In this document: positions 1 through 64,000 of the stretch, in pieces
Layout of the letters: each line of letters begins with the position of its first letter
How positions within the stretch are numbered: position 1 is the stretch's first letter
Origin: Acidobacteriota bacterium
GTDB taxonomy: Bacteria; Acidobacteriota; Blastocatellia; Pyrinomonadales; Pyrinomonadaceae
Reading direction: 5' to 3'
NCBI GenBank assembly: GCA_003222945.1
Contig: QHXM01000063.1
Coordinates: 186-64,185, forward strand
Length of the DNA: 64,000 nt
Notes under the pieces: model-generated
What the model saw: only the letters and a program-made list of their open reading frames with translations
Told to the model about the DNA's origin: nothing
The model's database searches: none
Program-made: the position numbers and the translations under genes

Positions 1-157
1 AGCCGTCCCACTCTGCGTGCTCAAGCGGCCAGTAGATGCTGGACCACGTTCCAGGATTGTTCACCAGGACCATCCCTGCGATTGTTATCCCGCGAAAGAC
101 ATCCAAAGACAACATGCGCCCGCGCAGGCTGCTCTTAATCACTTCGACTTCTTCCAT
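1..157 (-). CDS. 5' part (window-truncated) of a DUF1624/HGSNAT-like membrane acyltransferase
   Basis: Absent from the ORF track because it runs off the window edge. Minus-strand ATG at 157-155 has GAGGTGG 7 nt upstream. Translation [52 protein letters not shown] fits the LD.FRG...M..VN...W...PL.HA.W.G N-terminal signature I recall for heparan-alpha-glucosaminide N-acetyltransferase-like (DUF1624/DUF5009) proteins. Confidence 0.6.
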
Positions 158-314
158 CCGTCGGCCACCTCAGAATTTGTTTGCGCTCAAAGCCTCTTTT
201 CACTATTGTGTGTGCGCCGCGAGAGAACTATCACGGCGGTGATTCGGTGTCAACAATATTCCTTCATATCGGCGCAGGGAATAAGTTTCTATTAGATGTG
301 AAACGGAAATATTT

Positions 315-422
315 CACCACAGAGGCCACAGAGGGCACAGAAGAATGAATAGGGATTTGAAATCTCAAATTTGAAATCTTTCATTCTCTCTTCCTCTGTG
401 TTCCTCTGTGCCCTCTGTGGTT
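315..422. repeat. CACAGAGG-word palindromic intergenic element, copy 1
   Basis: Left arm CCACAGAGGCCACAGAGGGCACAG pairs with right arm CTGTGCCCTCTGTGG/CCTCTGTG. The centre holds the sub-palindrome GATTTGAAATCTCAAATTTGAAATC. A homologous copy lies at 22471-22579, and both are followed by AATTATCG. Confidence 0.7.
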
Positions 423-463
423 AATTATCGTTCATATATCCTTAACTCTAAAAGGAAAATGCT

Positions 464-1498
464 TTGTCTTTAATGCTACAAGAGATCGCAGAGCAGCCTG
501 CGGCGCTTGAGAAAACAATTCGGGAAGAGCGGGTTAAGGTCTTGCGGCTCGGCGCATTTTTGAAAGAGCGCGATGTTGATCTGATCGTTCTGGTCGCGCG
601 CGGCAGTTCCGACAACGCGGCGCTGTTTGGTCGCTACCTGCTTGAGATAACGACGGGCATTCCTGTCTCGCTCGCAGCGCCTTCTGTTCACACGATCTAC
701 AACGCGAAGATGAAACTCGCGCGCGCACTCGTCATAGGCGTCTCGCAATCCGGCGAAGGCAAGGATATCAACCGCGTGCTTGAGAATGCGCGCGACTGCG
801 GAGCTTGCACGGTTGGAATTACGAACGAGGCCGCGTCTTCGATGACGAAGATTGTTGACGAGACTCTCTTGATGCACGGCGGGCGAGAGCGGTCTGTTGC
901 TGCGACGAAGACCTACACGGGGCAGATGCTTCTCTTTTACATGCTTGCGTCAGCGCTCGCGGACGGCAATGCAGCGCCCGCTTACGAAGCCATACCTGAA
1001 CACGCTGCGCGCTCGCTCGAACAAAGTGAAACGATACGCGCGCTCGTGGAACGCTATGTCTTCATGGAGAACTGCGTGGTCGTAGGGCGAGGGCTTATTT
1101 ACGCAAATGCTTACGAGATGGCCTTGAAGTTGATGGAGACCTGCTACGTCGTCGCAGAGCGTTTCTCTTCGGCGGATTTCCTTCATGGTCCGCTCGCAAT
1201 GGTCGAGCGACATTTCCCGGTCTTTCTCTTTGCACCGCCCGGCGCGATGCTCACGAGCGTCAAGGAATTGATCGAGCGATTGCGCGAGCTTCGCGCGGAC
1301 ACGCTTGTTATAACTTCAGACGAAGAGGCCGCACGCGCCTGCTCGCGAGCAATACAGATGCCCGGCGAGATAGATGAATTCTTAGCGCCGATTCCGTACA
1401 TCATTCCGGGCCAGCTTTTCGCAGCGCTCCTCGCAGATGCTAAAGGTCTTGACCCGGATGCGCCGCGCTCTCTGTCGAAAGTGACGCGCACTCTCTAA
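464..1498 (+). CDS. two-SIS-domain sugar-phosphate isomerase/deaminase (GlmS C-terminal-like, AgaS/NagB-II type)
   Basis: 344-aa ORF with MLQEIAEQP start, GSSDNAA and SQSGEGKD (S-x-S-G-E) SIS motifs, and no glutaminase domain. TTG at 464 or ATG at 473. Confidence 0.75.
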   Translation: MSLMLQEIAEQPAALEKTIREERVKVLRLGAFLKERDVDLIVLVARGSSDNAALFGRYLLEITTGIPVSLAAPSVHTIYNAKMKLARALVIGVSQSGEGKDINRVLENARDCGACTVGITNEAASSMTKIVDETLLMHGGRERSVAATKTYTGQMLLFYMLASALADGNAAPAYEAIPEHAARSLEQSETIRALVERYVFMENCVVVGRGLIYANAYEMALKLMETCYVVAERFSSADFLHGPLAMVERHFPVFLFAPPGAMLTSVKELIERLRELRADTLVITSDEEAARACSRAIQMPGEIDEFLAPIPYIIPGQLFAALLADAKGLDPDAPRSLSKVTRTL

Positions 1499-1503
1499 AA
1501 CGC

Positions 1504-2692
1504 ATGGAGACAGTTTCAGTCGAAAGCGCTCTGCTCGCTAATGAACGTCGCGGGCGATTGCTGCGCGTGCTTGGCGTAGGCTTCGGCCTTGCTGTGACAA
1601 TCGGCGGCGTCATAGGCATGGGCATACTTCGCACGCCCGGCGAAGTTGCTGCGGAATTGCCTCGCACATGGCTCTTCATAGGCGTCTGGCTCGTGGGCGG
1701 GCTTTACGCGCTCTTAGGAACAATCTCCGTCGCAGAGCTTGCGGCTATGATTCCGCGCTCAGGCGGCTTCTCAATGGCATGGAGTCCGCTGGGGCGGTCG
1801 AACGCAGGAGATAACAAGCTCGGTCAAGGCGCTTGCGTTCCTTGCACTCATCGCGGCCTGTTTCATTCTTGGCAACAAGGGCAGCGCGGTCACAAGCAAT
1901 ATTGCTCAATCTGCTTCGACCAACGTTCTCGTCTCGTTTGCGCTCTTTAGTGGAATAATCAAAGCTCTGCAAGGCGTGATCTACACTTACGACGGCTGGT
2001 ACAACCTCATCTACTTCGGCGAAGAGGTGCGCGAGCCTGAGCGCAACATTGCGCGCTCTATGATTGGTAGCGTCATACTGGTCATAGCGATTTACGTTCT
2101 GGTCAATCTAGCGCTGCTCTACGTTCTGCCGCTCTCCGAAATCGCAGGCCAGAAGCTTGCGGTCGGCGCGGCGGCCAATGCAATCTTCGGCGACTACGGC
2201 GGAAAAATCATCGCTGCGCTTGCGACCGTCTCGATGCTGAGCACTGTGAACGCGAACAACCTGATTGCGCCGCGCATACTGTTTGCGATGAGCCGCGACC
2301 GGCTGTTTTCAGAAAGAGCCGTGAAGGTCAATCGAGGCGGCACGCCAACAGTCACTCTGTTTGTTAGCACGCTCGCGGCTGTGCTCTTCATTCTGTTCAG
2401 CCAAAAGCTTGAGAAAGTCTTTGCCGTACTCGCCTTCTTCTTCGTCATCAACTACGGCATCACATTCCTCTCCGTCTTCGTCCTTCGCCGCAGAGAGCCT
2501 GATACCAAGCGCCCCTTTCGCGCGTGGGGCTACCCCTGGACAACCGGCCTGGTCCTCTTAGGCTCAATAGCTTTTTTGATAGGCGCTTTCATGGATGACC
2601 CGCATGACGGCATCTACGTGCTCATACTGCTCGCTGCAAGTTATCCTGCGTTTCTTCTTCTCAGATTGATTCATGGAAAGGCTGAAAAGTAG
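1504..2692 (+). pseudogene. APC-superfamily amino acid permease, interrupted (two ORFs 1504-1950 and 1976-2692)
   Basis: N-terminal frame reads as TM1-TM2 of an APC permease up to AELAAMIPRSGGF (about 1770), then becomes non-membrane junk. A different frame resumes from about 1790 (SSVKALAFLALIAACFIL...IYTYDGWYN...) and carries the remaining TMs to 2692. Roughly two TM segments appear to be missing. Confidence 0.7.
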
Positions 2693-2780
2693 AGGGCATT
2701 CAACTTCGCTAGACAATCGTATTTCAATCTTTTAATCTCGTTGCTTTCATGGAGAAACTATTTCTCCTCTTTCAAGAGTT

Positions 2781-2865
2781 GCCGAGGTGGTGTAATTGGC
2801 AGCCACGCAGGTCTTAGAAGCCTGTGCCGCGAGGCGTGCGGGTTCGAGTCCCGCCCTCGGCACCA
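2781..2865 (+). tRNA. tRNA-Leu (anticodon TAG), type II with long variable arm, CCA encoded
   Basis: Acceptor GCCGAGG/CCTCGGC, anticodon stem CAGGT/GCCTG with loop CTTAGAA, long variable arm, T-arm GCGGG-TTCGAGT-CCCGC, then discriminator A and CCA. Confidence 0.9.
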
Positions 2866-2966
2866 ATAATTTTTCAGCGTTAGAAAAATTGCTCGCATAA
2901 TTTTATTCAAGAAGGGATGCCCGTTCGGCTCATTACAAGCTGCGCCTGAGCGGGCATAAAAATTTT

Positions 2967-4379
2967 ATGAAGACTGAGCTAGTTGATATTTCTCCGACAC
3001 GCAAGGAGATAAAGATTGAGATCGAAGCGGACGCGGTGCGCAAGGCTTACGACCGCATCAGCGACCAGTATGCAAAGCTTGCGACTGTGCCCGGCTTTCG
3101 CAAAGGCCATACGCCGCGCTCCGTAGTTCGCACGCGCTTCAAAGATAAGATTCGCGGCGATGTCTTGCAAGAGCTTGTGCCGCAGGCTGTGCAGGATGCG
3201 ATTGAGAAGCACAGGTTGGAAGCAATCGGCGAGCCTGAGCTTCATCTGGACAACGCGGAGGGTTTGGCAGATAAGCTGGGCACAGAGCCTATCTCTCTAC
3301 ACGTTCACGTTGAGGTTCTGCCCGAAGTTACATTGGGCGAGTACAAGGGATTGGAAGCCGCGCGTCGCGTGCGCCCTGTGATGGACGAGGATGTTGACAG
3401 AGTAATCGAAGACTTGCGCGAAGCGTCCGCAACGCTTGAGCCTGTAGAGGAGCGCGGCGCTGAAGTTGGCGACATCGTGACCGTAAACTTTCATGGTAAG
3501 TTCGTTGAGACGCCGGACGAAGAGGACATAAACATTGACGACGTTGACGTGGAAATTGGTGGTCCGGGCGTGCAGCAGGAGTTCACGGATAATTTGTTAG
3601 GCATGAAGGCTGACGAAGAGAAGACGTTTACGGTTGATTACCCGTCGGATTTCACTTCGAAGGGTTTGGCTGGAAAGAAAGTTGAGTACACGGCGAAGGT
3701 CGTCGCAGTGCGCCGCAAGGAGTTGCCGGAAGTTGATGATGAATGGGCTAAGAGTTTGGGCGAAGAGTTTGAGTCTCTTGCGAACTTGCGCGAGAAGGTG
3801 CGCGAGGATTTAGAGAAGCGCGCCGCTGTGGAATCAGATAATCGTCTTCGCAGCGAGGTGATGCGTAAACTTGTCGAAGCGCATCCGTTTGAAGTGCCTG
3901 ATACTTTACGCGAGCATCAGGCGAATCATCGTCTGGAATCAGCCGTGCGCGATATGATAGGCCGAGGGATTGACCCGCGCGGGCAGGACATAAATTGGGA
4001 AGGCGTGCGCGACTCTCTCAAACAGCAGGCGGACTTCGACGTGCGCGGTTCGCTTCTTCTTGAGAAGATCGCTGATGCGGAAAATATAGAAGTCACGGAT
4101 GAAGAGATTGACGCAGAGATAAACGAGATGGCGGCGAGTTCGCGTCAGACGCCAGAAGCTTTGCGTGCTGCCTTGACAAAGCAGGGAGGCACTACTAGCA
4201 TCGCCGATAGGTTGCGCAATCGCAAAACGCTCGACCTGATTGTTAACAACGCGCGCGTGACGGACCAGGAGTGGCAGGAAGAAACGGAAGAAGAATCGGA
4301 CGCCGCTCAGGAAAACGCCGCAAGCCCGGAACAAGATGAACAACAGAATTCAGAAGTCAGGAATCAGAATTCAGAATGA
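2967..4379 (+). CDS. tig: trigger factor
   Basis: 470 aa. N-terminal ribosome-binding motif GFRKGHTP, a PPIase-like middle, and position directly upstream of clpP-clpX. It has an acidic C-terminal extension whose last 12 codons lie inside the repeat at 4344-4430. Confidence 0.95.
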   Translation: MKTELVDISPTRKEIKIEIEADAVRKAYDRISDQYAKLATVPGFRKGHTPRSVVRTRFKDKIRGDVLQELVPQAVQDAIEKHRLEAIGEPELHLDNAEGLADKLGTEPISLHVHVEVLPEVTLGEYKGLEAARRVRPVMDEDVDRVIEDLREASATLEPVEERGAEVGDIVTVNFHGKFVETPDEEDINIDDVDVEIGGPGVQQEFTDNLLGMKADEEKTFTVDYPSDFTSKGLAGKKVEYTAKVVAVRRKELPEVDDEWAKSLGEEFESLANLREKVREDLEKRAAVESDNRLRSEVMRKLVEAHPFEVPDTLREHQANHRLESAVRDMIGRGIDPRGQDINWEGVRDSLKQQADFDVRGSLLLEKIADAENIEVTDEEIDAEINEMAASSRQTPEALRAALTKQGGTTSIADRLRNRKTLDLIVNNARVTDQEWQEETEEESDAAQENAASPEQDEQQNSEVRNQNSE

Positions 4380-4430
4380 AAAGCCGAAGTCGGTTTCTCT
4401 TTTCTTCTGAATTCTGGATTCTGGATTCTG
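4344..4430. repeat. CAGAAT-word palindromic element (tig-clpP spacer)
   Basis: CAGAATTCAGAAGTCAGGAATCAGAATTCAGAATGA pairs with TTCTGAATTCTGGATTCTGGATTCTG. Small inner hairpin CCGAAGTCGG. Left arm overlaps the tig stop codon. Confidence 0.7.
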
Positions 4431-4449
4431 CCTTTGAGGAGAAGTTCGT

Positions 4450-5034
4450 ATGGCTCTAGTCCCGATGGTCGTTGAGCAAACGTCGCGTGGAGAGCGCGCG
4501 TTCGATATCTACTCTCGGCTCCTGAAAGACAATCTAATCTTCATAGGCACTCCCATTGACGACATGATTGCGAATCTGATCGTCGCTCAGCTTCTCTTCC
4601 TTGAAGCTGAAGACCCTGAGAAGGACATCTGGCTCTACATCAACAGTCCCGGCGGCTCAATCACTGCTGGCATGGCAATCTACGACACTATGCAGTTCAT
4701 ACGCCCGGACGTTGCAACCATCTGCGTGGGCCAGTGCGCTTCTATGGCTGCGCTTCTGCTGACTGCGGGTGCGAAGGGCAAACGCTTTGCGCTTCCGAAT
4801 TCGCGCATACTTATTCATCAGCCTTCGGGCGGCTCGCAGGGCCAGGCCACAGACATACGCATTCAGGCCGAAGAGATAATAAGAATGCGCGAGTTGACCT
4901 CACAGATTATCGCAAAGCACACAGGCCAAACTTACGATAATGTTGAGCGCGACGTGGAACGTGATAAGATCATGTCAGCCGTGCAGGCCAAAGAGTACGG
5001 TCTGATTGACGAAGTGATTACACACCGTGAATAA
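4450..5034 (+). CDS. clpP: ATP-dependent Clp protease proteolytic subunit
   Basis: 194 aa with [26 protein letters not shown] (active Ser) and LIHQP (His) motifs. Confidence 0.97.
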
Positions 5035-5092
5035 GTTTCAAGTTCCAGGTTTCAAGTGAACGCTTGTCTTGGAACTTGAAACTTGAAACTTC
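5035..5092. repeat. GTTTCAAG-word hairpin (clpP 3' end)
   Basis: GTTTCAAGTTCCAGGTTTCAAG ... CTTGGAACTTGAAACTTGAAAC starts one nt after the clpP stop. Same word family as 13685-13758. Confidence 0.7.
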
Positions 5093-5151
5093 TTAAAGCC
5101 ATGCGCTTCAGAACCGGAACAGAATCGCCGCTGACGCTTTTAACTCGCAGG

Positions 5152-5313
5152 ATGAGACACGTGCTCAGATGCTCTTTCTGCGGTAAGTCGGAGCATGAAG
5201 TTAAAAAGCTAGTGGCCGGACCGCGTGTTTACATTTGCGATAGCTGTGTAGAGATTTGCAATCAGGTCATGGCGGACGCTGACACAACAGCCCCCGCGCC
5301 TTCTCCCAAATAA
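5152..5313 (+). CDS. stand-alone ClpX-type C4 zinc-binding domain protein (53 aa; alternative ATG at 5101 gives 70 aa)
   Basis: [42 protein letters not shown]... aligns gap-free to the N-terminus of the downstream ClpX (26/39 identical by eye, CxxC...CxxC retained). It lacks any AAA+ part. The ORF-track TTG start at 5083 lies inside the hairpin and is rejected. Confidence 0.6.
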
Positions 5314-5358
5314 GACGGAAAATTTTTAGACTTTCAACGAAGTTCCCCAAGACCCATT

Positions 5359-6603
5359 ATGGTAAGACGAACCGATGACACCTTGCGCTGCTCCTTCTGC
5401 GGCAAGTCGCAGAATGAAGTTAAAAAACTCATCGCTGGCCCCACCGTCTATATCTGCAACGAGTGCATAGACATCTGCAACGAGATAATCACGGACGACC
5501 AGCAAGCCGAAAGTGTCGCCACGCGCCCGCCTCTTCCAAAGCCCGGCGAGATAAAAAGTTTTCTTGATGAGTACGTCATCGGACAGGAAGAGACGAAGAA
5601 GCGTCTGGCCGTTGCAGTCTATCAACACTACAAGCGAATTGAGATGGCGCGTCGCAGGACCGATGTTGAGATTCAAAAGTCCAACATCCTGCTCATCGGA
5701 CCAACAGGCACGGGCAAGACGCTCCTCGCACAGACGCTCGCGCGAATGCTCTCAGTCCCCTTCACAATCGTTGACGCGACGACTTTGACCGAAGCTGGCT
5801 ACGTAGGCGAGGACGTTGAGAACATCATCCTGAAACTCTTGCAGGCCGCGAACGGCGATGTCGAGCGCGCTCAGCAGGGCATCATCTACATTGACGAGGT
5901 TGACAAGATTTGCCGCAAGGACGAGAACCCTTCGATCACGCGCGACGTTTCGGGCGAGGGCGTGCAGCAGGCTCTCTTGAAAATTCTGGAAGGCACTGTG
6001 GCAAACGTTCCGCCGCAGGGCGGGCGCAAGCATCCGCATCAGGAGTTCTTCCCCGTTGACACGACCAACATTCTATTCATCTGCGGCGGCGCATTCGTCG
6101 GACTCGAAAAGGTTATCGAAAGACGTATGCGCAACAAGTCTATGGGCTTTCACGCGGACATCAAATCCGGCAGGCATCGTCACGCAGAAGCCTTCGCGCA
6201 GGTGCAACCCGAAGACCTTGTGCGCTATGGGCTGATTCCAGAGTTTGTCGGAAGACTTCCCGTCTGCGGCGTTCTGCACGAACTGGACGAAGGCGCGCTC
6301 ATAAAGATTCTGACCGAGCCGAAGAACGCTCTCGTCAAGCAGTATCAGAAAAAATTCGACTTCGACAACGTGAAACTCAAATTCACGGATGACGCCCTCA
6401 AGTGCGTCGCACGCCAGGCCGTAGAACGCAAAGTAGGCGCTCGCGGCCTTATGATGATTCTAGAAGAGCTACTCTTAGACGCCATGTACACCCTGCCATC
6501 GCAGAAGCGCATCAAGGAGTTCGTCATCACCTCCGAGATGGTCGAACGTCGCCACGCCATTCCGGGCGAAGGCTTGACGGGCATTGACGGCGCTGCTGCC
6601 TAA
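5359..6603 (+). CDS. clpX: ATP-dependent Clp protease ATP-binding subunit ClpX
   Basis: 414 aa with N-terminal C4 zinc finger, Walker A GPTGTGKT, Walker [10 protein letters not shown], and sensor/IGF-loop context. Confidence 0.97.
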
Positions 6604-6660
6604 TAGCGTTTCAAAGTTTCGTGCGTCACGTTTAGGTTGTCCTGTTGAAAGGAAACTCAT

Positions 6661-7347
6661 GTGCGACGGTTCACCGTCCACTATAAAATTCTTCTCGCGC
6701 TCACAGTCACACTCATCTTCGTCGCGTGCAGGGATTCTAGCCGAAGCTCAATAAACAATCAGGCTTCACAACCAATAGCAACACCGCAACCGACACCTCT
6801 CATCATTCCTGTCTCCGATGGGTTTGACTATCCCGTTGGCCGAAAGGGTTATGCTACAGAGGCCAAAGATGGCGATGGCTGGTATGTTGCTCAGGATTTC
6901 GGTGAGAACAATCATCTAGGTGAAGATTGGAATGCAGAGTCGGGCGGCGATACGGATTGCGGCTTGCCCGTGTACACAGCATCGAAAGGGATGCTTGTTT
7001 TTGCCGACGAAGCAGGTGTAGGTTGGGGTAAAGTCATTATCATTCGACATCGCTTGCTGGATGGTACAATCGTTGAGACTTTATACGGGCATTTGCAATC
7101 ATTCGCAAAAACTCTTGGAGAGGTTGGGCGGCGAGAAATAATCGGCAATATAGGAAATGCAAACGGAGATTATCCTTGCCATCTTCATTTTGAGTTGAGA
7201 TTCTCGGATTGTGCGGCCTGGGGATTACCTGGGCCTGGGTACAGTAATAATCGAGCGGGCTGGGCTGACCCCTCAGATTTTATTGACGCCCACCGACCAG
7301 CAGCGGTCAATAGTTCTTCCAAAGTGCGCCGAAAAAAGAATCAATGA
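6661..7347 (+). CDS. M23-family (LytM-type) metallopeptidase, probable lipoprotein
   Basis: GTG start. Signal peptide ending LIFVAC (lipobox-like). M23 motifs HLGEDWN (HxxxD) and HLHFEL (HxH). Confidence 0.8.
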   Translation: MRRFTVHYKILLALTVTLIFVACRDSSRSSINNQASQPIATPQPTPLIIPVSDGFDYPVGRKGYATEAKDGDGWYVAQDFGENNHLGEDWNAESGGDTDCGLPVYTASKGMLVFADEAGVGWGKVIIIRHRLLDGTIVETLYGHLQSFAKTLGEVGRREIIGNIGNANGDYPCHLHFELRFSDCAAWGLPGPGYSNNRAGWADPSDFIDAHRPAAVNSSSKVRRKKNQ

Positions 7348-7456
7348 TTTTAGCTGTACCACTTGGAGTTTTTCGTTTGAGTGAAATCTGATAAGGTTGT
7401 TCCTGTAAAGGCGCAACAGTCACAAGGCTTGTTGACGTAGAAATTCGGAGATAGTC

Positions 7457-7606
7457 ATGGCTAGAAGATTAAAAGATTTGAAAGAACCCAAAATCGAGCG
7501 TCCACCCCGCTTAAAGTTATCTGCCAAAGAATCCTTGAAGCGCACAAAAGAGTTCGATAAGAGAAAGGAGCAGTTCATTGCCACTGTCAGAAAAGGCAAG
7601 AATTGA
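7457..7606 (+). CDS. 49-aa Lys/Arg-rich hypothetical protein
   Basis: Below the ORF-track size cutoff. ATG with GGAG 6 nt upstream; MARRLKDLKEPKIERPPRLKLSAKESLKRTKEFDKRKEQFIATVRKGKN. Overlaps the next ORF by 29 nt. No family recognised. Confidence 0.35.
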   Translation: MARRLKDLKEPKIERPPRLKLSAKESLKRTKEFDKRKEQFIATVRKGKN

Positions 7607-7910
7607 AGTTTATCTTCCTGATTTGCCTCGCGCCGCTTATCAGGATTTGTTGAGCGCATTGACGCAGGAATTCACATACACCTTCGGTGGTTGCACGATC
7701 ATTCGCGGTCTTGATGGCAGTTACCTTTCTCAGTCCGGCTTACCAATTCAAGATCGTATCAATCTGATTTACATGGACACACCATATACCTTCGCGGAGA
7801 ATTTCGATGTTGTCTCGACGTATGCGGATAAGCTCAAGAATGCTGCGTTTGCAGCTTTGGCAGAAGAGGCGATTCTGGTTGTTGTAAGCCAGGTCTTTCA
7901 CGCCGAGTAG
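7578..7910 (+). CDS. 110-aa hypothetical protein
   Basis: TTG start with AAAGGAG 7 nt upstream. No recognisable motif. Sits in a visibly AT-richer stretch between the M23 gene and lon. Confidence 0.5.
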   Translation: MPLSEKARIEVYLPDLPRAAYQDLLSALTQEFTYTFGGCTIIRGLDGSYLSQSGLPIQDRINLIYMDTPYTFAENFDVVSTYADKLKNAAFAALAEEAILVVVSQVFHAE

Positions 7911-8093
7911 TTGTCAATCTAGCGCGGGATTATTCAGACCTCTTCTTAATCTCACTTTTTTCGGAAATTCCCTTTTTACTTTCCCATTCCTATGTTCTAC
8001 AATTAACTTGGTTCACAGAAGGGCGAGACGGCAGCAATCGGCTCGCCCTTATTCACAAGATTTGGTTTCGGTCTATGGTAGAGTTCAAATCGT

Positions 8094-10529
8094 ATGGAAG
8101 AATATTCTGATCACACTCCTTCTGATCTGGCGCGTTACCCGATGGTCCCCATCCGCGATGTCGTCATATTCCCTTTCACTAAAGTCGCTTTCAAGATAGG
8201 ACGGCCCGGCTCCGTGCGCGCGCTCGAAGAAGCGCTCGCGGGCGACCGCACTATCTTTCTAGCCACGCAGCACGACGCGAGCGTGGACGAGCCTTCGCCT
8301 GAGCAGATTTACGGCATCGGCACGCTTGGCCGCATCCTGCAATCGCAGAAGCAGGAGAACGGGCAGATCAAAGTTGTCGTCGAAGGCAGAGAGCGCGCAA
8401 CGACCGTGCGCGTTGATAATGATAACGGAGCTTTCACGGCTCTCATTCGTCGCGCTCCCGTCGTTAGAGAAGAGGGGCAGCGCGTCGAAGCTCTCGTTAA
8501 TAAGATCAATCAACTCGTTGAGCAGCATCTACGCCTTGCGCCTGAAGCGCAGACCGATGCTCTGCAAACTGCTCTGCGCAATCAAGACCCTTCGCATCTG
8601 GCGGACGCTCTGGCCTCGCAGCTACGAATCTCTGTCGAGGACAAGCAGGGGCTTCTGGAAATCTTCTCAACGCAGGCAAGGTTGCAGCGGCTCGTTGAGC
8701 TTCTTGAGATGGAGCTTGATAAGCGGCAGCTTGACCGGACCATTCAGACGCGCGTCAAGCGTCAGATGGAGAAGGCGCAGAAGGAGTATTACTTAAACGA
8801 GCAGATCAAGGCGATTCATAAAGAGTTGGGTCGCAAGGACGAGAAGGCTGAGCTTGAAGAGATAAAGAAAGCTATAGAAGAGGCAGGGATGACGGACGAG
8901 GCCAAGGAGAAGGCCATGCAGGAGCTTCATCGTCTTGAAGCAATGCCGCCCATGTCCGCCGAAGGCACTGTCTCGCGCACCTACATCGATTGGCTCTTGA
9001 GCGTACCGTGGAAACAGAAGTCCAAAGAGATTAAAGACCTGGGGAAAGCCGAAGAGGTTTTGAATGACGACCATTATGGTCTTGAGAAGGTCAAGGAAAG
9101 AATTCTCGAATACTTAGCGGTGCGCCAGCTTGTGAAGAATCCGAAAGGTTCTATCCTTTGTTTCGTTGGTCCGCCGGGAGTTGGAAAGACTTCTCTCGGA
9201 AAATCAATCGCGCGTGCGACGGGCAGAAAATTTGTGCGCCTCTCTCTTGGCGGCGTGCGCGACGAGGCTGAGATTCGCGGGCATCGTCGTACTTATATCG
9301 GCGCGCTTCCAGGCCAGATCATACAGATGATGAAGAAGGCCGGGACTGTAAACCCGCTCATACTGCTCGATGAAGTTGACAAGCTCGGCGCGGATTTTCG
9401 AGGCGACCCGTCATCAGCTTTGCTTGAAGTCTTAGACCCTGAGCAGAACAATACTTTTCAGGACCATTACCTTGACGTTGAATACGATCTCTCGCGCGTC
9501 TTCTTCATAGCGACGGCGAACGTGCTGCACACGATTCCGCCCGCGCTGCAAGACCGTCTTGAGATTATTCGTCTTTCGGGCTACACGGAGCGCGAGAAGC
9601 TGGAGATTGCTAAGCGCCATCTTGTGCCGAAGCAGGCTGAGACCAACGGGTTGAAGGCTGAACAGGTGGAGTTCACTGAAGACGGACTGCTTGAGATTAT
9701 TCGCCACTACACGCGCGAGGCTGGCGTGCGCAGCATGGAGCGAGAGATTGGCTCTTGTATGCGGAAAGTCGCACGGAAATTTGTCTCTGAAGATGCGGGC
9801 GAAGATTTCAAGGATGTCGTCACGGCTGAGCGCGTGCGCGACATGCTCGGACCGGTTAAGTTTCGTCAGCAAGGCATCGCGGCTGAAAGTGAAATCGGTT
9901 TGGCGACCGGACTTGCGTGGACAGAAGTTGGCGGCGAAGTCCTACAGATCGAGGCGACTCTCGTTAAAGGTCGAGGCGGTGTGACGCTCACCGGAAAGCT
10001 CGGTGACGTGATGCAGGAATCAGCGCAGGCTGCTCTGACCTGCATAAAGGCGCGGGCGGAACGCTTGGGCATGAGCCTTGATTTCATTCGCAAGCGCGAC
10101 CTGCACATACACATCCCGGAAGGCGCGATTCCGAAAGATGGTCCGTCGGCTGGAATCACTCTGGCGACTGCGATGGCGTCTTCGCTGACGCGCGTGCCTG
10201 TTCGCAAGAACGTGGCGATGACGGGCGAGATAACCTTGCGCGGGAAAGTGCTGCCCATCGGCGGAGTTAAAGAGAAGTTGATGGCTGCCCACCGTTTCGG
10301 CATCACTACGATAATCTTGCCGAAGGAGAACGAAAAGGATTTGGTCGAAGTGCCTGAAGAGGTGCGAAAGGTGCTGGACATCAATCTGGTAGAGACGATT
10401 GACGAAGTTCTCTCGCTCGCACTTGAAGACGCTTGCCCGACAGACGCGGGTGCGGTAGTCGAGACAAAGACGCCGCCGCTCTGGTCAACGGAACAGCCGT
10501 CGCAGGGCGCTCAGACCATCGCAGAATAG
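8094..10529 (+). CDS. lon: ATP-dependent Lon protease (LonA)
   Basis: 811 aa with LON N-domain, Walker [10 protein letters not shown], and proteolytic KDGPSAG Ser motif with downstream Lys. Confidence 0.97.
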
Positions 10530-10619
10530 AGTTAGACCTGAGAACGGGCGGCCGCGTCTTAAAAAGATTTCTACGCGCCCGCCGTTTCAAACAGAAAGTT
10601 TATCTTTACCCTCGCAAAG

Positions 10620-10645
10620 CGCCCCGCGAGAATTCTTGCGGGGCG
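10620..10645 (+). terminator. GC-rich hairpin downstream of lon
   Basis: CGCCCCGC-gagaattctt-GCGGGGCG, an 8-bp perfect stem. No U-tract follows, so it may be only a stabiliser. Confidence 0.4.
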
Positions 10646-10690
10646 GCAGCAATCAATCTAATACCGAGTTGCGAACAAAGGAAGAGTTTA

Positions 10691-10749
10691 GAGTTCAATC
10701 TTTAGTTTGTCGCTTATAGCTTAAGAACAACAAGCTAAAGTTTGAACTC
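10691..10749. repeat. inverted repeat GAGTTCAATCTTTAGTTTGT / ACAAGCTAAAGTTTGAACTC
   Basis: 20-nt arms match at 18/20, separated by 19 nt. Confidence 0.5.
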
Positions 10750-10813
10750 GCGCCTCTTGTTTCGCGTAAGCCTCTTGTGATTTACCACAGGCGCTACCCG
10801 CGCCATAACACAG

Positions 10814-11281
10814 ATGGAGAGTTCAAATATGAGTACTAAACAGGAAGATGCGAATCTGATTCTTAAACTTTACGAGCTTCGCCGCGAAGATGTCATGCGG
10901 AAGGCGCGTAACTGGTTCATCATGGAGTTTAACCCTGGCAGTATGCAGGAGATTGTGGACGCTCTGATGAGCGACAAGAGCGCCTACTTTCGCATGGTCA
11001 CGACCTACTGGGAGATGGCAGCCTCTTTCGTCAATCACGGCGCGATTGACGAGCAGATGTTCAATGACGCCAACGGCGAGCACATGGTAGTCTTCGCCAA
11101 GATCGAGCCGTTTCTACAGGAGATGCGCACTACGTTCAATAGTCCGAACGCAGGGGCCAACCTTGAAAAGCTCATCATGCGCAAGCCCGATGCGAAAGAG
11201 TATTTAACAGCCCTGCGCGAGCGGTTCAAGCAAATGGCAGCTATGCGCGCGGAAGCTGCAAGCAAAGCGCAAGCCGGGTAA
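10814..11281 (+). CDS. conserved-looking hypothetical protein (155 aa)
   Basis: Clean ORF with helical-looking sequence. The second ATG at 10829 has GGAGAG 8 nt upstream and may be the real start. No family recognised. Confidence 0.6.
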   Translation: MESSNMSTKQEDANLILKLYELRREDVMRKARNWFIMEFNPGSMQEIVDALMSDKSAYFRMVTTYWEMAASFVNHGAIDEQMFNDANGEHMVVFAKIEPFLQEMRTTFNSPNAGANLEKLIMRKPDAKEYLTALRERFKQMAAMRAEAASKAQAG

Positions 11282-11288
11282 AAAAGAA

Positions 11289-11363
11289 GTGATGAGTATT
11301 GAGGACTGAGTGCTGAGATAAAAGCTGTCTTCACTCAGTCCTCAGTACTCCGTAGCTCATCAC
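11289..11363. repeat. GAGGACTGAGTG-type hairpin abutting the engB start
   Basis: GTGATGAG..TGAGGACTGAGTG pairs with CACTCAGTCCTCA..CTCATCAC (8-bp outer plus 13-bp inner stem). The 3' arm ends 2 nt before the engB ATG. Confidence 0.65.
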
Positions 11364-11365
11364 TC

Positions 11366-11944
11366 ATGAAAATCGTTAACGCCGAATTCATCAAGAGCGT
11401 GTTTGATGAAGAGGATTGGCCGCGCGACGGAAGGCCGGAGGTCGCTTTCCTGGGACGGTCAAATGTTGGAAAGTCCAGTTTGATAAATTCGCTGCTGGGA
11501 GTTCGAGGACTTGCGCGAACCTCTTCGACTCCGGGCAGAACGCAGTCGCTGAACTTCTTTCTCATCAATAATCGTTTCCGTTTCGTTGACCTGCCGGGCT
11601 ACGGCTACGCGCGAGTGCCGAAAATAATAAGGTCTTCGTGGGGCGATTTAGTTACTAATTACCTTGCCAAGCGGAATAGTCTTGTGCTATCAATTCAGAT
11701 TGTAGATTCGCGTCACGAACCCACGACATTGGATTTGCAGCTAAATGAGTGGCTCGCCGCTCATGCGAAGCCCCGCGTTGTAGTTGCCACGAAATCCGAT
11801 AAGCTCTCTAACAATGAGTTGCGTAAAAGCATTGAAAGGGCGCGGCGTGCGCTTGATGCGGAGCAAGTCATAACTTATTCCGCCACGACAGGAAAAGGGC
11901 GCGAAGAGGTTTGGCGAGCTATCGAAGAAAAACTATCGGGTTAA
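11366..11944 (+). CDS. engB: ribosome-biogenesis GTPase EngB/YsxC/YihA
   Basis: G1 GRSNVGKSSLIN, G3 DLPGYG, G4 TKSDK; 192 aa. Confidence 0.9.
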   Translation: MKIVNAEFIKSVFDEEDWPRDGRPEVAFLGRSNVGKSSLINSLLGVRGLARTSSTPGRTQSLNFFLINNRFRFVDLPGYGYARVPKIIRSSWGDLVTNYLAKRNSLVLSIQIVDSRHEPTTLDLQLNEWLAAHAKPRVVVATKSDKLSNNELRKSIERARRALDAEQVITYSATTGKGREEVWRAIEEKLSG

Positions 11945-12234
11945 GGTTTCATAAATTTGTCACCGAAGGCCACGCGCCATGCGTGCGCGGCATCTTATCG
12001 AGGCCCTTAAATTTCTAGGACAGTTAACCGTAAGAAGACGTGAAAGAGTTGGGCACAGCCGCACCGTAGCCTCGCCTCTAATTTTTAGAGGGTAAGCCCC
12101 ACACGCTCGGCCTGCCTTTGGAGTTTCGCGTGCGACCCTTTTATTTCAATCCCCGATTCAAATTTATAGGCAATAATCACTTGACAGCAAACAACACGGC
12201 CAGAGCATTCCGGCCATAAGGAAACGAAGCATAG

Positions 12235-13680
12235 ATGAGCGGCACGCTTTTTAGAAAAAGGCGAAGCCGCGAGAGAAGAACTGAAATGTCACAAAGAACA
12301 CCACGAACGCGCTCATCAAGCGCATCTAGCGCCGCATCAAATGGCGCAGACGACGGCGTGGCAACGACCACCGCCACAGCAGAAGCGCCGGAAGAAAAGA
12401 GTACGGCGAAAGAGGATAGAAGCGAAGACATCTTCAACCTGTCGGAATTGAAAGAGATGTCCATCTCAAAGCTGACGCAGATTGCAAAGAGTATGGACGT
12501 TCCCGGCGCAACAGGAATGCGCAAACAGGAGCTTGTCTTCAAGATTCTCGCCGCGCAGACGGAAAAGAGCGGCCTTATCTTTTCCGAGGGCGTTTTGGAA
12601 ACCCTGCCCGACGGCTTCGGTTTCCTTCGTGCGCCGGAATACAACTATCTGCCGGGACCGGACGACATCTACGTTAGTCCGTCGCAGATTCGCAAGTTCG
12701 ACCTTCGCACCGGCGACACTGTCTCAGGCCAGATTCGCCCCCCCAAAGAGGGCGAGCGCTATTTCGCTCTCATCAAAGTCGAGGCGATAAATTTCGAAGC
12801 GCCGGACCAGGCGCGCGAGAAAGTCTTCTTCGATAACCTGACGCCGCTATACCCGGACGAGCAGTTGAAGATGGAGACTACGAAAGAGAACCTTTCGGCG
12901 CGCGTCATTGATCTGGTCACGCCGATTGGCAAAGGCCAGCGCGGGCTAATCGTCGCTCCGCCTCGCACGGGCAAAACGATGCTCTTGCAAACAATCGCCA
13001 ACTCCATCACGGAGAATCACCCGGAAGTGACTCTGATCGTCCTGCTCATTGACGAGCGACCTGAAGAGGTCACGGACATGCAGCGCTCGGTCAATGGCGA
13101 AGTCATCTCTTCAACCTTTGACGAGCCGCCTACGCGCCACGTGCAGGTCGCGGACATGGTGATTGAAAAGGCCAAGCGCCTTGTAGAGCATAAGCGCGAC
13201 GTTGTCATACTCCTGGATTCAATCACGCGACTTGCACGCGCACACAACGCGGTCGTTCCGCCTTCGGGCAAGATTCTTTCCGGCGGTATTGACTCAAACG
13301 CACTTCAACGCCCCAAGCGTTTCTTCGGCGCTGCGCGCAATATAGAAGAGGGCGGCTCTTTAACGATCATCGCAACCGCGCTCATAGACACTGGCTCGCG
13401 CATGGACGACGTTATCTTCGAGGAGTTCAAAGGCACAGGCAACTGCGAAATCCATCTCGACCGAAGGTTAAGCGACAAACGCCTCTTCCCCGCGATTGAC
13501 CTGCAACGCTCCGGCACCCGCAAGGAAGAACTGCTCATCAGCAAAGAGGACTTGAACCGCATCTGGGTCATGCGCCGCGTGCTCAATCCGCTCTCGCCCG
13601 TAGAGCAGATGGAAGTCGTTCTTGAGCGCCTTGAAAAATCTAAATCCAACGCAGAATTCCTGGCATCAATGCAGAGCTAA
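12235..13680 (+). CDS. rho: transcription termination factor Rho with about 60-aa N-terminal Arg/Ser/Thr-rich extension
   Basis: Rho N-terminal [19 protein letters not shown]-like RNA-binding part, Walker A PPRTGKT, Q and R loops; 481 aa. Confidence 0.95.
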
Positions 13681-13684
13681 ATAA

Positions 13685-13758
13685 GTTTTCAAGTTTCAGG
13701 TTTCAAGTTCCAAGACAAGTGATTAACTTGGAACTTGAAGCTTGGAACTTGAAACTTG
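13685..13758. repeat. GTTTCAAG-word hairpin (rho 3' end)
   Basis: GTTTTCAAGTTTCAGGTTTCAAGTTCCAAG ... CTTGGAACTTGAAGCTTGGAACTTGAAACTTG. Same word family as 5035-5092. Confidence 0.7.
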
Positions 13759-13856
13759 CCAAAGGCGCGCTTCTTCGCATAGTATCAATCTTAACGCTCT
13801 ACTAATTTGTTCTTTCGTGTACGCTCCTCTTCGGTGGGGCGAAGTCGAGAAGAGTT

Positions 13857-15278
13857 TTGCGCGTTGCGATACTTTCGTCCGAAGCTGTGCCTTTCGCCAA
13901 GACGGGCGGGCTTGCGGACGTTGCGGGCGCGCTCCCCAAAGCTCTCAGCGAAAACGGCGAAGACGCAATGCTTCTATTGCCGCTCTTCGAGCAGATTGAT
14001 CGTAAGTATCTAAGAGAAGAGATCATTGACAACTTGGACGTGGATTGGCGAGGCCGCAGCTATCGTGCTCGCGTCTTTTACAGTGACGCGACAGGCGCGC
14101 CGTCATTTCTGATTGACGCGCCTGAGTATTTCGCGCGCAATTCGATCTACGGATTCCGTGACGATCACGAGCGATTCGCTTTCTTCTGCCGCGCAGCGCT
14201 CGCGCTCTTCAAACGACTGGGTGCGCCGCCGGACATCGTTCATCTGAACGACTGGCCCGGGGGTTTCGCGGCAGCAGAGATAAGGTCGCGCCGAAACTTC
14301 GATTCATATTATGCGCGGACGCGGACTCTCTTTTCGATTCACAATCTTGCCTATCAGGGCGCGTTCAACGCGAGCGACCTTTGGATTCTAGGCTTCGGTG
14401 ATGATGTGCGCGACGCGTTTATGATGGATGGCACGGCGTCCGCTCTGAAGGCCGGACTGATGACGAGCGATGCGCTCTCGACCGTTAGCCGTCGCTACGC
14501 TTTTGAGATTCAGACGCCTGAGTTCGGGCACGGGCTTGAGTGGATTCTGCGTGCGCGAAGGGATAGGCTCGTAGGAATAACGAACGGAGTTGATTACGAT
14601 GTTTGGAATCCGGCGACCGACCCGCATTTGCCAGCGCATTACGATATTAACAACATGGACGGCAAGCGCGAGTGTAAGCGTGCGCTACTGCGCGAGTTTT
14701 GGTTGCCGGAGGATTTGGACCGCCCTATCATCGCTAACATCTCTCGCTTAACAGCGCAGAAGGGTTACGACCTGATTAAAGAGGCTGGCGGGGCGATTCT
14801 TGAAACTGGAGCATTCTTTGTCGCACTAGGCTCAGGCGCAAGCGAGTATGAAGATTTCCTGCAAGCTATGCGCGACCACGCGCCGCGTCAGGTGGGCATC
14901 TACAAAGGCTTTAACGAGCCGCTCGCGCACCGTATTGAAGCGGGCGCAGACATTTTCCTGATGCCTTCGCTCTTTGAGCCTTGCGGGTTGAACCAGATGT
15001 ACAGCACGCGCTACGGCACTGTGCCTGTGGTCCGGGCGACGGGCGGGCTTGACGATACTGTTCAGGATTTTGACCGCGTGAGTCAGACTGGCAACGGTTT
15101 TAAGTTCGAGCACTATACGGCCCTTGCCATGCTTGATAAAATCTATGAAGCGCTTTACTGTTATGCTGAGCCGGATTTGTGGCGCACGATTCAGTTAAAC
15201 GGTATGCGCGTTGACAATTCGTGGCGGGCTGCCGCGCAAAAGTATATTGAGCTTTACCGCAGAGTGGCTCAAATGTGA
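13857..15278 (+). CDS. glgA: glycogen (starch) synthase
   Basis: TTG start; N-terminal SSEAVPFAKTGGLADV motif; 473 aa with GT5 architecture. Confidence 0.9.
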   Translation: MRVAILSSEAVPFAKTGGLADVAGALPKALSENGEDAMLLLPLFEQIDRKYLREEIIDNLDVDWRGRSYRARVFYSDATGAPSFLIDAPEYFARNSIYGFRDDHERFAFFCRAALALFKRLGAPPDIVHLNDWPGGFAAAEIRSRRNFDSYYARTRTLFSIHNLAYQGAFNASDLWILGFGDDVRDAFMMDGTASALKAGLMTSDALSTVSRRYAFEIQTPEFGHGLEWILRARRDRLVGITNGVDYDVWNPATDPHLPAHYDINNMDGKRECKRALLREFWLPEDLDRPIIANISRLTAQKGYDLIKEAGGAILETGAFFVALGSGASEYEDFLQAMRDHAPRQVGIYKGFNEPLAHRIEAGADIFLMPSLFEPCGLNQMYSTRYGTVPVVRATGGLDDTVQDFDRVSQTGNGFKFEHYTALAMLDKIYEALYCYAEPDLWRTIQLNGMRVDNSWRAAAQKYIELYRRVAQM

Positions 15279-15363
15279 TAGGCAGATGTTGAGTGTCAGT
15301 TATTAGCATCCAGCATCTGACATCTGGCATCGGATTTATTCGTTCAAGGAGACACAAGGAAGT

Positions 15364-15705
15364 ATGAGTGAACATGTTAATGAGGTGAGCGATAGCTCTT
15401 TTGAAAAGGACGTTCTTCAATCGGACAAACCTGTATTGGTTGACTTTTGGGCGGCCTGGTGTGCGCCGTGCCGTATGCTTGCGCCTACGGTCGAGGCTGT
15501 GGCTGAGAAATACGCCGACACAGCGCGCGTCGTGAAACTCAACGTTGACGAGAATCCTTCGATCTCTCAACGCTACGGCATCAAGGGCATCCCGACTCTG
15601 ATTCTCTTCAAGGGCGGCAAGGAAGAAGAGCGGGTGGTGGGAGCTACGAGCAAGGACGCGATCTCAAGAATGCTTGATAAGCACGTCAGCGCGGGCGTCG
15701 CCTGA
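15364..15705 (+). CDS. trxA: thioredoxin
   Basis: 113 aa with VLVDFWAAWCAPCRMLAP active site (CAPC instead of the canonical CGPC) and GIKGIPTLILFK. Confidence 0.9.
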   Translation: MSEHVNEVSDSSFEKDVLQSDKPVLVDFWAAWCAPCRMLAPTVEAVAEKYADTARVVKLNVDENPSISQRYGIKGIPTLILFKGGKEEERVVGATSKDAISRMLDKHVSAGVA

Positions 15706-15755
15706 TTGAAACTGTAGGCGAGTGGCGCGGGCCGAGATTTCTAACCGAAAATCGT

Positions 15756-15794
15756 TTCCGCGCCGCTTCTCTGTTCAAGAGAAGCGGCGCGGAA
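15756..15794 (+). terminator. hairpin downstream of trxA
   Basis: TTCCGCGCCGCTTCTC-tgttcaa-GAGAAGCGGCGCGGAA, a 16-bp perfect stem with only a weak U-tract. Confidence 0.6.
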
Positions 15795-15803
15795 GTTCTA
15801 AGA

Positions 15804-15875
15804 CCAGAGGTTAGAGGCTGGAGGTCAGAGGTTAGTTTGGGCTGACACCTAGCACCTAGCATCTAACATCTCTGC
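15804..15875. repeat. GGTTAGAGG-word imperfect inverted repeat
   Basis: CCAGAGGTTAGAGGCTGGAGGTCAGAGGTTAG faces ACACCTAGCACCTAGCATCTAACATCTCTG, and pairing needs G-U pairs and bulges. A related word occurs at 47913-47976. Confidence 0.35.
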
Positions 15876-15878
15876 TTT

Positions 15879-16283
15879 ATGAAACAATCGCGCAAGAGTC
15901 TCCCCAAGCGCCATAGCTCGCTCGAAGAGCGTCTTAGCCGAGCGCGTCGTTCGCGCGCCGTCGCAGACGCGAAGTTTCGCGCACGGCAAGCGCAAGGTAA
16001 ACTTCGCCGCTTTGTCAGCGCAAACTTTCGCAAGGATGAAGTCATCGCTTCGCTTGCTCTTCGTCGTGGCGAGTGCAACCGTTGCGGCGCGTGCTGCGAG
16101 ATACTCTTCAAGTGCCCCTTCCTAAAGAAGCATAAAGACGGAACGACCACCTGCGGCATCTACGAAGACCGCCCAAACGTCTGCCGTCTCTTTCCCATAG
16201 ACAAGCGCGACCTACAGGAAGTGAACGGAAGCTGTAGCTTCTACTTCATAGAGAAGCCTGTTAAATTGGAGAAAGCAAGTTAA
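15879..16283 (+). CDS. YkgJ-family (UPF0153, CxxCxxCC) Cys-cluster protein
   Basis: GECNRCGACCE motif plus downstream C...C...C cluster; basic N-terminal extension. Confidence 0.7.
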   Translation: MKQSRKSLPKRHSSLEERLSRARRSRAVADAKFRARQAQGKLRRFVSANFRKDEVIASLALRRGECNRCGACCEILFKCPFLKKHKDGTTTCGIYEDRPNVCRLFPIDKRDLQEVNGSCSFYFIEKPVKLEKAS

Positions 16284-16285
16284 AG

Positions 16286-16355
16286 CAGTTTTCAGTTTTC
16301 GGTTTTCAGAAATCAGCGCTTGGGCTGAAAACCGAAAACTGAAAACTGAAAACTG
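16286..16355. repeat. GAAAACT-word hairpin abutting the purA start
   Basis: CAGTTTTCAGTTTTCGGTTTTCAG ... CTGAAAACCGAAAACTGAAAACTGAAAACTG. Begins 3 nt after the upstream stop and ends 4 nt before the purA ATG. Confidence 0.75.
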
Positions 16356-16359
16356 ACTT

Positions 16360-17673
16360 ATGATTATCGTTGTCATCGGTGCGCAGTGGGGAGACGAAGG
16401 CAAGGGGAAGATCGTTGATCTTCTGGCCGAGCGCTTCGATATTGTCGCGCGTTATCAGGGCGGGCATAACGCAGGCCATTCCGTTTACGTCGGAGACCGC
16501 GCGTTCGTGCTGCGTCTGCTGCCATCGGGCATTGTCCACGAAGACAAGATTTGTGTTCTAGGTAACGGGATGGTGATTGACCCGAAGGCTTTTTTTGAAG
16601 AAGCAGATCAACTCGCTGAGCAAGGCGTGCGTGTTACGCCTGAACGTGTGCGCGTGAGTTCTCGCGCGCATCTGATACTTCCTTATCATCGCGCGCTCGA
16701 TCACACGAGCGAAGAGAGACTTGGCAACGAGCGCGTCGGGACAACCTTGCGCGGCATTGGTCCTGCTTACGAAGACAAAGCCGGTCGTCGCGGCATTCGC
16801 GTCGCGGACGCTCTCGTGCCGGATGTTCTTCGCTCTCGCATTGAGCGCAATCTGGAAGACGCCAATCGCATCATCTTAGCTTACAATGGCGAAGCTCTTG
16901 ATGCCGATCAAATCTTCGATGAGATTTCTCGCTTAGCAGAACGCCTCGCACCGTTTATAACGGACACGACCAATTTCATAAATAAGGCGGCGCGCGATGG
17001 CCGCTCGATTTTGATTGAAGGCGCGCAGGCTACTCTCCTTGATGTAGATCACGGCACGTATCCTTTCGTCACTTCTTCGAGCACTACAGCAGGCGGCGCA
17101 TCAATCGGCCTTGGTTTAGCCCCGCAGCGTCTCACGGGCGTGCTCGGTATTGTTCGCACTTACACGACGCGCGTTGGCGAAGGGCCTTTTCCGACGGAGA
17201 TGCTGGAGGGCGAAGAGGAATTGGGGCAGTTGATAAGGGAGCGCGGGCGCGAGTACGGCGCTGTCACACGCCGCCCGCGACGTTGCGGCTGGTTTGACGC
17301 TTTCGCCACTCGCTACGCCGCCGAGATAAACGGATTCTCTTCGGTCGCACTTACGAAACTAGACGTGCTGGATGCGCTTGACGAGATAAAGGTCTGCACG
17401 GGCTATCGTCTCGATGGTCGTGAGATAGACTATTTCCCTGCGGTCTCTCAGGACTTGAGAAGAATCGAACCAATCTACGAGAAGTTTCCCGGCTGGAAGA
17501 GTTCGACCGAAGGCATAACGGAGATGGACGCGCTTCCCGCCGAGGCACGCAGCTACGTCGAGTTTCTATCGAGTGCAATCGGCGTTGAGATCGGCCTCAT
17601 ATCAACAGGGCCTGAGCGCGGGCAGACAATAGTCTGCAAAGACTCCACGCTTGCGCGCTGGCTCGTAGATTAA
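16360..17673 (+). CDS. purA: adenylosuccinate synthetase
   Basis: GAQWGDEGKGK P-loop and GGHNAGH; 437 aa. Confidence 0.97.
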   Translation: MIIVVIGAQWGDEGKGKIVDLLAERFDIVARYQGGHNAGHSVYVGDRAFVLRLLPSGIVHEDKICVLGNGMVIDPKAFFEEADQLAEQGVRVTPERVRVSSRAHLILPYHRALDHTSEERLGNERVGTTLRGIGPAYEDKAGRRGIRVADALVPDVLRSRIERNLEDANRIILAYNGEALDADQIFDEISRLAERLAPFITDTTNFINKAARDGRSILIEGAQATLLDVDHGTYPFVTSSSTTAGGASIGLGLAPQRLTGVLGIVRTYTTRVGEGPFPTEMLEGEEELGQLIRERGREYGAVTRRPRRCGWFDAFATRYAAEINGFSSVALTKLDVLDALDEIKVCTGYRLDGREIDYFPAVSQDLRRIEPIYEKFPGWKSSTEGITEMDALPAEARSYVEFLSSAIGVEIGLISTGPERGQTIVCKDSTLARWLVD

Positions 17674-17735
17674 CTTTCGGTGGATGGAGCTAACTGATTA
17701 ATAGCTAGGTGCTCTTAAGTGAGAGGCGCTCCTGC

Positions 17736-17764
17736 TTGCGACTCTTTTACCACGCATGTAAAAT
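17736..17764 (+). promoter_or_regulatory. candidate sigma70-type promoter for tRNA-Lys
   Basis: TTGCGA, 17 nt, TAAAAT, ending 18 nt upstream of the mature tRNA 5' end. Pattern match only. Confidence 0.35.
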
Positions 17765-17782
17765 GCCCTTCATTCAAAGCAT

Positions 17783-17855
<73 letters not shown>

Positions 17856-17880
17856 TAAACATCTTCGATAAGGATTGCAG

Positions 17881-18063
17881 CTATCTATTATTGTCTGATA
17901 AATAGCTGTTTTTGTCTGAGATGTCTCTGGATTTTATCTGGTCCTCTTCGTTCCAATCGTCATCAGTTTTTACTCTGCCTTGCTGCATACGCACTACGGT
18001 GTAAGCGATTGCAGCACCAGTTAGAATCAATGTGGAAAAAAGTAGTATGTTCTTTCGCTTCAT
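17881..18063 (-). CDS. 60-aa hypothetical small membrane-anchored protein
   Basis: ATG at 18063 with GAGGTGA 3 nt upstream. MKRKNILLFSTLILTGAAIAYTVV is a single TM or signal segment. Lies in an AT-rich stretch next to tRNA-Lys. Confidence 0.35.
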   Translation of the reverse strand: MKRKNILLFSTLILTGAAIAYTVVRMQQGRVKTDDDWNEEDQIKSRDISDKNSYLSDNNR

Positions 18064-18436
18064 GGTCACCTCGCCGTGATAGAGTTTCAAAGACGTGCAA
18101 TCTACGAGTCGGCAATTAACTCTTTACTGTTTCAATACAGAATAATATTTTTGTGTTCGATTGCAATGGCTGTGTGCAACGATCTCTGACAACCAGGGCT
18201 GCGGCGAAATGGACGCGTGCGGTGAATGAAGTTAAGGAATGCCGCCCCATGCTGGCCCATGCTGCCCCGTTTTCTTGTGATTCGCAAAGGGTATGGGTTC
18301 AATTTTCAGAGTCGATTATGAATTCAGGGCGGTATTAATTGAACATCATCAGACTAACATGATAGTGGAACAGTGCTTGCTGAGAAGTTTTTGGAGCTTT
18401 CGCGCTCGAACTCTATTCGTTCGGCCCCGACAATAG

Positions 18437-18826
18437 ATGAGGACCATAAGGAAAACCTCAATTCTTTACTTAGATGACGAACAGGCGTGTCTGGACGTTT
18501 TCCGGCAACTGTTTGAAGACGAATATGACGTGCGGACGGTCTCGACTCTGAAGGATGCGCGCGAGGCTCTTGATAAAGAGAGGTTCGATATTGTCATCAG
18601 CGACCAGCAGATGCCTGAGATTGATGGGCTGACCTTCTTGCGCGAAGTCGCAAGCGCTCACCCGGAGAGTTTTCGCATGATGCTCACGGGGAGCATAGGC
18701 GTTGGCGAAGTGATAAGAGAGGTCGGCGCGGGCGTCATACATCTTTTCGTCACAAAGCCCTGGATTGAGCATAGCATGAGGCAGGCGCTTGAGCGCGCGA
18801 ACATGCCGAAGACGAAGCGCAATTAG
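18437..18826 (+). CDS. single-domain response regulator (CheY-like receiver)
   Basis: LYLDDE acidic pocket, phospho-acceptor context DIVISDQQMPEIDG, conserved T and K (KPW). Confidence 0.8.
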   Translation: MRTIRKTSILYLDDEQACLDVFRQLFEDEYDVRTVSTLKDAREALDKERFDIVISDQQMPEIDGLTFLREVASAHPESFRMMLTGSIGVGEVIREVGAGVIHLFVTKPWIEHSMRQALERANMPKTKRN

Positions 18827-18950
18827 AGAGTCTCGCTAATCAAGCCAAGCTTCTTTGGGCGAGCGCGTCTGGTTTCAAACAAACGCGGCAGCGCCAAACG
18901 ATGAACTGAAAGACAAATGCTTTTCAATTCCGCGTTCATCGTCTGCTTTT

Positions 18951-20159
18951 CTACTGCCAACGAAATATCTTGAGCGCGATGATGAAGCTTATTACGCACC
19001 AGGCAAGCAGGATAGAGACGGTGGCCCAGCTTGTCATAACCGATGCCCCGTCGTTCATGACTGCGCGCAGGGAATCGTTGAGCGCCGTTAGCGGCAGAGC
19101 CTTTATGAAAGGCTGAAGAAAATTCGGGAAGCGCGCAGATGAAAAGAACGTGCCCGACAACAACCACATGGGCATCATCACAAGATTCATCAAGCCGGAC
19201 ACTCCCTCGATTGTTTTCGGTCGTGAGGCTACGAGCAATCCTACACCTGAAAACGTCAGCGCGCCGAGCAAGAGGAGGAACGCCATTCCAAGCAACGAGC
19301 CGTGTATCGTAAAACCGAACGTGAACCATGCGAAGGCAATGACGGCTGCTACTTCAAGAATCAGAAAGAAGAGGCGCGAGAGAACGAACGAGAGCAGATA
19401 GTGTGAGCGACGCATCGGAGTCGCAGCGAAACGCTTGAGTAGTTTTCTGGTCCGCGCGTTTACCACAGCGAAGCCGACGCCCCATAGACCGCTTCCCATC
19501 AGGTTCATCCCCAGCAGACCCGGAATCAGAAAATCTATGTACCGCGCTCCAGGCTCTGTTATCGTCTCATCATTCGATTGCGTAACATCCCGCCGCCCCG
19601 CAGCACGCTCCAAAGCATCGTCAACAACCATGCGCGCCTGCCTGCTCTCTGTTCTTGTAGGATCGAAGCGATAGGAGAAGGACGCGTAGAGGGAGAGGCG
19701 CGAAGACGCGGAGGCATCATTACTGTTCGCAGCGTCACTGTGTCCCCGTGCCGCCGCGTCTTCGTCAACAGATGGGCGCACGACGAGCGCGACCTTTCCG
19801 CTTCGCAAAGCTTGCTGAGCTTCCGCAGGTGAAAGCTCTACGACATCCAGATCGCTTGAGCGTGAGAGCGCATCCGCCGCTTGAGCGGAAGCCGAAGCCG
19901 CCGTCTCGTTTCTTTCGACTGCGACACGAATCTTTTGTGGTCCTGTGTTGCGAAAAGCTATGCCGAGCGCGAAGACCAGAAGTATAGGAAAGATGAAGAC
20001 CCAGAAGATTACTTCAGGCTCGCGCAATGTCTCGCGCACGCGAGCAATCGTCAACTCCCATAGAGGATGAAAACGCTTCGCGTTAGCAGCCTCCGGCGCT
20101 TTCGCAACCACCTGCTCTCTTTCAATTTTAGTTCCGTTAATTATTCCCTGTTCAGACAT
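18951..20159 (-). CDS. ABC-2 type transporter permease
   Basis: 402 aa, 6 predicted TM with a long loop after TM1. Overlaps the ATPase gene by 8 nt. Confidence 0.8.
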   Translation of the reverse strand: MSEQGIINGTKIEREQVVAKAPEAANAKRFHPLWELTIARVRETLREPEVIFWVFIFPILLVFALGIAFRNTGPQKIRVAVERNETAASASAQAADALSRSSDLDVVELSPAEAQQALRSGKVALVVRPSVDEDAAARGHSDAANSNDASASSRLSLYASFSYRFDPTRTESRQARMVVDDALERAAGRRDVTQSNDETITEPGARYIDFLIPGLLGMNLMGSGLWGVGFAVVNARTRKLLKRFAATPMRRSHYLLSFVLSRLFFLILEVAAVIAFAWFTFGFTIHGSLLGMAFLLLLGALTFSGVGLLVASRPKTIEGVSGLMNLVMMPMWLLSGTFFSSARFPNFLQPFIKALPLTALNDSLRAVMNDGASVMTSWATVSILLAWCVISFIIALKIFRWQ

Positions 20160-21102
20160 CGCGTAACATTCTTCCCGTAAGGCTTACAAAAACATCTTCG
20201 AGCGTGGCCTGATGCGTGGTCAACGAGACAAGCTCCGCCCGCTCTTGCTCAAGTTCAGAAAGAAGAGCGGGCAGCGCCGCGCCTATGTCTTGAACCGTCA
20301 GCGCATAGCCATCACCGTTTGCACGCACACGACGCACGCCGGACAGTCGCTCCAGAGCATCCTTTTCAACTTTACCTTTGACGCTGAACTCAACTATCTG
20401 GTCCGCATCAAGCGACGCTATCAACTCCGCTGGAGTGCCCGAAGCAATCACGTGGCCGTGATCCATAATCGCAACGCGGTCGCAGAGTCGAGCGGCCTCT
20501 TCCATGTAGTGCGTCGTCAAAATAACTGAGCCTCCGCCCGCGCGAAACTGCTCAACTATGTCCCAGAGTTTCAGTCTCGCCTGCGGGTCAAGCCCCGTTG
20601 TAGGCTCGTCCAGAAAGAGCAGATCAGGGTCGCCAGCCATTGCGCACGCGAGCGCGAGTCGCTGCTTCTGCCCGCCCGAAAGTTTCCCAACGCGCGCGTC
20701 GCGCTTTTCATTCAACTCGACAAGATTAATTATGCTGTCAACGTCGCGGCCTCGTTTGTAAAAGCTGCGAAAGAGTTGGACCGTCTCTTTAACGGTGAGC
20801 TTTTCGGCCAACTGCGTCTCCTGCAACTGCACGCCAAAGCGGTTGCGCAAAGCCGTATCGCGCCCTTTGCCCCAAGCCTCGCCTAGCACTTCGACCGTGC
20901 CGCCATCGGGCTTCGTCAGCCCTTCAAAAATCTCAACGGTCGTAGTTTTCCCTGCGCCGTTCGGTCCGAGAAGTCCGAAGCACTCGCCCATGCGAACTTC
21001 CAGGTCAATGCCGTCAACAGCTACTACATCAGGATAGCGTTTGACCAATCGGACGCAGCTAAGCGCGGCTTGCTCTATGTTATTTGAGCGAAGAGTATTC
21101 AT
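20152..21102 (-). CDS. ABC transporter ATP-binding protein (DrrA/CcmA-like)
   Basis: Walker A GPNGAGKTT, signature LSGGQKQRL, Walker B LLFLDEPTTGLD. Confidence 0.9.
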   Translation of the reverse strand: MNTLRSNNIEQAALSCVRLVKRYPDVVAVDGIDLEVRMGECFGLLGPNGAGKTTTVEIFEGLTKPDGGTVEVLGEAWGKGRDTALRNRFGVQLQETQLAEKLTVKETVQLFRSFYKRGRDVDSIINLVELNEKRDARVGKLSGGQKQRLALACAMAGDPDLLFLDEPTTGLDPQARLKLWDIVEQFRAGGGSVILTTHYMEEAARLCDRVAIMDHGHVIASGTPAELIASLDADQIVEFSVKGKVEKDALERLSGVRRVRANGDGYALTVQDIGAALPALLSELEQERAELVSLTTHQATLEDVFVSLTGRMLRDV

Positions 21103-21208
21103 ATGGTGTGCATCGTCGTAAACGAATACCTTGCCTCAATCGTTCCCTCATTGCAAGTTCGCATAAAGGATAATCCTGCGCGGCTCAAGTTGAAAAAGCC
21201 CATGCGGG

Positions 21209-22450
21209 ATGTTACCGTTTTGCGCGTTTTCTAATACCGTGATTACTTACGAAAAAGAGCAGGCGCACACCCTTCTTGCGCTAGACCATAATCTACAGCC
21301 TTACTTTTCAGAGCTTGAAAAGTTCGCTTCGACAAAAGCTCTGAGAGCATCGCCGCTTTATGCGCGGCTCAAGCCTGAGATTGAAAGAGTCCTTAACGCG
21401 GTCGCGCAGGAAAATTTCGCGCCCGAAGCGATTAAGAAATCTGCCAGCAACCCGTTCATTCGCGCGACCTCGTGGAACATCGAGCGCGGTCTTCGTCTTG
21501 ACAGCATCATTCGTCTCTTCAAAGAGCATACGGTCATCAGCCGCAGCGACGTTCTGCTGCTCACGGAGCTTGATTACGGGATGGCGCGCACTGGAAATCG
21601 CTTCGTCGCGGGCGAGATTGCCGAAGCGATTCGCTTCAATTATGTCTTCGCGCCCTGCTATATAAACCTGAACAAAGGCAGCGGCCTTGAAGTTCACGCT
21701 CCTGGTGAGAACAAGCAGGCGCTTCACGGCAACGCTCTCTTCTCGCGTTACCCTCTAAGACGCGCGCACTCGATTGCGCTGCCCAACGGCAAGGACAAGA
21801 TGAGAGGCAAGGAGAAAAGGCTGGGTCAACAGACCGCCGTAGTGGCAGACGTAGAGCACCCGCTTGGAACGGTGCGAATGGTTAGCCTTCATCTGGACGC
21901 GCACTCCACGCAGCGACACCGTCATCTTCAAATGAAGATCGTTTTGGATCATCTGGACACCTTGCGCCCGCAGCTTCCCATTCTGATTGGCGGCGACTGG
22001 AACACTTCGACCTACAACTCGCGCCGCGCGGTCTATTCAATCATTGGTTTCACGCGTCGCGTGATGATGGGCGTGGGCCACGTCATAGAGAATCACTATC
22101 TGAATCCTGCGCGTTGGTTTGAGCGCGGGCTTTTCCGCGAGATTGAAAAGCGCGGCTACGATTACAGAAATCTGAACGTGCCGAAAACGGGAACGCTTCA
22201 TTACGATGTGAAGGATTTAGCTGTCAACACGAACATGGCCGACTGGGTCCCGCGCTGGTGCTTCTGGTTTATCAGCCGTGCCCTTGAGCCGTATGGCGGT
22301 CGCTGCTCGCTAAAACTGGATTGGTTCGCGGGAAAAGGCGTAAAGCCCTGCGCGGAAAATCCTCCGCGCGTAGTTGGGAATCTTAACGACGATGCAGGTA
22401 AGCTCTCAGACCACGACGCGATTGTGCTGGACTTTATTCCGGTGAAGTAA
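21209..22450 (+). CDS. endonuclease/exonuclease/phosphatase (EEP) family protein
   Basis: SWNIERG near the domain start, LLTELD, HGNALFSRYPL, and terminal SDHDAIVLDF, which are typical EEP catalytic motifs. Confidence 0.75.
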   Translation: MLPFCAFSNTVITYEKEQAHTLLALDHNLQPYFSELEKFASTKALRASPLYARLKPEIERVLNAVAQENFAPEAIKKSASNPFIRATSWNIERGLRLDSIIRLFKEHTVISRSDVLLLTELDYGMARTGNRFVAGEIAEAIRFNYVFAPCYINLNKGSGLEVHAPGENKQALHGNALFSRYPLRRAHSIALPNGKDKMRGKEKRLGQQTAVVADVEHPLGTVRMVSLHLDAHSTQRHRHLQMKIVLDHLDTLRPQLPILIGGDWNTSTYNSRRAVYSIIGFTRRVMMGVGHVIENHYLNPARWFERGLFREIEKRGYDYRNLNVPKTGTLHYDVKDLAVNTNMADWVPRWCFWFISRALEPYGGRCSLKLDWFAGKGVKPCAENPPRVVGNLNDDAGKLSDHDAIVLDFIPVK

Positions 22451-22470
22451 TATTTAATGGAGTATAAATT

Positions 22471-22579
22471 AACCACAGAGGTCACAGAGAGCACAGAGGA
22501 AAGCAATGTCAGATAGAAAATTGAAGCCTCAAATCTGCTATCTCAAATTCTCTACAAATCCTCTGTGTTCCTCTGTGGT
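22471..22579. repeat. CACAGAGG-word palindromic intergenic element, copy 2
   Basis: AACCACAGAGGTCACAGAGAGCACAGAGGA ... TCCTCTGTGTTCCTCTGTGGT followed by AAAATTATCG. Same orientation and layout as 315-422. Confidence 0.7.
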
Positions 22580-22635
22580 GAAAATTATCGCTAGATCGCA
22601 CTCAAGTTAATTTGAAAGCGTCCTGAAGGAAAAGC

Positions 22636-24084
22636 ATGAAAACATCTCTATCGGTAGAACAGACGCGCGAGATTTCACAGAGACTCCGGGAGGCGAACAA
22701 CCATTTCGCCGAACGCTACAGGGGCGAGACAGGCCGCCGCCAGCCCGTTCACACGGTTTACGGCGGCGCGCACCTTTTCAAATCGGATTCCGCGAAACGG
22801 CTTGGCGAATTAGCGCGCCGCTCGCTGGAACAGTTCGCGCCGGATTTTCTGACCTTCGCAAAAGCTGTAGGATTGCCCGGCTCGGAAACTCTCCCTGTCG
22901 CGCTAGACGAATCTGATGCACTGACGGCGTGGCTCTATGTGAACCCGGACCAGGTCAGAAGCGAGAACAAACCACTGTGGCTTGCGCGCACGATTTACAA
23001 TCGCGTCACGGAGAAACTGCGCCGCGAGCCTGTCGAAGATTTTCGTATTGATTTCGAGGACGGCTACGGCAATCGCCCTGACGATGAAGAGGATGGTCAC
23101 GCCGCTTCTGCCGCCGCTGAAGTTGCCGCCGGGATGAGCGAAAGGACTCTTCCGCCATTCATAGGCATTCGCATAAAACCTTTCACTGAAGAACTGCGCG
23201 AGCGAAGCCTTCGCACGCTGGACATCTTTCTTACAACGCTTGTTGAAAAGAGCGGCGGTCATCTTCCAGACAACTTCGTAGTCACGCTTCCAAAAGTTGT
23301 AATGCCTGAACAGGTCGCGGCCCTTGCGGACATCTTCGATCTTCTTGAGCCTGCAACGGGTTTGCCGACAGGCTCGCTCAAGATGGAGATGATGATCGAG
23401 ACGACGCAGGCAATTATTAACGAGCGGGGCGAATCCAACTTGCCGCTTATGCTGGATGCTGCGCGCGGTCACTGCATTGCAGCGCACTTTGGAACTTATG
23501 ACTACACTGCAAGCTGCAACATCACAGCCGCGCACCAGCACATGACGCACCCCGCTTGCGATTTCGCACGCAACATGATGCAGGTAGCTTTCGGCGGAAC
23601 AGGGCTGTGGCTTTCGGATGGCGCGACCAACATAATGCCTGTCGCGCCGCATAAGGCTTTTGAAGGCGCGGAGCTAACGCTCGAACAGGTTGAAGAGAAT
23701 CGCGCGACGGTCTTTCGCGCTTGGCGGCTTCACTACGATCACATACAGCACTCGCTCGTGAACGCTTACTATCAGGGCTGGGACTTGCACCCCGCGCAAT
23801 TGCCCACGCGCTATGCTGCAATCTACGCCTTCTTCCTTGACAGCCTGGAAGCCGCGTCCGAGCGTTTGAAGAATTTCGTTGAGAAGGCCGCGAAGGCCAC
23901 CTTAGTTGGCGACGTTTTCGACGATGCTGCTACGGGCCAAGGCTTACTCAACTACTTCCTGCGCGCAATCAATAGCGGCGCGATTACTGAACAGGAGGCA
24001 ATGTCTCTATCAAGCTTGACACTACAAGAGCTTCGCTCCGGCTCTTTCGTCAAAATTCTAAAAGGCAGGCAGAAGTTGAGCTAG
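22636..24084 (+). CDS. conserved protein with weak HpcH/HpaI-aldolase / citrate-lyase-beta-like features
   Basis: 482-aa clean ORF. FRIDFEDGYG resembles the metal/substrate D-x-E-D motif of that TIM-barrel family. The function call is tentative. Confidence 0.45.
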   Translation: MKTSLSVEQTREISQRLREANNHFAERYRGETGRRQPVHTVYGGAHLFKSDSAKRLGELARRSLEQFAPDFLTFAKAVGLPGSETLPVALDESDALTAWLYVNPDQVRSENKPLWLARTIYNRVTEKLRREPVEDFRIDFEDGYGNRPDDEEDGHAASAAAEVAAGMSERTLPPFIGIRIKPFTEELRERSLRTLDIFLTTLVEKSGGHLPDNFVVTLPKVVMPEQVAALADIFDLLEPATGLPTGSLKMEMMIETTQAIINERGESNLPLMLDAARGHCIAAHFGTYDYTASCNITAAHQHMTHPACDFARNMMQVAFGGTGLWLSDGATNIMPVAPHKAFEGAELTLEQVEENRATVFRAWRLHYDHIQHSLVNAYYQGWDLHPAQLPTRYAAIYAFFLDSLEAASERLKNFVEKAAKATLVGDVFDDAATGQGLLNYFLRAINSGAITEQEAMSLSSLTLQELRSGSFVKILKGRQKLS

Positions 24085-24128
24085 AATTATGAGCGGAACA
24101 ATTTAGTGATTGGGGCGTCTAATAAGTA

Positions 24129-24192
24129 AGTACCGCCTGCGGTAGCGGGCGGGTTAGGGATACATCACCCGCCCGCTACCGCAGGCGGTACT
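24129..24192. repeat. 25-bp perfect hairpin with self-complementary arms
   Basis: AGTACCGCCTGCGGTAGCGGGCGGG-14 nt-CCCGCCCGCTACCGCAGGCGGTACT. Each arm contains TACCGC..GCGGTA. Lies 45 nt after the upstream stop. Confidence 0.65.
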
Positions 24193-24234
24193 GATTCCGC
24201 AGACACATTCAATGCGATATTGTAGGGCTTCTAT

Positions 24235-24768
24235 ATGAGACAGCATCAAATCATAAAAGCCATCGTGCTGGCTCTCCTTTTCATTGCCACCTTAAATCTT
24301 GGTGCGCAATTTTATCGGGAATATCGCCAAGAGCTAGAGCTACAGAGATTGCAGGAGGAGCATCCCGGAATCACAGTTTGCAGGCTTGGAGGCCCGCCAA
24401 TAGATGTATCCTCACGCCTTTATATTGAATTAGCTTTGGTAGCTGCCTTTATTGGAATTGGGCTAAAGAGATTCCAATCCAAATTATTCTACTTTGTAGG
24501 TTTGATTGGTGTAGCCGTCACTTATTTCTTTTGGTGGAAATATCACTTTCGAATAGCTGAGAATGCCGGAATTAGGATCGGGTGGGGGAATCATATTGCT
24601 TACTTGAACGAAGCTAATTATTGGGACATTTGTATCGCAGTTTCTATTGCCCTGCTATTACTTTGGGAGTTTAGTTGCGCAATACTCTCATTATTCCGTA
24701 CGAATTCCTCAACCACACTCAACTCAAACAGGTCCGACGCCACATCCTCGTCTGAAAAGCAAGGATGA
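24235..24768 (+). CDS. hypothetical membrane protein (177 aa, about 4 TM)
   Basis: Hydrophobic segments and visibly AT-richer codon usage. No family recognised. Confidence 0.55.
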   Translation: MRQHQIIKAIVLALLFIATLNLGAQFYREYRQELELQRLQEEHPGITVCRLGGPPIDVSSRLYIELALVAAFIGIGLKRFQSKLFYFVGLIGVAVTYFFWWKYHFRIAENAGIRIGWGNHIAYLNEANYWDICIAVSIALLLLWEFSCAILSLFRTNSSTTLNSNRSDATSSSEKQG

Positions 24769-24836
24769 AGGATGAAGAAAAGGGGAAAGGGAAAGGATTT
24801 TAACCTTTCCCCTGCTCTCTTTCATCCCTCATCCCT
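24761..24836. repeat. GGATGAAG/GGGAAAGG-word hairpin between convergent genes
   Basis: AAGGATGAAGGATGAAGAAAAGGGGAAAGGGAAAGG ... CCTTTCCCCTGCTCTCTTTCATCCCTCATCCCTT. Overlaps the stop of the 24235 gene and ends 5 nt before the stop of the giant gene. Confidence 0.7.
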
Positions 24837-24841
24837 TTTTC

Positions 24842-27800
24842 TTACTGCCCGAATCTCAGGTCGTACTCAACGGAATTGATGAAGCCGTTGACGAGGATTC
24901 GGTAGTCGTTTGTTTGATTCAGAATTTGAATCCATTGCTGGTAGAGAATGTCTGGATCGCGGCGCAGGTATCCGAAGTATTGCATTACGACGAACGCCTG
25001 ATTGTAGAACTTCTGATAGACCTCTGCGCTCTCAACTATGGCGCGCAATGCTTGACCGCGCGTTAGTTGATTCGATTGTAACTGATTAACTATCTGATCG
25101 CGGTTCGCAGGAGTCACTCCGGCTGCCGCTGAAATCGCATCAACGTAAGCTGCTGCATCAGCAATCTGCCCGTACTTCTGCTGGAATTCACTTCTCGTCA
25201 TGAACTCAGTGATGAAATCCACCTTCGCCTGCTCCTGCTGCTGCGGATCAAGGAAGCCGCTGACCTTCTGCATATCTCGCATGAACTCCAGATAGTGCGG
25301 AATCCTGCCCACAGCAGAGTAGAAGCGATAGATGAAGTAGCCGCGCGTTTGAAACTCCTGCGAGCGATAGAAGGCTGATGATACTTCTATGCGATCGCAC
25401 TTTGTATCATTGGGAGCGCACTTGCTCAGTATATCCTGCCAGCCCTGGAAGCCCGCCGCGTCTGGCTCGCGGTTTAGAAAATCGTGATACTGCTGGCGCA
25501 CGAAGTTCTGTGTGTCCACGATTGCGTTCGCAGCCTTCGGGTCACTGTCGTTGTCCATGACTGTAACCTGCGCCACGCTCTGCGCTCCCAGAGTTGCGCC
25601 CACAGGATTACTTAAGGTGAGCGTTAAGGTTTCATCGCCCTCGACGTATGAGTCTTCGTTCACGAGCAAGGTCAAGCTCTTTGCGGTTTCGCCCGGAGCG
25701 AAATGCAGAGTGCCAAGCAGCAATGTGTAGTCTGTTCGCTGACTGGCTGTGCCGTCGGAGGTCGCGTAGTCAACGAATGCGTCCTTAGAAGTGTCGCCCG
25801 TGCGCGTGACGTTGATCAGTTTGAAGTGGCTGCCCTCTGAGACGCTGTAGCTAGGTTGCTCTAGCTGCACGGTTGATGGCTGCGGGTCATTGTCTATGAT
25901 GGTCAGTACAGCCGTTTTGGTCGAGCCGAGTTGCGCGCCACCCATCGGATTGCTCAGTATGAGATTAACAGTCTCGTCAGGTTCGTTCGTCTGGTCATCC
26001 GTAATCGTCACGGTGAAGGTTTTGTCGGACGTGTCACCATCGGCCCAGTTGAGTGTGCCGTTGGTCAAAGTGTAATCAGAGCCTACGGTCGCCGTGCCGC
26101 CTGCGGCTGTAGCGTATTGGATGGAGACTGCTCCGAAGCTGCCGTTTGTCCGCTTAACAGTGATTGTAGCCTGTCCGCCGCTCTCATTGATGCTGTAAGC
26201 GGATGTGCTGAAAGCTATTGTTCCTGCCGGAGCCGCGTCGTCATTTTGAATCGTGCATGTGCCTTGAGACTTGGCGATTGCGGCATTCGTGGGGTTCGAG
26301 AGATTGACGAAGAAAGTTTCGTCCGGCTCGAACTGCGTGTCGCCGACGACGTTTACTGTGATGCTCTGCGAGGTCTGTCCGGGGTTGAAAGTAAGCGCGC
26401 CCGTTTTGAAAATATAATCGCTCTGCGAAGTCGCCGTGCCGTTGGCTGTCGCGTAGCTGACCGTGACGGGCAGAGAATAAACAGACGAGAGCGTTACCGT
26501 GAAGGTCGCCCTCTTCTGGCCGCTGTTGCCTTCCGTAACCTGTATGTCGTTGATGGAAAGCGAGGGCGTCGTCGCGCCCAAAGGCATAGAGAAAGAGAAC
26601 TCGGAGGTATCACCTGTCGTCAGGTTCGTCGCCGTTGCAGAGACAAAGCGCCCGGACGGGACGAGTGGCAATTGCGCGCTGAAGTTGGCTATGCCCTTAG
26701 CGTCAGTAGTCACGCTAAGAGAGCCTAAGTAAGTCTCGCCTTCACCGTAGCCCAAAGCATTAGGCTGTGCGTTGCTGAAGAACTCAAGGCTAAACTGCGT
26801 GCCTGGCGTGCTGTCCAGAAAACCTTGCGATGTAGTGCTGTTACCGCTTGTCGTGACCGACGTGATCACAGGATAGTTCTGCTGATTGTTCGCGCCGGTG
26901 TCGCCATCGCCTTGATCGTTTAGAGTCACACCAGTTGTCCCCAAGTCTATGCCTAAGCCTTTGTTGGAAGTGATTGAATTAGAACTAATAGAGTTGCCCG
27001 TACCATTGTAGATATAGACTCCGGAGTGACCGTTAAAAGCGATGGAATTACCCGCTTGGCCGCCGATCACATTTTTGCTTGCCCCAATCTCCACCTCCAC
27101 GCCGTCTTTGGCATTTCCCAAAGCGGTAATATTGTCGCTCGCATAGCCAATCTTATTTCCCATAACCAGATTGCCGGTCCCGACGGCAATATGGACGCCT
27201 GCGCTGGAGTTGGCCGAAATGTAGTTGCCAGCGCCCGCGCTCGTTCCCCCGACGACATTATTCGAGCCGCTTAACAGAACACCATCGCCTCCGTTAGGAA
27301 GAGCGGCCATGCCCGTAATATCAGTGCCGATGTAATTGCCGGAAATGATAACGCCGGAACTTTGTGAGCCTACGTTAATGCCTGAACCTTTATTGCCGGA
27401 GATGATATTACGTTCGGCAGGAGTCGTGCCGCCGATTTTTGCGACGTTCGGGAGTGTGGCAGTGATTTGAATTCCGTCAGAGTTGGCGAGCGCCACTTTC
27501 CCCGTGACATCAGTGCCGATCAGGTTTCCCTGCACCATTACTCCTGAAACGCTGCCGTCGAGCCAGATGCCAGTGCTGTTGCCGGAGATCAGGTTTCCTG
27601 CGCCCGGCGCACTTCCGCCGATTAGATTATTGGATAAGGACGGACTTACGCCTCCCATATATATTCCATAGGCGTTGTTTGCAAGCGCCACCGTGCCGCT
27701 AGAGTCCGTGCCGATAAAGTTTCCCTGAATCACATTGTCAGTTGCGCCTGCATAGGTCATGTAGATGGAGAAGCTTGCGTCGCCAGAGATTATGTTTCGT

Positions 27801-28426
27801 GCCGCAGGTGTAGTACCGCCGATTGTGTTGCCGCTGCACCCTGAGATGTTGATATTATAATCGTTGCTGGCCTTGGTTTGGCCGCTCGCATCGGTACCGA
27901 TGAAATTACCTGCGATGACATTATTGCCCTTGTTGTACAGTATGATTCCTTCTCCGCCTCCGCTGGCGACGTGAAAGTGATTGATGACGAGGCCGCGGAC
28001 GGTGCTCCCGCCTGCGTTGATGCTAAGCGCGAAAGAATTTGTACTGATCAGACTACCGTTAAGCTCTATGAGCAGCACTGCGTTGTCGCCCATTGCGAGC
28101 GTGTTCGGGCTTGTGCCCAGCTGCGTGTAGCCATCAATTATTACTGGGTCAGTGATGTTGGCAAACGGGGTCGGGGGACTGATGGTATGAACACCCGTGC
28201 CTGGAATGTTGAAGTCAATAGTGTCCAAGCCCGGGTTCGCGTTCGCATCCTTGATGGCTTTGCGAAGTGATCCAGGCGTAGGGTTCGAGTTGTCGCCGTT
28301 GTCGGCTGTGGTAGTTACGTGAAAGGTTGCAGCCTGCGCTATTCCTCCGAAGAGTAATACGAGGGCTATGATCGCCAGCGCGAAGACTGACTGGCTATGT
28401 CTGCTCTTTCTAATCTCTTGTCTCAT
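24842..28426 (-). CDS. 1194-aa secreted protein: signal peptide, parallel beta-helix repeats, about four Calx-beta domains, C-terminal DUF4214
   Basis: Start moved to the ATG at 28426 (AAGGAG 9 nt upstream; MRQEIRKSRHSQSVFALAIIALVLLFGGIAQA signal). Contains many GN.IGTD..G..AL.N...GI repeats and Calx-beta-like units (e.g. VTVSYATANGTATSQSDY...FEPDETFFVNLSNP). The tail FVRQQYHDFLNREPDAAGFQGW is typical of DUF4214. Confidence 0.85.
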   Translation of the reverse strand: MRQEIRKSRHSQSVFALAIIALVLLFGGIAQAATFHVTTTADNGDNSNPTPGSLRKAIKDANANPGLDTIDFNIPGTGVHTISPPTPFANITDPVIIDGYTQLGTSPNTLAMGDNAVLLIELNGSLISTNSFALSINAGGSTVRGLVINHFHVASGGGEGIILYNKGNNVIAGNFIGTDASGQTKASNDYNINISGCSGNTIGGTTPAARNIISGDASFSIYMTYAGATDNVIQGNFIGTDSSGTVALANNAYGIYMGGVSPSLSNNLIGGSAPGAGNLISGNSTGIWLDGSVSGVMVQGNLIGTDVTGKVALANSDGIQITATLPNVAKIGGTTPAERNIISGNKGSGINVGSQSSGVIISGNYIGTDITGMAALPNGGDGVLLSGSNNVVGGTSAGAGNYISANSSAGVHIAVGTGNLVMGNKIGYASDNITALGNAKDGVEVEIGASKNVIGGQAGNSIAFNGHSGVYIYNGTGNSISSNSITSNKGLGIDLGTTGVTLNDQGDGDTGANNQQNYPVITSVTTSGNSTTSQGFLDSTPGTQFSLEFFSNAQPNALGYGEGETYLGSLSVTTDAKGIANFSAQLPLVPSGRFVSATATNLTTGDTSEFSFSMPLGATTPSLSINDIQVTEGNSGQKRATFTVTLSSVYSLPVTVSYATANGTATSQSDYIFKTGALTFNPGQTSQSITVNVVGDTQFEPDETFFVNLSNPTNAAIAKSQGTCTIQNDDAAPAGTIAFSTSAYSINESGGQATITVKRTNGSFGAVSIQYATAAGGTATVGSDYTLTNGTLNWADGDTSDKTFTVTITDDQTNEPDETVNLILSNPMGGAQLGSTKTAVLTIIDNDPQPSTVQLEQPSYSVSEGSHFKLINVTRTGDTSKDAFVDYATSDGTASQRTDYTLLLGTLHFAPGETAKSLTLLVNEDSYVEGDETLTLTLSNPVGATLGAQSVAQVTVMDNDSDPKAANAIVDTQNFVRQQYHDFLNREPDAAGFQGWQDILSKCAPNDTKCDRIEVSSAFYRSQEFQTRGYFIYRFYSAVGRIPHYLEFMRDMQKVSGFLDPQQQEQAKVDFITEFMTRSEFQQKYGQIADAAAYVDAISAAAGVTPANRDQIVNQLQSNQLTRGQALRAIVESAEVYQKFYNQAFVVMQYFGYLRRDPDILYQQWIQILNQTNDYRILVNGFINSVEYDLRFGQ

Positions 28427-28491
28427 CTCTTTAGCATCTCCTTCGTAGATCAAATATCGTTGGCGTAAATTACGCGAAGAGAAAGAAGCAG

Positions 28492-28510
28492 TCACCGCCC
28501 ATGCGGGCAG
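28492..28510 (-). promoter_or_regulatory. box A: CTGCCCGCATGGGCGGTGA (minus-strand reading)
   Basis: 66 nt upstream of the 28426 start. One of five copies of CTAYCC-N4-GGGCGGTGA. Confidence 0.55.
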
Positions 28511-28555
28511 ATAGTTTCGCGCTCGAGCCATGCAAAATATTTGAAGAGAGAGTTT

Positions 28556-28574
28556 TCACCGCCTGTTCGGATAG
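28556..28574 (-). promoter_or_regulatory. box B: CTATCCGAACAGGCGGTGA
   Basis: 130 nt upstream of the 28426 start, 64 nt from box A. The most degenerate copy. Confidence 0.45.
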
Positions 28575-28597
28575 TTGCTGCGTTTGGCACTGCGTTT

Positions 28598-28642
28598 CGG
28601 AAAGGAAAAGGCCACCGCGGAGTTTGCATCTCACGCGGCGGC
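28598..28642 (-). terminator. intrinsic-terminator-like hairpin after the 90-aa gene
   Basis: Minus-strand GCCGCCGCG-loop-CGCGGTGGC (9 bp with one G-U that is valid only on this strand), followed by CTTTTCCTTTCC. Confidence 0.5.
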
Positions 28643-28715
28643 ATTAGGGGCAGGCAGTTCGTGGTAGGCTAAAAGGCAGGGGGAAACCTCGTGTCGTTCT
28701 GCTTGTTCTTCACAG

Positions 28716-28988
28716 TTAAAAAATTGACATTGGAGTCGAAGCCGTGCAGGTGTAAGACTGTCCGGGGTTACCAAGACCTTTGACGCTGTCGCCCGGCTTG
28801 AGCGCACTGTCCAACTCTATGACGCCCTTGTCGCCATCGCTCGAATTCCAGTTAATCTTGTGACCCTTCGGAAGCGTTTGGTGGGTCGTGTTGGTGATCC
28901 AGGGCGTTTTGGCAACGTCCTGTTGCGAGCCGGTATTGACGCATTTCAGTGCGACCGTCCTCACACGAATTTTGCTGTTATTGTTCAT
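28716..28988 (-). CDS. 90-aa hypothetical protein
   Basis: ATG start with its own upstream box C and downstream terminator. MNNNSKIRVRTVALKCVNTGSQ... has no signal peptide or recognised motif. Confidence 0.5.
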   Translation of the reverse strand: MNNNSKIRVRTVALKCVNTGSQQDVAKTPWITNTTHQTLPKGHKINWNSSDGDKGVIELDSALKPGDSVKGLGNPGQSYTCTASTPMSIF

Positions 28989-29068
28989 GACGCTTGCGGC
29001 GTCAGTTGTGTTCTTTCAAAACTTTCGGCTTGCGACGGCACACAGATTCGCAGAGATCAAGCGAAGTG

Positions 29069-29087
29069 TCACCGCCCGTATGGGTAG
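29069..29087 (-). promoter_or_regulatory. box C: CTACCCATACGGGCGGTGA
   Basis: 81 nt upstream of the 28988 start and downstream of the hairpin that ends the regulator gene. Confidence 0.55.
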
Positions 29088-29154
29088 CAATGTGAAAAGA
29101 TTTTTGAAGGTGAAAAATGGGGGCGATAAGTGATTGGGCAGGACGTAGTGTGGA

Positions 29155-29222
29155 AGTCCAAAGTCCAAGGTCCAAAGTCAAACGGCTCTTGCCTTGAGAC
29201 ATTGGACATTCGACATTGGACT
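29155..29222. repeat. AGTCCAA-word imperfect hairpin at the 3' end of the response-regulator gene
   Basis: AGTCCAAAGTCCAAGGTCCAAAGTC ... GACATTGGACATTCGACATTGGACT. The right end touches the stop codon at 29222. Confidence 0.55.
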
Positions 29223-29908
29223 TAATTAACTAATCTATCGCGCAGGGCTTTCGCTACGGCTTCGCTCTTTGAATGGACCTGAAGCTTGTCGTAGATGTTG
29301 CGCATGTGGAATTTGATTGTGTTGATGCTCACACCCAACTCTTCGGCGGACGTTGTGTAGTTGTGCCCGTCAACCAGAAGTTTCAGCAGGCGCGTTTCGT
29401 GCGGCGTGAGTTCGTAATCGGCGCGCTCAGGGGGTCGTATGTCACGAAAGAGAGTGATGACGCGGGAGGCTACTTCTGGAGACATAGGAGCGCCGCCCGT
29501 CACAGCCTCTTTAAGACACTCAAGAAGCCGTGCGGGACTTGTTCTCTTCAATAAATAGCCGCACGCTCCGGCGCAAAGGGCGTCGAATATGCGGTCGTCG
29601 TCGTCATAGACCGTCAATATCAGGATGAGCATTTCCGGGTATCGCTCTTTCAGTATTTTGATGCCCTGGATACCGTCCATTCCGGGCAAGCCTATGTCTG
29701 ACAGAACAACGTCCGGCATCTCGCGGCTTATCTGCGCCAATGCCTCTTCCATAGAGCGATAGCTGCCCGTGCAGTGATAGCCTTCCGTTCCGTTTATAAG
29801 CATCGCCAGACCTTCGCGTATGTCGCGCTGGTCCTCTACGATTGCAGTTTTGATGAGCGATTTAGTGTCCATTCCGATTATTGCGTTGCCGGTTTGCATT
29901 AACTTCAT
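29222..29908 (-). CDS. NarL/FixJ-family response regulator (receiver + LuxR-type HTH)
   Basis: Receiver with VEDQ...VVLSDIGLPGMDG. C-terminal LTPHETRLLKLLVDGHNYTTSAEELGVSINTIKFHMRNIYDKL is a LuxR HTH. Confidence 0.9.
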   Translation of the reverse strand: MKLMQTGNAIIGMDTKSLIKTAIVEDQRDIREGLAMLINGTEGYHCTGSYRSMEEALAQISREMPDVVLSDIGLPGMDGIQGIKILKERYPEMLILILTVYDDDDRIFDALCAGACGYLLKRTSPARLLECLKEAVTGGAPMSPEVASRVITLFRDIRPPERADYELTPHETRLLKLLVDGHNYTTSAEELGVSINTIKFHMRNIYDKLQVHSKSEAVAKALRDRLVN

Positions 29909-29965
29909 AAGCTCCCTTCGCTCGTCTGCGAACCTTATGGAGCATACGCCTCAAACTCTCATGCA

Positions 29966-29984
29966 TCACCGCCCGTTCGGGTAG
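29966..29984 (-). promoter_or_regulatory. box D: CTACCCGAACGGGCGGTGA
   Basis: 58 nt upstream of the regulator start. Its TGA is the stop codon of the kinase ORF. Confidence 0.55.
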
Positions 29985-32900
29985 GGAGTTTCAAAAGATG
30001 AGAGATGGCCGAGCGGAACTTTCAGGGTGATGCTAGTCCCCTCGCCCGGTCTTGAGTCTATCTCGAAGGAGCCGCCCAAATCTTCTGCGCGCCTGCGCAT
30101 ACTTATAAGACCGTTGCCGCCCTTTGAATAACCGGCGTGCTCTGAGACCTCTTTTACGTCAAAGCCTTTTCCATTATCGCTCAATTTCAGAATGAGCCAG
30201 CCAGCCTCCGGGTAAAACTCTATACCGGCTTCGGTGCAGCCGGAATGCCTTGCGATGTTGTTGACGCTCTCCTTGAAGATAAGGAAAAGCTCGCGGCGCA
30301 CGTTTGCGCCTAGCTGTATGCCGCCGTCTGCGTGGGGCGCTCGCAAACTGAAACGTATCTTGCACGACGAAAAGATGTCGCTCGCAAAGCGTCGCATCCT
30401 CTGAAGAAGATCGCTCAGATGATCCTTCTTAGGGTTGATCGCCCAGACGATGTCGCTCATTGCCTCGACCAACTCGTTCGAGACGGCGGTTATCTTCGTC
30501 AGTGGCTCTGCGAGGCGTCCATCGTTGCCGTTCATCTGCTGTTGTGCGACTTCGCTGAGGATGACTATCTGCGTGAGGCTCGCGCCTATGTCGTCGTGCA
30601 GGTCTGTGGCTATGCGCGTGCGCACGCGCTCCAACTCGCGCAGGCGTTCTTCGCGCGCTCTGAGCAGTGCCTCCTCTGCCTGCTTGCGCTCTATGAGTTG
30701 TCCGATTTGAGCGCCAACATTAGACATCCTGCCATTTTGCGAAGGTGTGTTGAATCGTTCTGGCACTAAAGTCGTCGAAAGAGCGCGGAGGCCAGACATC
30801 CTGACAGCGCAGCCGCTCGCTATCTTCATCAACGTTCCAGATGACACCTATGTCCCAATTGAAGACCTTACAGATCGCCTCAAGAATCTTGGGCGCAGCT
30901 TCATGCGGCGTCGTGGCTTCAGCCAGAATGCTCGTCACCTCATATTCAAGCTCAAGCACACGGTTGGCTTTACTTAACTCCGAGCGCTGCTCTGTGAGCG
31001 TTTCAGTCAGGAGCCTGGATTCCGTGAGCGCCGCGTCCAGTTCCTTCATTCGATTGGCGCGATAGCGGTCGAGCGCTATGACAATTGAGCCGACAAAGAA
31101 CGCGGCCAGCGCGAGAAACCACCAGCGCTGCCAGACGGGCGGCCAGATTGTGAAGGTGATGCTGGCAGGCGCGAGGCTCTCTATGCCCTCGGCGTTTACT
31201 GCGCGCACAAGAAAACGGTAAGTTCCGGGCGCGAGCCGGGCATAGCTCACTGTGCGCTCTGTCGAAGGCGCGCTCCAATCCCGGTCCGCGCCTTCAAGCT
31301 TGTACTGGTAAAGCAGCGTTCCGCCCGTGTTGAAATCTATGCCGAAGAACTCTATCTGCAAATTGCTCTGCGTGGGCGAGAGTTCTAGCGAGTTGATTTC
31401 AGTGCTGCCAAGTTCAGGAAGGGCGCGGCTCTCGCCAGCGATGCGTAGCGCCCCTAATCTGATGGGCGGCGGCGTCAACTGAAGTTCAGGCTCAGGCACG
31501 AGCCGCGACAATCCGTTTGGCGTGCCGAACCAGATTGCGCCGGTACGGTCCCTGTAGGCGACGTTGACGAAATCTCCAACCAGTCCTTCTCTGACCGAAT
31601 AGTGCTGTATGCGCTTGGCGTCGCGCGAGAGGCGATCCACGCCGCGCGCCGTGCCTGCGTAGATGTTGCCGTAAAGGTCTTCTGTGATGGAGCGGACATT
31701 GTTGCTCGACAGCCCGTTGCTAGTGTTGTAAGTGATGAAGCCGGGATGCTCTGCATTCGTATCATCAACGCGGCTCAAACCATTGTCGGACGAAGCAATC
31801 CATAACCTACTCTGGCTGTCTAAATAGAGGGCTGTGATAAGTCCGCGAGGCAAACCGTCTGCGGTCGTAAATTCCCTGAAGCTTCCAGACGAATAACGCG
31901 CCATCCCGCCCTGATAGAAGCCTAGCCACAGATTGCCGTTGCGGTCCTCGGCAAACGACGAGACAGCTTTGTCCGTGCGGAAGCCATCCGAATCGGACAA
32001 GGCGTGAAATTTTTTCGTGGCACGGTCCCATACGGACAATCCGTTTCGTCCTCCGGCTTCGCCGCGCGTGCTGATCCACAGGTTGCCCTTCGAGTCTTCG
32101 AACATGTGGAACATCATGCTGCCACTTAATCCGTCGCCCATCGTATAGACAGCAAGCGGGCGCTCGTGTGCCAGAGCGTTGAAGTCTTCTGAAGCGGCGA
32201 ATTGGTAGAGCTTGCCGTTCGTGAGAAACCACCACTCGCCCGTGTGGTCCTGAAAGGCTGTGTTAGAAGTCCAGACAGCCTTCGCGTCCGGCGATAACTG
32301 CGGGTGAATCGTTCGGAAACCTTTGCCGTCAAACTCGCTCAGGAAATAATGGTCCTCCGCGACATAGAGCTTATGGCCAACGGTTTCTCCTATGGCGAGA
32401 ATCGGAAAATTTTTTAAGCCGTCGGCGTCGCCATAAGTGCTGATGCCGTGGCGCTCCAACCGCATAAGACCCGTAGTCCAGCCGAGCCAGAGATTTCCGC
32501 CTGTGTCCTCGACCATCGGACCGAAGCCTTTCTGCAAACCCTGCGCGGTGGTATGGGTCAGAGAGTTCACTAATCGGCTCCGGCTTTATAATGTAGATGC
32601 CGGATGCGCGTCCGGCCCAGATTAGACCCGTGCGATCTTCGAGTATGGAAAGTCCGCTCGACATGCGCTGCCCGAAGTCTGCGCTATAAAGAATCTCCCG
32701 CCCGTCCGGCAGCCGACGCATGACACCCAATGAAGTGGCGAGCCACAGGCTTCCGTCCTTTCCTTCGCACATGGTGACGATGTCGAACTTGCCGGAGGCA
32801 TCGGCGGGCAGGTTCAATTCAACCTTGCGCTCAGAGACTTTTCCGTCCTCCTCTTCCAGAAGAGAGAGAGCGCCGCCGCCTATCCACAGATTGCCCTCGC

Positions 32901-33336
32901 GGTCTTCGTAGATACTGGCACGGTCGATGTCTACGCGCTCGGCGTTGAGAGTCGGGCGGTCAGTGTCCGAGGTCTTATCAGCGACGGGAATGGCGTTTGG
33001 GTCGAAGCGGTAAACGCCGCCCGTCGTACTAATCCAGTAGATGCCTTTGCGCGTCTCGAAAATCTGTTCGATGCCGGGTGGCGAGTCCTGATTGCCGACC
33101 TGATAGGTGACGAAGCGCGCACCGTCGAAACGGCTCAACCCGTCGCGCGTGCAGAACCACAGGAAGCCGTGCGAGTCGCGCATTAGAAAGTTGATGAAGT
33201 TACTGCCGAGGCCGTCAGCCGAGGTGTAGCTCCTGACGGGCAGCCGTTCGGCGTGCGCGACATCGAACGACACGACCAGCATCGCGCATAAGAACAGAAG
33301 AGAGAGAACGGGGCTGCGCCTCTTGGTAACGCTCAC
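29966..33336 (-). pseudogene. beta-propeller (Reg_prop)/Y_Y_Y/TM/GAF/HisKA_3/HATPase sensor histidine kinase split into three ORFs
   Basis: ORFs 32371-33336 (signal peptide plus propeller repeats), 30720-32570 (propeller, Y_Y_Y-like, TM WWFLALAAFFVGSIVIAL, GAF start) and 29966-30847 (H-box ATDLHDDIG, HATPase GGNGLISMRRR). Frame change at about 32571-32588. The second junction, at about 30735-30745, truncates the GAF domain. Confidence 0.75.
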
Positions 33337-33430
33337 AGAGTCTCCTCAAGCACGAGGGTAAGAACGTAAGGCTGGACCTGTTAATACTACGGCGCTGAAG
33401 TTTTACATAAGTAGCGGAAAGGTTCAACTT

Positions 33431-33570
33431 AAAAGCAGAATTCAGAAGCCAGAATGGGAAAGGGCCGCAAGCCAGTTTTCAGTTTTCAGTTTTAGTTTTG
33501 AGTTACGAGCCTTCTGAAAACTCAACACTGAAAGCTACTCTATTTATTCTGAATTCTGTATTCTGCTTTT
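33431..33570. repeat. composite palindromic element: CAGAAT-type outer element with nested GAAAACT-type hairpin
   Basis: AAAAGCAGAATTCAGAAGCCAGAATGGG...[CAGTTTTCAGTTTTCAGTTTTAGTTTTGAGTTACGAGCCTTCTGAAAACTCAACACTGAAA]...TTATTCTGAATTCTGTATTCTGCTTTT. Near-identical, in reverse orientation, to 58104-58244. Confidence 0.8.
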
Positions 33571-33575
33571 TTCTC

Positions 33576-33911
33576 TCAAGGCATTCTGTGCTCGCCTGAG
33601 ATTGTGAATCGCGCGGCCTCTTTGCCTCCTGCGCGCAACCAACTGAAAAATCGTTTTAGGGAGAGCCTGATCGTAGATTGCTGTGGGCGCGCCTGCGTCC
33701 TTTCGAGTTGTTCAGCCTCTGTGACAAGCTGACGAAAAGTGTAATATTCCTCGTCTGTGATTGCATCGAACAGGTCTTCGTCCATGTTCTCCATTGTGCG
33801 CGAGGTCGTGCAGATGGCGAATAGTGTTGCGCCCGCCGGAACATCCTCGCGCCTGTCCACGACGGCGAAATTAAGATAACGCGGTTGGCCTGTGGCATAG
33901 ATGACTCTCAT
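33576..33911 (-). CDS. 111-aa hypothetical protein
   Basis: ATG start with box E upstream. Acidic middle (MENMDEDLFDAITDEEYY). No family recognised. Confidence 0.5.
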   Translation of the reverse strand: MRVIYATGQPRYLNFAVVDRREDVPAGATLFAICTTSRTMENMDEDLFDAITDEEYYTFRQLVTEAEQLERTQARPQQSTIRLSLKRFFSWLRAGGKEAARFTISGEHRMP

Positions 33912-34012
33912 AACTATCCTCTGCCAGAGCCGGATAAAATTTCCTTGAGCGAGCTACTCAAACCGAATCCGTCAACTGACAATGAATAATTACACTACCG
34001 AAAGGAAGAGAG

Positions 34013-34031
34013 TCACCGCCCATGTGGGTAG
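34013..34031 (-). promoter_or_regulatory. box E: CTACCCACATGGGCGGTGA
   Basis: 102 nt upstream of the 33911 start. Confidence 0.55.
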
Positions 34032-34035
34032 TAAT

Positions 34036-34113
34036 CGAATGCGGAATGCGGATTGAAAAGCAAATGCTTCCGTCTTCTTAAATCCACAATCCGAAATCCG
34101 CATTCCGAAATCG
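34036..34113. repeat. GAATGCGG-word hairpin at the 3' end of puuD
   Basis: CGAATGCGGAATGCGGATTGAAAAG ... AATCCACAATCCGAAATCCGCATTCCGAAATCG. A degenerate half-copy lies at about 42421-42475. Confidence 0.65.
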
Positions 34114-34929
34114 TCAGGCTCTTCTGATAAACTTCGCAGCGATCCAGCCGAGCAGTATAAGAACAGAAGCAATGATCCAGTTGTAGCGGCTGCCGTAGGT
34201 GTTCGCGTAGTGATTGCTAATCATCAGGAAGACTGTGGGGACGACCATGAAGGTGTTGTGCTTGGAGCTAAGTTTCGCGCGCGCGCCAAGCCGTGCGTCC
34301 ACTTCGCGCCCCTCTTTTGTCGCCGCAATCATGCGCTTCTGTGCCGGTAAGATTCTCATCCAGACATTCGACACCATGATCGTTCCGAACATCGCGCCCA
34401 AGTGAAGATAAGCCCAGCGCCCGCTCAGCACGTGAGTCAAACCATAGGTTGCGCCTACGACGAGAATGTAAGCGACGACGGCAAACAATATCTCGTTCCT
34501 GCCTAGCGGCGACCGGACCAGCAAATCATAGACAACCCAGCCGACGACGAGCGTGCCTATGCCTATAAGGATGGCCGTAGAGCCTTTGATGTCCAGCACG
34601 TCCGGGTCAACGATGCCTGAGCCGCCGCCCAGGTAGGCCATCAGCGTTAGAAGCAGAAAGCCGCTTATCCAAGTCATCGCGGCCTCCCAGCGAAACCAGT
34701 GCAGGGAGCGCGTGCCCGGCCTCTTCTCCTTCTCTACAACGTAGAAGCCGCCGCTGTGAACCATCCAGACCTGCGCCTTCTCGTCGCCGCCACTCTTCTC
34801 TTCTTCATGAAGGCGCGCGTCGAGCCAGGTGAAATAGTAGGTCGTCCCAACCCACATGATGGCCGCGAAGACGTGCACCCAGCGAAAGATTAGATTGAGC
34901 CAGAGGTTCAACTCAGGATTAATGTCCAT
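34114..34929 (-). CDS. puuD: urate hydroxylase PuuD-like membrane protein (DUF989)
   Basis: Start moved to the ATG at 34929, 4 nt after the uraH stop. LNLIFRWVHVFAAIMWVGTTYYFTWLDARL and several TMs match my recollection of the PuuD/DUF989 family, and it sits in a purine-catabolic operon. Confidence 0.65.
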   Translation of the reverse strand: MDINPELNLWLNLIFRWVHVFAAIMWVGTTYYFTWLDARLHEEEKSGGDEKAQVWMVHSGGFYVVEKEKRPGTRSLHWFRWEAAMTWISGFLLLTLMAYLGGGSGIVDPDVLDIKGSTAILIGIGTLVVGWVVYDLLVRSPLGRNEILFAVVAYILVVGATYGLTHVLSGRWAYLHLGAMFGTIMVSNVWMRILPAQKRMIAATKEGREVDARLGARAKLSSKHNTFMVVPTVFLMISNHYANTYGSRYNWIIASVLILLGWIAAKFIRRA

Positions 34930-34933
34930 CCAA

Positions 34934-35278
34934 TTAGCTCCCGCGATACGTGGAATAGCCGAACGGATTGAGAAGTAGCGGAACGTGGTAATGCTCGTCT
35001 GCATCATGAACGAGAAAGACTACGGCAACGTGCGGATAGAAACTTCTAACGCTCCTTGCGTCGAAATAAGTTGCCGTATCAAAGACCAGGCGATAGACGC
35101 CCGGCTGCAAATCGAAATCATCCGGCAACAAATCCTTGAGTCGGCCATCCGCATCAGTCACACCTGACGAAAGCTCACGCCAGCCTCCGTCCTCTTCCTG
35201 CACATCCAAATGCACAGGCACACCCGCTGCCGGATGACCTTGCGAAGTATCAAGCACATGAGTAGTGATTGCGCTCAT
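34934..35278 (-). CDS. uraH: 5-hydroxyisourate hydrolase (transthyretin-like)
   Basis: ITTHVLDTSQGHPAAGV start and diagnostic C-terminal YSTYRGS; 114 aa. Confidence 0.9.
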   Translation of the reverse strand: MSAITTHVLDTSQGHPAAGVPVHLDVQEEDGGWRELSSGVTDADGRLKDLLPDDFDLQPGVYRLVFDTATYFDARSVRSFYPHVAVVFLVHDADEHYHVPLLLNPFGYSTYRGS

Positions 35279-35282
35279 ATCT

Positions 35283-35390
35283 AAAAGCAGAATTCAGGAG
35301 TCCGCAATTCAGAAGTCAGAAGGGATAAGGCTGAGAATCGTTTCTGTTTTTATTCTGAGTCTTGTGTTCCGAGTTCTGTATTCTGCCTTT
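35283..35390. repeat. CAGAAT-type palindromic element
   Basis: AAAAGCAGAATTCAGGAGTCCGCAATTCAGAAGTCAGAAGGGATAAGGCTGAG...TTATTCTGAGTCTTGTGTTCCGAGTTCTGTATTCTGCCTTT. The right arm encodes the last 13 codons of uraD, and the left end lies 4 nt from the uraH ATG. Confidence 0.8.
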
Positions 35391-35895
35391 CTATCAACTT
35401 CTTCAATCTAAGCTGTGTGATCTTGCGTTGCTCCTCTGCGGCGTTGCGAATCTCAATCTCGGCGTCGTTCATTAATCGCTCTTTCAGAATTGCAAGCATC
35501 TCGTATGCCGTTTTTCCTGTGGCGCAGATGATGTAGATGTAGCCGAACTTTTGCAAGTATTCTCGGTTGAGCGCGGCAAGCTCGCGGCGCACGTCTTCAT
35601 CAGCCGAGCGAGTTCCAGACTGCTCTTCCGCAGACCACTTGCCTGCTTCCTCAGCCTGCGCGCGTTCGGATTTCTTCTCGCCGATTTTGGGATGGCGACT
35701 GAAAGCCTCAAGCCAATCCTCTTCATCGAGCGCCCACCAGACGGCATCAGCCTTCTCAAACAACTCCTGAAGATTATGAGAGGGTCGCTCCTTTGCCATG
35801 CGCCGCGCCCAGAGAGTAGAGCCGCAAGCCTTCAAGAGTTCGCTTTCGGCCTCTTCTTGAGAGAGCGCGTTCAATCTTTCGAGACTCGTTTTCAA
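35350..35895 (-). CDS. uraD: 2-oxo-4-hydroxy-4-carboxy-5-ureidoimidazoline (OHCU) decarboxylase
   Basis: LNALSQEEAESELLKACGSTLWARRM...HPKIGE motifs; 181 aa; 4-nt overlap with the allantoicase gene. Confidence 0.85.
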   Translation of the reverse strand: MKTSLERLNALSQEEAESELLKACGSTLWARRMAKERPSHNLQELFEKADAVWWALDEEDWLEAFSRHPKIGEKKSERAQAEEAGKWSAEEQSGTRSADEDVRRELAALNREYLQKFGYIYIICATGKTAYEMLAILKERLMNDAEIEIRNAAEEQRKITQLRLKKLIERQNTELGTQDSE

Positions 35896-36899
35896 TCTTC
35901 GCTTCCCTTTATCGTCCCGTAGATTCGTAGGCGGGAAACTCCGCCGTCCGGGTAAATCTTAAATCGAACATGCGTGACCGCGCCCGCTGGCTTAATCTCT
36001 TCTTCATAGAAGTGGCGCGTGTGAGCTTGAAGTTTCGTTCGCGGAAGAATCTCTTTCCAAGCGAGTGACGAGATGTTTGATTCGTCAACCTTTTTATCTT
36101 CGTCGTCGCAAGCCTCTAGCGAACAGGCGTCTGGGTAGTTGCCTTTGAAGTGTGACGTATCAACTTCGATTCGCCTTATCTCTCCCTTCGCGCCGAGCTT
36201 AATCACGGACCAATCGTATCCAGGTCCGCGTCTTCGCTTCGTCTCCCAGCCATCGCTCATGTTTGCCGCGCGTCCGGGCATAATCAGATTGTGGCGATGC
36301 CCGAAGAACATATCGCTGCATGTGAGAACGAGCGCGCCGTTCTCTGCCGCAGCCAGATCAATCTCGCCTCTGCGTGAAAGAGCGCTCCAATCAGGCACGA
36401 CCTGGCCGTAAACTCTTAGCCGCGCAACGCCGCCGTCCGGGTAAATCTTAAATCGCAGGTGAGTGAAGCGCTCGTTCGCTTCAACCGCAAACGGGTTCTG
36501 CGAGTCGCCTTTAAGTTGAGAGATGGGAAGAATCTCGGTCCACTGAATCTCATCGCTCGTCAATCTCTCGACATCTGGGTTGCCTTCAATCGCGCACGCT
36601 TCAATTGAGCATTGCTCTGGATAATTGCCTCTGAAGAAACTCGTGTCGCAGACCACGCCGCGAATGATTCCGGGAAGTCCAAGACGAATAATGCACCAAT
36701 CGAAACCGGGCGTGCGGCGGCGGCGCGACTCCCAACCGTCCATCCATTTGCCGCGATCCGTGTACTTGCCCTCTATGAATATGGGCGCACTCGGCTTCAA
36801 CAGATTCTCCTTCGGCGCGAAAAAATCATCGTTCGCATAAAGCACTGCGCCGCCAAGACGCTCCGCAGCAAGATCAATCAACTCCGTAAAGTCCGTCAC
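35892..36899 (-). CDS. alc: allantoicase
   Basis: Two tandem allantoicase repeats (DGWESRRRR / DGWETKRRR; both end IYPDGGV.RLR.YG); 335 aa. Confidence 0.9.
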   Translation of the reverse strand: MTDFTELIDLAAERLGGAVLYANDDFFAPKENLLKPSAPIFIEGKYTDRGKWMDGWESRRRRTPGFDWCIIRLGLPGIIRGVVCDTSFFRGNYPEQCSIEACAIEGNPDVERLTSDEIQWTEILPISQLKGDSQNPFAVEANERFTHLRFKIYPDGGVARLRVYGQVVPDWSALSRRGEIDLAAAENGALVLTCSDMFFGHRHNLIMPGRAANMSDGWETKRRRGPGYDWSVIKLGAKGEIRRIEVDTSHFKGNYPDACSLEACDDEDKKVDESNISSLAWKEILPRTKLQAHTRHFYEEEIKPAGAVTHVRFKIYPDGGVSRLRIYGTIKGSED

Positions 36900-38266
36900 G
36901 CTTCACCTCGTCTTAACAGCATCTCGCCCGATGGCTTTTCGGAAAACTCTCCACGATCATAAATTTTGCGCCCGTGCAAGTATGTCTCTTCGATCACGCC
37001 GCTCAGAGCCCGCCCATTGTAAGGCGTCAGCTTGTGGCGATGTTGAATCATCGAAGGCTCTACGCGAAACTCCTTCTCAGGATTCCATATCACAATGTCC
37101 GCGTCGTAGCCTGCGGCAATCGCTCCCTTGCGCTTGTTTAGACCGACAAGTCTGGCGGGCGCGCGACACAACCACTCTGCCAGATGGCTCAAAGAAAATC
37201 CGCGCTCTCTCGCCAGCGTCCACATGATCGGAAGCCTTAGCTGCAAAGAGGAGATTCCGCCCCATGCTTCAAGAAAATTTCCGGTGTCCAGACACTTCAT
37301 GCCAGGAGGACAGGGGCTGTGGTCCGATACGACCATCTCAATCAATCCTTCACGGAGCGCGTGCCAGAGTTTCTCACGATTCTCGCGCTCTCTGACAGGC
37401 GGGCAGCATTTGAACTCGGTCGCGCCGTCCGCAATCTGTTCGGCTGCAAAGCATAAATAGTGCGGGCAAGTCTCAACTGTTATCTTCACTCCTTCGGCTT
37501 TCGCATTTCGCAAAGCCGGAAGCGCATCGGATGAAGAATGATGAACTATGTGAACGCGTGCGCCCGTCTCGCGGCTCAAGCGAATCATAAGCTCGACGGC
37601 TCTATCTTCAGCCTCGCGCGGGCGCGATCTCAAGAATGTGGAATACTTGCGCGGGTCCGTCTCTTTCTCTGCATCAAGCGCCTCTTCAATCGGCTCCGGC
37701 ACTTCGGCGTGTACGATGAGCACAGCGCCGATGCGCGCTAGTTCCGGCATGGCTTCTCTCAAATCACTTTCGGTCACGTTCGGAAACTCGTCAACGCCCG
37801 AATGAACAAGAAAGCATTTGAAGCCGACTACGCCAGCATCAAAAAGAGGTTGGAGCGCGGCCGCGTTTCCCGGCACGACTCCGCCCCAGAAACCAACGTC
37901 AACTGAGCATTTTCCACTGGCCGCCGCAAGTTTTTCCTTGAAATTCTCTAAGCTCGTTGTGGGCGGAATGCTGTTGAGCGGCATATCCACTACGCTCGTC
38001 ACACCGCCAGCCGCAGCCGCTCGCGTCGCAGTCTCGAAACCTTCCCACTGCGTTCTTCCAGGCTCGTTGACGTGAACATGCGTGTCAACGAGTCCGGGCA
38101 TCACTATGGAGTCCGCGCCCGCGTCAATCACTTCGCACGCGGGCGGAATCTCGTTGTAAGCCAGGACCGCGCTGATGATTCCGTCGCGTATGTGGACGGA
38201 AGCCGGAGCGACCGATTCAGGCAGAACAACCTTATGACCTCGAATGACGAAATCAGGAGAAGACAT
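36896..38266 (-). CDS. allB: allantoinase
   Basis: Amidohydrolase with GLVDTHVHVNEPGRTQWEG and downstream His/Asp ligands; 456 aa. Confidence 0.9.
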   Translation of the reverse strand: MSSPDFVIRGHKVVLPESVAPASVHIRDGIISAVLAYNEIPPACEVIDAGADSIVMPGLVDTHVHVNEPGRTQWEGFETATRAAAAGGVTSVVDMPLNSIPPTTSLENFKEKLAAASGKCSVDVGFWGGVVPGNAAALQPLFDAGVVGFKCFLVHSGVDEFPNVTESDLREAMPELARIGAVLIVHAEVPEPIEEALDAEKETDPRKYSTFLRSRPREAEDRAVELMIRLSRETGARVHIVHHSSSDALPALRNAKAEGVKITVETCPHYLCFAAEQIADGATEFKCCPPVRERENREKLWHALREGLIEMVVSDHSPCPPGMKCLDTGNFLEAWGGISSLQLRLPIMWTLARERGFSLSHLAEWLCRAPARLVGLNKRKGAIAAGYDADIVIWNPEKEFRVEPSMIQHRHKLTPYNGRALSGVIEETYLHGRKIYDRGEFSEKPSGEMLLRRGEA

Positions 38267-38270
38267 GCAA

Positions 38271-39131
38271 TCAATTCAGGCTTGTTAAGAAATCTTCCAG
38301 AACATTCTGAGCAACGCGCAGCCGGTATCGTGCGGTCGAACGAATATCATCTATCGGTGAAATCTCGCGTGCAAGTTCCAGGCGGGCTGCGCTAATTGTC
38401 TCCGCATTCACCTTGCGATTTCGTAAAACATCTTCCGTCCTCGAACATCTGATGACGGTTGGCGCAACGCTTCCCAATGCAATGCGAATCTCCTTGATCT
38501 CACTTGCATCAACTTGCGTAACAGCGGCGAAGCAGATTTTTGAGATGGCCTGCGCTTTTCGCGTTCCGACCTTGCGATAGTAATGAAGCAAAGGTTTGCT
38601 GACGCGTGGCAGATGAATGCTTTTAATCAACTCATCTTCACGCATACGCATCTGTTTGTAGCCCGTGTGAAAGCCGTTGTATGGAACGAAGCGCGAGCCT
38701 TGTGTGGAGACAAGCTCAAGCTCTGCGTCGTAAACGAGCAGCGCTGGAGGCGAATCGCCCGCAGGCGAAGCGTTTGCGATATTGCCTCCGAGCGTGCCGC
38801 GATTCTGAATCGCAAGCCCGCCCGTTTCAGATGCAGCCTGGCAGAGCATTGGAAACTCTTGTTGCAGAACTTCGTTTGCTTGAACATCCGTGTAAGTCGT
38901 CAATGCGCCGAGCGTGACAAACTCAGGCGTGACTTCGATTCCGCGCAACTCCGGCAAGTTCCAGATGTTGACGAACTTTTTGTGCAAGAGTTTTCCGGCC
39001 TCGAATAGGACCATCAAATCCGTCCCGCCCGCAAACGGCTTCCACACGCCCGGCTCATCCGACAGAAGAGTTAAAGCTTCGGTCAGACTCGCAGCAGGTT
39101 TTAGTTCGTACTCTGGAAGATAAGCTCTCAT
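38271..39131 (-). CDS. xanthine dehydrogenase family FAD-binding subunit
   Basis: FAGGTDLMV FAD-binding motif and CO-dehydrogenase flavoprotein C-terminal-like tail; 286 aa. Confidence 0.85.
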   Translation of the reverse strand: MRAYLPEYELKPAASLTEALTLLSDEPGVWKPFAGGTDLMVLFEAGKLLHKKFVNIWNLPELRGIEVTPEFVTLGALTTYTDVQANEVLQQEFPMLCQAASETGGLAIQNRGTLGGNIANASPAGDSPPALLVYDAELELVSTQGSRFVPYNGFHTGYKQMRMREDELIKSIHLPRVSKPLLHYYRKVGTRKAQAISKICFAAVTQVDASEIKEIRIALGSVAPTVIRCSRTEDVLRNRKVNAETISAARLELAREISPIDDIRSTARYRLRVAQNVLEDFLTSLN

Positions 39132-39242
39132 AAAAGGCAGAATACAGAATTCAGGAGTCAGGAGTCAGAATAAAAGAGAAACAGAATGGCTCTCGGCCTT
39201 ATCATTCTGGATTCTGAATTCTGGCTTCTGAATTCTGCTTTT
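39132..39242. repeat. CAGAAT-type palindromic element inside the xdh operon
   Basis: AAAAGGCAGAATACAGAATTCAGGAGTCAGGAGTCAGAATAAAAGAG...GGCCTTATCATTCTGGATTCTGAATTCTGGCTTCTGAATTCTGCTTTT. Starts at the base next to the FAD-subunit ATG and contains the last 13 codons plus the stop of the 2Fe-2S subunit. Confidence 0.8.
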
Positions 39243-39717
39243 GGCACGCTCTAACGACTGCTTCAAAAATCTTCATGTAGCCAGTGCAACGACAAAGATT
39301 ACCTGCGAGTCCTGTCCGAATGTCCGCTTCACTTGGATTTGGTGTTCTTTCCAGAAGATTAACGGCAGCGATGACCATGCCGGGCGTGCAGATGCCGCAT
39401 TGCGCGCCGCCGCAGGCGATGAAGGCTTCCTGGACCGCATGAAGCTGTTCGCCGCTCGCTATGCCTTCGATGGTTTTGATCTCCGCTCCTTCAGCTTGAA
39501 GGACCGGAACAAGACAACTGTTGACGAGGACGTTATCAATCAGGACAGAACACGCGCCGCATTCGCCTTCGCCGCAACCTTCCTTTGTGCCCGTCAATCG
39601 CAACTCTTCGCGCAGCACGTCGAGCAAGCGCGCCATTGGATAGACTTGAAGCGTGCGCGCTTCGCCGTTAACTTTGCAGTTGATTTCGACTTTGCGTGAA
39701 GCGTCAGCCACTTTCAC
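39202..39717 (-). CDS. xanthine dehydrogenase family 2Fe-2S subunit
   Basis: [11 protein letters not shown] and CGICTPG cluster motifs; 171 aa. Confidence 0.9.
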
Positions 39718-41710
39718 CTCCCAAAGCTTCTATCAAAGATTCGGGCATGAGCGGAATGTGATTGATGCTCGCTCCGGTCGCGTTCTCAATCGCATTCAGG
39801 ATTGCGGGCGCTGCGCCGTCCATCGGCAATTCTCCGATTCCTTTCGCTCCTGCTGGACCGTAAGCGTAAGGGTTCTCTTCAAAGAAGACGCGGATGGGCG
39901 GAATGTCCGCTGCGGTCGGGATGATGTAGTTGGTCATCTGATTGTTAATCATGCGCCCATCCTTCCAGACCACATTCTCGAAGAGAGTGTAACCAATGGC
40001 CTGCGCAACACCACCTTCAATCTGGCCTGCTGCGAGAATTGGATGAATGACTTTCCCAACTTCCTGCACGGCTACGAAATCGTCAACGCGCGCTTCGTAG
40101 GTCACAGTGTCAATCGTAACCTCAGCAACATAGACAGCCCATGCGTAAGCGCCGTAAGCGTCGCCCTCGTACTTTTCATCATCCCAGTTTATTCCGGGCG
40201 GCGCTTTGTACTTGCTGTAGGATTTGAGCGCGCCGTGCTGTTCGATGTAACTCCGGCAAGCCTGTCGGAAATCTTCCTGCGTGTAATTCTCTTTAAGTAA
40301 TCCGCTGCCGGAAAGCGTCTGCTTCAATCCAAGCACAGCGGATTCGACTAGCTTTCCGACGATCATGCAGGTGCGCGATGCCACAGTTGGTCCGCTATTG
40401 GGAACTGCTCCTGTGTCAGGCTTTGCGACTTCGATTGAATCGTAATCAAGTCGCAGAGCTTCGGCAGCAATCTGCGCGAAGATTGTATTAGTGCCCTGCC
40501 CTATCTCAGTGCTTGCTGCAAGAATTCTCACGCGCCCATCGGCAGTCGCTTCCGCGCCGACCACAGATTCCAGATACTTTTCGCCAGAGCCTGTGAAGCC
40601 CGCGCCGTGCATGAAGGAGGCGAAGCCCATGCCCTTTTTCTGGCGTGATGTTTTATTAGACTCCGCGAATCGTTCCTCTCCATGCGGTGGAGCATTTGTA
40701 GCAACTGCGCGGCTCTTGATGCGAACGTTAGGACAGGAATATGGTCCTGCAGCGTGAATCGTTCCGCGCGAGAGGACTACGGCAGAAAGAGTTGCGTAAG
40801 CTCCGCCGTCAATCACGAAATCTATCTCCATGCCGAGAAGTTTTCCGTCGCGCGAGACAGCCGTGCGATGCTTCGTCCATGAAGGATGGCGCTTGGTCGT
40901 TGATGCCATATCTTCGGCGCGGTCGTAAACAATCTTCACGGGGCGGCCAGACTTCCATGAGAGCAGCGCGGCGTGGCCTGCAATCATAGAAGGATACTCT
41001 TCCTTGCCGCCAAAACCTCCGCCGGTTTCAACCTGCACGACGCGAATTTTGTCTTCAGGCAATCCGAACAGTTTCAGAAGCGCCTTATGAACATAATATG
41101 GGCACTGCATAGAACCCCACACGGTCACGCCGTCCTCTGGACTCGCAATCGCAATCACTCCGTTGTTCTCTATGTAAAGCTGCTCCTGCGCGCCCGTCTC
41201 GTACTCGCCTTCGATGATGAAATCCGCGCTCTGCCAAACTTCGTCAACGTTTCCTTTCTCAACCTTGTAAGACTTGAAGAGATTATCTTCGCCCCAGATT
41301 ATCTCTTTCCTGTTCAAAGAATCTTCGAGCGTGAAGATTGCTGGCAGCGGTTCGATTTCAAGTTGAACGTTGCGGCGCGCTTCTTCAAGCAGGTGTTTGT
41401 CTGGATGAGCGAGAAGCAGGATAGGTTCTTCCGGGTGATTGATGAACTCATCTGCAAGATAAGGTTGATCGAGCAGGATTAGCGCGACGCAGTTTTCTCC
41501 GGGAATGTCTTTGGCTGTGACGATTGTGAACTCATCCCAGGGAATATTACCTTCAAACGAAATCTTCTTTATTCGTCCGCGCGCGACCGCACTGCGAACA
41601 GTCGCGCCGTAGAGCATTTCTGGAAAGATAAGGTCGTCAACATAGCGCGCCTGTCCTGTGACCTTATCGCGTCCCTCTTTTCGCGGCACAGGCCGCCCGA
41701 TGGTTTGCAT
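39704..41710 (-). CDS. xanthine dehydrogenase family molybdopterin-binding subunit, apparently carrying an in-frame internal deletion
   Basis: Aldehyde oxidase/XDH a/b-hammerhead and Mo-pterin domains are present (GGGFGGKE, QIEGG). At 668 aa it is about 80-100 aa shorter than usual, and ...ATNAPPHG is followed directly by EERFAESNK..KKGMGFA, so the conserved (A/T)FRGFG.PQ segment is absent (junction near 40678). Confidence 0.8.
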   Translation of the reverse strand: MQTIGRPVPRKEGRDKVTGQARYVDDLIFPEMLYGATVRSAVARGRIKKISFEGNIPWDEFTIVTAKDIPGENCVALILLDQPYLADEFINHPEEPILLLAHPDKHLLEEARRNVQLEIEPLPAIFTLEDSLNRKEIIWGEDNLFKSYKVEKGNVDEVWQSADFIIEGEYETGAQEQLYIENNGVIAIASPEDGVTVWGSMQCPYYVHKALLKLFGLPEDKIRVVQVETGGGFGGKEEYPSMIAGHAALLSWKSGRPVKIVYDRAEDMASTTKRHPSWTKHRTAVSRDGKLLGMEIDFVIDGGAYATLSAVVLSRGTIHAAGPYSCPNVRIKSRAVATNAPPHGEERFAESNKTSRQKKGMGFASFMHGAGFTGSGEKYLESVVGAEATADGRVRILAASTEIGQGTNTIFAQIAAEALRLDYDSIEVAKPDTGAVPNSGPTVASRTCMIVGKLVESAVLGLKQTLSGSGLLKENYTQEDFRQACRSYIEQHGALKSYSKYKAPPGINWDDEKYEGDAYGAYAWAVYVAEVTIDTVTYEARVDDFVAVQEVGKVIHPILAAGQIEGGVAQAIGYTLFENVVWKDGRMINNQMTNYIIPTAADIPPIRVFFEENPYAYGPAGAKGIGELPMDGAAPAILNAIENATGASINHIPLMPESLIEALGGESG

Positions 41711-41724
41711 TTTCAGCTTTACCT

Positions 41725-42228
41725 TTAACCGACGAATGAGCGTGCGATGCGCGCCGTTATGGGATCATACTTTGCGCTCTCCGACTCGTCATATTCGATC
41801 ATGAAAGTCTTAAACGTATCGCCCTTCAACATTGTCTTCTCGTAAAAGATTTTTCCGTTCTGTCGGCCTGAAACAACATAGAAATTTCCCTTCAATGCTT
41901 TGTAGGTCACATCCTTTCCCTCTTGCGCGGCGTTGAAGGCGCTTTGCAGAGTCTCGTCCTGTACGTTGTAGCGACCGAAGACGCGCATCTCCGCATGGCG
42001 GTCGCGTGAGCGGAAGATTTGGCCGTCGCTGTTCGTTGATTCACCTTGCGGGATGAGTATTCCGGCGGGGTAAGAGACGGAATATTGAAAGCGCACGTTG
42101 GTGTATGTTCGATAGGTGACGCGCTGAATGTGTGGTGTCGCATTGGGCTGAGAGAAATATCGCCCCGGCAGATTGTTCGAGCCGCACAGCAAAAGGCTTA
42201 AGGTTATTGAAAGAATCAGATGGACCAT
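41725..42228 (-). CDS. hypothetical lipoprotein (167 aa) at the head of the purine operon
   Basis: Signal peptide with LLLCGS lipobox-like site. No family recognised. Confidence 0.5.
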   Translation of the reverse strand: MVHLILSITLSLLLCGSNNLPGRYFSQPNATPHIQRVTYRTYTNVRFQYSVSYPAGILIPQGESTNSDGQIFRSRDRHAEMRVFGRYNVQDETLQSAFNAAQEGKDVTYKALKGNFYVVSGRQNGKIFYEKTMLKGDTFKTFMIEYDESESAKYDPITARIARSFVG

Positions 42229-42502
42229 AAAAAATTTACTCCAGCTTGTTTAGTAATAGAGCACCGGCTTTCTTGAACGATACTTTACAACGTCTTCGGC
42301 TCACTCACCAAAACTTCCCGCGCTCAAGCGCAAGCAATCCGACTGATTTTCTTGTTGCTCCATTTTTTAGCGCGACAATTTATCTCAATCTGGCGCTCAC
42401 AGTCGAACGCGGATAGAATGCCTCTCGATTGCGGAATGCGGAGTGAAAAACAGAACGTTGTCATCGTTAATCCGAAATTGAAAGGCGCGGCCAATTACAC
42501 TC

Positions 42503-43006
42503 GTGAAGAAAAAGAGAGCATCTCAACAGACGCACCGCGACAGATGGATTCTGTTAATAGCCATCTTCAAGCTGTTCAAAGCGGCGTTGCTGCTCGCGGC
42601 AGGAATCGGCGTCCTGTCGCTGCTACACAAGGACGTTGCCACTACGCTGATGAATTTTCTGAGCGTGCTTCACGTTGACCACAACAATCATTACATTCAC
42701 GGAATGATTGTGAAGCTTGGCCTCATGAGCGACCGAAAGCTTGAGGCGCTGAGCGTGGGAAGCTTTTTCTACGCTGCGATGTTGGGAACTGAAGGCGTCG
42801 GTCTGCTGCTTAAAAAGCATTGGGCTGAGTATTTTACTATCATAGCAACCGCTTCCTTCATCCCGCTCGAAATCTACGAGCTTATAAAAAATTTCGGCAT
42901 TGGCAAGGTCATCGTACTCATCATCAACGTTGCGGTGGTCGTCTATCTAATCTACAGAATCAAATTCGACCCGAAGCACAAGCTACAACATAAACACGCT
43001 CAATAA
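42503..43006 (+). CDS. DUF2127-like membrane protein
   Basis: GTG start; 4 TM; FFYAAMLGTEGVGLLLKKHWAEYFT.I....FIPLEIYEL matches my recollection of DUF2127. Confidence 0.6.
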   Translation: MKKKRASQQTHRDRWILLIAIFKLFKAALLLAAGIGVLSLLHKDVATTLMNFLSVLHVDHNNHYIHGMIVKLGLMSDRKLEALSVGSFFYAAMLGTEGVGLLLKKHWAEYFTIIATASFIPLEIYELIKNFGIGKVIVLIINVAVVVYLIYRIKFDPKHKLQHKHAQ

Positions 43007-44634
43007 GACTCTCTCAACTCCAGCGGTTGAAAGCGACGTATATAGTTTCGATACTCGCTCGCTTCATGCGCCGCGCGAGTCTCATCCCAGCCGAGATATT
43101 TTCGCGCTATTCGTGCGGCAGCTTCGACTGCATCCAGACCCGCAGCGGCGTCCAATCCAACAAGCGTCCGGCGCATTAGACAATCAGTGAGGGTCACAGC
43201 TAGCTCGCTCTCGAATGAGAAGAGAATCTCTGCGCCGATTGCTCCGGTCAAACGACTGAATGGTGAAAGCAACTCCCGGTCTTTGTAAGCAAGATTGATT
43301 ACTTCTCTTGCGCGCGTTCCGTAGATGCGTAAGAGACGAGAGGCTGCGGGTTCGTGTAGATTGTTCTCGACTTTGAATTGCTCGCTAAAGGCTGCGAAGT
43401 TTTCCGTCTTCGCGCCCGGAAGTTTCTCTTCAGCGGTCCGGCATTTCGTTGCTCTTCTCTTCAGCTTGTTGAAGATCAGATTTACTGCCTGCTCCGAGAG
43501 ATTTCTGTATGTAGTCAGCTTCCCGCCTATGATTGATATGAAGCCTTTGAGCGCGGGCGCGTGGTCATGTATGAAGTGTCGCCGCGTGATGCTCGCAGGA
43601 GGATCATGGTCCGAAACAAAGGGCAGAGGTCTTATGCCTGAGTAAGTATAGAGGATTGACGCGCGGTCTAGAGCCGCGGACGGAATCACGCGGTTCGTTT
43701 CGCGCAGGAGATAAGCAATCTCGTGCGCGCTCGCTTCGATGCAATCAAGTTCATCGTTGTACGCGATGTCGGTCGTCCCTATCAGATAGAGATTGTTCCA
43801 GGGGATTATGAAGAAAGGTCTCCCGTCCTCTGCGGCTTCCGTGTAGAGAGCATTGGATGGCGCGCCTGAGAATTTCTCAACAATAATGTGGCTTCCCTTT
43901 GTTCCGCCGATCAAGCGAGGAGTGTAACGCTTCATTCGGCCCAAGAGATCGTCAACCCAGGGGCCAGATGCGTTCACGACAATCTGCGCGCGTGCAGTGT
44001 GAACTCTCTTTGCGATAAGGTCTGTGAACTCTATGCCTCGCAGGCTGTCGTCATCGACGATGAATCTATCAACGCGCGCGTAAGTCAAAGCTTGCGCGCC
44101 ATGCTCTATGGCCGAAAGGACATTTTCAAGCACGAGCCGCTCGGCGTATTCCACTTGAGCGTCCCGGTAAAGAGCAGCGCCCCGCAATCCTTCTCTGTTG
44201 AGACCGGGCGCGAGACGAACCGCCTCTTCACGCGAGAGCATTCTGTGTAAGCTTAGAGATTTATCGAACGAGAGAAGGTCATAAAGGATCATGCCCGCTC
44301 TGATTGTGAACGGCCCGCGCCTGTTCTGTTTGTAGATTGGAATCAAAAGAGGCAAGGGCTTGACCAGATGTGGCGCGATGTGTAGCAGTCGCTCGCGTTC
44401 TCTTAAAGATTCACGAACTAAACCAATCTCACCGTGTTCAAGATAACGCAGCCCGCCATGAATCAGTCGCGTTGACCAACTGGATGTGCCGCTTGCTATG
44501 TCGCCTTTATCCAGCAAGAGAACTTTCAGCCCCCGCATCGCAGCGTCGCGCGCAATGCCAGCGCCATTGATACCTGCGCCGATGATGATTACGTCGAAGG
44601 TTTTATCTTTTATGTCGGATGGAATAGCTCGCAC
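43000..44634 (-). CDS. glpD: FAD-dependent glycerol-3-phosphate dehydrogenase
   Basis: GTG start; DVIIIGAGINGAGIARDAAMRGLKVLLLDKGD dinucleotide fold; 544 aa; sits downstream of glpK. Confidence 0.9.
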   Translation of the reverse strand: MRAIPSDIKDKTFDVIIIGAGINGAGIARDAAMRGLKVLLLDKGDIASGTSSWSTRLIHGGLRYLEHGEIGLVRESLRERERLLHIAPHLVKPLPLLIPIYKQNRRGPFTIRAGMILYDLLSFDKSLSLHRMLSREEAVRLAPGLNREGLRGAALYRDAQVEYAERLVLENVLSAIEHGAQALTYARVDRFIVDDDSLRGIEFTDLIAKRVHTARAQIVVNASGPWVDDLLGRMKRYTPRLIGGTKGSHIIVEKFSGAPSNALYTEAAEDGRPFFIIPWNNLYLIGTTDIAYNDELDCIEASAHEIAYLLRETNRVIPSAALDRASILYTYSGIRPLPFVSDHDPPASITRRHFIHDHAPALKGFISIIGGKLTTYRNLSEQAVNLIFNKLKRRATKCRTAEEKLPGAKTENFAAFSEQFKVENNLHEPAASRLLRIYGTRAREVINLAYKDRELLSPFSRLTGAIGAEILFSFESELAVTLTDCLMRRTLVGLDAAAGLDAVEAAARIARKYLGWDETRAAHEASEYRNYIRRFQPLELRESY

Positions 44635-44640
44635 TTTGTT

Positions 44641-44753
44641 AAAAGCAGAATTCAGGAGTCAGAATCCAGAATTCAGAATAAAAGAAAAACAAAGAACGGC
44701 TCTGCGGCCTTATCATTCTGAATTCTGACTCCTGAATTCTGTATTCTGCTTTT
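44641..44753. repeat. CAGAAT-type palindromic element (glpK-glpD spacer)
   Basis: AAAAGCAGAATTCAGGAGTCAGAATCCAGAATTCAGAATAAAAG...GGCCTTATCATTCTGAATTCTGACTCCTGAATTCTGTATTCTGCTTTT. Its last T is the first base of the complement of the glpK stop codon. Confidence 0.85.
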
Positions 44754-46252
44754 CAATGACGCTCCCAGTCTTTAGCTCGCTCTACGGCTTTAAGCCAGCC
44801 CTCGTACAGCCTCTCCCTTTCCGCCTCATTCATCTGCGGTTCGTAGCGCCGCGCCACCTTCCACTTCGCGCTCAACTCTTCTCTGCTCTTCCAGAATCCT
44901 ACGGCGAGGCCAGCAAGATAGGCAGCACCCAATGATGTTGTCTCCGTTACGGCTGGCACTTCGACGGGCACGCCCAGGATGTCCGATTGAAACTGCATCA
45001 GAAAATCGTTAGCAACAGCGCCGCCGTCGGCTCGAATCTCTTTAAGTTTGATTCCTGAATCACGCTCCATAGCCCGGACCACATCGCGCGTCTGGTAGCA
45101 CATGCTCTCAAGCGCGGCGCGTGCAAGGTGCGCTCTCGTTGTTCCGCGCGTGATGCCTGCGATTGTGCCGCGCGCGTAAGCATCCCAGTGCGGCGCGCCT
45201 AAGCCCACCAGAGCGGGAACGAAATAGACGCCATCGTTCGAGTCCAATGATGCTGCCAAGCTTTCAGTCTCAGCAGCCGTCTTTATAATCCCAAGCCCGT
45301 CGCGCAGCCACTGGACCGCAGCGCCCGTGATGAAGACTGCGCCCTCCAGAGCATACTCAACCCGCCCATCACTGATGCCCCACGCTATTGTCGTCAGCAT
45401 CCCTTCTCTGCTTGCGACGGCTTCATGGCCTGTGTTTAGAAGAAGGAAACAGCCCGTGCCGTAAGTGTTTTTCGCAAGCCCTGCTTCATAACAAGTTTGA
45501 CCGAAGAGCGCGGCTTGCTGATCGCCAGCTATCCCTGCGATTGGAATTTTTTCTCCGAAGAAGACTGTTTCATCCGTGTAGCCGTAAACATGAGATGAAG
45601 GCTTTACAGTCGGCAGTAACGCTTCAGGAACATCTAGGATTTCCAGAAGCTCTTTATCCCAATCGAGAGTGTGAATGTTGAAGAGCAGTGTGCGCGAGGC
45701 GTTTGAATAGTCTGTGATGTGCGCTCGTCCTCCAGTCAATTTCCAGACGAGCCATGAATCAATAGTGCCGAAAGCTATCTCGCCGCGAGCGGCGCTCTCT
45801 CTTAATCGGTCCGTGTTATCCAGTAGCCATTTAACTTTTGTCCCGGAAAAGTAAGCGTCCACGACCAGACCCGTCTTGCTTCTAAAAACATCTTCAAGCC
45901 CGCGCGCCTTCAACTCATCACATATAGAAGCCGTGCGACGATCCTGCCAGACGATTGCTCTGCCGATTGGCTCTCCGCTTGCGCGATTCCACATCAAAGT
46001 AGTCTCGCGCTGGTTTGTGATTCCTATGGCTTTGATTTCAGAAGGCTGAACATTCGCGTTCGTCAGAGCTTCATGTAGGAGTTTGTGGCTGACCGCCCAG
46101 ATTTCTTCAGCGTCATGCTCGACCCAGCCGGGCTTAGGATAATATTGCGTGAACTCAGAGTACGCGCGACTCCTGACGTTGCCTTCCGCGTCGAAGATTA
46201 AAACTTTCGTGCCCGTCGTGCCCTGGTCAATCGCTAAGATGTAGCCTGTCAT
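44753..46252 (-). CDS. glpK: glycerol kinase
   Basis: [12 protein letters not shown] start and FGGY sugar-kinase motifs; 499 aa. Confidence 0.97.
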
Positions 46253-46258
46253 TGAAGC

Positions 46259-47896
46259 TCAGAAATTCATTTCAAAGTCGCCCTTGATCTTCGGTATGGG
46301 CAGCTTCAATGTGCTTTCGGGTGTGATGGAAGGATTCGTGAAGCGATAGATGCGCAACTCGCCGTTGTACTCTGCGTCGGAACCGCTAAGCTGTATCTCG
46401 CGCTCAAACGCCATAGAGGGCGTAGGCTGAAGTCGCAAGCTGTCCCAGGGCATCGTCCAGTCTTTAGGCGACTTCAGGGTGTGCTCAAGCACTATGTAGT
46501 TTATGCCGTAGCGGTGCGCGAAATCCTCAAACTCTTCGGGCGTGAAGATTGATTCCGGCAACTTGTCGCCGCGTAAGACGACTGTGTGAAGCTGCGGGTC
46601 AAGCGTTCGCGTGGTGAAGATAAAGTTGCCGTTGGTCCTCCCGCAGTAGAGCACGCGGTCGGGTTTTGTGCTGATGATAGATTGCGCAACCTCCGAAGGC
46701 CCATGCAGGAATTCAACGGGCGTGCTGCTCAGATTTATTATCAGCCAGGCAAGAGCGACCAGGCCAGGAACATACCAGACGCGTGCGGGCGGTAGTATTC
46801 TTCGACAGAGATTGATGAGTATAGAGTAACCGATGACTAACAGCGCTGGAATTAAAAAGATCAGGTAACGCTCATCGTAAGCATCGAGCAGCAAGTGAAA
46901 GATGAGCGCGGCTGCGACCCACGCCAGATAAAGGTCGTTAGGATTCTCTTCTTTAGAGCGTCGCATGAAAAGAGCCGCGAAGAAAGCCAGCCCAAGTAGG
47001 ATGGCGGGCACAAGGCCGAACCACTCCTGAAAATATCCTGCGTAGATTCCTACGTTGCGAATGAAGATGGAAAAGATGCTCGCACCCTTTGAGACTTGAT
47101 CCAGACCCGCCCCGTTGAACTTCATCGAGATGTAGAGCAACGCGAGCACGCCCGCTCCAAAGAGCGCAGATGAAATCCATATGGTCTTATCCGCGAGCAG
47201 ACGCCAGCGTCGAGCGATGATGACGTAGAAGAATGGCACTAGACCTAAGAAGACCGTCTGCTGCTTCGTCCACACGGCTATGGCCGCAAGAAGCGCAAAC
47301 AACAGACCTCTCAGAAGCGGATAACCTTTCCAAAGTTCGCGCAGAGAATAGAGCGCTGCCAGCATAAAGACCATCGCCGGAAATTCCAGCATCACATCGG
47401 TCGCAACATATTGCGAAATCGAAAGCGAAAAGAAGGTTAGAACTGAAACGGTCGCCAAAAGGTGCGAGCCGTGCGTGGCAACAATCAAGCGATAAAGAAG
47501 AAAGACAGAGACGGCGACCATCAAAGCGACAGCAAGGCGCGCGGCAAACAGGTTCACGCCGAAGACGAAGAAGAATAGAGATTCAATCAGAGGGAAGACA
47601 GGTGGATGATACGGCATCGAAAGCGCAGGCAGCCTTGAGTAATAGAACTTGCCGTAACCGAGCGGGTGCGTGAGTTGGCCGTCTCGGACCATGTCATGCA
47701 CGAACACGCCGTTCATCAGATGGCGCGCAGCATCCGGCACATGAACCTCGTTTCCCGTTACGCCGCGCAGCGACCAGAGAAGAAAGAAAGCGGCCAGAAT
47801 ATAAGGAGCAAAGCGCACGACGCGCACCAAGACTGAAGCGGTCTCAACCGGCAACTTGGTGGCGGAATTCTTAACGGCCTCGGAAGTCAACAACAT
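46259..47896 (-). CDS. GT39/ArnT-like (PMT_2) membrane glycosyltransferase
   Basis: 545 aa, more than 10 TM, with an early periplasmic-loop acidic/His motif (PDAARHLMNG), a characteristic large hydrophobic core, and a soluble C-terminal domain. Confidence 0.7.
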   Translation of the reverse strand: MLLTSEAVKNSATKLPVETASVLVRVVRFAPYILAAFFLLWSLRGVTGNEVHVPDAARHLMNGVFVHDMVRDGQLTHPLGYGKFYYSRLPALSMPYHPPVFPLIESLFFFVFGVNLFAARLAVALMVAVSVFLLYRLIVATHGSHLLATVSVLTFFSLSISQYVATDVMLEFPAMVFMLAALYSLRELWKGYPLLRGLLFALLAAIAVWTKQQTVFLGLVPFFYVIIARRWRLLADKTIWISSALFGAGVLALLYISMKFNGAGLDQVSKGASIFSIFIRNVGIYAGYFQEWFGLVPAILLGLAFFAALFMRRSKEENPNDLYLAWVAAALIFHLLLDAYDERYLIFLIPALLVIGYSILINLCRRILPPARVWYVPGLVALAWLIINLSSTPVEFLHGPSEVAQSIISTKPDRVLYCGRTNGNFIFTTRTLDPQLHTVVLRGDKLPESIFTPEEFEDFAHRYGINYIVLEHTLKSPKDWTMPWDSLRLQPTPSMAFEREIQLSGSDAEYNGELRIYRFTNPSITPESTLKLPIPKIKGDFEMNF

Positions 47897-47912
47897 AAAA
47901 GTAGATGTCGTA

Positions 47913-47976
47913 GGCCAGTGGTTAGAGGTCAGTTTATGGTTTTTACTAACCCTTGTCCTCCAGCCTTTAACCTTTG
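47913..47976. repeat. GGTTAGAGG-word imperfect inverted repeat
   Basis: GTGGTTAGAGGTCAG ... AACCCTTGTCCTCCAGCCTTTAACCTTTG. Weak pairing. Word shared with 15804-15875. Confidence 0.3.
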
Positions 47977-47980
47977 TTCC

Positions 47981-49465
47981 TCAAGCTACACCCACATGAT
48001 GAAAAGGCTTAATTAAGGGGCGTTTCCCCGATTTCTCAAGCGGAATCGCTTTGACCGTCTTCACTTCAATCGTCACACTTTCGCCCAACAACTGCGCCAG
48101 AGAATCGCACAGACGTTCTCGCGCCTGCTCATTAAAACCATCGGCGGGAACAACCAGCAAGCGCAAACGATTCTGACTCTCTTCGACTAACTGATAATGT
48201 CGAACGGTGTCTGCAAAATCGTTCGATGCGAATAGATAAAGGCTCAGGCTCATTGGGCTAACCAGTTTGCCTGAAGAATCCTTTATGCACTCTGCGGCGC
48301 GTCCTTCAACTCGCTCGATTAGAGGAAAGCCGCGACCGCAGGCGCAAACTGTTTGACCTTCAGCGCGAGCCAGATCGCCCGTGTCGTATCGTATGAAAGG
48401 CATCACGTAATTGTGCAGATTCGTCAGCACAAGCCGTCCCACTTCGCCCTCTGCCGCAGGTGTTCCGTCTTCGCGTAAAATTTCTGAGATGACCAACTCC
48501 GTGTTGACGTGAAATCGCTCCGGCGCATCCATGCAGTTCTGCGAGCACCAGAATTTGAACTCGCGTTGTCCGTAACGATTGATAACCGGCGCATCAAAAT
48601 AGCGCTCTATCAGAAGTTTGCGCTCCGGCGTCAGAATCTCTGCAATCGTGATGATGCCTTTAAGCTTTCGAGCGAGCGGCAGATTGCGTTTCAAAAGTTC
48701 CGAAGCGATGACCGCCAGCGTCGAAGTGTAACCCACTATGTAATGGGGGCGAAACGCTTCCGTTTGACGATGAACTTCGACTGCATCGGCTTCAAAGACT
48801 GAGGCGGAGCGCTGCGTCCAGGATTCATAGAGCGACTGAAGGCGAGTGGTCGCTGCATAACGAAGACGCGCAGCCTTTAGCGTATCGCCTTGAACGGGGC
48901 GCTGCATCATTGAAGGAGCGACGATGCGAATGTGGCGGTCGAAAGGATGAAGACCGAACCACGAATCGTAGAAGAGGTGACTGGCAAAGACGAGCGGCAT
49001 CATCCTGCGGTCCAGATAGAAACTGAACGGCTCTCCGGTTGAACCGGAGGTCGTTGCCTGAAGGCGGCGGTTCACGGGAACATTTGCTGCCAGAAAATCT
49101 TCGCTTCGATATTCGCGCAGAATGTTCTTGTTGATGACTGGAAGCTTCCGAAGATCATCGAGGCCATGTAATTGATTCGGGTCGAGGCCAAGATTTCGAT
49201 AAGCGTCACGATAGAAAGGCACATTCTCCGCAGCATGTTGAAGCAGAAGCGCAAGCCGCGCTTCTGCGCGCTCCTGCAACTCAGCCGCCGAGAAGCCCTG
49301 CGCGCGCCGCATCTCATCGAATGCTCCCTTGAAGCGACGACCCACTACGGCGCTCGTCAAACGAAACGCAGCATCACGCACCGAGCCGCCTCGACTCGCT
49401 TCCGCTCCGCGCGTCTTTGAGCGCGTCCACGCTCCGTCACCTTCCTGGCTCACACCTAAATCCAT
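47981..49465 (-). CDS. phenylacetate-CoA ligase / CapK / F390-synthetase-like adenylate-forming enzyme
   Basis: NVPFYRDAY, TSGSTGEPFSFY (AMP-binding core) and YDTGD motifs. Start uncertain. Confidence 0.75.
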   Translation of the reverse strand: MDLGVSQEGDGAWTRSKTRGAEASRGGSVRDAAFRLTSAVVGRRFKGAFDEMRRAQGFSAAELQERAEARLALLLQHAAENVPFYRDAYRNLGLDPNQLHGLDDLRKLPVINKNILREYRSEDFLAANVPVNRRLQATTSGSTGEPFSFYLDRRMMPLVFASHLFYDSWFGLHPFDRHIRIVAPSMMQRPVQGDTLKAARLRYAATTRLQSLYESWTQRSASVFEADAVEVHRQTEAFRPHYIVGYTSTLAVIASELLKRNLPLARKLKGIITIAEILTPERKLLIERYFDAPVINRYGQREFKFWCSQNCMDAPERFHVNTELVISEILREDGTPAAEGEVGRLVLTNLHNYVMPFIRYDTGDLARAEGQTVCACGRGFPLIERVEGRAAECIKDSSGKLVSPMSLSLYLFASNDFADTVRHYQLVEESQNRLRLLVVPADGFNEQARERLCDSLAQLLGESVTIEVKTVKAIPLEKSGKRPLIKPFHHVGVA

Positions 49466-49565
49466 TCAGTTGCTTTATTCTACAAACTAATCAACTCGTC
49501 ACGCCGCGAGTTTATCTTTCACATCGCATCGCGTTGCGGCTCTACTGTCTGCGCGCCGCTCGCGC

Positions 49566-50552
49566 TTAGATCACCCAGACCAGCGCGGTGAATATCGGTC
49601 CACGCTTTCTCAGGAAAAAGCCGTAGAATTTACGATTGAGAATTACAATCCCGGCCAATAGAAAAGGGATGATGAAGAGCAACTGCGGCTTTAGGATTGA
49701 AAGAAAGAGCAGCGCGATTGATAAGCCAAGAAGCGCGGCGCTTATTCTGTCGGATGTCTGTAGATTCAGGTCCTTAACAAGCGCGCGATTTTCTATAATC
49801 AGCTTAGACCAGGGGACAGCGCGGCAGAAAATATCTGCGCGCAGCCATGAGCGCAACGTCCAACGCTTCAGATGCTTGACCTGTAGTTCCTTGTCCAAAA
49901 GAATGCGATGCCCCGCGCGACGCAGACGATATCCGAACTCAATATCTTCGACGCAGCGCCAGTCACGGTTAAGCCCACCCAGACTCTGGAAGACTTCGCG
50001 GCGAACAGCACCGCAGCCGGTCCAGAAAGTTGACGCCTCGCGGTTTCCCTGTTGATGAACAAAATGGTGCTGAAGGTTCTTGTACTGCGACAGAAAATTC
50101 TTCTCCGCAGGCTCATCGTCGTAAGAACCGAAGAGTGCGGTTATATCAGGATTCGCGGCGAAGTCTGCCGCAACTCGACTGATAGTATCCGGCTTAACCA
50201 CTACGTCCGCGTCAACGAAGAAGAGGATTCGCCCTCGCGCGTGTTCAGCCGCCGCGTTACGGCCTGCGGACTGCCCCGTCTGCTTCTGCATCTCAAGAAG
50301 CGTGACACCTTTTCGTCGCGCTATATCGGCGCTATCGTCTGTCGAGGCATCGTCAACAACGATCACTTCGTAAGATGAGTAGGAAGAGGCGAGCAGCGCG
50401 TCAAGGCAGCGCTCCAGATAATGGCCTCCGTTGTAAACGGGAACGATCACAGAGATGAAGGCTTGCTCATTCGTCATAACTATCTTCGCTTTCGGTCTCT
50501 TAAAATTCGCCTCCGACGCCTGCCTCTGTTTCAGAGAGTGCGACCGTTTCAC
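49566..50552 (-). CDS. family 2 glycosyltransferase
   Basis: SVIVPVYNG, VVDDASTDDS and FVDADV (DxD). GTG at 50552 overlaps the flippase stop (GTGA); alternative ATG at 50477. Confidence 0.85.
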   Translation of the reverse strand: MKRSHSLKQRQASEANFKRPKAKIVMTNEQAFISVIVPVYNGGHYLERCLDALLASSYSSYEVIVVDDASTDDSADIARRKGVTLLEMQKQTGQSAGRNAAAEHARGRILFFVDADVVVKPDTISRVAADFAANPDITALFGSYDDEPAEKNFLSQYKNLQHHFVHQQGNREASTFWTGCGAVRREVFQSLGGLNRDWRCVEDIEFGYRLRRAGHRILLDKELQVKHLKRWTLRSWLRADIFCRAVPWSKLIIENRALVKDLNLQTSDRISAALLGLSIALLFLSILKPQLLFIIPFLLAGIVILNRKFYGFFLRKRGPIFTALVWVI

Positions 50553-51880
50553 CGTCCGAGCCTGTTAGCAGTTCGCAGGTTCAGCGCAACCAATAGCGCA
50601 AGGATTATAAGGCTGAGCGCAGTCGCAGCTAATTGCGCGTTTGCCATCCCCATCGCTCCCATTCTTGGCGCGAGGATGAATCCTAAGATTACCATCAACG
50701 CGACGCGCAGCGCTGTAGAAATAAACAGGAATTGCGGGCGAAGCAGATAATGGCACGCGGGCTTTAACGGACACTCGAAGATTAAGAGCAGGAACGAGGC
50801 GGCCACGATGTAGAATACGGGAACTGCCGCCTGCAATTCCGCGCGAAGAAACTTAGGCACAAGACTGCCGACTACGAGCGCAACAGGCACACAGGCAACG
50901 ATCACTGCGAGCGTTGCCAGAAGAGAGTTGCGAAGGAAACTTCTGAGCGCGTGCAAGCTTCCGACATGAGCTATGCGCGGGTAAAGGTATTCGCCGAAGG
51001 CTTGATAGACGACTATGAAGCCCATCGAGAGAGTCAGCCCAAGGCCGTAGATACCTGCTGCGGCTGGCTCGCCTGCGAGCATCAGAATGAATGTTCCTGC
51101 ATACATGCTCAGCAACAGCGCCACGTCCGCTCCGCCCTGCCAGAAAGAGTAACGAAGCAGTCGTCGCATGAGCGCGCGATCAGGCCGCTCGCCATTCTTA
51201 CTTTTTAGCGCAACGGTTTGCGCCAGGCCATAGATCAAACTTGCCAGCGGGTAAGCTAAGAAGACTGCTAGCGGATAGTTTTGAAGAACAAGAGCGGTCG
51301 CAATTGTTAATCCAAGACGCGCTAAAGCTGTCCCGCCTTGCACGAAAGCTGCCGTGCGATAATGAAGTCGCGCGAGCCAGTAAAAATATCCGTAATCTGC
51401 CAGCGCCGTCGCAATTCCGCCGACTACGATAGAGACTACGACCAGACTCGGAAGATTCGGCGCAAGCTTCCACAGAAGCGGAACGATTGCGATTGAGATT
51501 ATCAGTAGGAACGAGATGCGACGAAACAATACTGCGAGTCCGGCACGAACAACTTCCTGCGAACGCTCGCGCAACTCTGGAACAGTGCGCAGGCGTATCA
51601 TGCCGCTGTCAACGCCCAGTATCAGAACTCGACTCAGGATAAGCTGCGCGCCGATGGCCGTGACCATCAAGCCGTAAAGCTTTAGCTCCATCAGGTGCGC
51701 CAAGAGTAGCATCAGCGCGGCATTTGCGCCCGCAAGTGCAACCTTCCCGCAGAAGACCCACTTCAATCCTGCGGCATGTGTGCGCAGCTTCGACCACGCG
51801 CCGTTTAAGCCCGGATGCGTTTGAGCGAAGCCGCTACCTTGCGCTTCTATGGTTGTAGAGGATTGCGTCGGCAGAATCAT
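50549..51880 (-). CDS. MOP-superfamily oligosaccharide/polysaccharide flippase (Wzx-like)
   Basis: 443 aa, about 12 TM. ATGA overlap with the upstream gene and GTGA overlap with the downstream gene. Confidence 0.7.
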   Translation of the reverse strand: MILPTQSSTTIEAQGSGFAQTHPGLNGAWSKLRTHAAGLKWVFCGKVALAGANAALMLLLAHLMELKLYGLMVTAIGAQLILSRVLILGVDSGMIRLRTVPELRERSQEVVRAGLAVLFRRISFLLIISIAIVPLLWKLAPNLPSLVVVSIVVGGIATALADYGYFYWLARLHYRTAAFVQGGTALARLGLTIATALVLQNYPLAVFLAYPLASLIYGLAQTVALKSKNGERPDRALMRRLLRYSFWQGGADVALLLSMYAGTFILMLAGEPAAAGIYGLGLTLSMGFIVVYQAFGEYLYPRIAHVGSLHALRSFLRNSLLATLAVIVACVPVALVVGSLVPKFLRAELQAAVPVFYIVAASFLLLIFECPLKPACHYLLRPQFLFISTALRVALMVILGFILAPRMGAMGMANAQLAATALSLIILALLVALNLRTANRLGR

Positions 51881-53469
51881 GCCGTTACTGCGAAACTGTG
51901 AACAGGTAAAGGTTGACCGTCCAGATCAGAAGGCGCTGCCACACCTGCTACATCAAGGACGGTCGCGGCTATGTCATAGATCGAGTGATTACTGAGTTCC
52001 ACGCCTTCAGGAACGCCCGCGCCTTTAACGAGCACAAATCCGAGCGGCGTGTGGCTTCCGCTGCGCGAGTCCTGAGTTCTGAGGCGCAGTGTTCCGAATC
52101 GCGGCGAATGAAGCGACTCCCACGGGAACGATTGATCCCAGAGCACCGTGATGTCCGGCAACCCGTCAAGGTACGGACCACTAAACTCCTCATGCGTGAA
52201 GGTCACGCGCTTGACAACCGTCCGACCCGTAACCGGATCGATCAACTCGTAAAGAGCATCCGCGATGTCCTGACACACGCGCTTGTACTCTTCGCCCGGT
52301 TCAATAAGACCATCGCGGTCGCGTCCCTTAACGCTCAAACGAATCGCGCCGACTGAATCGTTGTTCGGGACGGAGAACGCGCGGCAGCCACGCCAATCGC
52401 GCCCGCCCTTGTACCACTTGAATAGAAGACGATGCTGCCAACTTAAGGGAAGCGACTCTTTGATGAAGTATTGAAGGCGTCCCGGCAAGATCATCTTAAG
52501 AATTCTCCAGGGATTCACCTTAGCTTCGCGCGGCTTCTGATTACCGTTCGTCCCGTTGCCATTACTTTTCACCGCAGGCTCGCGGCCATAGCCCAGGAGG
52601 TCCAGAATTTCAGGCAGATTCCACGAAGCGTGATAGATTGGCCCCATGCCGTGTCCGGCGAATACCATCGTGAGCGTATCCTCACCGGCAAGCTCAATCA
52701 TCTCGCCTATCTCTTCATCAATCGCCCTGTAAACCTGCTCAATCGTGTCTGCCAGATTGTGCGTGTCCTCTTCCGTGTGGCGCGGGTGCGTAGGGTCAAC
52801 GAAGCGCCAGAAGTGATGGCCTACGCAATGCGTCTCGGAGAAGACCACGAAGAAGACATCCCACTCCTGGTTCTCCATGAGCCAGCGACAGACGCGCCCG
52901 CGCAAGTGCGCGCCCTCGATTATTCGCTCGCGCAGACTGCGCAGAGCTTCCGGCTTATCGTCAACAGCATCACACGCGCCTATGGGATGCTTTCCAAAAC
53001 GCGCTTCTATTTCATCCATGAGCGACGCTGGCTGCGATGAACGCTGTGCGCTCGTAGCGTGTGCGCCCCAGTTCGTCAACTGAAAACCTGAAAGCTCGCG
53101 GCTCGCTGGAAACTTCGGCGGATCAATCACGCCTACGCGACGACCTGCGCGACTCAGGTAATCCCAGAACGCAGGGCGCTTCAAAGCTTCATCAGGCAGA
53201 TACTTCAGTCCGACGGTTTCAGGATCGTACTGACAGTAAAAATATTTTTCCAACTTCGCAGGGTTAGAGCCTGTGTAGAGCGACGAGAGAACAGTGTCGG
53301 GTAACTGCTCCGCAGTAGTCTTCAACGTCGCGCGCGTGCCTTCTTCAATAAGGCGGCGAAAGTTCGGCAGCTTCCCTTCTGACGACCACTTATTAAGCAG
53401 TCCCCAGTCCATCGCATCGAGCGCAATCAGGAGTTGGCGCGGTGGTTTCTGTTTCGTATCTACCTGCAT
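51877..53469 (-). CDS. alkaline-phosphatase superfamily protein (type I phosphodiesterase/nucleotide pyrophosphatase-like)
   Basis: LIALDAMDWGLLNKW...GKLPNFRRL N-terminal metal-site context, and GHHFW and GHG motifs; 530 aa. Confidence 0.7.
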   Translation of the reverse strand: MQVDTKQKPPRQLLIALDAMDWGLLNKWSSEGKLPNFRRLIEEGTRATLKTTAEQLPDTVLSSLYTGSNPAKLEKYFYCQYDPETVGLKYLPDEALKRPAFWDYLSRAGRRVGVIDPPKFPASRELSGFQLTNWGAHATSAQRSSQPASLMDEIEARFGKHPIGACDAVDDKPEALRSLRERIIEGAHLRGRVCRWLMENQEWDVFFVVFSETHCVGHHFWRFVDPTHPRHTEEDTHNLADTIEQVYRAIDEEIGEMIELAGEDTLTMVFAGHGMGPIYHASWNLPEILDLLGYGREPAVKSNGNGTNGNQKPREAKVNPWRILKMILPGRLQYFIKESLPLSWQHRLLFKWYKGGRDWRGCRAFSVPNNDSVGAIRLSVKGRDRDGLIEPGEEYKRVCQDIADALYELIDPVTGRTVVKRVTFTHEEFSGPYLDGLPDITVLWDQSFPWESLHSPRFGTLRLRTQDSRSGSHTPLGFVLVKGAGVPEGVELSNHSIYDIAATVLDVAGVAAPSDLDGQPLPVHSFAVTA

Positions 53470-53480
53470 AAAAACTTTCC

Positions 53481-53855
53481 CTACTTGTTCTTAAGAGCTA
53501 CGACCAGATTATAGACCCACGCTATAACGAAGCCGACGAGAAAACCTGTGACGAAGCCGTAAACCATTCCTATGAGACTGCCTGGGAACGTCACCTTGTA
53601 GCCTATGAAGAACTGACCCAGGAGAGCAAGGTGCGGACCGACAACCTCGCCGCCTTTAATCACAAGCCAGTTGGTGACGACGAAGATAAGAAGCCCGAGT
53701 ATGATGCCGAAGACTATGCCGAGCACTGTCCCGTTTATGCGCAGGACTGCTTGCTCTAATAGTTCTTCACCAACATCATCTGTTTCCGACATCTTTTCGC
53801 GCTGGTTAGATTTTGAAAATGCCGCACTCATTTTTCGCACTGCTCTCTCAGGCAA
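53481..53855 (-). CDS. small membrane protein (2-3 TM)
   Basis: 8-nt overlap with the upstream oxidoreductase gene; GTVLGIVFGIILGLLIFVV...; internal Met starts possible. Confidence 0.5.
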   Translation of the reverse strand: MPERAVRKMSAAFSKSNQREKMSETDDVGEELLEQAVLRINGTVLGIVFGIILGLLIFVVTNWLVIKGGEVVGPHLALLGQFFIGYKVTFPGSLIGMVYGFVTGFLVGFVIAWVYNLVVALKNK

Positions 53856-55371
53856 TCATTGAGGTTCTTTCAGGAACGCGTGGCTGTGTGGAAGCCAGAA
53901 GCGCAAACTCGTCTTCGCCATCGCTTTCGTGGCCCCTCACCTCTTCGTGATACTCCTGCTCGGCATTGACCTTCCACAGATCATAGTTTGCGCCCATGAT
54001 ATTTTTTACGGCAAGCATGGCCGTCAGCATCGAGTGGTCCTGATTATTATACTTGTGCATCCCGTTCCGGCCCACGAGTTGAAGATTGCCGAGACTGCTG
54101 CTGAGAAACTCGCGCACGGTCCGCAACGCTTCGGCATAGACCCCATCATACACCGGATAAGCCTTCGGCATTCTCACAACAGCGCCGTCTTCAATGTCGG
54201 AGGCTTTAGCAAGTCTGAGCGATTCCAACTCCCTCTTGCCCAACTCTACCAAATCCTTATCCGACATTGTCCACAACCCATCGCCCTCGAAGCAGAAGTA
54301 TTCCAGACCAAGACAGGTCTTCGTCTCGTCCGGGACCATGTGCGGACTCCAGTTCTTAAAATTCTGTATTCTACCGACCTTCACATCAGAGTCGTGTATG
54401 TAAATCCAATTGTCAGGGAAGAGATCGCTTTTACGAACGACCAGAGCGACGGTGAGAAAGTCTCTGTAACTCAGTTTATTTGCCGCTTCTCTAACATGCT
54501 CAGGCGCTGGCGGTTCGAGTTTAGCAATCAACTCTTTTATCGGCATCGTGCTGATGAAGTGCGTCCCGTCAATCACCTCTCGCTGTCCACCTTTGCTAAT
54601 CTCAAGCCCCGTCACTCTTCCTTCGGTCCACAGAATCTTTTCGACGCCTGCGTCGAATCGAATCTCGCTGCCCCGCCGCTTAACAATCTCTGCGACCGTT
54701 TCCCACATCTGGCCCGGCCCGCGCTCCGGGTAATCGAATGAATCAATGAGCGTCTTTATCACTTCGCCTTTTGAGCCTGCGCGTTGCTGCACGAGCGCGT
54801 TTTTGACTGCGGCCAGAAGCGACAATCCCTTGATGCGCTGCGCGGCCCACTCTGCGCGAATCTCGCTGCAAGGTATTCCCCAGACCTTTTCGGTGTAGGT
54901 CTTGAAGAAGATGTTGTAGAGGCGTTTGCCGAAGCGATTGGAAATCCACTGCTCGAAAGTCTCTTCGTTCTTTTCGGGCATCGTCTGAGCTTTCAGATAG
55001 CTCATGAAGATTAGGAAGCTGTTCCAGATGCCTAGACCGAAGAGCGCGTTCGTTGCGCGTAGCGGGTAATAGAAGAATTTTTTGTTGTAGTAGATTCTCG
55101 AAAGGCGACTGCGGCGCAGGAACTTTTCTTCCGTCAAAACTTCGCGCCACATAGCGTCAACAGCTTTCACTTTCGTGAAGAAGCGGTGCCCGCCTATGTC
55201 GAAATGGTAGCCTTTGTAATTGACGGTTCTTGAGATTCCGCCGACGACCACATCCTTTTCAAGCACTACGCTCTCGACGCCCGACTTACAAAGCTCGTAA
55301 GCCGCCGTCAATCCAGCAGGACCTGCGCCGACGATGACTACCTTCTTATTTTTGTTTTTCAAAATTCTCAT
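53848..55371 (-). CDS. NAD(P)/FAD-dependent oxidoreductase (amine-oxidase / UDP-galactopyranose-mutase-like fold)
   Basis: KVVIVGAGPAGLTAAYEL..VLEK dinucleotide motif; 507 aa. Confidence 0.8.
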   Translation of the reverse strand: MRILKNKNKKVVIVGAGPAGLTAAYELCKSGVESVVLEKDVVVGGISRTVNYKGYHFDIGGHRFFTKVKAVDAMWREVLTEEKFLRRSRLSRIYYNKKFFYYPLRATNALFGLGIWNSFLIFMSYLKAQTMPEKNEETFEQWISNRFGKRLYNIFFKTYTEKVWGIPCSEIRAEWAAQRIKGLSLLAAVKNALVQQRAGSKGEVIKTLIDSFDYPERGPGQMWETVAEIVKRRGSEIRFDAGVEKILWTEGRVTGLEISKGGQREVIDGTHFISTMPIKELIAKLEPPAPEHVREAANKLSYRDFLTVALVVRKSDLFPDNWIYIHDSDVKVGRIQNFKNWSPHMVPDETKTCLGLEYFCFEGDGLWTMSDKDLVELGKRELESLRLAKASDIEDGAVVRMPKAYPVYDGVYAEALRTVREFLSSSLGNLQLVGRNGMHKYNNQDHSMLTAMLAVKNIMGANYDLWKVNAEQEYHEEVRGHESDGEDEFALLASTQPRVPERTSMIA

Positions 55372-55592
55372 CTTAAGGCTGATCTATAAAGTCCTGGACC
55401 GAGGACCAGTTCGCCCTCAGTTTGACTATGTGAATGTAGATTGAGATGAACAGGTTTCGCCAGACCGCAAAGTGTACCAATCGAGATACCCAGCGCGGCC
55501 CGGTCCAGACGAGCGAAGGCTTGAACGATTAACTGATCGGTTGAAGCAAGTTTGGTTCGCTTCTTTTTCTTCATATAAAGAGATGTGCTCAT
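55368..55592 (-). CDS. possible small protein translationally coupled to the oxidoreductase gene
   Basis: Its TGA overlaps the oxidoreductase ATG (ATGA). The N-terminal part DQLIVQAFARLDRAALGISIGTLCGL resembles the 53481-53855 protein, while the C-terminal part is not membrane-like. Confidence 0.3.
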   Translation of the reverse strand: MSTSLYMKKKKRTKLASTDQLIVQAFARLDRAALGISIGTLCGLAKPVHLNLHSHSQTEGELVLGPGLYRSALR

Positions 55593-55915
55593 GGTCCGAT
55601 AATCTATAAAGGCGCTTCCGGCGAATACCGGCCTTGCCTGACACTTCTATAAATCACAAATAGGCGCGAATTCCCAAAGTAGTCTCTTAAATCTGAGGTT
55701 GAAAACCGCTCTTTGATTGAATGTAGTTGAGCGAGATTCACACGCTCCCGTCGATCTTCTTGTCAGCAGAAAAGTCTAATTAAACGCAAAGAGACGATAG
55801 CGCCCGCCCATCCGGGATGTCAATAAAATTGTTGGATAGATTTCGGATCGAGTTTTCATCGTTTCTTAATTCTTAATTTTTAATTCTCAACTCTTTTGTG
55901 TACGATGCTCAAGTC

Positions 55916-56652
55916 ATGGCTCGTAAAAACAGGAAGGCGGACGACGCTCGCTCGAAAGCTGAAGCGAAAGAGTCCGCTTCGTCAAAGAAGAAAGCTACAG
56001 AATCTATTCCGGCCAAGCCTGGACCACCAAAATCCGTCTGGCGCGAATATTTCGAGTCGGCCATCTACACGGCCATCATGTTCGTCTTCTTCATAACCTT
56101 CATAGGCCGCACCGTCGGCGTTCCCACTGGCTCTATGCAGAACACCATCGTCATCGGCGACCATTTCCTTATCAACAAGTTCGTCTTCGCGCCCGGCTCG
56201 CATCCCTTCTTCCTTCCGCAGCGCGACATACGGCGCGGCGACATAATCGTCTTCAAGTATCCGGGCGATAACTACAACCCGGGGCGCGACGAGGATAGCA
56301 AGCGCCGCTGGATATTCGTAACGATCCGCCGGGCGCAGGCGAGCCGTACACCGTCTATTACAAAGAGAGCACGATGTCGAATGGTCCAGACAAAGCTGAG
56401 AAGCCGCCTTCGATCTTTCACTTCGCGGTCGAGAAGCCTTACCAGATTCCACCCAACAACTACTTCGTCATGGGCGACAACCGCGACGATAGCGCCGACA
56501 GCCGCGCATGGGGAACAGTCTCCGCAGACCTGGTAATCGGTCGCGCACTTTTCGTCTTCTGGTCTAACGACGAGAGCGCCCCTTCAACCAATCCGCTGAT
56601 AGATTTTTTCAAGAACACAAGGTGGAGCAGGACCGGAAGGATGATTAAATGA
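55916..56652 (+). pseudogene. lepB: signal peptidase I, frameshifted (ORFs 55898-56536 and 56374-56652)
   Basis: ORF1 has the TM and catalytic-Ser box (VPTGSMQNT) plus GDIIVFKYP, then degenerates after ...DSKR. A second frame (open from 56299) carries LDIRND...NNYFVMGDNRDDSADSRAWG and the normal C-terminus. The junction at about 56299-56320 falls at the catalytic-Lys box. Confidence 0.75.
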
Positions 56653-56665
56653 GGATTCTTACTGC

Positions 56666-56914
56666 TTAACTCAACTCGTCCATCTCAGCTTCAATCGCCT
56701 GAAGAGTTCTTTGCAGCATGGCGCGATGCGCCGGCCTCGTTGCGCGCTCAAGTTGCGCGAGCGTTCGTGCGCGCGAGAGGCGTAGCGATTCAAGGCGGTC
56801 GAGGCGTGCGCGCATCTCTGGCGACAGATCACCCATCGCTGATTCTTTCTGAGCGCGCTCGCTTGCCTCTTCTATCTGAGCTTCAACAGCTTTGCTCTCC
56901 CAACCTCTAGCCAT
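56666..56914 (-). CDS. 82-aa helical hypothetical protein
   Basis: ATG at 56914 with GGAGGAG 1 nt upstream, in the 12-nt spacer after the channel gene stop. MARGWESKAVEAQIEEA... with heptad-like Leu/Arg pattern. Confidence 0.55.
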   Translation of the reverse strand: MARGWESKAVEAQIEEASERAQKESAMGDLSPEMRARLDRLESLRLSRARTLAQLERATRPAHRAMLQRTLQAIEAEMDELS

Positions 56915-56928
56915 CTCTCCTCCGCACC

Positions 56929-58092
56929 TCAATCAATATAGGTCTGCTTCGAGTAGTCATAGTCGCGCTCAGGCACAGGGCTTGATGAGAAGACCTGCGG
57001 GTTGCGCTCCCAGGCGCTAGTCTGCCAGTTGTCCATAGCGTTGCCCGGATGAATCCATGGCGGCATACTCATAAACAGAAACTTAGCCATTGAGTTCACA
57101 TAAGGCTCGTACATGCGACGCAACTCCGCGAGTTTCTTTTCCGCTTCAGTTCCATCGCGCAACGCTACGCCCGCAGTCTTTAGAGTCTCACGCATCTTTG
57201 CGAAAGTTTCAGGTTGAAGGCGATCATGGTCCGGCGCGCGAGGCGGTGTGTTGAATACTTGCGCCAGATCAACCAGCGCGTGCCGCGCCATAGCGAACGT
57301 CATCTTGGCCTGCCACATGGGCACGTCCTCTATGCCAACTACAATCAACGAGCATGTATCAAGAATCGTCGTCAACGAAGCAAGCCACGATTGATTCTCG
57401 TGCTGCGAGCGGAAATAGGCAAGCGCAGGGTAAGACAGATGACTCTCCAGCAATTCCGCAGCCCAATGCTCCCACTCGTGCAGGAAATCATCGAGCGCGC
57501 TTAAGCTTCGGTCACGACCGTGCCTTGCCAGCAACTCAGTCGCGCTCGGCGGCGACCCTGCGCGCGCGTCCAATAGAGAAATGTTCGACTCGCGCTTTGA
57601 GAAGGCTTGATAGATTACAGGCATGTAGCCTATGACGATTGCCAGGAATCCGAATCCAGTTCCGGCCTCAAGCACAGTCACAAAACGCGACAGAGACGTC
57701 ATGGGCATGATGTCGCCAAGCCCCAGCGTGAAGAAAGTCGTGCCGCTAAAGTAAAGGTCCGATCTAAAACTCGGCACTCCTGCGGCAACTCTGATACTAG
57801 ACCCGACAGCCCAATGAATCATTGAGAAGCCCAGAATCAGACCGCTTCCCCACACCACGAATAGCATAAGGAGCGAGAGTGGTCCGAAGAAGCCCAGGAA
57901 TCTCTCGCGCCACTTACCCGGTCGCATACGCTTCGCAATATTAGTGACCAGTCGCCACGTGTTCTTATAATAGAACCAAGTCAAACGCACCTTACGTGAG
58001 ATACGCCTCGGTAGTATGATCGTCTCAAATACATCCCAAAGGATGATTAGAATTACGATACAACCAAGAATGCCAACAAATGTGTGCATCAA
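56929..58092 (-). CDS. two-TM-pore ion channel family protein (K+-channel-like) with C-terminal cytoplasmic domain
   Basis: Pore-helix plus filter-like FFTLGLGDIMP between hydrophobic segments. TTG at 58092 is immediately followed by an ATG at 58089. Confidence 0.65.
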   Translation of the reverse strand: MMHTFVGILGCIVILIILWDVFETIILPRRISRKVRLTWFYYKNTWRLVTNIAKRMRPGKWRERFLGFFGPLSLLMLFVVWGSGLILGFSMIHWAVGSSIRVAAGVPSFRSDLYFSGTTFFTLGLGDIMPMTSLSRFVTVLEAGTGFGFLAIVIGYMPVIYQAFSKRESNISLLDARAGSPPSATELLARHGRDRSLSALDDFLHEWEHWAAELLESHLSYPALAYFRSQHENQSWLASLTTILDTCSLIVVGIEDVPMWQAKMTFAMARHALVDLAQVFNTPPRAPDHDRLQPETFAKMRETLKTAGVALRDGTEAEKKLAELRRMYEPYVNSMAKFLFMSMPPWIHPGNAMDNWQTSAWERNPQVFSSSPVPERDYDYSKQTYID

Positions 58093-58103
58093 AATAGCTC
58101 CGT

Positions 58104-58244
58104 AAAAGCAGAATACAGAATCCAGGAGTCAGAATAAATAAAGTAGTTTTCAGTTTTCAGAAGGCTCGTAACTCAAAACTGAAAACTGAAAACTCAAAAC
58201 TGGCTTCAGCCTTATCCCCTTCTGACTCCTGAATTCTGCTTTTT
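58104..58244. repeat. composite palindromic element (CAGAAT outer + GAAAACT inner), reverse-oriented twin of 33431-33570
   Basis: AAAAGCAGAATACAGAATCCAGGAGTCAGAATAAATAAAGTAG[TTTTCAGTTTTCAGAAGGCTCGTAACTCAAAACTGAAAACTGAAAACTCAAAACTG]GCTTCAGCCTTATCCCCTTCTGACTCCTGAATTCTGCTTTT. The last T belongs to the htrA-like stop codon. Confidence 0.85.
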
Positions 58245-59290
58245 CAAACAACTTCTTGCGGAACGATGTTAAGAGTCAAGCGCTCTGTGCGGCGTATGAC
58301 TGCGAGAGGCGAGCGTTGGCCTACGCGCTCGTCCGTCAGAAGCTTATGCAGTTCGTCAATGCCTGCTACGGGTTGACCGGCAAAGCCTATGATTATGTCT
58401 CCTTCCTGCAAGCCGCTTGCGCGCGCAGGGCTGTTATCGTCAATGTTGACTACGAGTATCCCGTTCTCGACTTCCAAATTGTAATAGCGCACGATTCTTC
58501 TGGGCAGCGGAACGTTCTGGCCCGCTACGCCTATGTAGCTGCGGCGTATGCGCCCGTCCTTTATCAAACGACCTGCGACGAACTTCGCAGTGTTGATTGC
58601 GATTGCAAAGCATATCCCTTGCGCTGGCAGGATGACGGCTGTGTTGACGCCAATGACTTCGCCGCGCGAGGTCACAAGTGGTCCGCCGGAGTTTCCCGGA
58701 TTGAGCGCAGCGTCAGTCTGAATTATGTCGTCAATCAAGCGGCCAGAGTTTGCCCTGAGCGAGCGTCCCAGGGCACTGACGACGCCAGCCGTCACGGTGC
58801 ATTGAAAGCCGTAAGGGTTGCCGATTGCTATGACGACCTGGCCTGTGCGTATGCTCTGCGAATCGCCCAGACGCACGGGCACAAGGTCGCCAGCATTTAT
58901 TCGTATCACTGCTAGGTCCGTATGCGGGTCATCGCCGACTATCTGCGCCCCGTAGCTACGACCGTCTGCGAGCGTGACTTCCACGCCAACGGCGTTGTGA
59001 ACGACGTGGCTGTTGGTCAATATGAATCCGTCCGGCGTGAAGACGAAGCCTGAGCCGCTCCCGCCTCTTTCCTGTCGGCGTCGCGGATTCGTTCGCGCAC
59101 GGCTCTCTCTGCGAAGTTTGACCTCTATGTTGACAACCGAAGGGCTGACGCGCTCAGCCGCGCCGACTACTGCGCGAGAGTAAGCGTCGAGCAGGTCATC
59201 GTCACGGGCGCTGAATACGCCCTCGCCTATGCGCGCACCTTCCGGCTCGCTGCTGGTGTCGTCTGATGTTTGTAAAACTCGCTGCATCAT
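58244..59290 (-). CDS. HtrA/DegP-like S1C serine protease with one PDZ domain, no obvious signal peptide
   Basis: TNSHVV (His), D, and GNSGGPL (Ser) triad context. C-terminal PDZ (GLQEGDIIIGFAG). Strong purine-rich RBS before ATGATG. Confidence 0.85.
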   Translation of the reverse strand: MMQRVLQTSDDTSSEPEGARIGEGVFSARDDDLLDAYSRAVVGAAERVSPSVVNIEVKLRRESRARTNPRRRQERGGSGSGFVFTPDGFILTNSHVVHNAVGVEVTLADGRSYGAQIVGDDPHTDLAVIRINAGDLVPVRLGDSQSIRTGQVVIAIGNPYGFQCTVTAGVVSALGRSLRANSGRLIDDIIQTDAALNPGNSGGPLVTSRGEVIGVNTAVILPAQGICFAIAINTAKFVAGRLIKDGRIRRSYIGVAGQNVPLPRRIVRYYNLEVENGILVVNIDDNSPARASGLQEGDIIIGFAGQPVAGIDELHKLLTDERVGQRSPLAVIRRTERLTLNIVPQEVV

Positions 59291-59732
59291 CTCTCTTTCC
59301 TTCCCCTTTTCCAGAACGTGGTCTCAAGGCTCTCAAGACCGCGTTCACTGTTATCTCAGCCAGCACTCCTTCAAATGCCGCTTCAGCTTCACTGAGGATA
59401 CGATTGAGCACACCCTTAATGTTCATTCCGACAGGGCAGCGCGGGTTCGGGCGCTGACGGTGGAGCGACAGGAGATGCCCTTTTTCTACGGCCCTATAAA
59501 CTTCCAGCAGCGTAATCTCATCAGCCGCGCGCGCAAGGCGTGATCCGCCCGCCGCGCCCGTCTGCGAAGTCACCAATGAAGCGCGTTGCAGCGAACAGAG
59601 GATTCGCCGTATGACGACAGGGTTCGTGTTGACGCTCAAGGCTACGAAGTCGGATTTCACAGGCTCGTCCCCCGTCTTAGCCATTAGCGCCAACACATGA
59701 ACGGCGATTGCGAAGCGACTGCTCGCTGGCAT
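59202..59732 (-). CDS. Rrf2-family transcriptional regulator
   Basis: Start moved to the ATG at 59732 (MPASSRFAIAVHVLALMA, winged HTH). The C-terminal about 40 aa run 89 nt into the protease gene. Confidence 0.85.
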   Translation of the reverse strand: MPASSRFAIAVHVLALMAKTGDEPVKSDFVALSVNTNPVVIRRILCSLQRASLVTSQTGAAGGSRLARAADEITLLEVYRAVEKGHLLSLHRQRPNPRCPVGMNIKGVLNRILSEAEAAFEGVLAEITVNAVLRALRPRSGKGEGKRDDAASFTNIRRHQQRAGRCAHRRGRIQRP

Positions 59733-59765
59733 ACTCTTCAATCTCTCCCGTGAAAATCTCTTTTC

Positions 59766-59782
59766 GTAACAGTTAAAGTTAC
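59766..59782. promoter_or_regulatory. candidate Rrf2 operator GTAAC-N7-GTTAC
   Basis: Perfect 5-7-5 dyad GTAACAGTTAAAGTTAC 34 nt upstream of the Rrf2 start. Pattern only. Confidence 0.35.
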
Positions 59783-59830
59783 AAATGCTTTTTGTCAAGC
59801 GATAATGCGAGATTAGCGTTAACCTTAATA

Positions 59831-59886
59831 AGCCCCGTAGGGGCGACAGAATCTCCAAATCACAATTCTGTCGCCCCTACGGGGCT
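59831..59886. repeat. 22-bp perfect hairpin with self-complementary arms
   Basis: AGCCCCGTAGGGGCGACAGAAT-12 nt-ATTCTGTCGCCCCTACGGGGCT. Each arm contains GCCCC-GTA-GGGGC. A second hairpin, CCCGGGGC-TGAC-GCCCCGGG, lies at 59910-59929. Confidence 0.65.
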
Positions 59887-60012
59887 TGACCCTTATTATG
59901 GAATCTAAACCCGGGGCTGACGCCCCGGGCTATATTCTTCCGCCCTCTATCGGGGCTGTTCTGATGTGCTAGCAACTGTTCACTGGCTCTATTTCATCTC
60001 CGCCAATCCCAT

Positions 60013-61258
60013 TCAATTTTTAACTCGCACGCGATAGACAAGCTTCGTCTCGCCGTCTTTCGCTACGGGCACATGAAAACGCGCTGTAAATGCGCTCGTC
60101 TTCTCTGGCTGAAAGTTCGACGAGACCATTCGCCAGTCGCCACTGCTGTGCGCCGCCGTCGTCCTTTTGATAAAGACGAATCGTTCCTGCGGGCAGCGCC
60201 ATCCCTAGCTTGTTCTGCTCGGAATTGACGAACTGTATGAAGACGCCGACCTTCTCTTTAATCACCGCGCCCGGATTGTCGTAGCCGTGATAGTAGCTCG
60301 ACTCGCCGTTGATGATGTACTCCTTAGTTGCCGTAAAGCCAGCCGCGTCGAGCAAAGATACCTGCTTCGTCTCCTGCTCGCGGATTGAGGCTGGCCGTTG
60401 CAAAGTGTATAGGTGATACTCGAAGAGCGGCTTTTCTCCAAACTGCGACACACTTTTACCGGCAACCGAATCAGCAGGGGCAGGTCTTTCAAGCTCTCTC
60501 TCGTCTTTCACTCGATTCAGGTCGCCCGCGACGAGTTGCAGGCGCGCATCTTCAAACCCGACGCCGCTCTGATTCGTCAGCGTCACCCAGCCTTGCAGAT
60601 CGCCCTTGTCGTTACCGGAATCAACGACCAGAACATAATCCGCTTGCCAGTTCATGCCTGCTGTCAGATAACTCGCTTCAACTGTTTGTTCGCCCGCGCC
60701 CGTGTTGTCAACATCCCAGACGAGCGTTGGCGTCGCAACCAGGTTCTGCGGCAGATCAGGAAAGCGCGTCTCCACTATGTTCGACGGATTGATGACAATC
60801 TGCCCGCCTATCTTCCAGACCTGCCCGTTGTTGTTCGACAACAATGTTGCCTGCACAGGCGTCAGCACCTCCGTGTTGTTCTCAAAGCGTCTGAGCACTA
60901 GCGTCACTTCACGTCCGACATATTTATCCAGAAGCTTCGACGGGTTGAGCAGATCGTACTGGTAGTTCTGTTCCATTATGCGCAGGCTGTCGGCTGATGT
61001 GAGCGACGCAAGATGCACAGTTTCGGGGCGAATCAACGCTGCAACGTCCGCAAACCTGAGCGACACACGCCCCGCAGGAAGATTGAGCGAGCGCGTCTCA
61101 CGAATGAGGCCCACGTTTGAGTTGTAAACCGTTACATTGACCGAGCGGCGATCATGCGCGGTCGTCGTAGTCAAAGGCGACGAAGTTTGCGCGAGCGTTG
61201 AAAGAGAAGAGACGAAGACTAGAAAAAGAGCGAGGACGAACAGGTTGAGACGTTGCAT
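60013..61258 (-). pseudogene. DUF4139-like secreted protein with internal deletion/frameshift near the C-terminus
   Basis: Real start is the ATG at 61258 (GGAGG 8 nt upstream; signal peptide MQRLNLFVLALFLVFVSSLSTLAQ). The body reads like DUF4139 (my recollection). After ...KDDGGAQQ (about 60143) the in-frame tail is Arg/Cys-rich junk. Another frame gives [43 protein letters not shown], ending at TGA 60013. Confidence 0.65.
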
Positions 61259-61489
61259 GACTAAAGCCTCCAGATTTGATTTCGGCGGCGAGCCTTTGGC
61301 TTTCCGCTTTTCATAGGTCGAAAGTAGAACGCTACGCGCTTCGCCCGCTTGCGCTTTGAGGTTAAAATAGAGCTGATGATTACGCTCTAAAGAGTCGAAC
61401 TTTGAGACCCTTGCGAGCATCAAAATGACAGCAGATTTTGCTCCCGGTTTTGACATTTGATTATTAAGAACAGAGGGAATTTGACCGAG

Positions 61490-61816
61490 ATGACAATGAA
61501 GAAAAAGATGGCAGTGAAGGTTTCCAACTTCACGCCCGCAGAGGAGCGCGCGGCGCGCTCTGAACGTATAGAAGTAAACGAAGCAGAACCTTATGGCTGG
61601 ATAGCTCGCTCGGAATCTGCCACTGAGCAGGGCTATCACCTTTTCCGCGAGCCGCGCACAAAACGCCTTTCCTGCACCTGCGCAGATTTCGTTTTTCGAG
61701 GCAACGCAGAACCCGGCTACGAATGCAAGCATGTCTCGGCTGTCTTGAAGTACATAGGCCGCCGCTATCTTGCAGAAGAGTACGACCCGCAACGCCAGCG
61801 AGCGCAAGCAGCGTAA
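61490..61816 (+). CDS. small SWIM-type zinc-finger protein (108 aa)
   Basis: CTCADFVFRGNAEPGYECKHVSAV fits CxCx(n)CxH. The ORF-track TTG at 61457 is possible but the ATG at 61490 is preferred. Confidence 0.6.
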   Translation: MTMKKKMAVKVSNFTPAEERAARSERIEVNEAEPYGWIARSESATEQGYHLFREPRTKRLSCTCADFVFRGNAEPGYECKHVSAVLKYIGRRYLAEEYDPQRQRAQAA

Positions 61817-61817
61817 T

Positions 61818-61920
61818 CGAGACGCGGGGACGCGGCGATAAAGACAGAAGGCAGCAAAGTGATATGCTTTTGCTGCCTTCTGCTTTCTACCTACTGCTTT
61901 CTGTTCTTCGCCGCGTCTCG
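61818..61920. terminator. nested bidirectional hairpin between convergent SWIM and VWA genes
   Basis: Inner 14-bp perfect stem CAGAAGGCAGCAAA/TTTGCTGCCTTCTG (61845-61882). Outer arms CGAGACGCGG/CCGCGTCTCG (61818-61827 / 61911-61920). Confidence 0.6.
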
Positions 61921-61921
61921 C

Positions 61922-64000
61922 TTACTTGCTATTCATTGGCGCGGCGTAGCGAACGAACTTCAACTCAGCAAGCGCCGCGAGTTTTTCAATAGGCAATCTT
62001 CCGATGACCATCTTCGCGGTCTTCGGATCGAGCACGACTTCAAAGCCAAGCTTCTTCAATTCGGCGATTGTCTCGTCTGATTTCTCCGTCAGCCAGATTT
62101 GAATCTCGGTCTTGCCGTCGTGGACAAACTTTGCTTCATCCGTGCCCGGCTTCGCGTTCTTATCCTTCAAACGATCAACCAGCGCGACGAGCGTGGGGTT
62201 CAGTTTCGTCTGTAACTGCTGCCGCTTCTCTTCCGCCGGAGAGAGTTTCGGCGCAGGGGCTTCAGACTCGCGGTTAATCACTCCGCCAGCGATTACGCGC
62301 CGAGCAATTACTCCATTGCCGCCGCCACCGCCGCCAGAATTTTTATCGCCTCCACCAATATTGCTGCCACGACCATTGCCAATTGGGTTTCCAGCAATTG
62401 GCGCTTTGGCGCTAACGGTATTCATGCCCGAGCTAGTTATAACATTGGTAGAGGCTGAAGCACGCTGACCTAAGAAAGGATAGGTTTGTGCACTTTGTAC
62501 TGGCAGGTTTCCTGCATCTCTCCCGAAGACACCTTCATAGCTCATGCCTTCCGGCATATCAACGGGAACATCTATGCGGCGCGGCTTGCCTCCGTCTGTG
62601 ACGGTCATCTCTTCGACTGCGACGAAGGAGGTGAACTGCGTCATCAGGCGATACTCAAGCCCTAGCTGCGTGATCGTCTCTTTCACATCCGCATGAGCGT
62701 TGTTGCGCTGCAAGCCAGCGTAGTCCTGACTCATCAAGTCATCAATTCGCGTTCGCGCCCAGAGAGTCGCAAGAACGTCGTGTTCGGCTTGCGCTTCCGG
62801 CAGATCAACCGGAATCTCACGCACGAAATCTCTGCCAGACATCTTGCCCTTCAAACGAATAACGCCATGACCCGCGCTCGTGTAGCGACCTGTCAAGACA
62901 ACTGGCTTTGCGCTGAAGAGATCGGGAATTCGTTTCGGATAGACATCTGCGACTGCGAGACCTCCCCAATCAATAGAGATGTCCGTTAGAAGCGGGCTGC
63001 GAACGCGCTCATGAAAACGACGCGCAGCCGTAGAGCCGTCATCGTTGAGCGAAACGTATTCGACTTCACCTCGCCCTTCTTCAGCAATCTTATCGAGCAG
63101 AAAGCGATTGATAGAGCTTCCAATTCCAAATGCGAAGACGCGCGCGTTCGGGTGCTTCTGAACTTCAGAGATAATCTCGAAGTCGTTCCCGACCTCGCCG
63201 TCCGTCATGAAGCAGACCACGCGTATATGGTCCTGCGCGTCCGAAGGATCGAGCGCGGCCTTTATAGCCTTCATCATCTCCGTTCCGCCGCTTCCCCCGC
63301 GCGAAGCTAAGAAGGCTTGCGCCTTCGCTAGATTCTCTTTTGTCGCCGGGACGGGTTTGTCAAAGAGTATGTGCTCGTCGCCTGAGAAGGTTATTAGATT
63401 GAATGTGTCCTGCGGGTAGAGTCCGTCGAGCGCAAGCTTCATGGCCTCCTTAGCCTTCTCAATCGGAAAGCCCATCATTGAGCCTGAAGTATCGAGCACG
63501 AAGACAATCTCCTTCGGCGTCACGTCTTCAACCGTCACTCGCTCCGGCGGCTGAAGTATGAAGGTGAAGAAACCGCCCTTGTCCATGCGATGCGTCAACA
63601 GTGCATCTTCGACGCGCTTGCCCGCGACATCGTACTTCAAGACGAAATCCTTGTTCGGTATCTCGTCCTTGTTCTTCAAACGAACGTGTGCGCTTCCTAC
63701 ATTCGGCCTCTCTATATCTATCTCATGCGATTTCGATTCGACGCTCTCAAGCGGCACGCCAGCGTCGAGCGTGACATCAACAGAGATGTCGTGGCCTGCG
63801 CGCGTGCCTTTGGGCGTAACAATCGGTGTGACGCGCGAGGCATCTGGAACTTGGGTCGTGTTCGGTGAAGTCCCGCCCGCGCTGGTCGGCGTGCCCGGAA
63901 TGTAGCGCGGGGCTACGACCATAGGGAAGACAAATTGATAAGAGCCATCTTCGTACTTCAACGTCTCGACGTAGCTTATCGTCACGGTCACCTTCTCGCC
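61922..64000 (-). CDS. VIT + von Willebrand factor A domain protein (5' end beyond window)
   Basis: The ORF stays open to the window edge. VIT-like VTISYVETLKYEDGSYQFVFPMVVAPRYIPG, VWA MIDAS VFVLDTSGSM, then a Gly-rich linker and a C-terminal alpha/beta domain. Confidence 0.85.
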   Translation of the reverse strand, partial: GEKVTVTISYVETLKYEDGSYQFVFPMVVAPRYIPGTPTSAGGTSPNTTQVPDASRVTPIVTPKGTRAGHDISVDVTLDAGVPLESVESKSHEIDIERPNVGSAHVRLKNKDEIPNKDFVLKYDVAGKRVEDALLTHRMDKGGFFTFILQPPERVTVEDVTPKEIVFVLDTSGSMMGFPIEKAKEAMKLALDGLYPQDTFNLITFSGDEHILFDKPVPATKENLAKAQAFLASRGGSGGTEMMKAIKAALDPSDAQDHIRVVCFMTDGEVGNDFEIISEVQKHPNARVFAFGIGSSINRFLLDKIAEEGRGEVEYVSLNDDGSTAARRFHERVRSPLLTDISIDWGGLAVADVYPKRIPDLFSAKPVVLTGRYTSAGHGVIRLKGKMSGRDFVREIPVDLPEAQAEHDVLATLWARTRIDDLMSQDYAGLQRNNAHADVKETITQLGLEYRLMTQFTSFVAVEEMTVTDGGKPRRIDVPVDMPEGMSYEGVFGRDAGNLPVQSAQTYPFLGQRASASTNVITSSGMNTVSAKAPIAGNPIGNGRGSNIGGGDKNSGGGGGGNGVIARRVIAGGVINRESEAPAPKLSPAEEKRQQLQTKLNPTLVALVDRLKDKNAKPGTDEAKFVHDGKTEIQIWLTEKSDETIAELKKLGFEVVLDPKTAKMVIGRLPIEKLAALAELKFVRYAAPMNSK

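Follow-up and report, generated by a model that had tools for sequence, protein, structure and literature searches.

The clpP-clpX junction

The window, meaning the whole stretch of 64,000 nucleotides analysed here, carries a tig-clpP-clpX cluster with a short open reading frame, the mini-gene, placed between clpP and clpX. [quoted passage not shown] The features of the locus are:

2967..4379, + strand: tig (trigger factor), which opens the tig-clpP-ZBD-clpX cluster; Pfam Trigger_N, FKBP_C and Trigger_C
4344..4430, + strand: long repeat-built hairpin over the tig 3' end and the tig-clpP spacer, from RNA folding
4450..5034, + strand: clpP, 194 aa; Pfam CLP_protease, E 5.8e-85
5032..5085, + strand: strong hairpin without a U-tract in the spacer between clpP and the mini-gene; fold -30.9 kcal/mol, z -6.4
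5101..5313, + strand: stand-alone ClpX ZBD gene, type A, 70 aa, stop codon at 5311-5313; PF06689, E 2.4e-19
5101..5160, + strand: N-terminal leader peptide, codons 1-20, specific to type A
5161..5277, + strand: zinc-binding domain core, codons 21-59, with Cys24, Cys27, Cys46 and Cys49
5278..5310, + strand: Ala/Pro/Thr-rich C-terminal tail, codons 60-70, weakly constrained (pN/pS 0.63)
5337..5358, + strand: conserved clpX leader (acgGAGttccccagacgcct-ATG in relatives; acgaagttccccaagacccatt here), from comparison with relatives
5359..6603, + strand: complete clpX, 414 aa; Pfam zf-C4_ClpX and AAA_2/AAA/ClpB_D2-small

A Shine-Dalgarno sequence (GAGGAG) lies 8 nt upstream of clpP. The clpX gene encodes its own ZBD at 5383-5496 (Pfam E 1.3e-19), and because ClpX retains this invariant domain, the mini-protein is no substitute for a missing one.

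Identity and start of the mini-gene

The first-pass annotation had proposed a stand-alone ClpX ZBD gene between clpP (4450-5034) and clpX (5359-6603), and the domain searches confirm this reading. With the Pfam model zf-C4_ClpX (PF06689), which had been suggested as a check, the mini-protein reaches 69.4 bits (E 2.4e-19), the curated gathering cutoff being 27, over profile positions 2-38 of 39, and this is its sole Pfam match. Comparison of the core with the E. coli ClpX ZBD structures 1OVX and 2DS5-2DS8 by phmmer yields an E of 1.6e-16. BLASTP against the neighbouring ClpX gives 32/62 identical residues (E 4e-22). In the ungapped core, 26/38 residues match the neighbouring ClpX ZBD (68.4%); the 26 identities counted earlier thus stand, but the core spans 38 residues and not 39. 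The four cysteines, also reported as kept, are at codons 24, 27, 46 and 49 (nt 5170, 5179, 5236 and 5245). They form the zinc-ligand pattern CSFC(x18)CDSC (codons 24-49) with the canonical C-x2-C ... C-x2-C spacing, and are invariant in 10/10 aligned type A sequences.

The AAA+ module is absent from the mini-protein, as had been noted. The ClpX equivalog models TIGR00382 and NF003745 score 49.6 and 48.5 bits, far under their cutoffs of 370.75 and 359, and match at model positions 4-49 only, the ORF stopping at residue 70. A search of NCBIfam returned no dedicated model for the mini-protein, and the PADLOC anti-phage defence models gave zero matches to type A or to the related types B and C.

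Three candidate starts are available: TTG 5083 (76 aa), ATG 5101 (70 aa) and ATG 5152 (53 aa). The two ATG starts had both been listed before, and of these it is ATG 5101 that the orthologs conserve. Their similarity sets in precisely at that codon, the DNA upstream is unrelated between them, and the internal ATG 5152 is not conserved. The GenBank entry (PYS51839.1, 'hypothetical protein DMF68_03015', 53 aa) uses ATG 5152 and is therefore too short; it should be amended to a 70-aa ClpX-type zinc-finger protein. These data demonstrate a real gene with the domain identity of a ClpX ZBD. Judged from the sequence, 5101-5313 is a functional gene for a ZBD-only mini-protein, predicted to be co-transcribed with clpP and clpX.

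Architecture of the mini-protein

The leader peptide contains ten invariant residues (R2, F3, R4, T7, E8, S9, L11, L13, L14 and R16). Its pN/pS of 0.21 at a dS of 1.1 indicates that the constraint acts on the protein and not on the RNA. AlphaFold2 (AF2) assigns it a pLDDT below 50, and the leader is predicted to be disordered yet under purifying selection. It holds a conserved L-x-L-L-x-R motif, of which the core PLRLL resembles ALRVV, which we take to be the core of the SspB XB tail. The arginine of this XB-like motif is not invariant, the window's own copy having T at that position. Docking of the leader onto the ligand patch of the ZBD was considered and set aside: the AF2 monomer model, which is of moderate confidence (mean pLDDT 64), leaves the leader disordered with no sign of docking.

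The ZBD core (pN/pS 0.21) is modelled as two strands and a helix with pLDDT 70-77, and most universally conserved ZBD positions are retained in type A. F26 and V56 of the mini-protein align with F16 and I46 of E. coli ClpX; among type A sequences F26 is invariant and position 56 is V or I. In ClpX, mutation of F16 or I46 abolishes the effect of trigger factor, and the same patch also binds SspB, RssB and lambda O (PMC7804408). The tail, ending in ...P-A-x-S-P-E/K, is shared with one member of type B (L019), where the 3' end is homologous at the nucleotide level as well.

Orthologs, selection and age of the copy

Six independent metagenomic contigs carry a type A ortholog in the same tig-clpP-ZBD-clpX position. 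The search for syntenic counterparts in relatives that had been proposed earlier was thus positive, and in 7/7 type A loci the ORF is uninterrupted and does not vary in length. At the protein level the orthologs comprise 12 clusters, 9/12 of which are 69-72 aa long. The pooled pN/pS of the mini-gene is 0.25, a constraint similar to that on tig (0.23), and pairwise omega (dN/dS) is 0.08-0.25 at a dS of 0.35-2.1, one near-identical pair aside. The substitution pattern shows purifying selection and not the decay that had been named as a refuting outcome. The mini-ZBD nonetheless evolves faster than its counterpart in ClpX, with a dN of 0.13 against 0; over seven genomes the ClpX ZBD has accumulated 0 nonsynonymous and 256 synonymous differences.

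Between the mini-gene and the adjacent clpX ZBD, pS is 0.54-0.89 and hence saturated, whereas dN is only 0.11-0.22. This combination demonstrates that the copy is old, that selection has preserved its resemblance and that gene conversion has not acted recently. Identity of the type A core to the cognate ClpX ZBD ranges over 63-79%; on average it is 73% to the ClpX ZBD of the same lineage, 63% to that of E. coli and 63% to other stand-alone ZBDs. A class of stand-alone proteins of ~82 aa shares the features KSE and LVAGP with type A, and was considered as a source. Derivation from clpX is favoured over this class since type A has the ICN motif, which it shares with ClpX, and is nearest to the local ClpX ZBD. 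The mini-gene is accordingly best read as a paralogue derived long ago from the clpX 5' end.

A family of junction ZBDs in Blastocatellia

The mini-gene appears to belong to a family at the clpP-clpX junction of Pyrinomonadaceae/Blastocatellia that comprises three divergent forms (A, B and C), type A being the minor one. The family is defined here as short PF06689 ORFs that share a strand with the flanking clpP and clpX, and the loci seen are the window with the six type A contigs, eleven loci of type B and three of type C. Types B and C both exceed the Pfam PF06689 cutoff. Type B is 73 aa long, carries a conserved loop insertion and is represented by at least 275 protein clusters; more than 100 representatives measure 70-83 aa, mostly 72-73 aa. 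Its mean column identity is 78% and its pN/pS 0.33. The N-terminal peptide of type B (MIAKMKARGF) is nearly invariant and unrelated in sequence to the leader of type A, and the cores of the two forms are 46% identical. Type C is a two-ZBD form of ~145 aa found at the junction in other Blastocatellia. The beta-hairpin beside the ligand patch is remodelled in both, by a conserved loop insertion of ~14 aa in most type B proteins and by altered residues in type C, so that the family may not have ligand mimicry as its common function. L019, a member of type B, has the body of that form together with a tail like that of type A, and Tyr in place of its second Cys.

In the Tig tree, the carriers of type A and type B are sister groups. 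Types A and B may descend from one gene at this locus: L019 and the sister grouping speak for it, while the low core identity and the differing leaders tell against a firm conclusion. A metagenome scan with the type A alignment returned, among the matches listed, ClpX N-termini at ~50% identity and no new type A sequence; six of the type B loci were recovered from these listed matches. Nor did type A figure among the 600 matches listed from a scan of species-representative genomes, which says little of its distribution there. Many close relatives have lost the mini-gene, and those with a ClpX that is 95-96% identical have a clpP-clpX gap of 36-134 nt and no ORF. The Tig tree implies that the mini-gene was lost repeatedly in such relatives, and it is dispensable. 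It was found in none of the sampled Acidobacteria outside Blastocatellia. ZBDs also lie elsewhere: a fourth copy adjoins lon in one genome (L010), and an HTH_17-ZBD fusion (P0086) places the domain in an unrelated context. The existence of three divergent junction forms and the repeated loss in close relatives go beyond what the first-pass annotation had described.

Spacers, RNA structure and transcription

The fold of 4330-4450, which covers the tig-clpP hairpin, reaches -43 kcal/mol (z -4.7), with 0/200 shuffles equally stable. Rfam returned only spurious sub-threshold noise (miRNA and CRISPR-repeat models) for this hairpin. The hairpin upstream of the mini-gene has a comparable counterpart only in L165 (z -6.6), and the other five orthologs have clpP-mini spacers of 48-62 nt without significant structure. 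This hairpin is a lineage-specific insertion and not a conserved element. A conserved RNA element in the spacers was rejected on both grounds, the Rfam noise and the absence of the clpP-mini hairpin from most orthologs.

A scan between clpP and clpX found no promoter or terminator consensus, which is weak evidence as it covers sigma-70 consensus sites only. Together with the short, unstructured spacers in most orthologs, this favours co-transcription. The spacer between mini-gene and clpX is 45 nt, and the clpX ATG lies 46 nt past the last base of the stop codon, in agreement with the distance given earlier. The clpX leader motif is identical in relatives with and without the mini-gene; since it is kept where the mini-gene is absent, the translation signals of clpX are independent of the mini-ORF. 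The mini-ORF and clpX are offset by 258 nt in the window, L165 and L168, by 257 nt in L001, L002 and L166, and by 260 nt in L167. They are thus in frame in the first three loci but not in the other four, which rules out a fused product made by read-through or frameshifting.

Comparison with known systems

The mini-protein has the same fold signature and Cys4 spacing as the ClpX N-terminal ZBD (PF06689; 1OVX, 2DS5-2DS8) and keeps the equivalents of the F16/I46 ligand patch. It differs from that domain in lacking the AAA+ motor, in having its own conserved 20-aa N-terminal peptide and in its much faster evolution. Other single ZBDs without an ATPase are the ~82-aa 'ClpX C4-type zinc finger proteins' (such as P0065) and a 53-aa protein of Candidatus Xenobiia (P0045). 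These proteins have KSE and LVAGP, as does type A, where ClpX has KSQ and LIAGP, and show 63% mean core identity to type A. Unlike type A, they carry a C-terminal VExTxWRKLxDRVRRLF extension and have neither the N-terminal leader nor the ICN motif. Furthermore, they are not located beside clpP or clpX. Their neighbours vary, with 2/4 contexts beside ECF sigma genes and no neighbourhood of the ~82-aa class conserved across the four contexts.

Free ZBDs without an ATPase are also encoded by coliphages, namely P88 (AIZ95127.1, 110 aa), PhiR41_1 (XSB42465.1, 107 aa) and phage D6. These uncharacterised proteins from phage early regions closely mimic the host ClpX ZBD (P88 matches that of E. coli at ~31/39 positions by eye), but unlike in type A the ZBD is C-terminal, following a helical region of ~60 aa. 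A literature search on stand-alone ClpX ZBD proteins, including the ~82-aa class and the phage proteins, found nothing relevant.

A parallel in logic is ClpC2 of mycobacteria, a free protein homologous to part of ClpC1; it binds cyclomarin A, an antibiotic targeting ClpC1, and protects the cell (PMC10030653). In both cases the ligand-binding region of an unfoldase occurs as a separate small protein beside an intact parent gene. The fold (ClpC-type against zinc ribbon) and the parent ATPase differ, and whereas experiments have established what ClpC2 does, we infer the function of the mini-protein from the retained F16/I46 equivalents. The presumed point of action of the mini-protein, access to the N-domain of ClpX, is also that of the SspB XB tail, RssB and trigger factor and of the anti-adaptors IraD, IraM and IraP (PMC7804408; PMC12373786). 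These proteins have no kinship in sequence or fold with the mini-protein and bind the ZBD or an adaptor, whereas the mini-protein copies the ZBD. The substrate-binding fold of SspB (Pfam SspB) is absent from it.

Proposed function and alternatives

Adaptors (SspB, RssB, CpdR and trigger factor) and several substrates gain access to ClpX mainly through its N-domain, and the isolated ZBD reportedly competes for ligands in vitro. The likeliest role of the mini-protein is that of a trans-acting modulator of ZBD-dependent delivery to ClpXP. The free ZBD would fold and dimerise like the ClpX N-domain with its hydrophobic ligand patch intact, and would bind in trans the adaptor tails and substrate tags that otherwise dock on ClpX. 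ZBD-dependent delivery would then be limited, buffered or re-routed, substrates independent of the ZBD would be unaffected, and the conserved leader may add a second, lineage-specific contact. The decoy, anti-adaptor or substrate-holding role proposed in the first-pass annotation agrees with the retained patch residues and with the position in the operon, though these features do not set it apart from pairing with ClpX, an adaptor-like role or a role independent of ClpX. That the protein binds zinc, dimerises, competes for ligands or affects ClpXP at all we infer from sequence comparison, and we hold this reading of a functional, co-transcribed mini-gene whose product takes ClpX N-domain ligands tentatively, at somewhat short of an even chance. 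A decoy made at operon stoichiometry would always blunt adaptor-mediated degradation unless it were itself regulated, which counts against a decoy.

Instead of taking ligands, the mini-ZBD might pair with the ZBD of ClpX as a heterodimer cap. This would break the trimer-of-dimers arrangement of the N-domains and change their movement, substrate gating or the behaviour of the hexamer. Such capping is unlikely, even though the high core identity to the cognate ClpX ZBD, the retention of most universal ZBD positions and the predicted co-expression from one operon would suit it. In addition, fewer ZBD dimers per E. coli hexamer lead to more degradation of lambda O (PMC7804408), and partial capping could matter. 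The very high local concentration of N-domains within ClpX hexamers, however, favours pairing of ClpX with itself, and drift of the mini-ZBD beside an unchanging ClpX ZBD is unlike a tight obligate interface. Less probable again is an adaptor or tether, in which a ZBD dimer would display two leader peptides or capture cargo and boost delivery in the manner of SspB XB tails. A disordered leader under purifying selection is typical of a short linear binding motif, its core has the likeness to the presumed XB core described above, and type B too has a nearly invariant N-terminal peptide. XB-type peptides, moreover, bind the ZBD wherever they are placed in a polypeptide (PMC12373786). The leaders of types A and B are nevertheless unrelated, the motif arginine varies, and neither an SspB-like fold nor another cargo domain accompanies PF06689, while tblastn with E. 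coli SspB gave nothing significant in the window, leaving no SspB or cargo candidate.

The mini-protein could also be a small zinc-ribbon protein acting independently of ClpX, as a dimerisation, zinc-sensing or redox-sensing module whose operon position is a relic of duplication. ZBDs do occur in other contexts, such as the HTH_17-ZBD fusion and the ~82-aa stand-alone proteins scattered in genomes without clp linkage, and frequent loss marks the gene as non-essential. On the other hand, all three forms have kept their place between clpP and clpX while diverging for a long time, and a fourth copy lies beside lon, which argues for a functional link to protease genes. Independence from ClpX is slightly less probable than tethering. 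It is highly improbable that the mini-ORF serves only as an upstream ORF tuning clpX by coupling or attenuation with its peptide irrelevant. It does precede clpX by 42-46 nt within one operon, but selection acts on the amino acids, including all four cysteines, with synonymous sites left to vary (dS about 1). Relatives that lack the ORF have an unchanged clpX leader, and the frame of the ORF with respect to clpX varies between loci. The least probable reading is a pseudogene, that is a decaying partial duplication of the clpX 5' end, to which the patchy distribution, the repeated losses and the Cys-to-Tyr change in L019 might point. The dN/dS values and the synteny refute it: type A ORFs are intact and constant in length, type B lengths are tight, omega stays low at near-saturated dS, and the protein is still similar to ClpX where synonymous divergence is saturated.

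Beyond modulation of ZBD-dependent delivery by the type A protein, free copies of the ClpX N-domain may represent a recurrent form of trans regulation of ClpXP in cells and coliphages. We consider this broader reading possible but more doubtful than the role proposed for the mini-gene itself. Such copies would either act on the ligands of the ZBD, by competition, holding or tethering, or cap the N-domains of ClpX. The reading would embrace at least three forms in clpP-clpX operons, the fourth copy beside lon in one genome and the coliphage mimics of the host ZBD.

Significance

To our knowledge, the known regulators at the ClpX N-domain all bind the domain or an adaptor, and we found no earlier description in the literature of a naturally selected free copy of it. 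Such a copy has been kept between clpP and clpX over long evolution in hundreds of lineages of soil Acidobacteria, where ZBD mini-proteins probably tune what ClpXP degrades. If so, they would form a new class of protease regulator and a compact natural tool to block or re-route ZBD-dependent degradation, and the coliphage ZBD proteins would make the idea directly testable in E. coli. Should regulation by free ClpX N-domain copies prove recurrent, it would offer cells and phages an easy means to control which substrates reach the protease, a ClpX counterpart of ClpC2.

A free-standing ClpX zinc-binding domain gene

Within the 64-kb window the ClpX zinc-binding domain (ZBD) is encoded twice, once by clpX and once by a short ORF between clpP and clpX, referred to here as the mini-gene. 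The locus is organized as follows:

2967-4379, +, tig
4450-5034, +, clpP
ending at 5313, +, mini-gene, with candidate starts TTG 5083 (76 aa), ATG 5101 (70 aa) and ATG 5152 (53 aa)
5359-6603, +, clpX, complete
6661-7347, +, M23 peptidase gene

The stand-alone ClpX ZBD proposed for this position in the first-pass annotation is confirmed by the ORF map, by the Pfam profile zf-C4_ClpX (PF06689; 69.4 bits against a cutoff of 27, E 2.4e-19), which is the only domain found in the Pfam search, and by BLASTP against the adjacent ClpX (32/62 identities, E 4e-22). The 26 identities claimed with the adjacent ClpX ZBD are found as well, over an ungapped core of 38 instead of 39 residues, and all four Cys are indeed kept. 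The reported lack of an AAA+ module agrees with scores of ~49 bits against ClpX equivalog models requiring 359-371, of which the first ~50 positions alone align. The window ClpX retains its own ZBD and every AAA+ domain in Pfam. By domain, the mini-gene product is a PF06689 member and not a ClpX.

Conservation and selection

A protein search returned the identical 53-aa sequence as PYS51839.1 ('MAG: hypothetical protein DMF68_03015 [Acidobacteria bacterium]', from a 64,710-bp contig) and eleven further clusters of close relatives with 61-94% identity, mostly 69-72 aa in length. The mini-ORF is syntenic in the six orthologs traced to contigs (L001, L002 and L165-L168), all of which have the gene order tig-clpP-ZBD-clpX, often with lon next. 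In a DNA alignment from clpP to clpX, the region 5' of the codon matching ATG 5101 is unrelated among contigs, and the orthologs can be aligned from that codon onward. Because the alignment begins at ATG 5101 and four of the six orthologs lack the internal ATG 5152, the gene product is 70 aa long, and the start chosen in GenBank truncates it. The N-terminus encoded from ATG 5101 is near-invariant among orthologs of this form (type A).

Nei-Gojobori estimates over seven loci (the window and the six orthologs) give a pooled pN/pS of 0.25 for the whole mini-gene, with 0.21 for the leader (codons 1-20), 0.21 for the ZBD core and 0.63 for the tail (codons 60-70). The values for tig, clpP and clpX are 0.23, 0.069 and 0.047, and the ClpX ZBD shows 0 nonsynonymous and 256 synonymous differences. 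Pairwise omega of the mini-gene is 0.08-0.25 at dS 0.35-2.1, one near-identical pair being set aside. The leader has a dS of 1.1, as high as elsewhere in the mini-gene, and the constraint is therefore on the protein and not on the RNA. Compared with the clpX ZBD of the same genome, 54-89% of synonymous sites differ in the mini-ZBD, while dN is just 0.11-0.22. The copy is thus old and held similar by selection, without homogenization by gene conversion. Purifying selection, syntenic orthologs and saturated synonymous divergence led us to reject the decaying duplicate named as an alternative in the first-pass annotation. The mini-gene is very probably a real gene and, judged by these substitution patterns, is under selection.

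Spacers and expression

A scan called neither a sigma-70-like promoter nor an intrinsic terminator between clpP and clpX, and the mini-gene is likely expressed by co-transcription with both. The spacer between clpP and the mini-gene contains a hairpin at 5032-5085 (-30.9 kcal/mol, z -6.4) that lacks a U-tract; its only counterpart is in L165, the remaining orthologs having short, unstructured spacers. This hairpin and another at 4344-4430, which overlaps the final tig codons, are very stable and consist of short imperfect tandem repeats (GAATTCAGAA-like and GTTTCAAG-like). Repeat hairpins occupy analogous spots in the tig-clpP-clpX spacers of L165, L005-L007 and L024 and differ among relatives, a pattern that points to mobile REP-like elements or to RNA stability elements particular to each lineage.

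The stretch immediately 5' of the clpX ATG (acgGAGttccccagacgcct) is conserved among relatives with and without the mini-gene, and clpX translation is therefore independent of it. The sole Shine-Dalgarno-like GGAG 5' of clpX lies ~15 nt before the ATG, an unusually long spacing, inside a conserved acgGAGttcccc motif (equivalents in L001-L020); the window copy (5337-5358) reads GAAG. A read-through fusion of mini-ORF and clpX is excluded because their relative frame varies among orthologs (offsets of 257, 258 and 260 nt).

Distribution and types

Species-representative genomes were scanned with the window ClpX, and clpP, clpX and any extra ZBD were mapped in at least 80 Acidobacteriota loci. 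In most of the matches listed, the clpP-clpX gap is 9-165 nt and ORF-free, also in Pyrinomonadaceae that share 95-96% ClpX identity with the window; among the listed loci outside Blastocatellia, including those of Vicinamibacterales and Terriglobia, none carries an additional ZBD. Two other forms, both above the Pfam cutoff, occupy the clpP-clpX slot:

Loci with type B or type C ZBD ORFs
Type B, genome scan: L013, L015-L017, L019
Type B, metagenome scan: L085, L099, L100, L102, L103, L139
Type C, other Blastocatellia, between clpP and clpX: L030:3878-4333, L033:3842-4333, L034:2929-3369

Type B proteins (about 73 aa, MIAKMKARGFRCSFCGRSKGEVANIMAGTPQRMPGVPRQMIGKSAFICDECVKRYYQMV...) have a beta-hairpin insertion between the two Cys pairs, ~14 aa in most members. 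A type B query yields at least 275 clusters, the best 120 of which are 70-95 aa long with 68-89% identity, come from Pyrinomonadaceae/Blastocatellia MAGs and are named 'hypothetical protein' or 'ClpX C4-type zinc finger protein'. Mean column identity among 102 representatives is 78%, the inserted loop and the N-terminal MIAKMKARGF being near-invariant; pN/pS is 0.33 and the median pairwise omega 0.14. The type C ORF (~145 aa) combines one canonical ZBD with a second, degenerate ZBD-like module (CSFN.HDR.NPQG.R.F.G..AQICDKC.RAC), and Pfam detects two zf-C4_ClpX stretches.

A neighbour-joining tree built from Tig groups the type A carriers in a single clade, in which three non-carriers nest beside L002. 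The type B carriers are a paraphyletic set interspersed with non-carriers, and those of type C are monophyletic. L019 combines a type B body with a tail like that of type A (...APSPE), and its 3' end and spacer show nucleotide-level homology to type A; it appears to link the two types. In its ORF (1328-1621) the second zinc-ligand Cys is replaced by Tyr (CSFYG) and the rest is intact; this is an error of sequencing, a copy under relaxed constraint or an A/B transitional form. A single old insertion in an ancestor of the Pyrinomonadaceae subclade, with A/B divergence and several losses afterwards, is the simplest reading and a likely one. The type A core is 73% identical to the local ClpX ZBD and 63% to both E. 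coli ClpX and other stand-alone ZBDs, which favours the clpX of the same lineage as its source.

Structure and possible function

The core aligns gap-free with the solved E. coli ZBD (1OVX, 2DS5-2DS8; E 1.6e-16). In the E. coli domain, mutation of F16 or I46 abolishes the trigger-factor effect, and the same region binds lambda O, SspB and RssB (PMC7804408). At the positions aligned with F16 and I46 the mini-protein has F26, which does not vary in type A, and V/I56. AF2 (97-sequence alignment) predicts the expected two strands and C-terminal helix for the core (pLDDT 70-77), with residues 1-20 and the tail disordered. The conserved type A leader contains L-x-L-L-x-R, which resembles the SspB XB core, ALRVVK, and serves as a lead only. 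XB-type peptides bind the ZBD regardless of their position in a polypeptide (PMC12373786).

A plausible, if tentative, mechanism is that a free, probably dimeric ZBD would be produced together with ClpP and ClpX and would compete for or hold ligands of the ClpX N-domain. ZBD-dependent delivery would then be modulated and ZBD-independent degradation left unaffected, with the leader perhaps supplying a lineage-specific contact. Against this modulator reading stand the repeated loss of the mini-gene, the seemingly high cost of a constitutive decoy at operon stoichiometry, and the remodelling in types B and C of the hairpin beside the ligand patch.

The mini-ZBD could instead cap the ClpX N-domains as a heterodimer, which we consider unlikely, and a role of the mini-protein as adaptor or tether is somewhat less probable again. 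A ClpX-independent role for its zinc ribbon is doubtful to a slightly greater degree. That the mini-ORF acts as a uORF only is very improbable, given a leader constrained as protein and clpX translation independent of it, and a pseudogene is scarcely credible beside the purifying selection. Among these, the free-ZBD modulator is the reading we prefer.

Other free ZBD proteins

The closest functional analogue of the mini-protein is mycobacterial ClpC2, a free partial ClpC1 homologue, which protects the cell and binds cyclomarin A, an antibiotic that targets ClpC1 (PMC10030653). In our literature search no publication dealt with free ClpX ZBD proteins or with a gene placed between clpP and clpX, and the mini-protein has neither a dedicated NCBIfam model nor a PADLOC match. 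In the mini-gene a known domain takes an undescribed form, free-standing and embedded in an operon.

Further stand-alone ZBD proteins are on record and named by NCBI. A large ~82-aa class (protein clusters P0015-P0100; e.g. P0065 at L003:5001-5249) differs from the mini-protein in its C-terminal extension, a conserved amphipathic segment (VExTxWRKLxDRVRRLF), and in lacking clp linkage; ECF sigma-factor genes adjoin it in two of four contexts, the others being unrelated. In P0086 (110 aa; cluster members P0126 and P0127) an HTH_17 DNA-binding domain of the excisionase type is fused to a ClpX ZBD at the C-terminus, and this ZBD may be a dimerisation module or a ClpXP link for the DNA-binding protein. 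L010, a Pyrinomonadaceae-related MAG contig (JALZJL010000280.1), has clpP-clpX without a ZBD ORF and, immediately 3' of lon, a 120-aa ORF (8145-8507, +) with an N-terminal near-copy of the ClpX ZBD and a ~65-aa tail with CPAC. This ORF resembles a fourth free ZBD beside protease genes, apparently a younger one.

Coliphages P88 (AIZ95127.1, L171:1309-1641), PhiR41_1 (XSB42465.1, L172:1324-1647) and D6 encode proteins of 107-110 aa in which a helical part of ~60 aa precedes a C-terminal ZBD closely mimicking that of E. coli ClpX. Their annotation is hypothetical or, in error, 'carboxylate-amine ligase', and their genes lie in early/accessory regions, near ea22/eaA in PhiR41_1; we found no paper on them. 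Phages could use these proteins against host ClpXP, and they would be readily testable in E. coli. The family around the mini-gene is larger and more varied than was visible in the first-pass annotation.

Follow-up and report, generated by a model that had tools for sequence, protein, structure and literature searches.

Foldback hairpins with tandem heptamer arms in the intergenic spacers of an acidobacterial chromosome

The locus and its elements

The window, that is the whole 64-kb stretch of DNA that was analysed, is ordinary chromosome of a Pyrinomonadaceae-like acidobacterium. Its Rho (12235-13680) is 90-92% identical to the Rho of Pyrinomonadaceae MAGs, which are its best relatives. The gene content comprises tig-clpP-clpX-lon-rho-glgA-trx-purA, transporters, a purine-catabolism cluster and glycosyltransferases. 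No transposase, RAYT included, was found among the genes of these 64 kb.

The focal hairpin lies in the rho-glgA spacer and starts 5 nt after the rho stop codon (13678-13680). Its arms (13687-13714 and 13727-13754, or up to 13758) enclose a loop at 13715-13726. The 5' arm reads AAGTTTTC AAGTTTC AGGTTTC AAGTTCC AAG and is followed by the 12-nt loop, while the 3' arm reads CTTGGAA CTTGAAG CTTGGAA CTTGAAA CTTG. Both arms were assigned a period of 7 by Tandem Repeats Finder, and the repeat finder gave arms of 28 nt with a complementarity of 89%. As RNA, the plus strand has an MFE of -42.3 kcal/mol (z = -8.9) and none of 200 shuffles was as stable (0/200), so that the stable structure proposed for this site in a first-pass annotation of the sequence is borne out. 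The minus strand reaches -30.0 kcal/mol as RNA, which makes the hairpin 12 kcal/mol stabler on the sense than on the antisense strand, and the value for single-stranded DNA is -23.5. The stem contains 3 G-U pairs and 0 A-C mismatches. It is AU-rich, extends over 28-33 bp and is followed by GCCAAAGG, and it thus differs from the canonical GC-rich stem with a U-tract. The hairpin is separated from the next start by 99 nt and its 3' end overlaps the -35 of a putative glgA promoter, a site that is the downstream border of a variable hairpin slot. The other elements of the window are listed in Table 1.

Table 1. Hairpins, arrays and associated sites in the window.
Position	Strand	Element	Remarks
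309..428	.	Period-9 CCACAGAGG composite with inner ATTTGAAATC hairpin	
4344..4430	.	CAGAAT-family copy, units CAGAATT, CAGAAGT, CAGGAAT	Trigger-factor ORF runs through 5' arm
5030..5094	.	Second GTTTCAA-family copy	Starts on clpP stop codon; 265 nt to next start
10682..10758	.	Non-periodic long hairpin, GTTTAGAGTTCAA family	Same family after rho in L083, L087
11288..11362	.	Weak period-7 (ACTCAGT) hairpin	Occupies DUF4760-GTPase spacer
13685..13758	.	Focal foldback hairpin, GTTTCAA family, period 7	Repeat finding and folding
13756..13785	+	glgA upstream promoter-like site TTGCCA-N18-TAGTAT	Kept as TTGACA...TAGTAT in L003, L004, L007
15804..15875	.	GGTTAGA/GAGGTYA-family hairpin	Next start codon 4 nt downstream
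16281..16360	.	CAGTTTT-family hairpin	From upstream gene's stop codon to purA ATG
22471..22579	.	Second CCACAGAGG composite, inverted relative to 309-428	Ends compared by eye
24129..24192	.	Non-periodic perfect 26-bp GC-rich hairpin	
24753..24844	.	AAGGATG/GGGAAAG hairpin	Convergent spacer
29154..29223	.	AAGTCCA-family hairpin	Adjoins response-regulator stop codon; same word class in L087
33432..33572	.	The ~140-nt composite of 58104..58246 in inverted orientation (outer arms CAGAAT, inner hairpin CAGTTTT)	
34037..34112	.	GAATGCG-family hairpin	Adjoins urate-oxidase stop codon
35288..35345	.	Partial/degenerate CAGAAT-family copy	Single arm and loop region
39133..39242	.	CAGAAT-family copy	Between Fe-S and FAD subunit genes of a xanthine-dehydrogenase-type enzyme
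42421..42475	.	GAATGCG-family half-copy	Divergent spacer
44641..44753	.	CAGAAT-family copy	Occupies FGGY-family kinase / FAD-dependent dehydrogenase spacer
47913..47976	.	Weaker GGTTAGA-family hairpin	-19 kcal/mol
55863..55895	.	Direct-only heptamer array TTCTTAA x 4.7, without inverted partner	Just upstream of signal-peptidase gene start
58104..58246	.	Composite: outer CAGAAT arms around CAGTTTT hairpin (58140-58205) and small GGCTTCAGCC hairpin	
59830..59887	.	Non-periodic perfect 23-bp hairpin	

Heptamer arms and their pairing

At the focal site and in about 15 further spacers, inverted arms made of 3-6 tandem 7-nt units build stems of 20-40 bp. The window contains 16 period-7 arrays, compared with a mean of 0.05 and a maximum of 1 in 20 dinucleotide shuffles, and it contains no array with a period of 4-6, 8, 11 or 12; most arrays were assigned a period of 7 or 14 by TRF. 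These counts agree with the first-pass annotation, which had described the arms as tandem word arrays of several families sharing one architecture, and every site that it listed is present, either exactly or a few bases off. Some details changed. The word length, given as 7-8 nt, is 7, since the quoted 8-nt words are a heptamer plus one base, and the CACAGAGG family has a period of 9. The copy at 33436-33572 is a full composite and more than an inner copy.

The arms had also been proposed to pair in several registers. After a shift of the register by 7 nt, most periodic hairpins still reach 65-98% of their best stem score and the weak copy at 11294 reaches 38-62%, whereas the non-periodic hairpins at 24129 and 59830 drop to about 10%. 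Since the shift keeps the score in the periodic hairpins but not in the non-periodic ones, the label 'register-slippable' is correct. Moreover, the two arms are mirror images of each other down to the unit variants. Among 36 periodic hairpins, taken from the window and from related loci, 101 double deviations were compensated, with about 10 expected under independence, while 12 were uncompensated and 139 were single-sided, a count that includes some non-periodic clamp bases at stem ends. For instance, the hairpin upstream of purA has arms of 24 nt with 100% complementarity, in which the variant unit CGGTTTT pairs with AAAACCG.

Hairpins had been placed at most gene ends of the window. Of its spacers of at least 35 nt, 16 of 38 have a period-7 signal and about 21 have a long hairpin by our own count, so that the statement is roughly right only when the non-periodic hairpins are counted as well; gene models were ORF-based and the context classes are crude. 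For about two thirds of the stems checked, the distance from a stop codon to the start of the stem is at most 5 nt, and in some the stop codon is part of the stem. The stem ends 0-20 nt before the next start at 16281, 39133, 44641, 15804, 11288 and 47913. Copies are also found within likely operons, namely between the genes for the Fe-S and FAD subunits of the xanthine-dehydrogenase-type enzyme, between those for the FGGY sugar kinase and the FAD dehydrogenase, and between clpP and clpX. No Rfam family covers the hairpins.

Dispersal of the elements as units

Several families recur within the window: CAGAAT was found at at least six sites, CAGTTTT at three and GTTTCAA at two. The CAGAAT copies have common ends (AAAAGCAGAAT...ATTCTGCTTTT), share the loop segment AAAAGAGAAAC...GGCTC..GGCCTTATC and are flanked by AAAAGC...GCTTTT; in the copy at 4344..4430 the loop consists of a small GC hairpin and then a T-rich run. 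A composite of about 140 nt, which includes a small GC hairpin, is present twice as inverted copies (58104-58246 and 33432-33572). The second GTTTCAA copy, at 5030, is inverted as well, since its loop resembles by eye the reverse complement of the focal loop (13715-13726). In addition, the ORF of the Fe-S subunit (39202-39717, minus strand) extends into the arm of the element at 39133..39242. This protein and trigger factor, which are unrelated, end with the same 11-residue C-terminal tail QNSE(V/A)R(N/I)QN(S/P)E, encoded by the CAGAAT arm together with the stop codon.

The same pattern was observed at a larger scale. A total of 96 array sites, collected from 2.3 Mb of acidobacterial loci, represent 75 word classes and form 31 same-class pairs, with about 4 expected in a calculation that treats related words as independent. 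The CAGTTTT, CTTTGTG, GTTTCAA and AAGTCCA words recur at non-orthologous sites across genomes, and the unit order CAGTTTT-CGGTTTT-CAG with its AAGCAG flank is identical after rho in the relative L003 and before purA in the window. Long hairpins without periodicity are also dispersed, as is the case for CCATCCACAGATTAC, found at several sites in L001, L082 and L084. In three families, some copies are oriented with transcription and others against it, a result that relies partly on loops compared by eye and that fits either a symmetric stem or an absence of function.

No consistent target-site duplication was found in 16 elements inspected with a slack of 4 nt: in 12 of them, any direct repeat at the ends is at most 3 nt long, and the other four have matches of 4-6 nt that are inconsistent between copies. 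The elements do have the terminal inverted repeats, small size and multiple copies that are typical of MITEs. An autonomous partner was not found in one 40-kb stretch of a Nostoc plasmid. Since the window has no transposase and target-site duplications are absent, the support for a copying mechanism comes from the copy pattern by itself. Taken together, these observations show that the elements are copied as whole units and did not evolve locally.

The first-pass annotation had overlooked the dispersed-copy nature of the hairpins.

Stability among strains and turnover between species

In three contigs that were retrieved with ClpP and are 99.3-99.9% identical to the window, six hairpins have zero substitutions or indels, which indicates that the arrays are not hypervariable; the change of copy number among close strains that defines phase-variable repeats was not seen in these six hairpins and three contigs. 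The next relatives are at 80-86% nucleotide identity (Rho protein 83-92%; best pair 85.5%). No relative of intermediate divergence was found in a metagenome scan with Rho, which peaked at 92% amino-acid identity.

At this larger distance, the slot between rho and glgA is bounded by the conserved rho stop codon and by the conserved promoter TTGMCA-N17/18-TAGTAT, and it holds GTTTCAA in the window, CAGTTTT in L003, GTGACAG in L004 and CCGTGAR in L007. Elsewhere the rho 3' slot contains a long non-periodic hairpin or a classical GC-stem/T-run terminator, the latter in L006, L011, L012, L081 and L088, and almost no relative has it empty. In the same way, the in-operon spacer between the DUF4760 and GTPase genes shows five families in five genomes. 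Families other than that of the window are present in L003, L007, L008 and L009, as a nested pair in L009, while nothing is found in L002 and the spacer is only 30 nt long in L005. The elements are thus stable among strains, while a given slot is occupied by different families between species. Some loci of Vicinamibacterales and Terriglobia also have period-7 arrays, which are often direct-only.

Terminator and strand tests

The hairpins had been suggested to replace classical terminators in the window, and this was supported in part. Classical stem-plus-T-run patterns occur at chance level (19 versus 23.2, 22 versus 22.8 and 27 versus 22.4 over positions 1-60000) and are located mostly within genes, and the rho slot does hold a hairpin. 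Nevertheless, T-runs are not enriched after the stems and some copies lie inside operons. The mean number of T in the 8 nt after the stem is 2.55, at least 5 T are present in only 6 of 67 hairpins, and there is no bias of T-runs to the sense side of these 67 hairpins, where the T count is no higher than the mirror-image A count.

Several arms had been thought to need G-U pairs and therefore to be strand-specific as RNA. This is the case for the focal hairpin, and 14 of 19 window hairpins are stabler on the sense strand, but it does not extend to the collection as a whole: in 68 gene-end hairpins with duplicates removed, no G-U strand bias was detected (76 sense versus 64 antisense wobbles, p = 0.35). 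These results are compatible with a symmetric stem acting in RNA, without demonstrating an RNA role.

The asymmetry between G-U and A-C was also considered as a proof of selection at the RNA level and was rejected, the counts being 98 versus 68 with the three near-identical strain contigs and 76 versus 64 without them.

Matches in other phyla

The CAGAAT family has counterparts outside Acidobacteriota. In Geobacter metallireducens, class 3 sites comprise eight opposite-strand pairs of five tandem heptanucleotides with the consensus MTYCTGA, for example at proB/proA, and class 2 sites are pairs of TCTCCGTS[Y] x 3 (PMC2700814). Aklujkar et al. 2009 regarded these as putative binding sites of a global regulator, with IHF/HU as an untested guess (PMC2700814). 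When the CAGAAT arms were compared with the class 3 sequences printed in the supplement, identical strings of 20-31 nt were found, and the 31-nt string CTGAATTCTGACTCCTGAATTCTGTATTCTG is common to Gmet_I304A and to positions 44718-44748 of the window. Only the CAGAAT family corresponds to the class 3 paired sites; the focal GTTTCAA word is different.

In parallel, the element at 44641 retrieved 26 records from PLSDB, all of them Nostocales. In each of the six loci inspected, the match is part of an inverted array built from the same unit variants; five of these arrays enclose 60-120 nt, and more inverted heptamer pairs are present in the 40-kb Nostoc plasmid stretch. Since unit variants are few, an identical unit order is weak evidence of recent transfer. 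The robust point at the sequence level is the degenerate word TCAGRAK (units TCAGRAK / MTYCTGA), which is common to the three phyla.

Other searches were less productive. The GTTTCAA and AAGTCCA families had zero matches in plasmids and phages, the period-9 family had only borderline Bacteroides matches there, and nothing was found for the composite in phages. AAAACTG matched Enterobacter-type plasmids, probably through unrelated arrays, and a literature search with CAGAAT strings returned primers only.

A CTGA/TCAG core is present in 19 of the 75 acidobacterial word classes compared with 3.5 expected (p ~1e-9 before correction for 136 tetramers), the classes being not fully independent of each other. 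CTGA is also the core of the Beggiatoaceae word TAACTGA (PMC4679880), and TCAG that of TTGTCAG in Nostoc PCC 7120 (PMC2408588).

Relation to known repeat systems

The design was taken to be undescribed in the first-pass annotation, and this does not hold, given the STRR hairpins of filamentous cyanobacteria (PMC2670836) and the paired heptanucleotide sites of Geobacter metallireducens (PMC2700814). Intergenic hairpins made of 7-bp STRR are 'not unusual' in filamentous cyanobacteria, where a role in transcript stability or translational coupling was suggested (PMC2670836). The likeness lies in the 7-nt tandem unit, in words that recur at many intergenic sites and in a frequent hairpin arrangement. 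Furthermore, the CAGAAT arms match only Nostocales in PLSDB, as inverted pairs with the variants CAGAATT, CAGGAGT and CAGAAGC, and both systems lack a demonstrated function. By contrast, the host is here an acidobacterium and not a heterocyst-forming cyanobacterium, and the STRR1-3 words (CCCCAGT, TTGGTCA, CAACAGT) do not occur in tandem in the window. The loops are also mostly of 4-35 nt in compact stems that adjoin stop codons, whereas the inspected Nostoc copies enclose 60-120 nt. Helix P12 of RNase P RNA is reportedly extended by STRR, and the STRR of close relatives are said to be unrelated to each other, which parallels the slot turnover among relatives of the window.

The Geobacter metallireducens sites of classes 2 and 3 are likewise paired tandem repeats of 7-9 nt on opposite strands, intergenic and in some cases within an operon (proB-proA). 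The CAGAAT units of the window correspond, as reverse complement, to the class 3 motif MTYCTGA x 5. However, eight pairs are found in that whole genome compared with at least six copies in 64 kb here, and the other word families of the window are unreported there.

REP elements act as stabilisers of mRNA 3' ends. REP/BIME and REPIN sequences are, like the elements described here, short palindromic repeats of extragenic regions, found at the 3' ends of genes or between cistrons, and REP and REPIN also lack target-site duplications. REPINs are inverted doublets that form long hairpins and are copied as units (PMC3116915). On the contrary, REP arms are short imperfect palindromes with a GTAG end and not tandem heptamers, and the window families have no common end motif such as REP arms possess. 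REPINs are moreover tied to a RAYT transposase gene, of which there is none among the genes of the window.

The heptanucleotides of Mrazek et al. 2007, the Xanthomonas GGGAATC repeats and the Beggiatoaceae TAACTGA repeats share with the window a heptamer excess that is intergenic and sporadic across phyla. Some GGGAATC arrays are inverted pairs (PMC4692102), and TAACTGA, which contains the CTGA core, is one base away from the AAACTGA unit of the window (PMC4679880). These arrays are nevertheless mainly direct, each genome has a single dominant word, and the arrays are often located upstream of start codons, whereas many words coexist in the window and the inverted, stem-forming layout is dominant. 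Finally, foldback elements and MITEs (Correia; the eukaryotic Foldback with its tandem-repeat inverted ends) resemble the elements by their inverted arms, small size, many copies, nesting and cargo, but those of the window have neither target-site duplication nor known autonomous partner.

Possible origin and role

On balance, and with moderate confidence, we regard the elements as foldback repeats akin to STRR that are copied as units, would be transcribed together with the upstream gene and would act as REP-like 3' stem barriers. They form a population of dispersed palindromic foldback repeats of 60-140 bp with 3-6 tandem heptamers per arm and a short loop, which in some families carries cargo, either a small GC hairpin plus a T-rich run or a nested second element. 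Co-transcription with the upstream gene would yield a long mRNA stem, and this stem may be a 3' barrier that protects or punctuates transcripts, as do REP/BIME or as proposed for STRR. At true gene ends such as that of rho, the element would substitute for the terminator hairpin; inside operons, it may be tolerated or modulate expression. The 7-nt periodicity could come from slipped-strand amplification, heptamers probably being, in many bacteria, the long repeats that slip most readily, and an origin by slippage has been proposed for heptanucleotide repeats generally (cited in PMC4679880, PMC4692102). No copy-number change that would indicate ongoing slippage was seen among the strains. The complementarity of the arms may be kept by foldback selection or by templated inter-arm repair, and arms as repetitive as these would let the stem tolerate that one arm gains or loses a unit.

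Some of the same observations fit foldback elements of MITE or REPIN type that are purely selfish or neutral and have no host role, and that would persist wherever their insertion is harmless, that is, a few bases after stop codons in a compact genome. The copy pattern, the nested composites, the two orientations, the protein tails encoded by arms, the presence or absence at in-operon spacers and the lack of both strand and T-run bias all suit such elements, as does the occurrence of the CAGAAT family on conjugative Nostocales plasmids and in Geobacter. We nonetheless consider this rather unlikely, given that target-site duplications are absent, that no transposase lies in the 64 kb and that the three strains show no presence/absence difference, and also because almost all relatives have the rho slot filled, an indication that a hairpin is required at this place. 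In another view, the structures are terminators evolved in place, long AU-rich stems without U-tract, some of them bidirectional, that replace the classical type, repetitive arms being an easy route to a long stem. Their location directly after stop codons, the chance level of classical terminator patterns and the AAAAGC...GCTTTT flanks of the CAGAAT copies would agree with this, and so would the rho 3' slot, which has nearly always a hairpin and in some relatives a classical terminator. It is an unlikely account of the whole set, however, because T-runs are not enriched (at least 5 T in 6 of 67), copies lie within likely operons with the next start 0-20 nt off, families are dispersed with common loops and nested composites, half-copies and direct-only arrays occur in divergent spacers, and the DUF4760-GTPase spacer is empty in L005.

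A function at the DNA level was also considered, the arms being binding arrays for a nucleoid or regulatory protein (IHF/HU as a guess), arranged as paired operator-like sites and not as RNA stems. The conservation of TCAGRAK across three phyla and the excess of the CTGA/TCAG core (19 of 75 word classes versus 3.5 expected) point in this direction, and a global regulator was proposed by the Geobacter authors (PMC2700814). More than 10 unrelated words in 64 kb are nevertheless too many for one sequence-specific protein, the base-by-base mirroring of the arms, variants included, is expected of a stem and not of independent binding sites, and the positions are gene 3' ends and not promoters, all of which makes this quite improbable. 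Still more remote, and hardly credible to us, is an intercistronic RNA device that would bring stop and start together for translational coupling or be cleaved by RNase III so as to separate cistrons. Stems of 25-40 bp, as are present here, suffice as RNase III substrates. At 16281, 39133, 44641, 15804, 11288 and 47913 the element fills the interval from the stop codon to 0-20 nt before the start, and translational coupling was suggested for STRR (PMC2670836). On the other hand, many copies are distant from a start, as at 13685 (99 nt) and 5030 (265 nt), the copy at 24753 is situated in a convergent spacer, nothing in the sequences was found to be peculiar to coupling, and strand bias is absent.

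Beyond the favoured reading of STRR-like repeats with a 3' barrier role, a bolder and doubtful possibility is that heptamer-armed foldbacks are cross-phylum mobile DNA, shared by Acidobacteriota, Geobacter and Nostocales. A machinery recognising CTGA-heptamer arrays would insert them beside stop codons without target duplication, and hosts without classical terminators would have come to depend on their stem-loops.

Conclusions

Heptamer repeats of the STRR type have been known since 1990, and to our knowledge neither an origin nor a function has been generally accepted for them. A literature search for Acidobacteria and heptanucleotide together found no paper, and what appears to be new here is the occurrence and density of such elements in Acidobacteriota; their unit-wise dispersal and mutual replacement in fixed slots, and the presence of one family across three phyla, are apparently new as well. 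For annotation, it means that models based on a stem plus a U-tract miss gene ends in this lineage and that ORFs may gain short tails from repeat arms. The same architecture occupies about half of the intergenic spacers of one acidobacterial chromosome. This spacer density, together with the slot replacement and the unit variants common to three phyla, speaks for a shared mechanism, one that can be searched for, and against a peculiarity of a single lineage.

Heptamer words and arrays

The tetramer CTGA/TCAG was found in 19 of the 75 classes of heptamer array words from the window and the acidobacterial comparison loci L001-L160, against 3.5 expected, and the same core is present in repeats of Geobacter (MTYCTGA), Beggiatoaceae (TAACTGA) and Nostoc (TTGTCAG). 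Two arrays are direct-only, one of which (TTCTTAA) ends 3 nt upstream of a signal-peptidase start codon, a placement that resembles that of the Beggiatoaceae TAACTGA arrays. When compared with PLSDB, the AAAACTG array at 16325-16356, an arm of a CAGTTTT-family hairpin, matched 27 plasmids of Enterobacter, Citrobacter and Salmonella (about 108-134 kb among the matches listed) with 97% identity over 32 nt and in several places per record; these matches are probably unrelated heptamer arrays. In the relative L009, a TTAATGA heptamer hairpin was observed nested in a long GC-rich palindrome (GTCAGAACCGGAGCGGTAGCGACCGGGT..., 8733-8866) that has the core GCGGTAGCG in common with the non-periodic perfect hairpin of the window at 24129-24192.

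Features located in the window
Feature	Position	Strand	Remark
Purine-catabolism gene cluster	34114-41710	-	
TTCTTAA x 4.7, direct-only heptamer array	55863-55895		without inverted partner
CTGCCTT x 4.4, direct-only heptamer array	61873-61903		without inverted partner
Acido-Lenti-1 RNA, RF01687	59910-59957	+	Rfam match, 44.4 bits (gathering score 37)

Repeats in and around genes

The purine-catabolism cluster is broken up by three repeat elements and comprises the large, Fe-S and FAD subunits of a xanthine-dehydrogenase-type enzyme along with an amidohydrolase, an allantoicase, an OHCU decarboxylase and a protein with a urate-oxidase N-terminal domain. A C-terminal tail of 11 residues, QNSE(V/A)R(N/I)QN(S/P)E, is common to its Fe-S subunit (39202-39237) and to trigger factor (4344-4379), and in both genes a CAGAAT repeat arm encodes the tail and supplies the stop codon.

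The Acido-Lenti-1 RNA match lies in a spacer of 729 nt, 23 nt downstream of the perfect hairpin 59830-59887. The window and the relatives L003, L004 and L007, four genomes in all, share a conserved promoter-like site upstream of glgA, whose start codon seems to be TTG, and a conserved 5' leader (13786-13856) that contains a small GC hairpin (CGCTCCTCTTCGGTGGGGCG).

Apparently split genes and gene orientation

An amino-acid permease of 459 aa is encoded by one gene in L161, a contig of a 99.9%-identical strain, and by two ORFs in the window (1504-1950 and 1976-2692). The split results from the absence of about 185 nt at ~1767-1772 of the window (L161 2071-2257) together with a 1-nt indel; the gene is a pseudogene unless the assembly is in error. 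A sensor kinase with Reg_prop repeats, Y_Y_Y, HisKA_3 and HATPase_c domains (29966-33336, minus strand) appears split into three overlapping ORFs in different frames and may be frameshifted.

Finally, gene orientation switches from plus to minus at ~24.8 kb and cumulative GC skew reaches its maximum at 28-30 kb, the pattern between ~24800 and 30000 being that expected at a replication terminus.

Follow-up and report, generated by a model that had tools for sequence, protein, structure and literature searches.

What does a short sequence signify when it recurs in front of several genes around a two-component system: an operator read by the adjacent regulator, some other promoter element, or a repeat without regulatory function? 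The question arises from the window analysed here (64 kb of acidobacterial DNA, taken as a whole), in which five 19-base boxes lie within 5.5 kb around a response regulator gene, all on the minus strand, in coding-strand orientation and ahead of genes (Table 1). Motif, promoter architecture, regulator linkage, target conservation and the co-variation of operator with recognition helix were all established by computation. The best explanation, which we consider likely on these sequence-based grounds, is a class-II-type activator site for the NarL/FixJ-family regulator, with positive autoregulation.

Five boxes around a kinase-regulator pair

The five same-strand boxes of the original prediction were all recovered where it had placed them, with the distances to start codons that it gave (66, 130, 81, 58 and 102 nt for boxes 1 to 5) and with box 4 overlapping the kinase stop codon. 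With up to two mismatches, the pattern CTAYCC-N4-GGGCGGTGA matched five times across the 64 kb, against an expectation of 0.12, and 0 of 100 shuffles reached that number. A scan at three mismatches returned no sixth copy in the rest of the window, in agreement with the earlier reading by eye. The three hairpins named at the outset and two more fold well beyond shuffled controls (z from -3.4 to -6.1).

Table 1. Features of the boxed region of the window, from high to low coordinates.
Feature	Position	Strand	Description
Box 5	34013..34031	-	Dyad 34031-34016 (CTACCC-ACAT-GGGCGG), ahead of orf111
Box 5 promoter	34016-34011; 33992-33987	-	-35 GTGACT; -10-like TAATTA; predicted start ~33981
orf111	33576..33911	-	111 aa; conserved target
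Long hairpin after orf111	33431..33570	-	-46.4 kcal/mol, z = -4.9; probable terminator
Box-less sigma-70-like promoter	33427-33400		Read by eye, upstream of kinase
Sensor histidine kinase	29966..33336	-	Pfam domains; three frames
Box 4	29966..29984	-	Dyad 29984-29969; regulator's own putative promoter
Box 4 promoter	29969-29964; 29946-29941	-	-35 GTGATG; -10 TATGCT; predicted start ~29934
NarL/FixJ-family response regulator	29222..29908	-	Receiver domain and GerE/LuxR helix-turn-helix
Hairpin after regulator gene	29155..29222	-	-36.8 kcal/mol, z = -6.1
Box 3	29069..29087	-	Dyad 29087-29072, ahead of orf90
Box 3 promoter	29072-29067; 29049-29044	-	-35 GTGACA; weak -10 GAATCT
orf90	28716..28988	-	Small secreted-protein family member
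Hairpin after orf90	28598..28642	-	-24.7 kcal/mol, z = -3.8
Box 2	28556..28574	-	Degenerate CTATCC-GAAC-AGGCGG; 64 bp upstream of box 1
Box 1	28492..28510	-	Dyad 28510-28495 (CTGCCC-GCAT-GGGCGG), ahead of giant protein
Box 1 promoter	28495-28490; 28472-28467	-	-35 GTGACT; -10 TAATTT; predicted start ~28460
Giant protein	24842..28426	-	1194 aa, secreted; beta-helix, Calx-beta (x3), DUF4214 (Pfam)
Hairpin after giant gene	24762..24836	-	-44.6 kcal/mol, z = -5.7

The sensor kinase comprises a Reg_prop propeller, Y_Y_Y, a transmembrane segment, a partial GAF, HisKA_3 and HATPase_c (Pfam). It is spread over three frames (33336-32371, 32570-30720 and 30847-29966) and, compared with the intact 1080-aa orthologue of locus L141, shows two frame changes and lacks about 81 aa. 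This disruption may be an assembly error of the metagenome-assembled genome (MAG); because of it, the circuit in the source genome may also be inactive or driven by cross-talk. The regulator retains its phospho-acceptor residues (D70, T98 and K121, aligned with D59, S87 and K109 of NarL). In its recognition helix, INTIKFHMRN, residues K199, F200 and R203 align with K188, V189 and K192 of NarL, and Lys188, Val189 and Lys192 are the base contacts of the latter protein (PMC10853779).

A probable operator joined to a -35 hexamer

The symmetry of the box had been misread at first, as TACCC-N4-GGG..GT.A. The dyad covers positions 1-16 in a 6-4-6 arrangement, CYRCCC-N4-GGGYRG, and constitutes a 16-bp inverted repeat with the half-site 5'-CYRCCC; the N4, formerly treated as a free spacer, is constrained to R-H-A-Y; and the terminal (G)TGA, formerly counted into the dyad, belongs to a -35 hexamer. 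The degenerate dyad with up to one mismatch recovers all but one of the five boxes and has no other match in the window. Positions 16-21 (GTGACn) constitute the -35, followed 17 nt on by a TAnnnT -10. The dyad is thus centred at about -42.5 and overlaps the -35 by 1 bp, leaving -35, spacer and -10 free. Among the window's own copies, the -10s of boxes 3 and 5 are imperfect, and box 2, the weakest copy (two mismatches), is without a correctly spaced -10. The probable role of box 2 is that of an auxiliary site further upstream, with its centre near -106.5 relative to the start predicted for box 1. L129 has a comparable tandem pair at a distance of 63 bp, and the AGGCGG right arm of box 2 is seen again in boxes that follow the regulator gene in the genome loci.

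The same architecture was found in 54 non-identical boxes preceding regulator orthologues; the orthologues had been collected by protein similarity, and the boxes were defined solely by the dyad. There, positions 17-19 are T, G and A in 41, 51 and 36 boxes, respectively, positions 39-44 read T-A-a-g-c-T (51, 51, 36, 40, 38 and 51 boxes), and 51 of the 54 have TAnnnT beginning at position 39. It was absent from 38 non-acidobacterial chance matches of a genome scan (described below). The boxes are very probably operators for the neighbouring NarL-type regulator, each joined to an ordinary promoter.

Since the dyad ends at the -35 and the -10 follows 17 nt on, the regulator would sit at about -42.5, immediately adjacent to sigma region 4 and the C-terminal domain of the alpha subunit. 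The box would then be a composite promoter element, a dyad operator plus the -35 of a housekeeping-type promoter. The propeller/Y_Y_Y sensor kinase would phosphorylate the adjacent NarL/FixJ-family regulator, a dimer of which would form on the dyad, read it and activate otherwise weak promoters. The regulator gene itself would be driven from the promoter overlapping the end of the kinase gene, giving positive autoregulation, and orf111, orf90 and the giant beta-helix/Calx surface protein would be driven likewise. From these arrangements we infer that the regulator binds directly, that it activates rather than represses, that phosphorylation is required, and where transcription starts.

The same operator could instead serve a repressor that binds at the -35 and blocks RNA polymerase, a signal relieving or imposing the block, with negative autoregulation. 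The site does touch the -35 hexamer, NarL-family regulators are able to repress, and a -35 that keeps TGAC is not very poor, so that basal transcription free of an activator is conceivable. We nevertheless consider repression unlikely, given that the dyad stops where the -35 starts (the overlap being that single base pair, with -35, spacer and -10 unoccupied) and that 51 of 54 promoters keep one register, with the centre at -42.5. Such geometry is that of class-II-type activation, as by NarL at yeaR (-43.5), not of occlusion. The conserved -10, TAAGCT, matches the consensus at three of six positions, which also fits activator dependence, a poor -10 match being typical of activator-dependent promoters.

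Conservation and co-variation with the recognition helix

A scan of 185,579 species genomes for the exact pattern gave 58 matches. Acidobacteriota, chiefly Pyrinomonadaceae and Blastocatellia, account for 19, and orthologues of the kinase-regulator pair adjoin the box in 13 of these 19. Typically, one box covers the stop codon of the kinase gene and precedes the regulator start by 30-80 nt, and another directly follows the regulator gene, ahead of a secreted protein. Because the scan demanded an exact GGGCGGTGA, this sample is biased to the box class of the window. Soil metagenomes supplied 80 loci with orthologous regulators, selected solely on protein similarity, and in most of them the regulator-upstream box is found in the same place. 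Box 4, which covers the last five codons and stop of the kinase gene (Y-P-N-G-R-stop), thus has a conserved position in both samples.

The target families recur as well: members of the giant beta-helix/Calx, orf111 and orf90 families reappear beside the regulator in the metagenome loci. They lie downstream of orthologues that belong to several box classes, and each follows a box of whichever class is local. Giant-protein orthologues do so in at least 15 loci. Neither orf111 nor orf90 has a Pfam or NCBIfam match. All 16 homologues of orf111 are acidobacterial or metagenomic; homologous boxes precede its orthologues in L141 and L140, other-class boxes precede homologues in L093, L113, L133 and L138, and its AF2 model (pLDDT 79) has no fold match in the PDB. 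Homologues of orf90 bear a signal peptide that the copy here lacks, and stand behind boxes downstream of regulator orthologues in L112, L114 and L116; L141 has an orthologous box 3 with a flank 82% identical. Conservation before orthologues, proposed at the outset as a test, was thus found at both regulator loci and target genes. The suggested compact autoregulated regulon is favoured as to autoregulation and targets, but it is not strictly compact: related genomes have boxes distant from the two-component genes (L034, L043 and L140) and extra targets (a globin and a ClpB-like ATPase). A self-regulated, small, box-marked gene set is very probably conserved in soil Acidobacteria.

The dyad arms differ by lineage (CCC/GGG, CCT/AGG, GCAT/ATGC, ACRN/NYGT and TCT/AGA), and in the same order the residue aligned with NarL Lys188 is K, S, N, S and A. 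This residue is the second of the two variable helix positions that define the classes in Table 2. Both arms vary symmetrically, as expected for a homodimer, while neither the TGA of the -35 nor the -10 changes across the metagenome loci. Across 78 loci, helix class against dyad class is diagonal with one off-diagonal match; since the helix classes and box classes come close to monophyly on the receiver-domain tree, this diagonal amounts to some 4-5 independent switches rather than 78. Together with linkage and conserved targets, the co-variation supports the proposal that the regulator would bind the box and control itself, the giant protein and the two small ORFs.

Table 2. Recognition-helix classes and their dyads.
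Helix	Dyad	Sites upstream of regulator gene	Sites elsewhere
N..K	CYRCCC/GGGYRG	22	20
N..S	CYACCT/AGGTGG	21	20
N..N	CTGCAT/ATGCGG	5	0
H..S	CTACRN/NYGTAG	10	5
T..A	CTATCT/AGACGG	3	3

These data also bear on the other possibility raised originally, a promoter element for an alternative sigma factor (for instance an ECF sigma encoded elsewhere), the box being an extended -35 and the neighbouring regulator uninvolved. Part of it stood, in that the 3' end of the box does act as a -35 at a fixed distance from the -10. The promoter itself is of ordinary sigma-70 type, though: GTGACn-N17-TAnnnT is a housekeeping arrangement without the AAC and CGT signatures of ECF factors. Moreover, the 16-bp dyad arms co-vary, a symmetry that a monomeric sigma region 4 does not need; and their changes follow the recognition helix of the adjacent regulator, to whose gene the box is physically linked across genomes. 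We therefore regard it as very improbable.

Least probable of all is a box without regulatory function (a mobile or repeat fragment, a remnant of a duplicated kinase 3' end, or a small RNA hairpin): although the five copies all translate as (Y/C)-P-(N/H/Y)-(G/R)-R-stop in one frame, with variable bases at codon positions 1 and 3, and the arms could form a 6-bp stem, the copies share nothing outside the box except the -10 and so are not part of a longer repeat (a test set at the outset), four lie between genes and have stop codons a short way upstream in the Y-P-x-G-R-stop frame, the absence of any synonymous replacement in GGG-CGG suggests that the DNA sequence itself is constrained, the stem contains a mismatch, no Rfam family matches at the boxes, which lie upstream of the predicted transcription starts and therefore outside the RNA, and other lineages retain the dyad form with wholly different arm sequences.

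Comparison with known systems

The activator switch favoured here is well supported yet conventional in type. The regulator shares with E. coli NarL its architecture (receiver domain and LuxR-type helix-turn-helix; 28% identity over 205 aa), and its varying helix residues align with the base-contacting residues of NarL. At the yeaR promoter NarL acts as an activator from position -43.5, and in both cases the dimer site has its centre 42-44 bp ahead of the start (predicted here) and abuts the -35. The half-site starts TACCC, comparable to the NarL heptamer TACYYMT to which the boxes had been likened, but the full heptamer is present in one of the five boxes (box 3), and the 7-2-7 rule does not hold: the dyad is 6-4-6, with TAC and GTA 8 rather than 10 nt apart. 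The regulator also scores 112 bits, far below the NarL equivalog cut-off of 250 bits, and its partner is a propeller/Y_Y_Y sensor, whereas NarX is of the nitrate sensor type.

The lux box, the target of LuxR/TraR-type activators, is a 20-bp dyad centred at -42.5. A dyad at about -42.5, a GerE/LuxR helix-turn-helix dimer, overlap with the -35 and positive autoregulation (proposed here) are common ground, and the CCT-class dyad CCACCTG-AA-CAGGTGG resembles the lux box ends ACCTG...CAGGT. By contrast, the present dyad is 16 bp long with a recognisable -35 (TGAC) beside it, and LuxR and TraR are activated by ligands, not by phosphorylation.

The best PDB sequence matches of the regulator are of the VraR/LiaR type (VraR 5HEV, E = 2.9e-27). 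These systems likewise pair a HisKA_3 kinase with a NarL-family regulator; they autoregulate, as is proposed here, and govern small envelope-related regulons, but they belong to Firmicutes, with intramembrane-sensing kinases and other operators, and orthology is not implied. The hybrid two-component systems of Bacteroidetes with Reg_prop/Y_Y_Y periplasmic sensors combine kinase, receiver and AraC-type DNA-binding domain within a single protein. The acidobacterial system resembles them in its periplasmic double-propeller and Y_Y_Y sensor and in its proposed control of neighbouring genes whose products are secreted or surface proteins, while here the kinase and the NarL-type regulator are separate proteins.

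The proposed composite box element in the window

The five minus-strand boxes lie exactly where the original prediction had placed them, which also gave all distances from box to start codon correctly and rightly noted that box 4 overlaps the kinase stop codon. Searching the 64-kb window for CTAYCC-N4-GGGCGGTGA with up to two mismatches yielded five matches against 0.12 expected, a number reached by none of the shuffled sequences, and allowing three mismatches added no further copy, again as predicted; the core GGGCGGTGA occurs four times, each time within a box. The spacer, in contrast, is not a free N4 but reads R-H-A-Y. In the best-supported reading the box is a composite, in which a 16-bp predicted operator, to be bound by the adjacent NarL/FixJ-family regulator as a dimer, is joined to a putative housekeeping-type promoter.

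Coordinates of the boxes, genes and other features in the window and in comparison loci (L handles, retrieved from other genomes and metagenomes)
Feature	Position	Strand	Predicted promoter or remark
Box 1	28510-28492	-	GTGACT-N17-TAATTT
Box 2	28574-28556	-	
Box 3	29087-29069	-	GTGACA-N17-GAATCT, weak
Box 4	29984-29966	-	GTGATG-N17-TATGCT
Box 5	34031-34013	-	GTGACT-N18-TAATTA
Giant protein gene	24842-28426	-	behind boxes 2 and 1
orf90	28716-28988	-	behind box 3
Regulator gene	29222-29908	-	behind box 4
Kinase gene	29966-33336	-	
Promoter ahead of kinase gene	33400-33427	-	TTGAAC-N16-TAAAAC, by eye
orf111	33576-33911	-	behind box 5
Purine/urate catabolism operon	34114-36899	-	directly upstream of box 5
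Hairpins	24762-24836, 28598-28642, 29155-29222, 33431-33570, 34040-34110	-	one at each unit's end
Acido-Lenti-1 RNA	59910-59957	+	RF01687
orf111-giant protein fusions, L113 and L105	L113, 7399-10843	+	
orf90 homologue, L112	4346-4759		
Operon-orf111 synteny, L140	1-5761		
Boxes in L005 and L015	6261 and 1520		
Decayed locus, L048	2998-3724		

The promoter part was recognized by comparison. In a box-anchored alignment of 28 acidobacterial boxes, the sole extra conservation is a C just 3′ of the box and T-A-w-n-n-T about 20 nt further on, neither of which is conserved among 38 non-acidobacterial chance matches. The promoter test used 80 soil-metagenome loci fetched on regulator protein similarity alone, and the 16-bp dyad alone served to define the boxes ahead of the regulator gene. 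At the 54 non-identical sites, positions 17-19 are T (41/54), G (51/54) and A (36/54), positions 39-44 are T-A-a-g-c-T (51, 51, 36, 40, 38 and 51, each of 54), and TAnnnT begins at position 39 in 51. Given these fixed positions of TGA and TAnnnT, positions 16-21 (GTGACn) would act as a -35 hexamer with a spacer of 17 nt, and the dyad would be centred near -42.5, given a transcription start 7 nt past the -10; for boxes 5, 4, 3 and 1 the starts predicted in this way lie near 33981, 29934, 29037 and 28460. A spacer of 17 ± 1 nt at a fixed distance from an activator site centred between -41.5 and -43.5 is as expected of a sigma-70-type promoter with an activator site in the class II position, and the arrangement is seen in 51 of the 54 sites. 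Box 2 has no -10 at the correct distance and lies 64 bp, or about six helical turns, upstream of box 1, and is thus more likely an auxiliary site. A generic sigma-70 consensus scan of the window found no excess of promoter-like sites (8 vs 5.7 expected in shuffled controls); it missed the box promoters because its threshold was 9 of 12 matches, and the promoter model was therefore taken from the comparative matrices.

The regulator and its predicted operator

Across 185,579 species, each represented by one genome, 58 loci matched CTACCCRNAYGGGCGGTGA exactly, about as many as a rough estimate expects by chance. Acidobacteriota contributed 19 of the 58, mostly Pyrinomonadaceae and Blastocatellia, and in 13 of these 19 the box adjoins orthologues of the window's kinase-regulator pair. 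Usually it lies across the kinase stop codon, 30-80 nt ahead of the regulator start, while a second, slightly different box, CTACCCAAACAGGCGGAGA, which resembles box 2 of the window, lies directly 3′ of the regulator gene and is followed by a gene for a secreted protein of about 310 aa. Sixty-one boxes were found upstream of the regulator gene among 78 loci. Conservation of the box upstream of orthologues, on which the original prediction depended, is seen for regulator genes, and it is seen for target families as well.

The regulator itself consists of Response_reg (Pfam, 1.6e-23) and GerE (2.2e-12) domains and carries the phospho-acceptor residues of its family. Its PDB and NCBIfam relatives belong to the NarL/FixJ family throughout; it scores under every NCBIfam equivalog cut-off. 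In a pairwise alignment with E. coli NarL, K199, F200 and R203 correspond to NarL K188, V189 and K192, the base readers in NarL-DNA structures (PMC10853779). The 6-4-6 dyad, with four to six of its six arm positions complementary, is suited to a homodimer, and upstream of regulator orthologues it keeps the form C-Y-R-C-x-x, N4, x'-x'-G-Y-R-G, then TGA. Between lineages it is the inner positions of the two arms that vary, and they vary symmetrically (CCACCC/GGGTGG, CTACCT/AGGTGG, CTGCAT/ATGCGG, CTACAT/ACGTAG, CTACGR/GCGTAG and CTATCT/AGACGG).

Dyads counted per class in 78 loci sorted by two recognition-helix residues
Helix	Dyad	Sites upstream of regulator gene	Sites elsewhere
N..K	CCC	22	20
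N..S	CCT	21	20
N..N	GCAT	5	0
H..S	ACRN	10	5
T..A	TCT	3	3

Sorting by these residues, the first of which (N/H/T) aligns with NarL Ser185 and the second (K/S/N/A) with Lys188, gives a diagonal table with a single off-diagonal match. The receiver domain taken by itself gives a tree in which these classes are almost monophyletic, and the diagonal thus represents about four or five specificity switches rather than dozens, each followed by several separate promoters per genome. It is quite possible, if short of probable, that the regulator family of soil Acidobacteria forms a natural allelic series, in which two helix positions re-programme half-site positions 4-6 (CCC, CCT, CAT, CRN or TCT) and all operators of the regulon change in step, the one within the final codons of the kinase gene among them.

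A regulator dimer would occupy the 16-bp dyad, and the predicted operator ends where the -35 starts, in fixed register. The phosphorylated protein would then activate transcription, including that of its own gene. Phosphorylation-dependent activation and positive autoregulation are suggested by the phospho-acceptor residues, the register of operator and -35, the weak -10 (TAAGCT) and the class-II-like geometry. This predicted geometry matches class-II-type activation by relatives; at the yeaR promoter, NarL is located at -43.5 (PMC10853779). Less probably, the regulator represses from the same site, a reading that shares the operator and differs in the sign of the response.

Other explanations of the box fare less well, being contradicted by dyad symmetry, helix co-variation, flanks or position. 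The original prediction had offered a promoter element for an alternative sigma factor; the element does include a putative promoter, and its position matrices show only TGAC and TAnnnT of the housekeeping type, with neither the AAC in the -35 nor the CGT in the -10 of an ECF or other alternative sigma promoter. A coding origin is suggested by the reading [Y/C]-P-x-[G/R]-R-stop that all five boxes share in one frame, and box 4 truly encodes the kinase C-terminus; for the intergenic boxes it is contradicted by stops just upstream, by GGG-CGG without synonymous codons and by arms that differ in other lineages. Membership in a mobile or interspersed repeat (MITE/REP-like) would have told against the original prediction. 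When the five were compared with 56-nt flanks, conservation was confined to the box, and in the comparative matrices flank information content is about 0 except at the -10; no longer repeat thus contains the box. Against an RNA hairpin, the boxes lie upstream of the predicted transcription starts, and Rfam covariance models run over the whole window at gathering score gave no match at them.

Elsewhere in the window, which derives from an acidobacterial metagenome-assembled genome (MAG), Rfam matched only two tRNAs and an Acido-Lenti-1 RNA (44.4 bits vs a gathering score of 37).

Target genes and the kinase

The giant protein (1194 aa) has beta-helix, Calx-beta and DUF4214 domains. Searches of Pfam and NCBIfam gave no family match for orf111 or orf90, and an AF2 model of orf111 (pLDDT 79) matched no PDB fold at E below 7. 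In NCBI, the entry DMF68_03145 ("MAG: Acidobacteria bacterium") is identical to the protein of orf111. In many loci with different box classes, homologues of all three are found 3′ of a regulator orthologue, each preceded by a box of the local class that points at the gene. A search that started from orf111 rather than from the regulator agrees with this. One locus (L141) is syntenic with the window, with orf111, an intact kinase, the regulator, the start of orf90 and boxes in the same three places; in another (L140) an orf111 homologue stands behind two boxes without adjoining two-component genes. Additional targets in relatives include a globin, a ClpB-like AAA_2 ATPase (in two independent loci), a NosD-like secreted protein, an AurF-like protein and an FGE-sulfatase-domain protein, and no common theme of targets in the window and relatives was derived beyond "surface and secreted proteins."

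In two loci (L113 and L105) a giant beta-helix/Calx protein begins with an orf111-like domain of about 55-75 aa, fused to it in place of its first ~246 residues; the two families would thus be functionally linked. The orf90 of the window lacks the signal peptide that is clear in homologues (L112, L114 and L116), and a stop codon just upstream of its ATG suggests that the gene may be truncated. The operon upstream of box 5 encodes allantoicase, OHCU decarboxylase, a transthyretin-like HIU hydrolase and a Urate_ox_N membrane protein, and L140, although it has no two-component genes there, retains this operon in synteny with orf111. Two MAGs labelled Blastocatellia/Chloracidobacterium (L005 and L015) have a perfect box, followed at the right spacing by the -10 TATTCT, and no convincing ORF within 250 nt downstream; such a box could control a distant gene or a small RNA. 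In a decayed locus (L048), a C-terminal fragment of the regulator lies beside an N-terminal fragment of the kinase; downstream, the box is nonetheless intact and a gene for a secreted 113-aa protein persists.

That each unit has its own hairpin, as originally proposed, is borne out by folding far beyond that of shuffled sequence (z -3.4 to -6.1). The hairpins are long and imperfect and are made of short tandem units (e.g., GTCCAAT, GGATGA, CAGAAT and CGGAAT), mostly without a T-run, in what looks like a distinctive terminator style of the source genome. A generic scan of the window found no excess of terminator-like sites (9 vs 9.9 in shuffled controls).

The kinase combines Reg_prop propellers, Y_Y_Y, HisKA_3 and HATPase_c domains. 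In the window its gene is split across three frames, with two frame changes relative to the intact 1080-aa orthologue of L141: about 81 aa are missing at roughly 32555-32569, and the second change falls between about 30900 and 30709, within a truncated GAF-like insert. Either the gene is a pseudogene or the break arose as an error of MAG assembly. In the kinase frame, the predicted regulator operator and -35 translate to Y/H-P-N-G-R-stop, here and in six comparison loci (L028, L003, L029, L057, L052 and L141); every kinase of this box class ends in YPNGR-stop because the box supplies those codons, and the kinase stop codon TGA forms part of the regulator promoter's -35 hexamer. A sigma-70-like promoter without a box ahead of the kinase gene suggests that the kinase is expressed independently of the putatively autoregulated promoter.

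Significance and comparison with known systems

Acidobacteria of the Blastocatellia/Pyrinomonadaceae are abundant in soil, and to our knowledge their gene regulation is almost unstudied; a literature search found no published description of this system in Acidobacteria. For a widespread two-component system with a propeller sensor, the present work predicts a defined regulon made up of the regulator, the giant protein and two small-protein families, joined in relatives by the globin and the ClpB-like ATPase, and it offers GTGACn-N17-TAnnnT as a concrete promoter model for the group. The regulon prediction is a solid one for a phylum that has been little studied, and with it come regulator-operator pairs that appear to have co-evolved and a predicted operator whose bases also encode the end of the kinase. 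These lineage-specific pairs of operator and recognition helix are ready material for work on DNA reading by LuxR-type helix-turn-helix domains; if the residue-to-base relation is causal, they would provide a readable recognition code for such domains and a documented re-wiring of operator specificity across a whole regulon. As the mechanism is a textbook one, the result is of value less as a surprise than as a well-supported annotation and a useful set of data.

The E. coli NarL 7-2-7 consensus is TACYYMT-N2-AKRRGTA, with inverted heptamers 2 bp apart. The box differs in that its TAC and GTA are 8 nt apart, not 10, and its right arm is GGGCGG(T). The TACYYMT heptamer rule invoked in the original prediction consequently does not fit, in either register or spacing, and a full heptamer (TACCCAT) occurs in box 3 only. 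In its predicted mode of action, the element nevertheless resembles a class II operator of a NarL or LuxR-type regulator.
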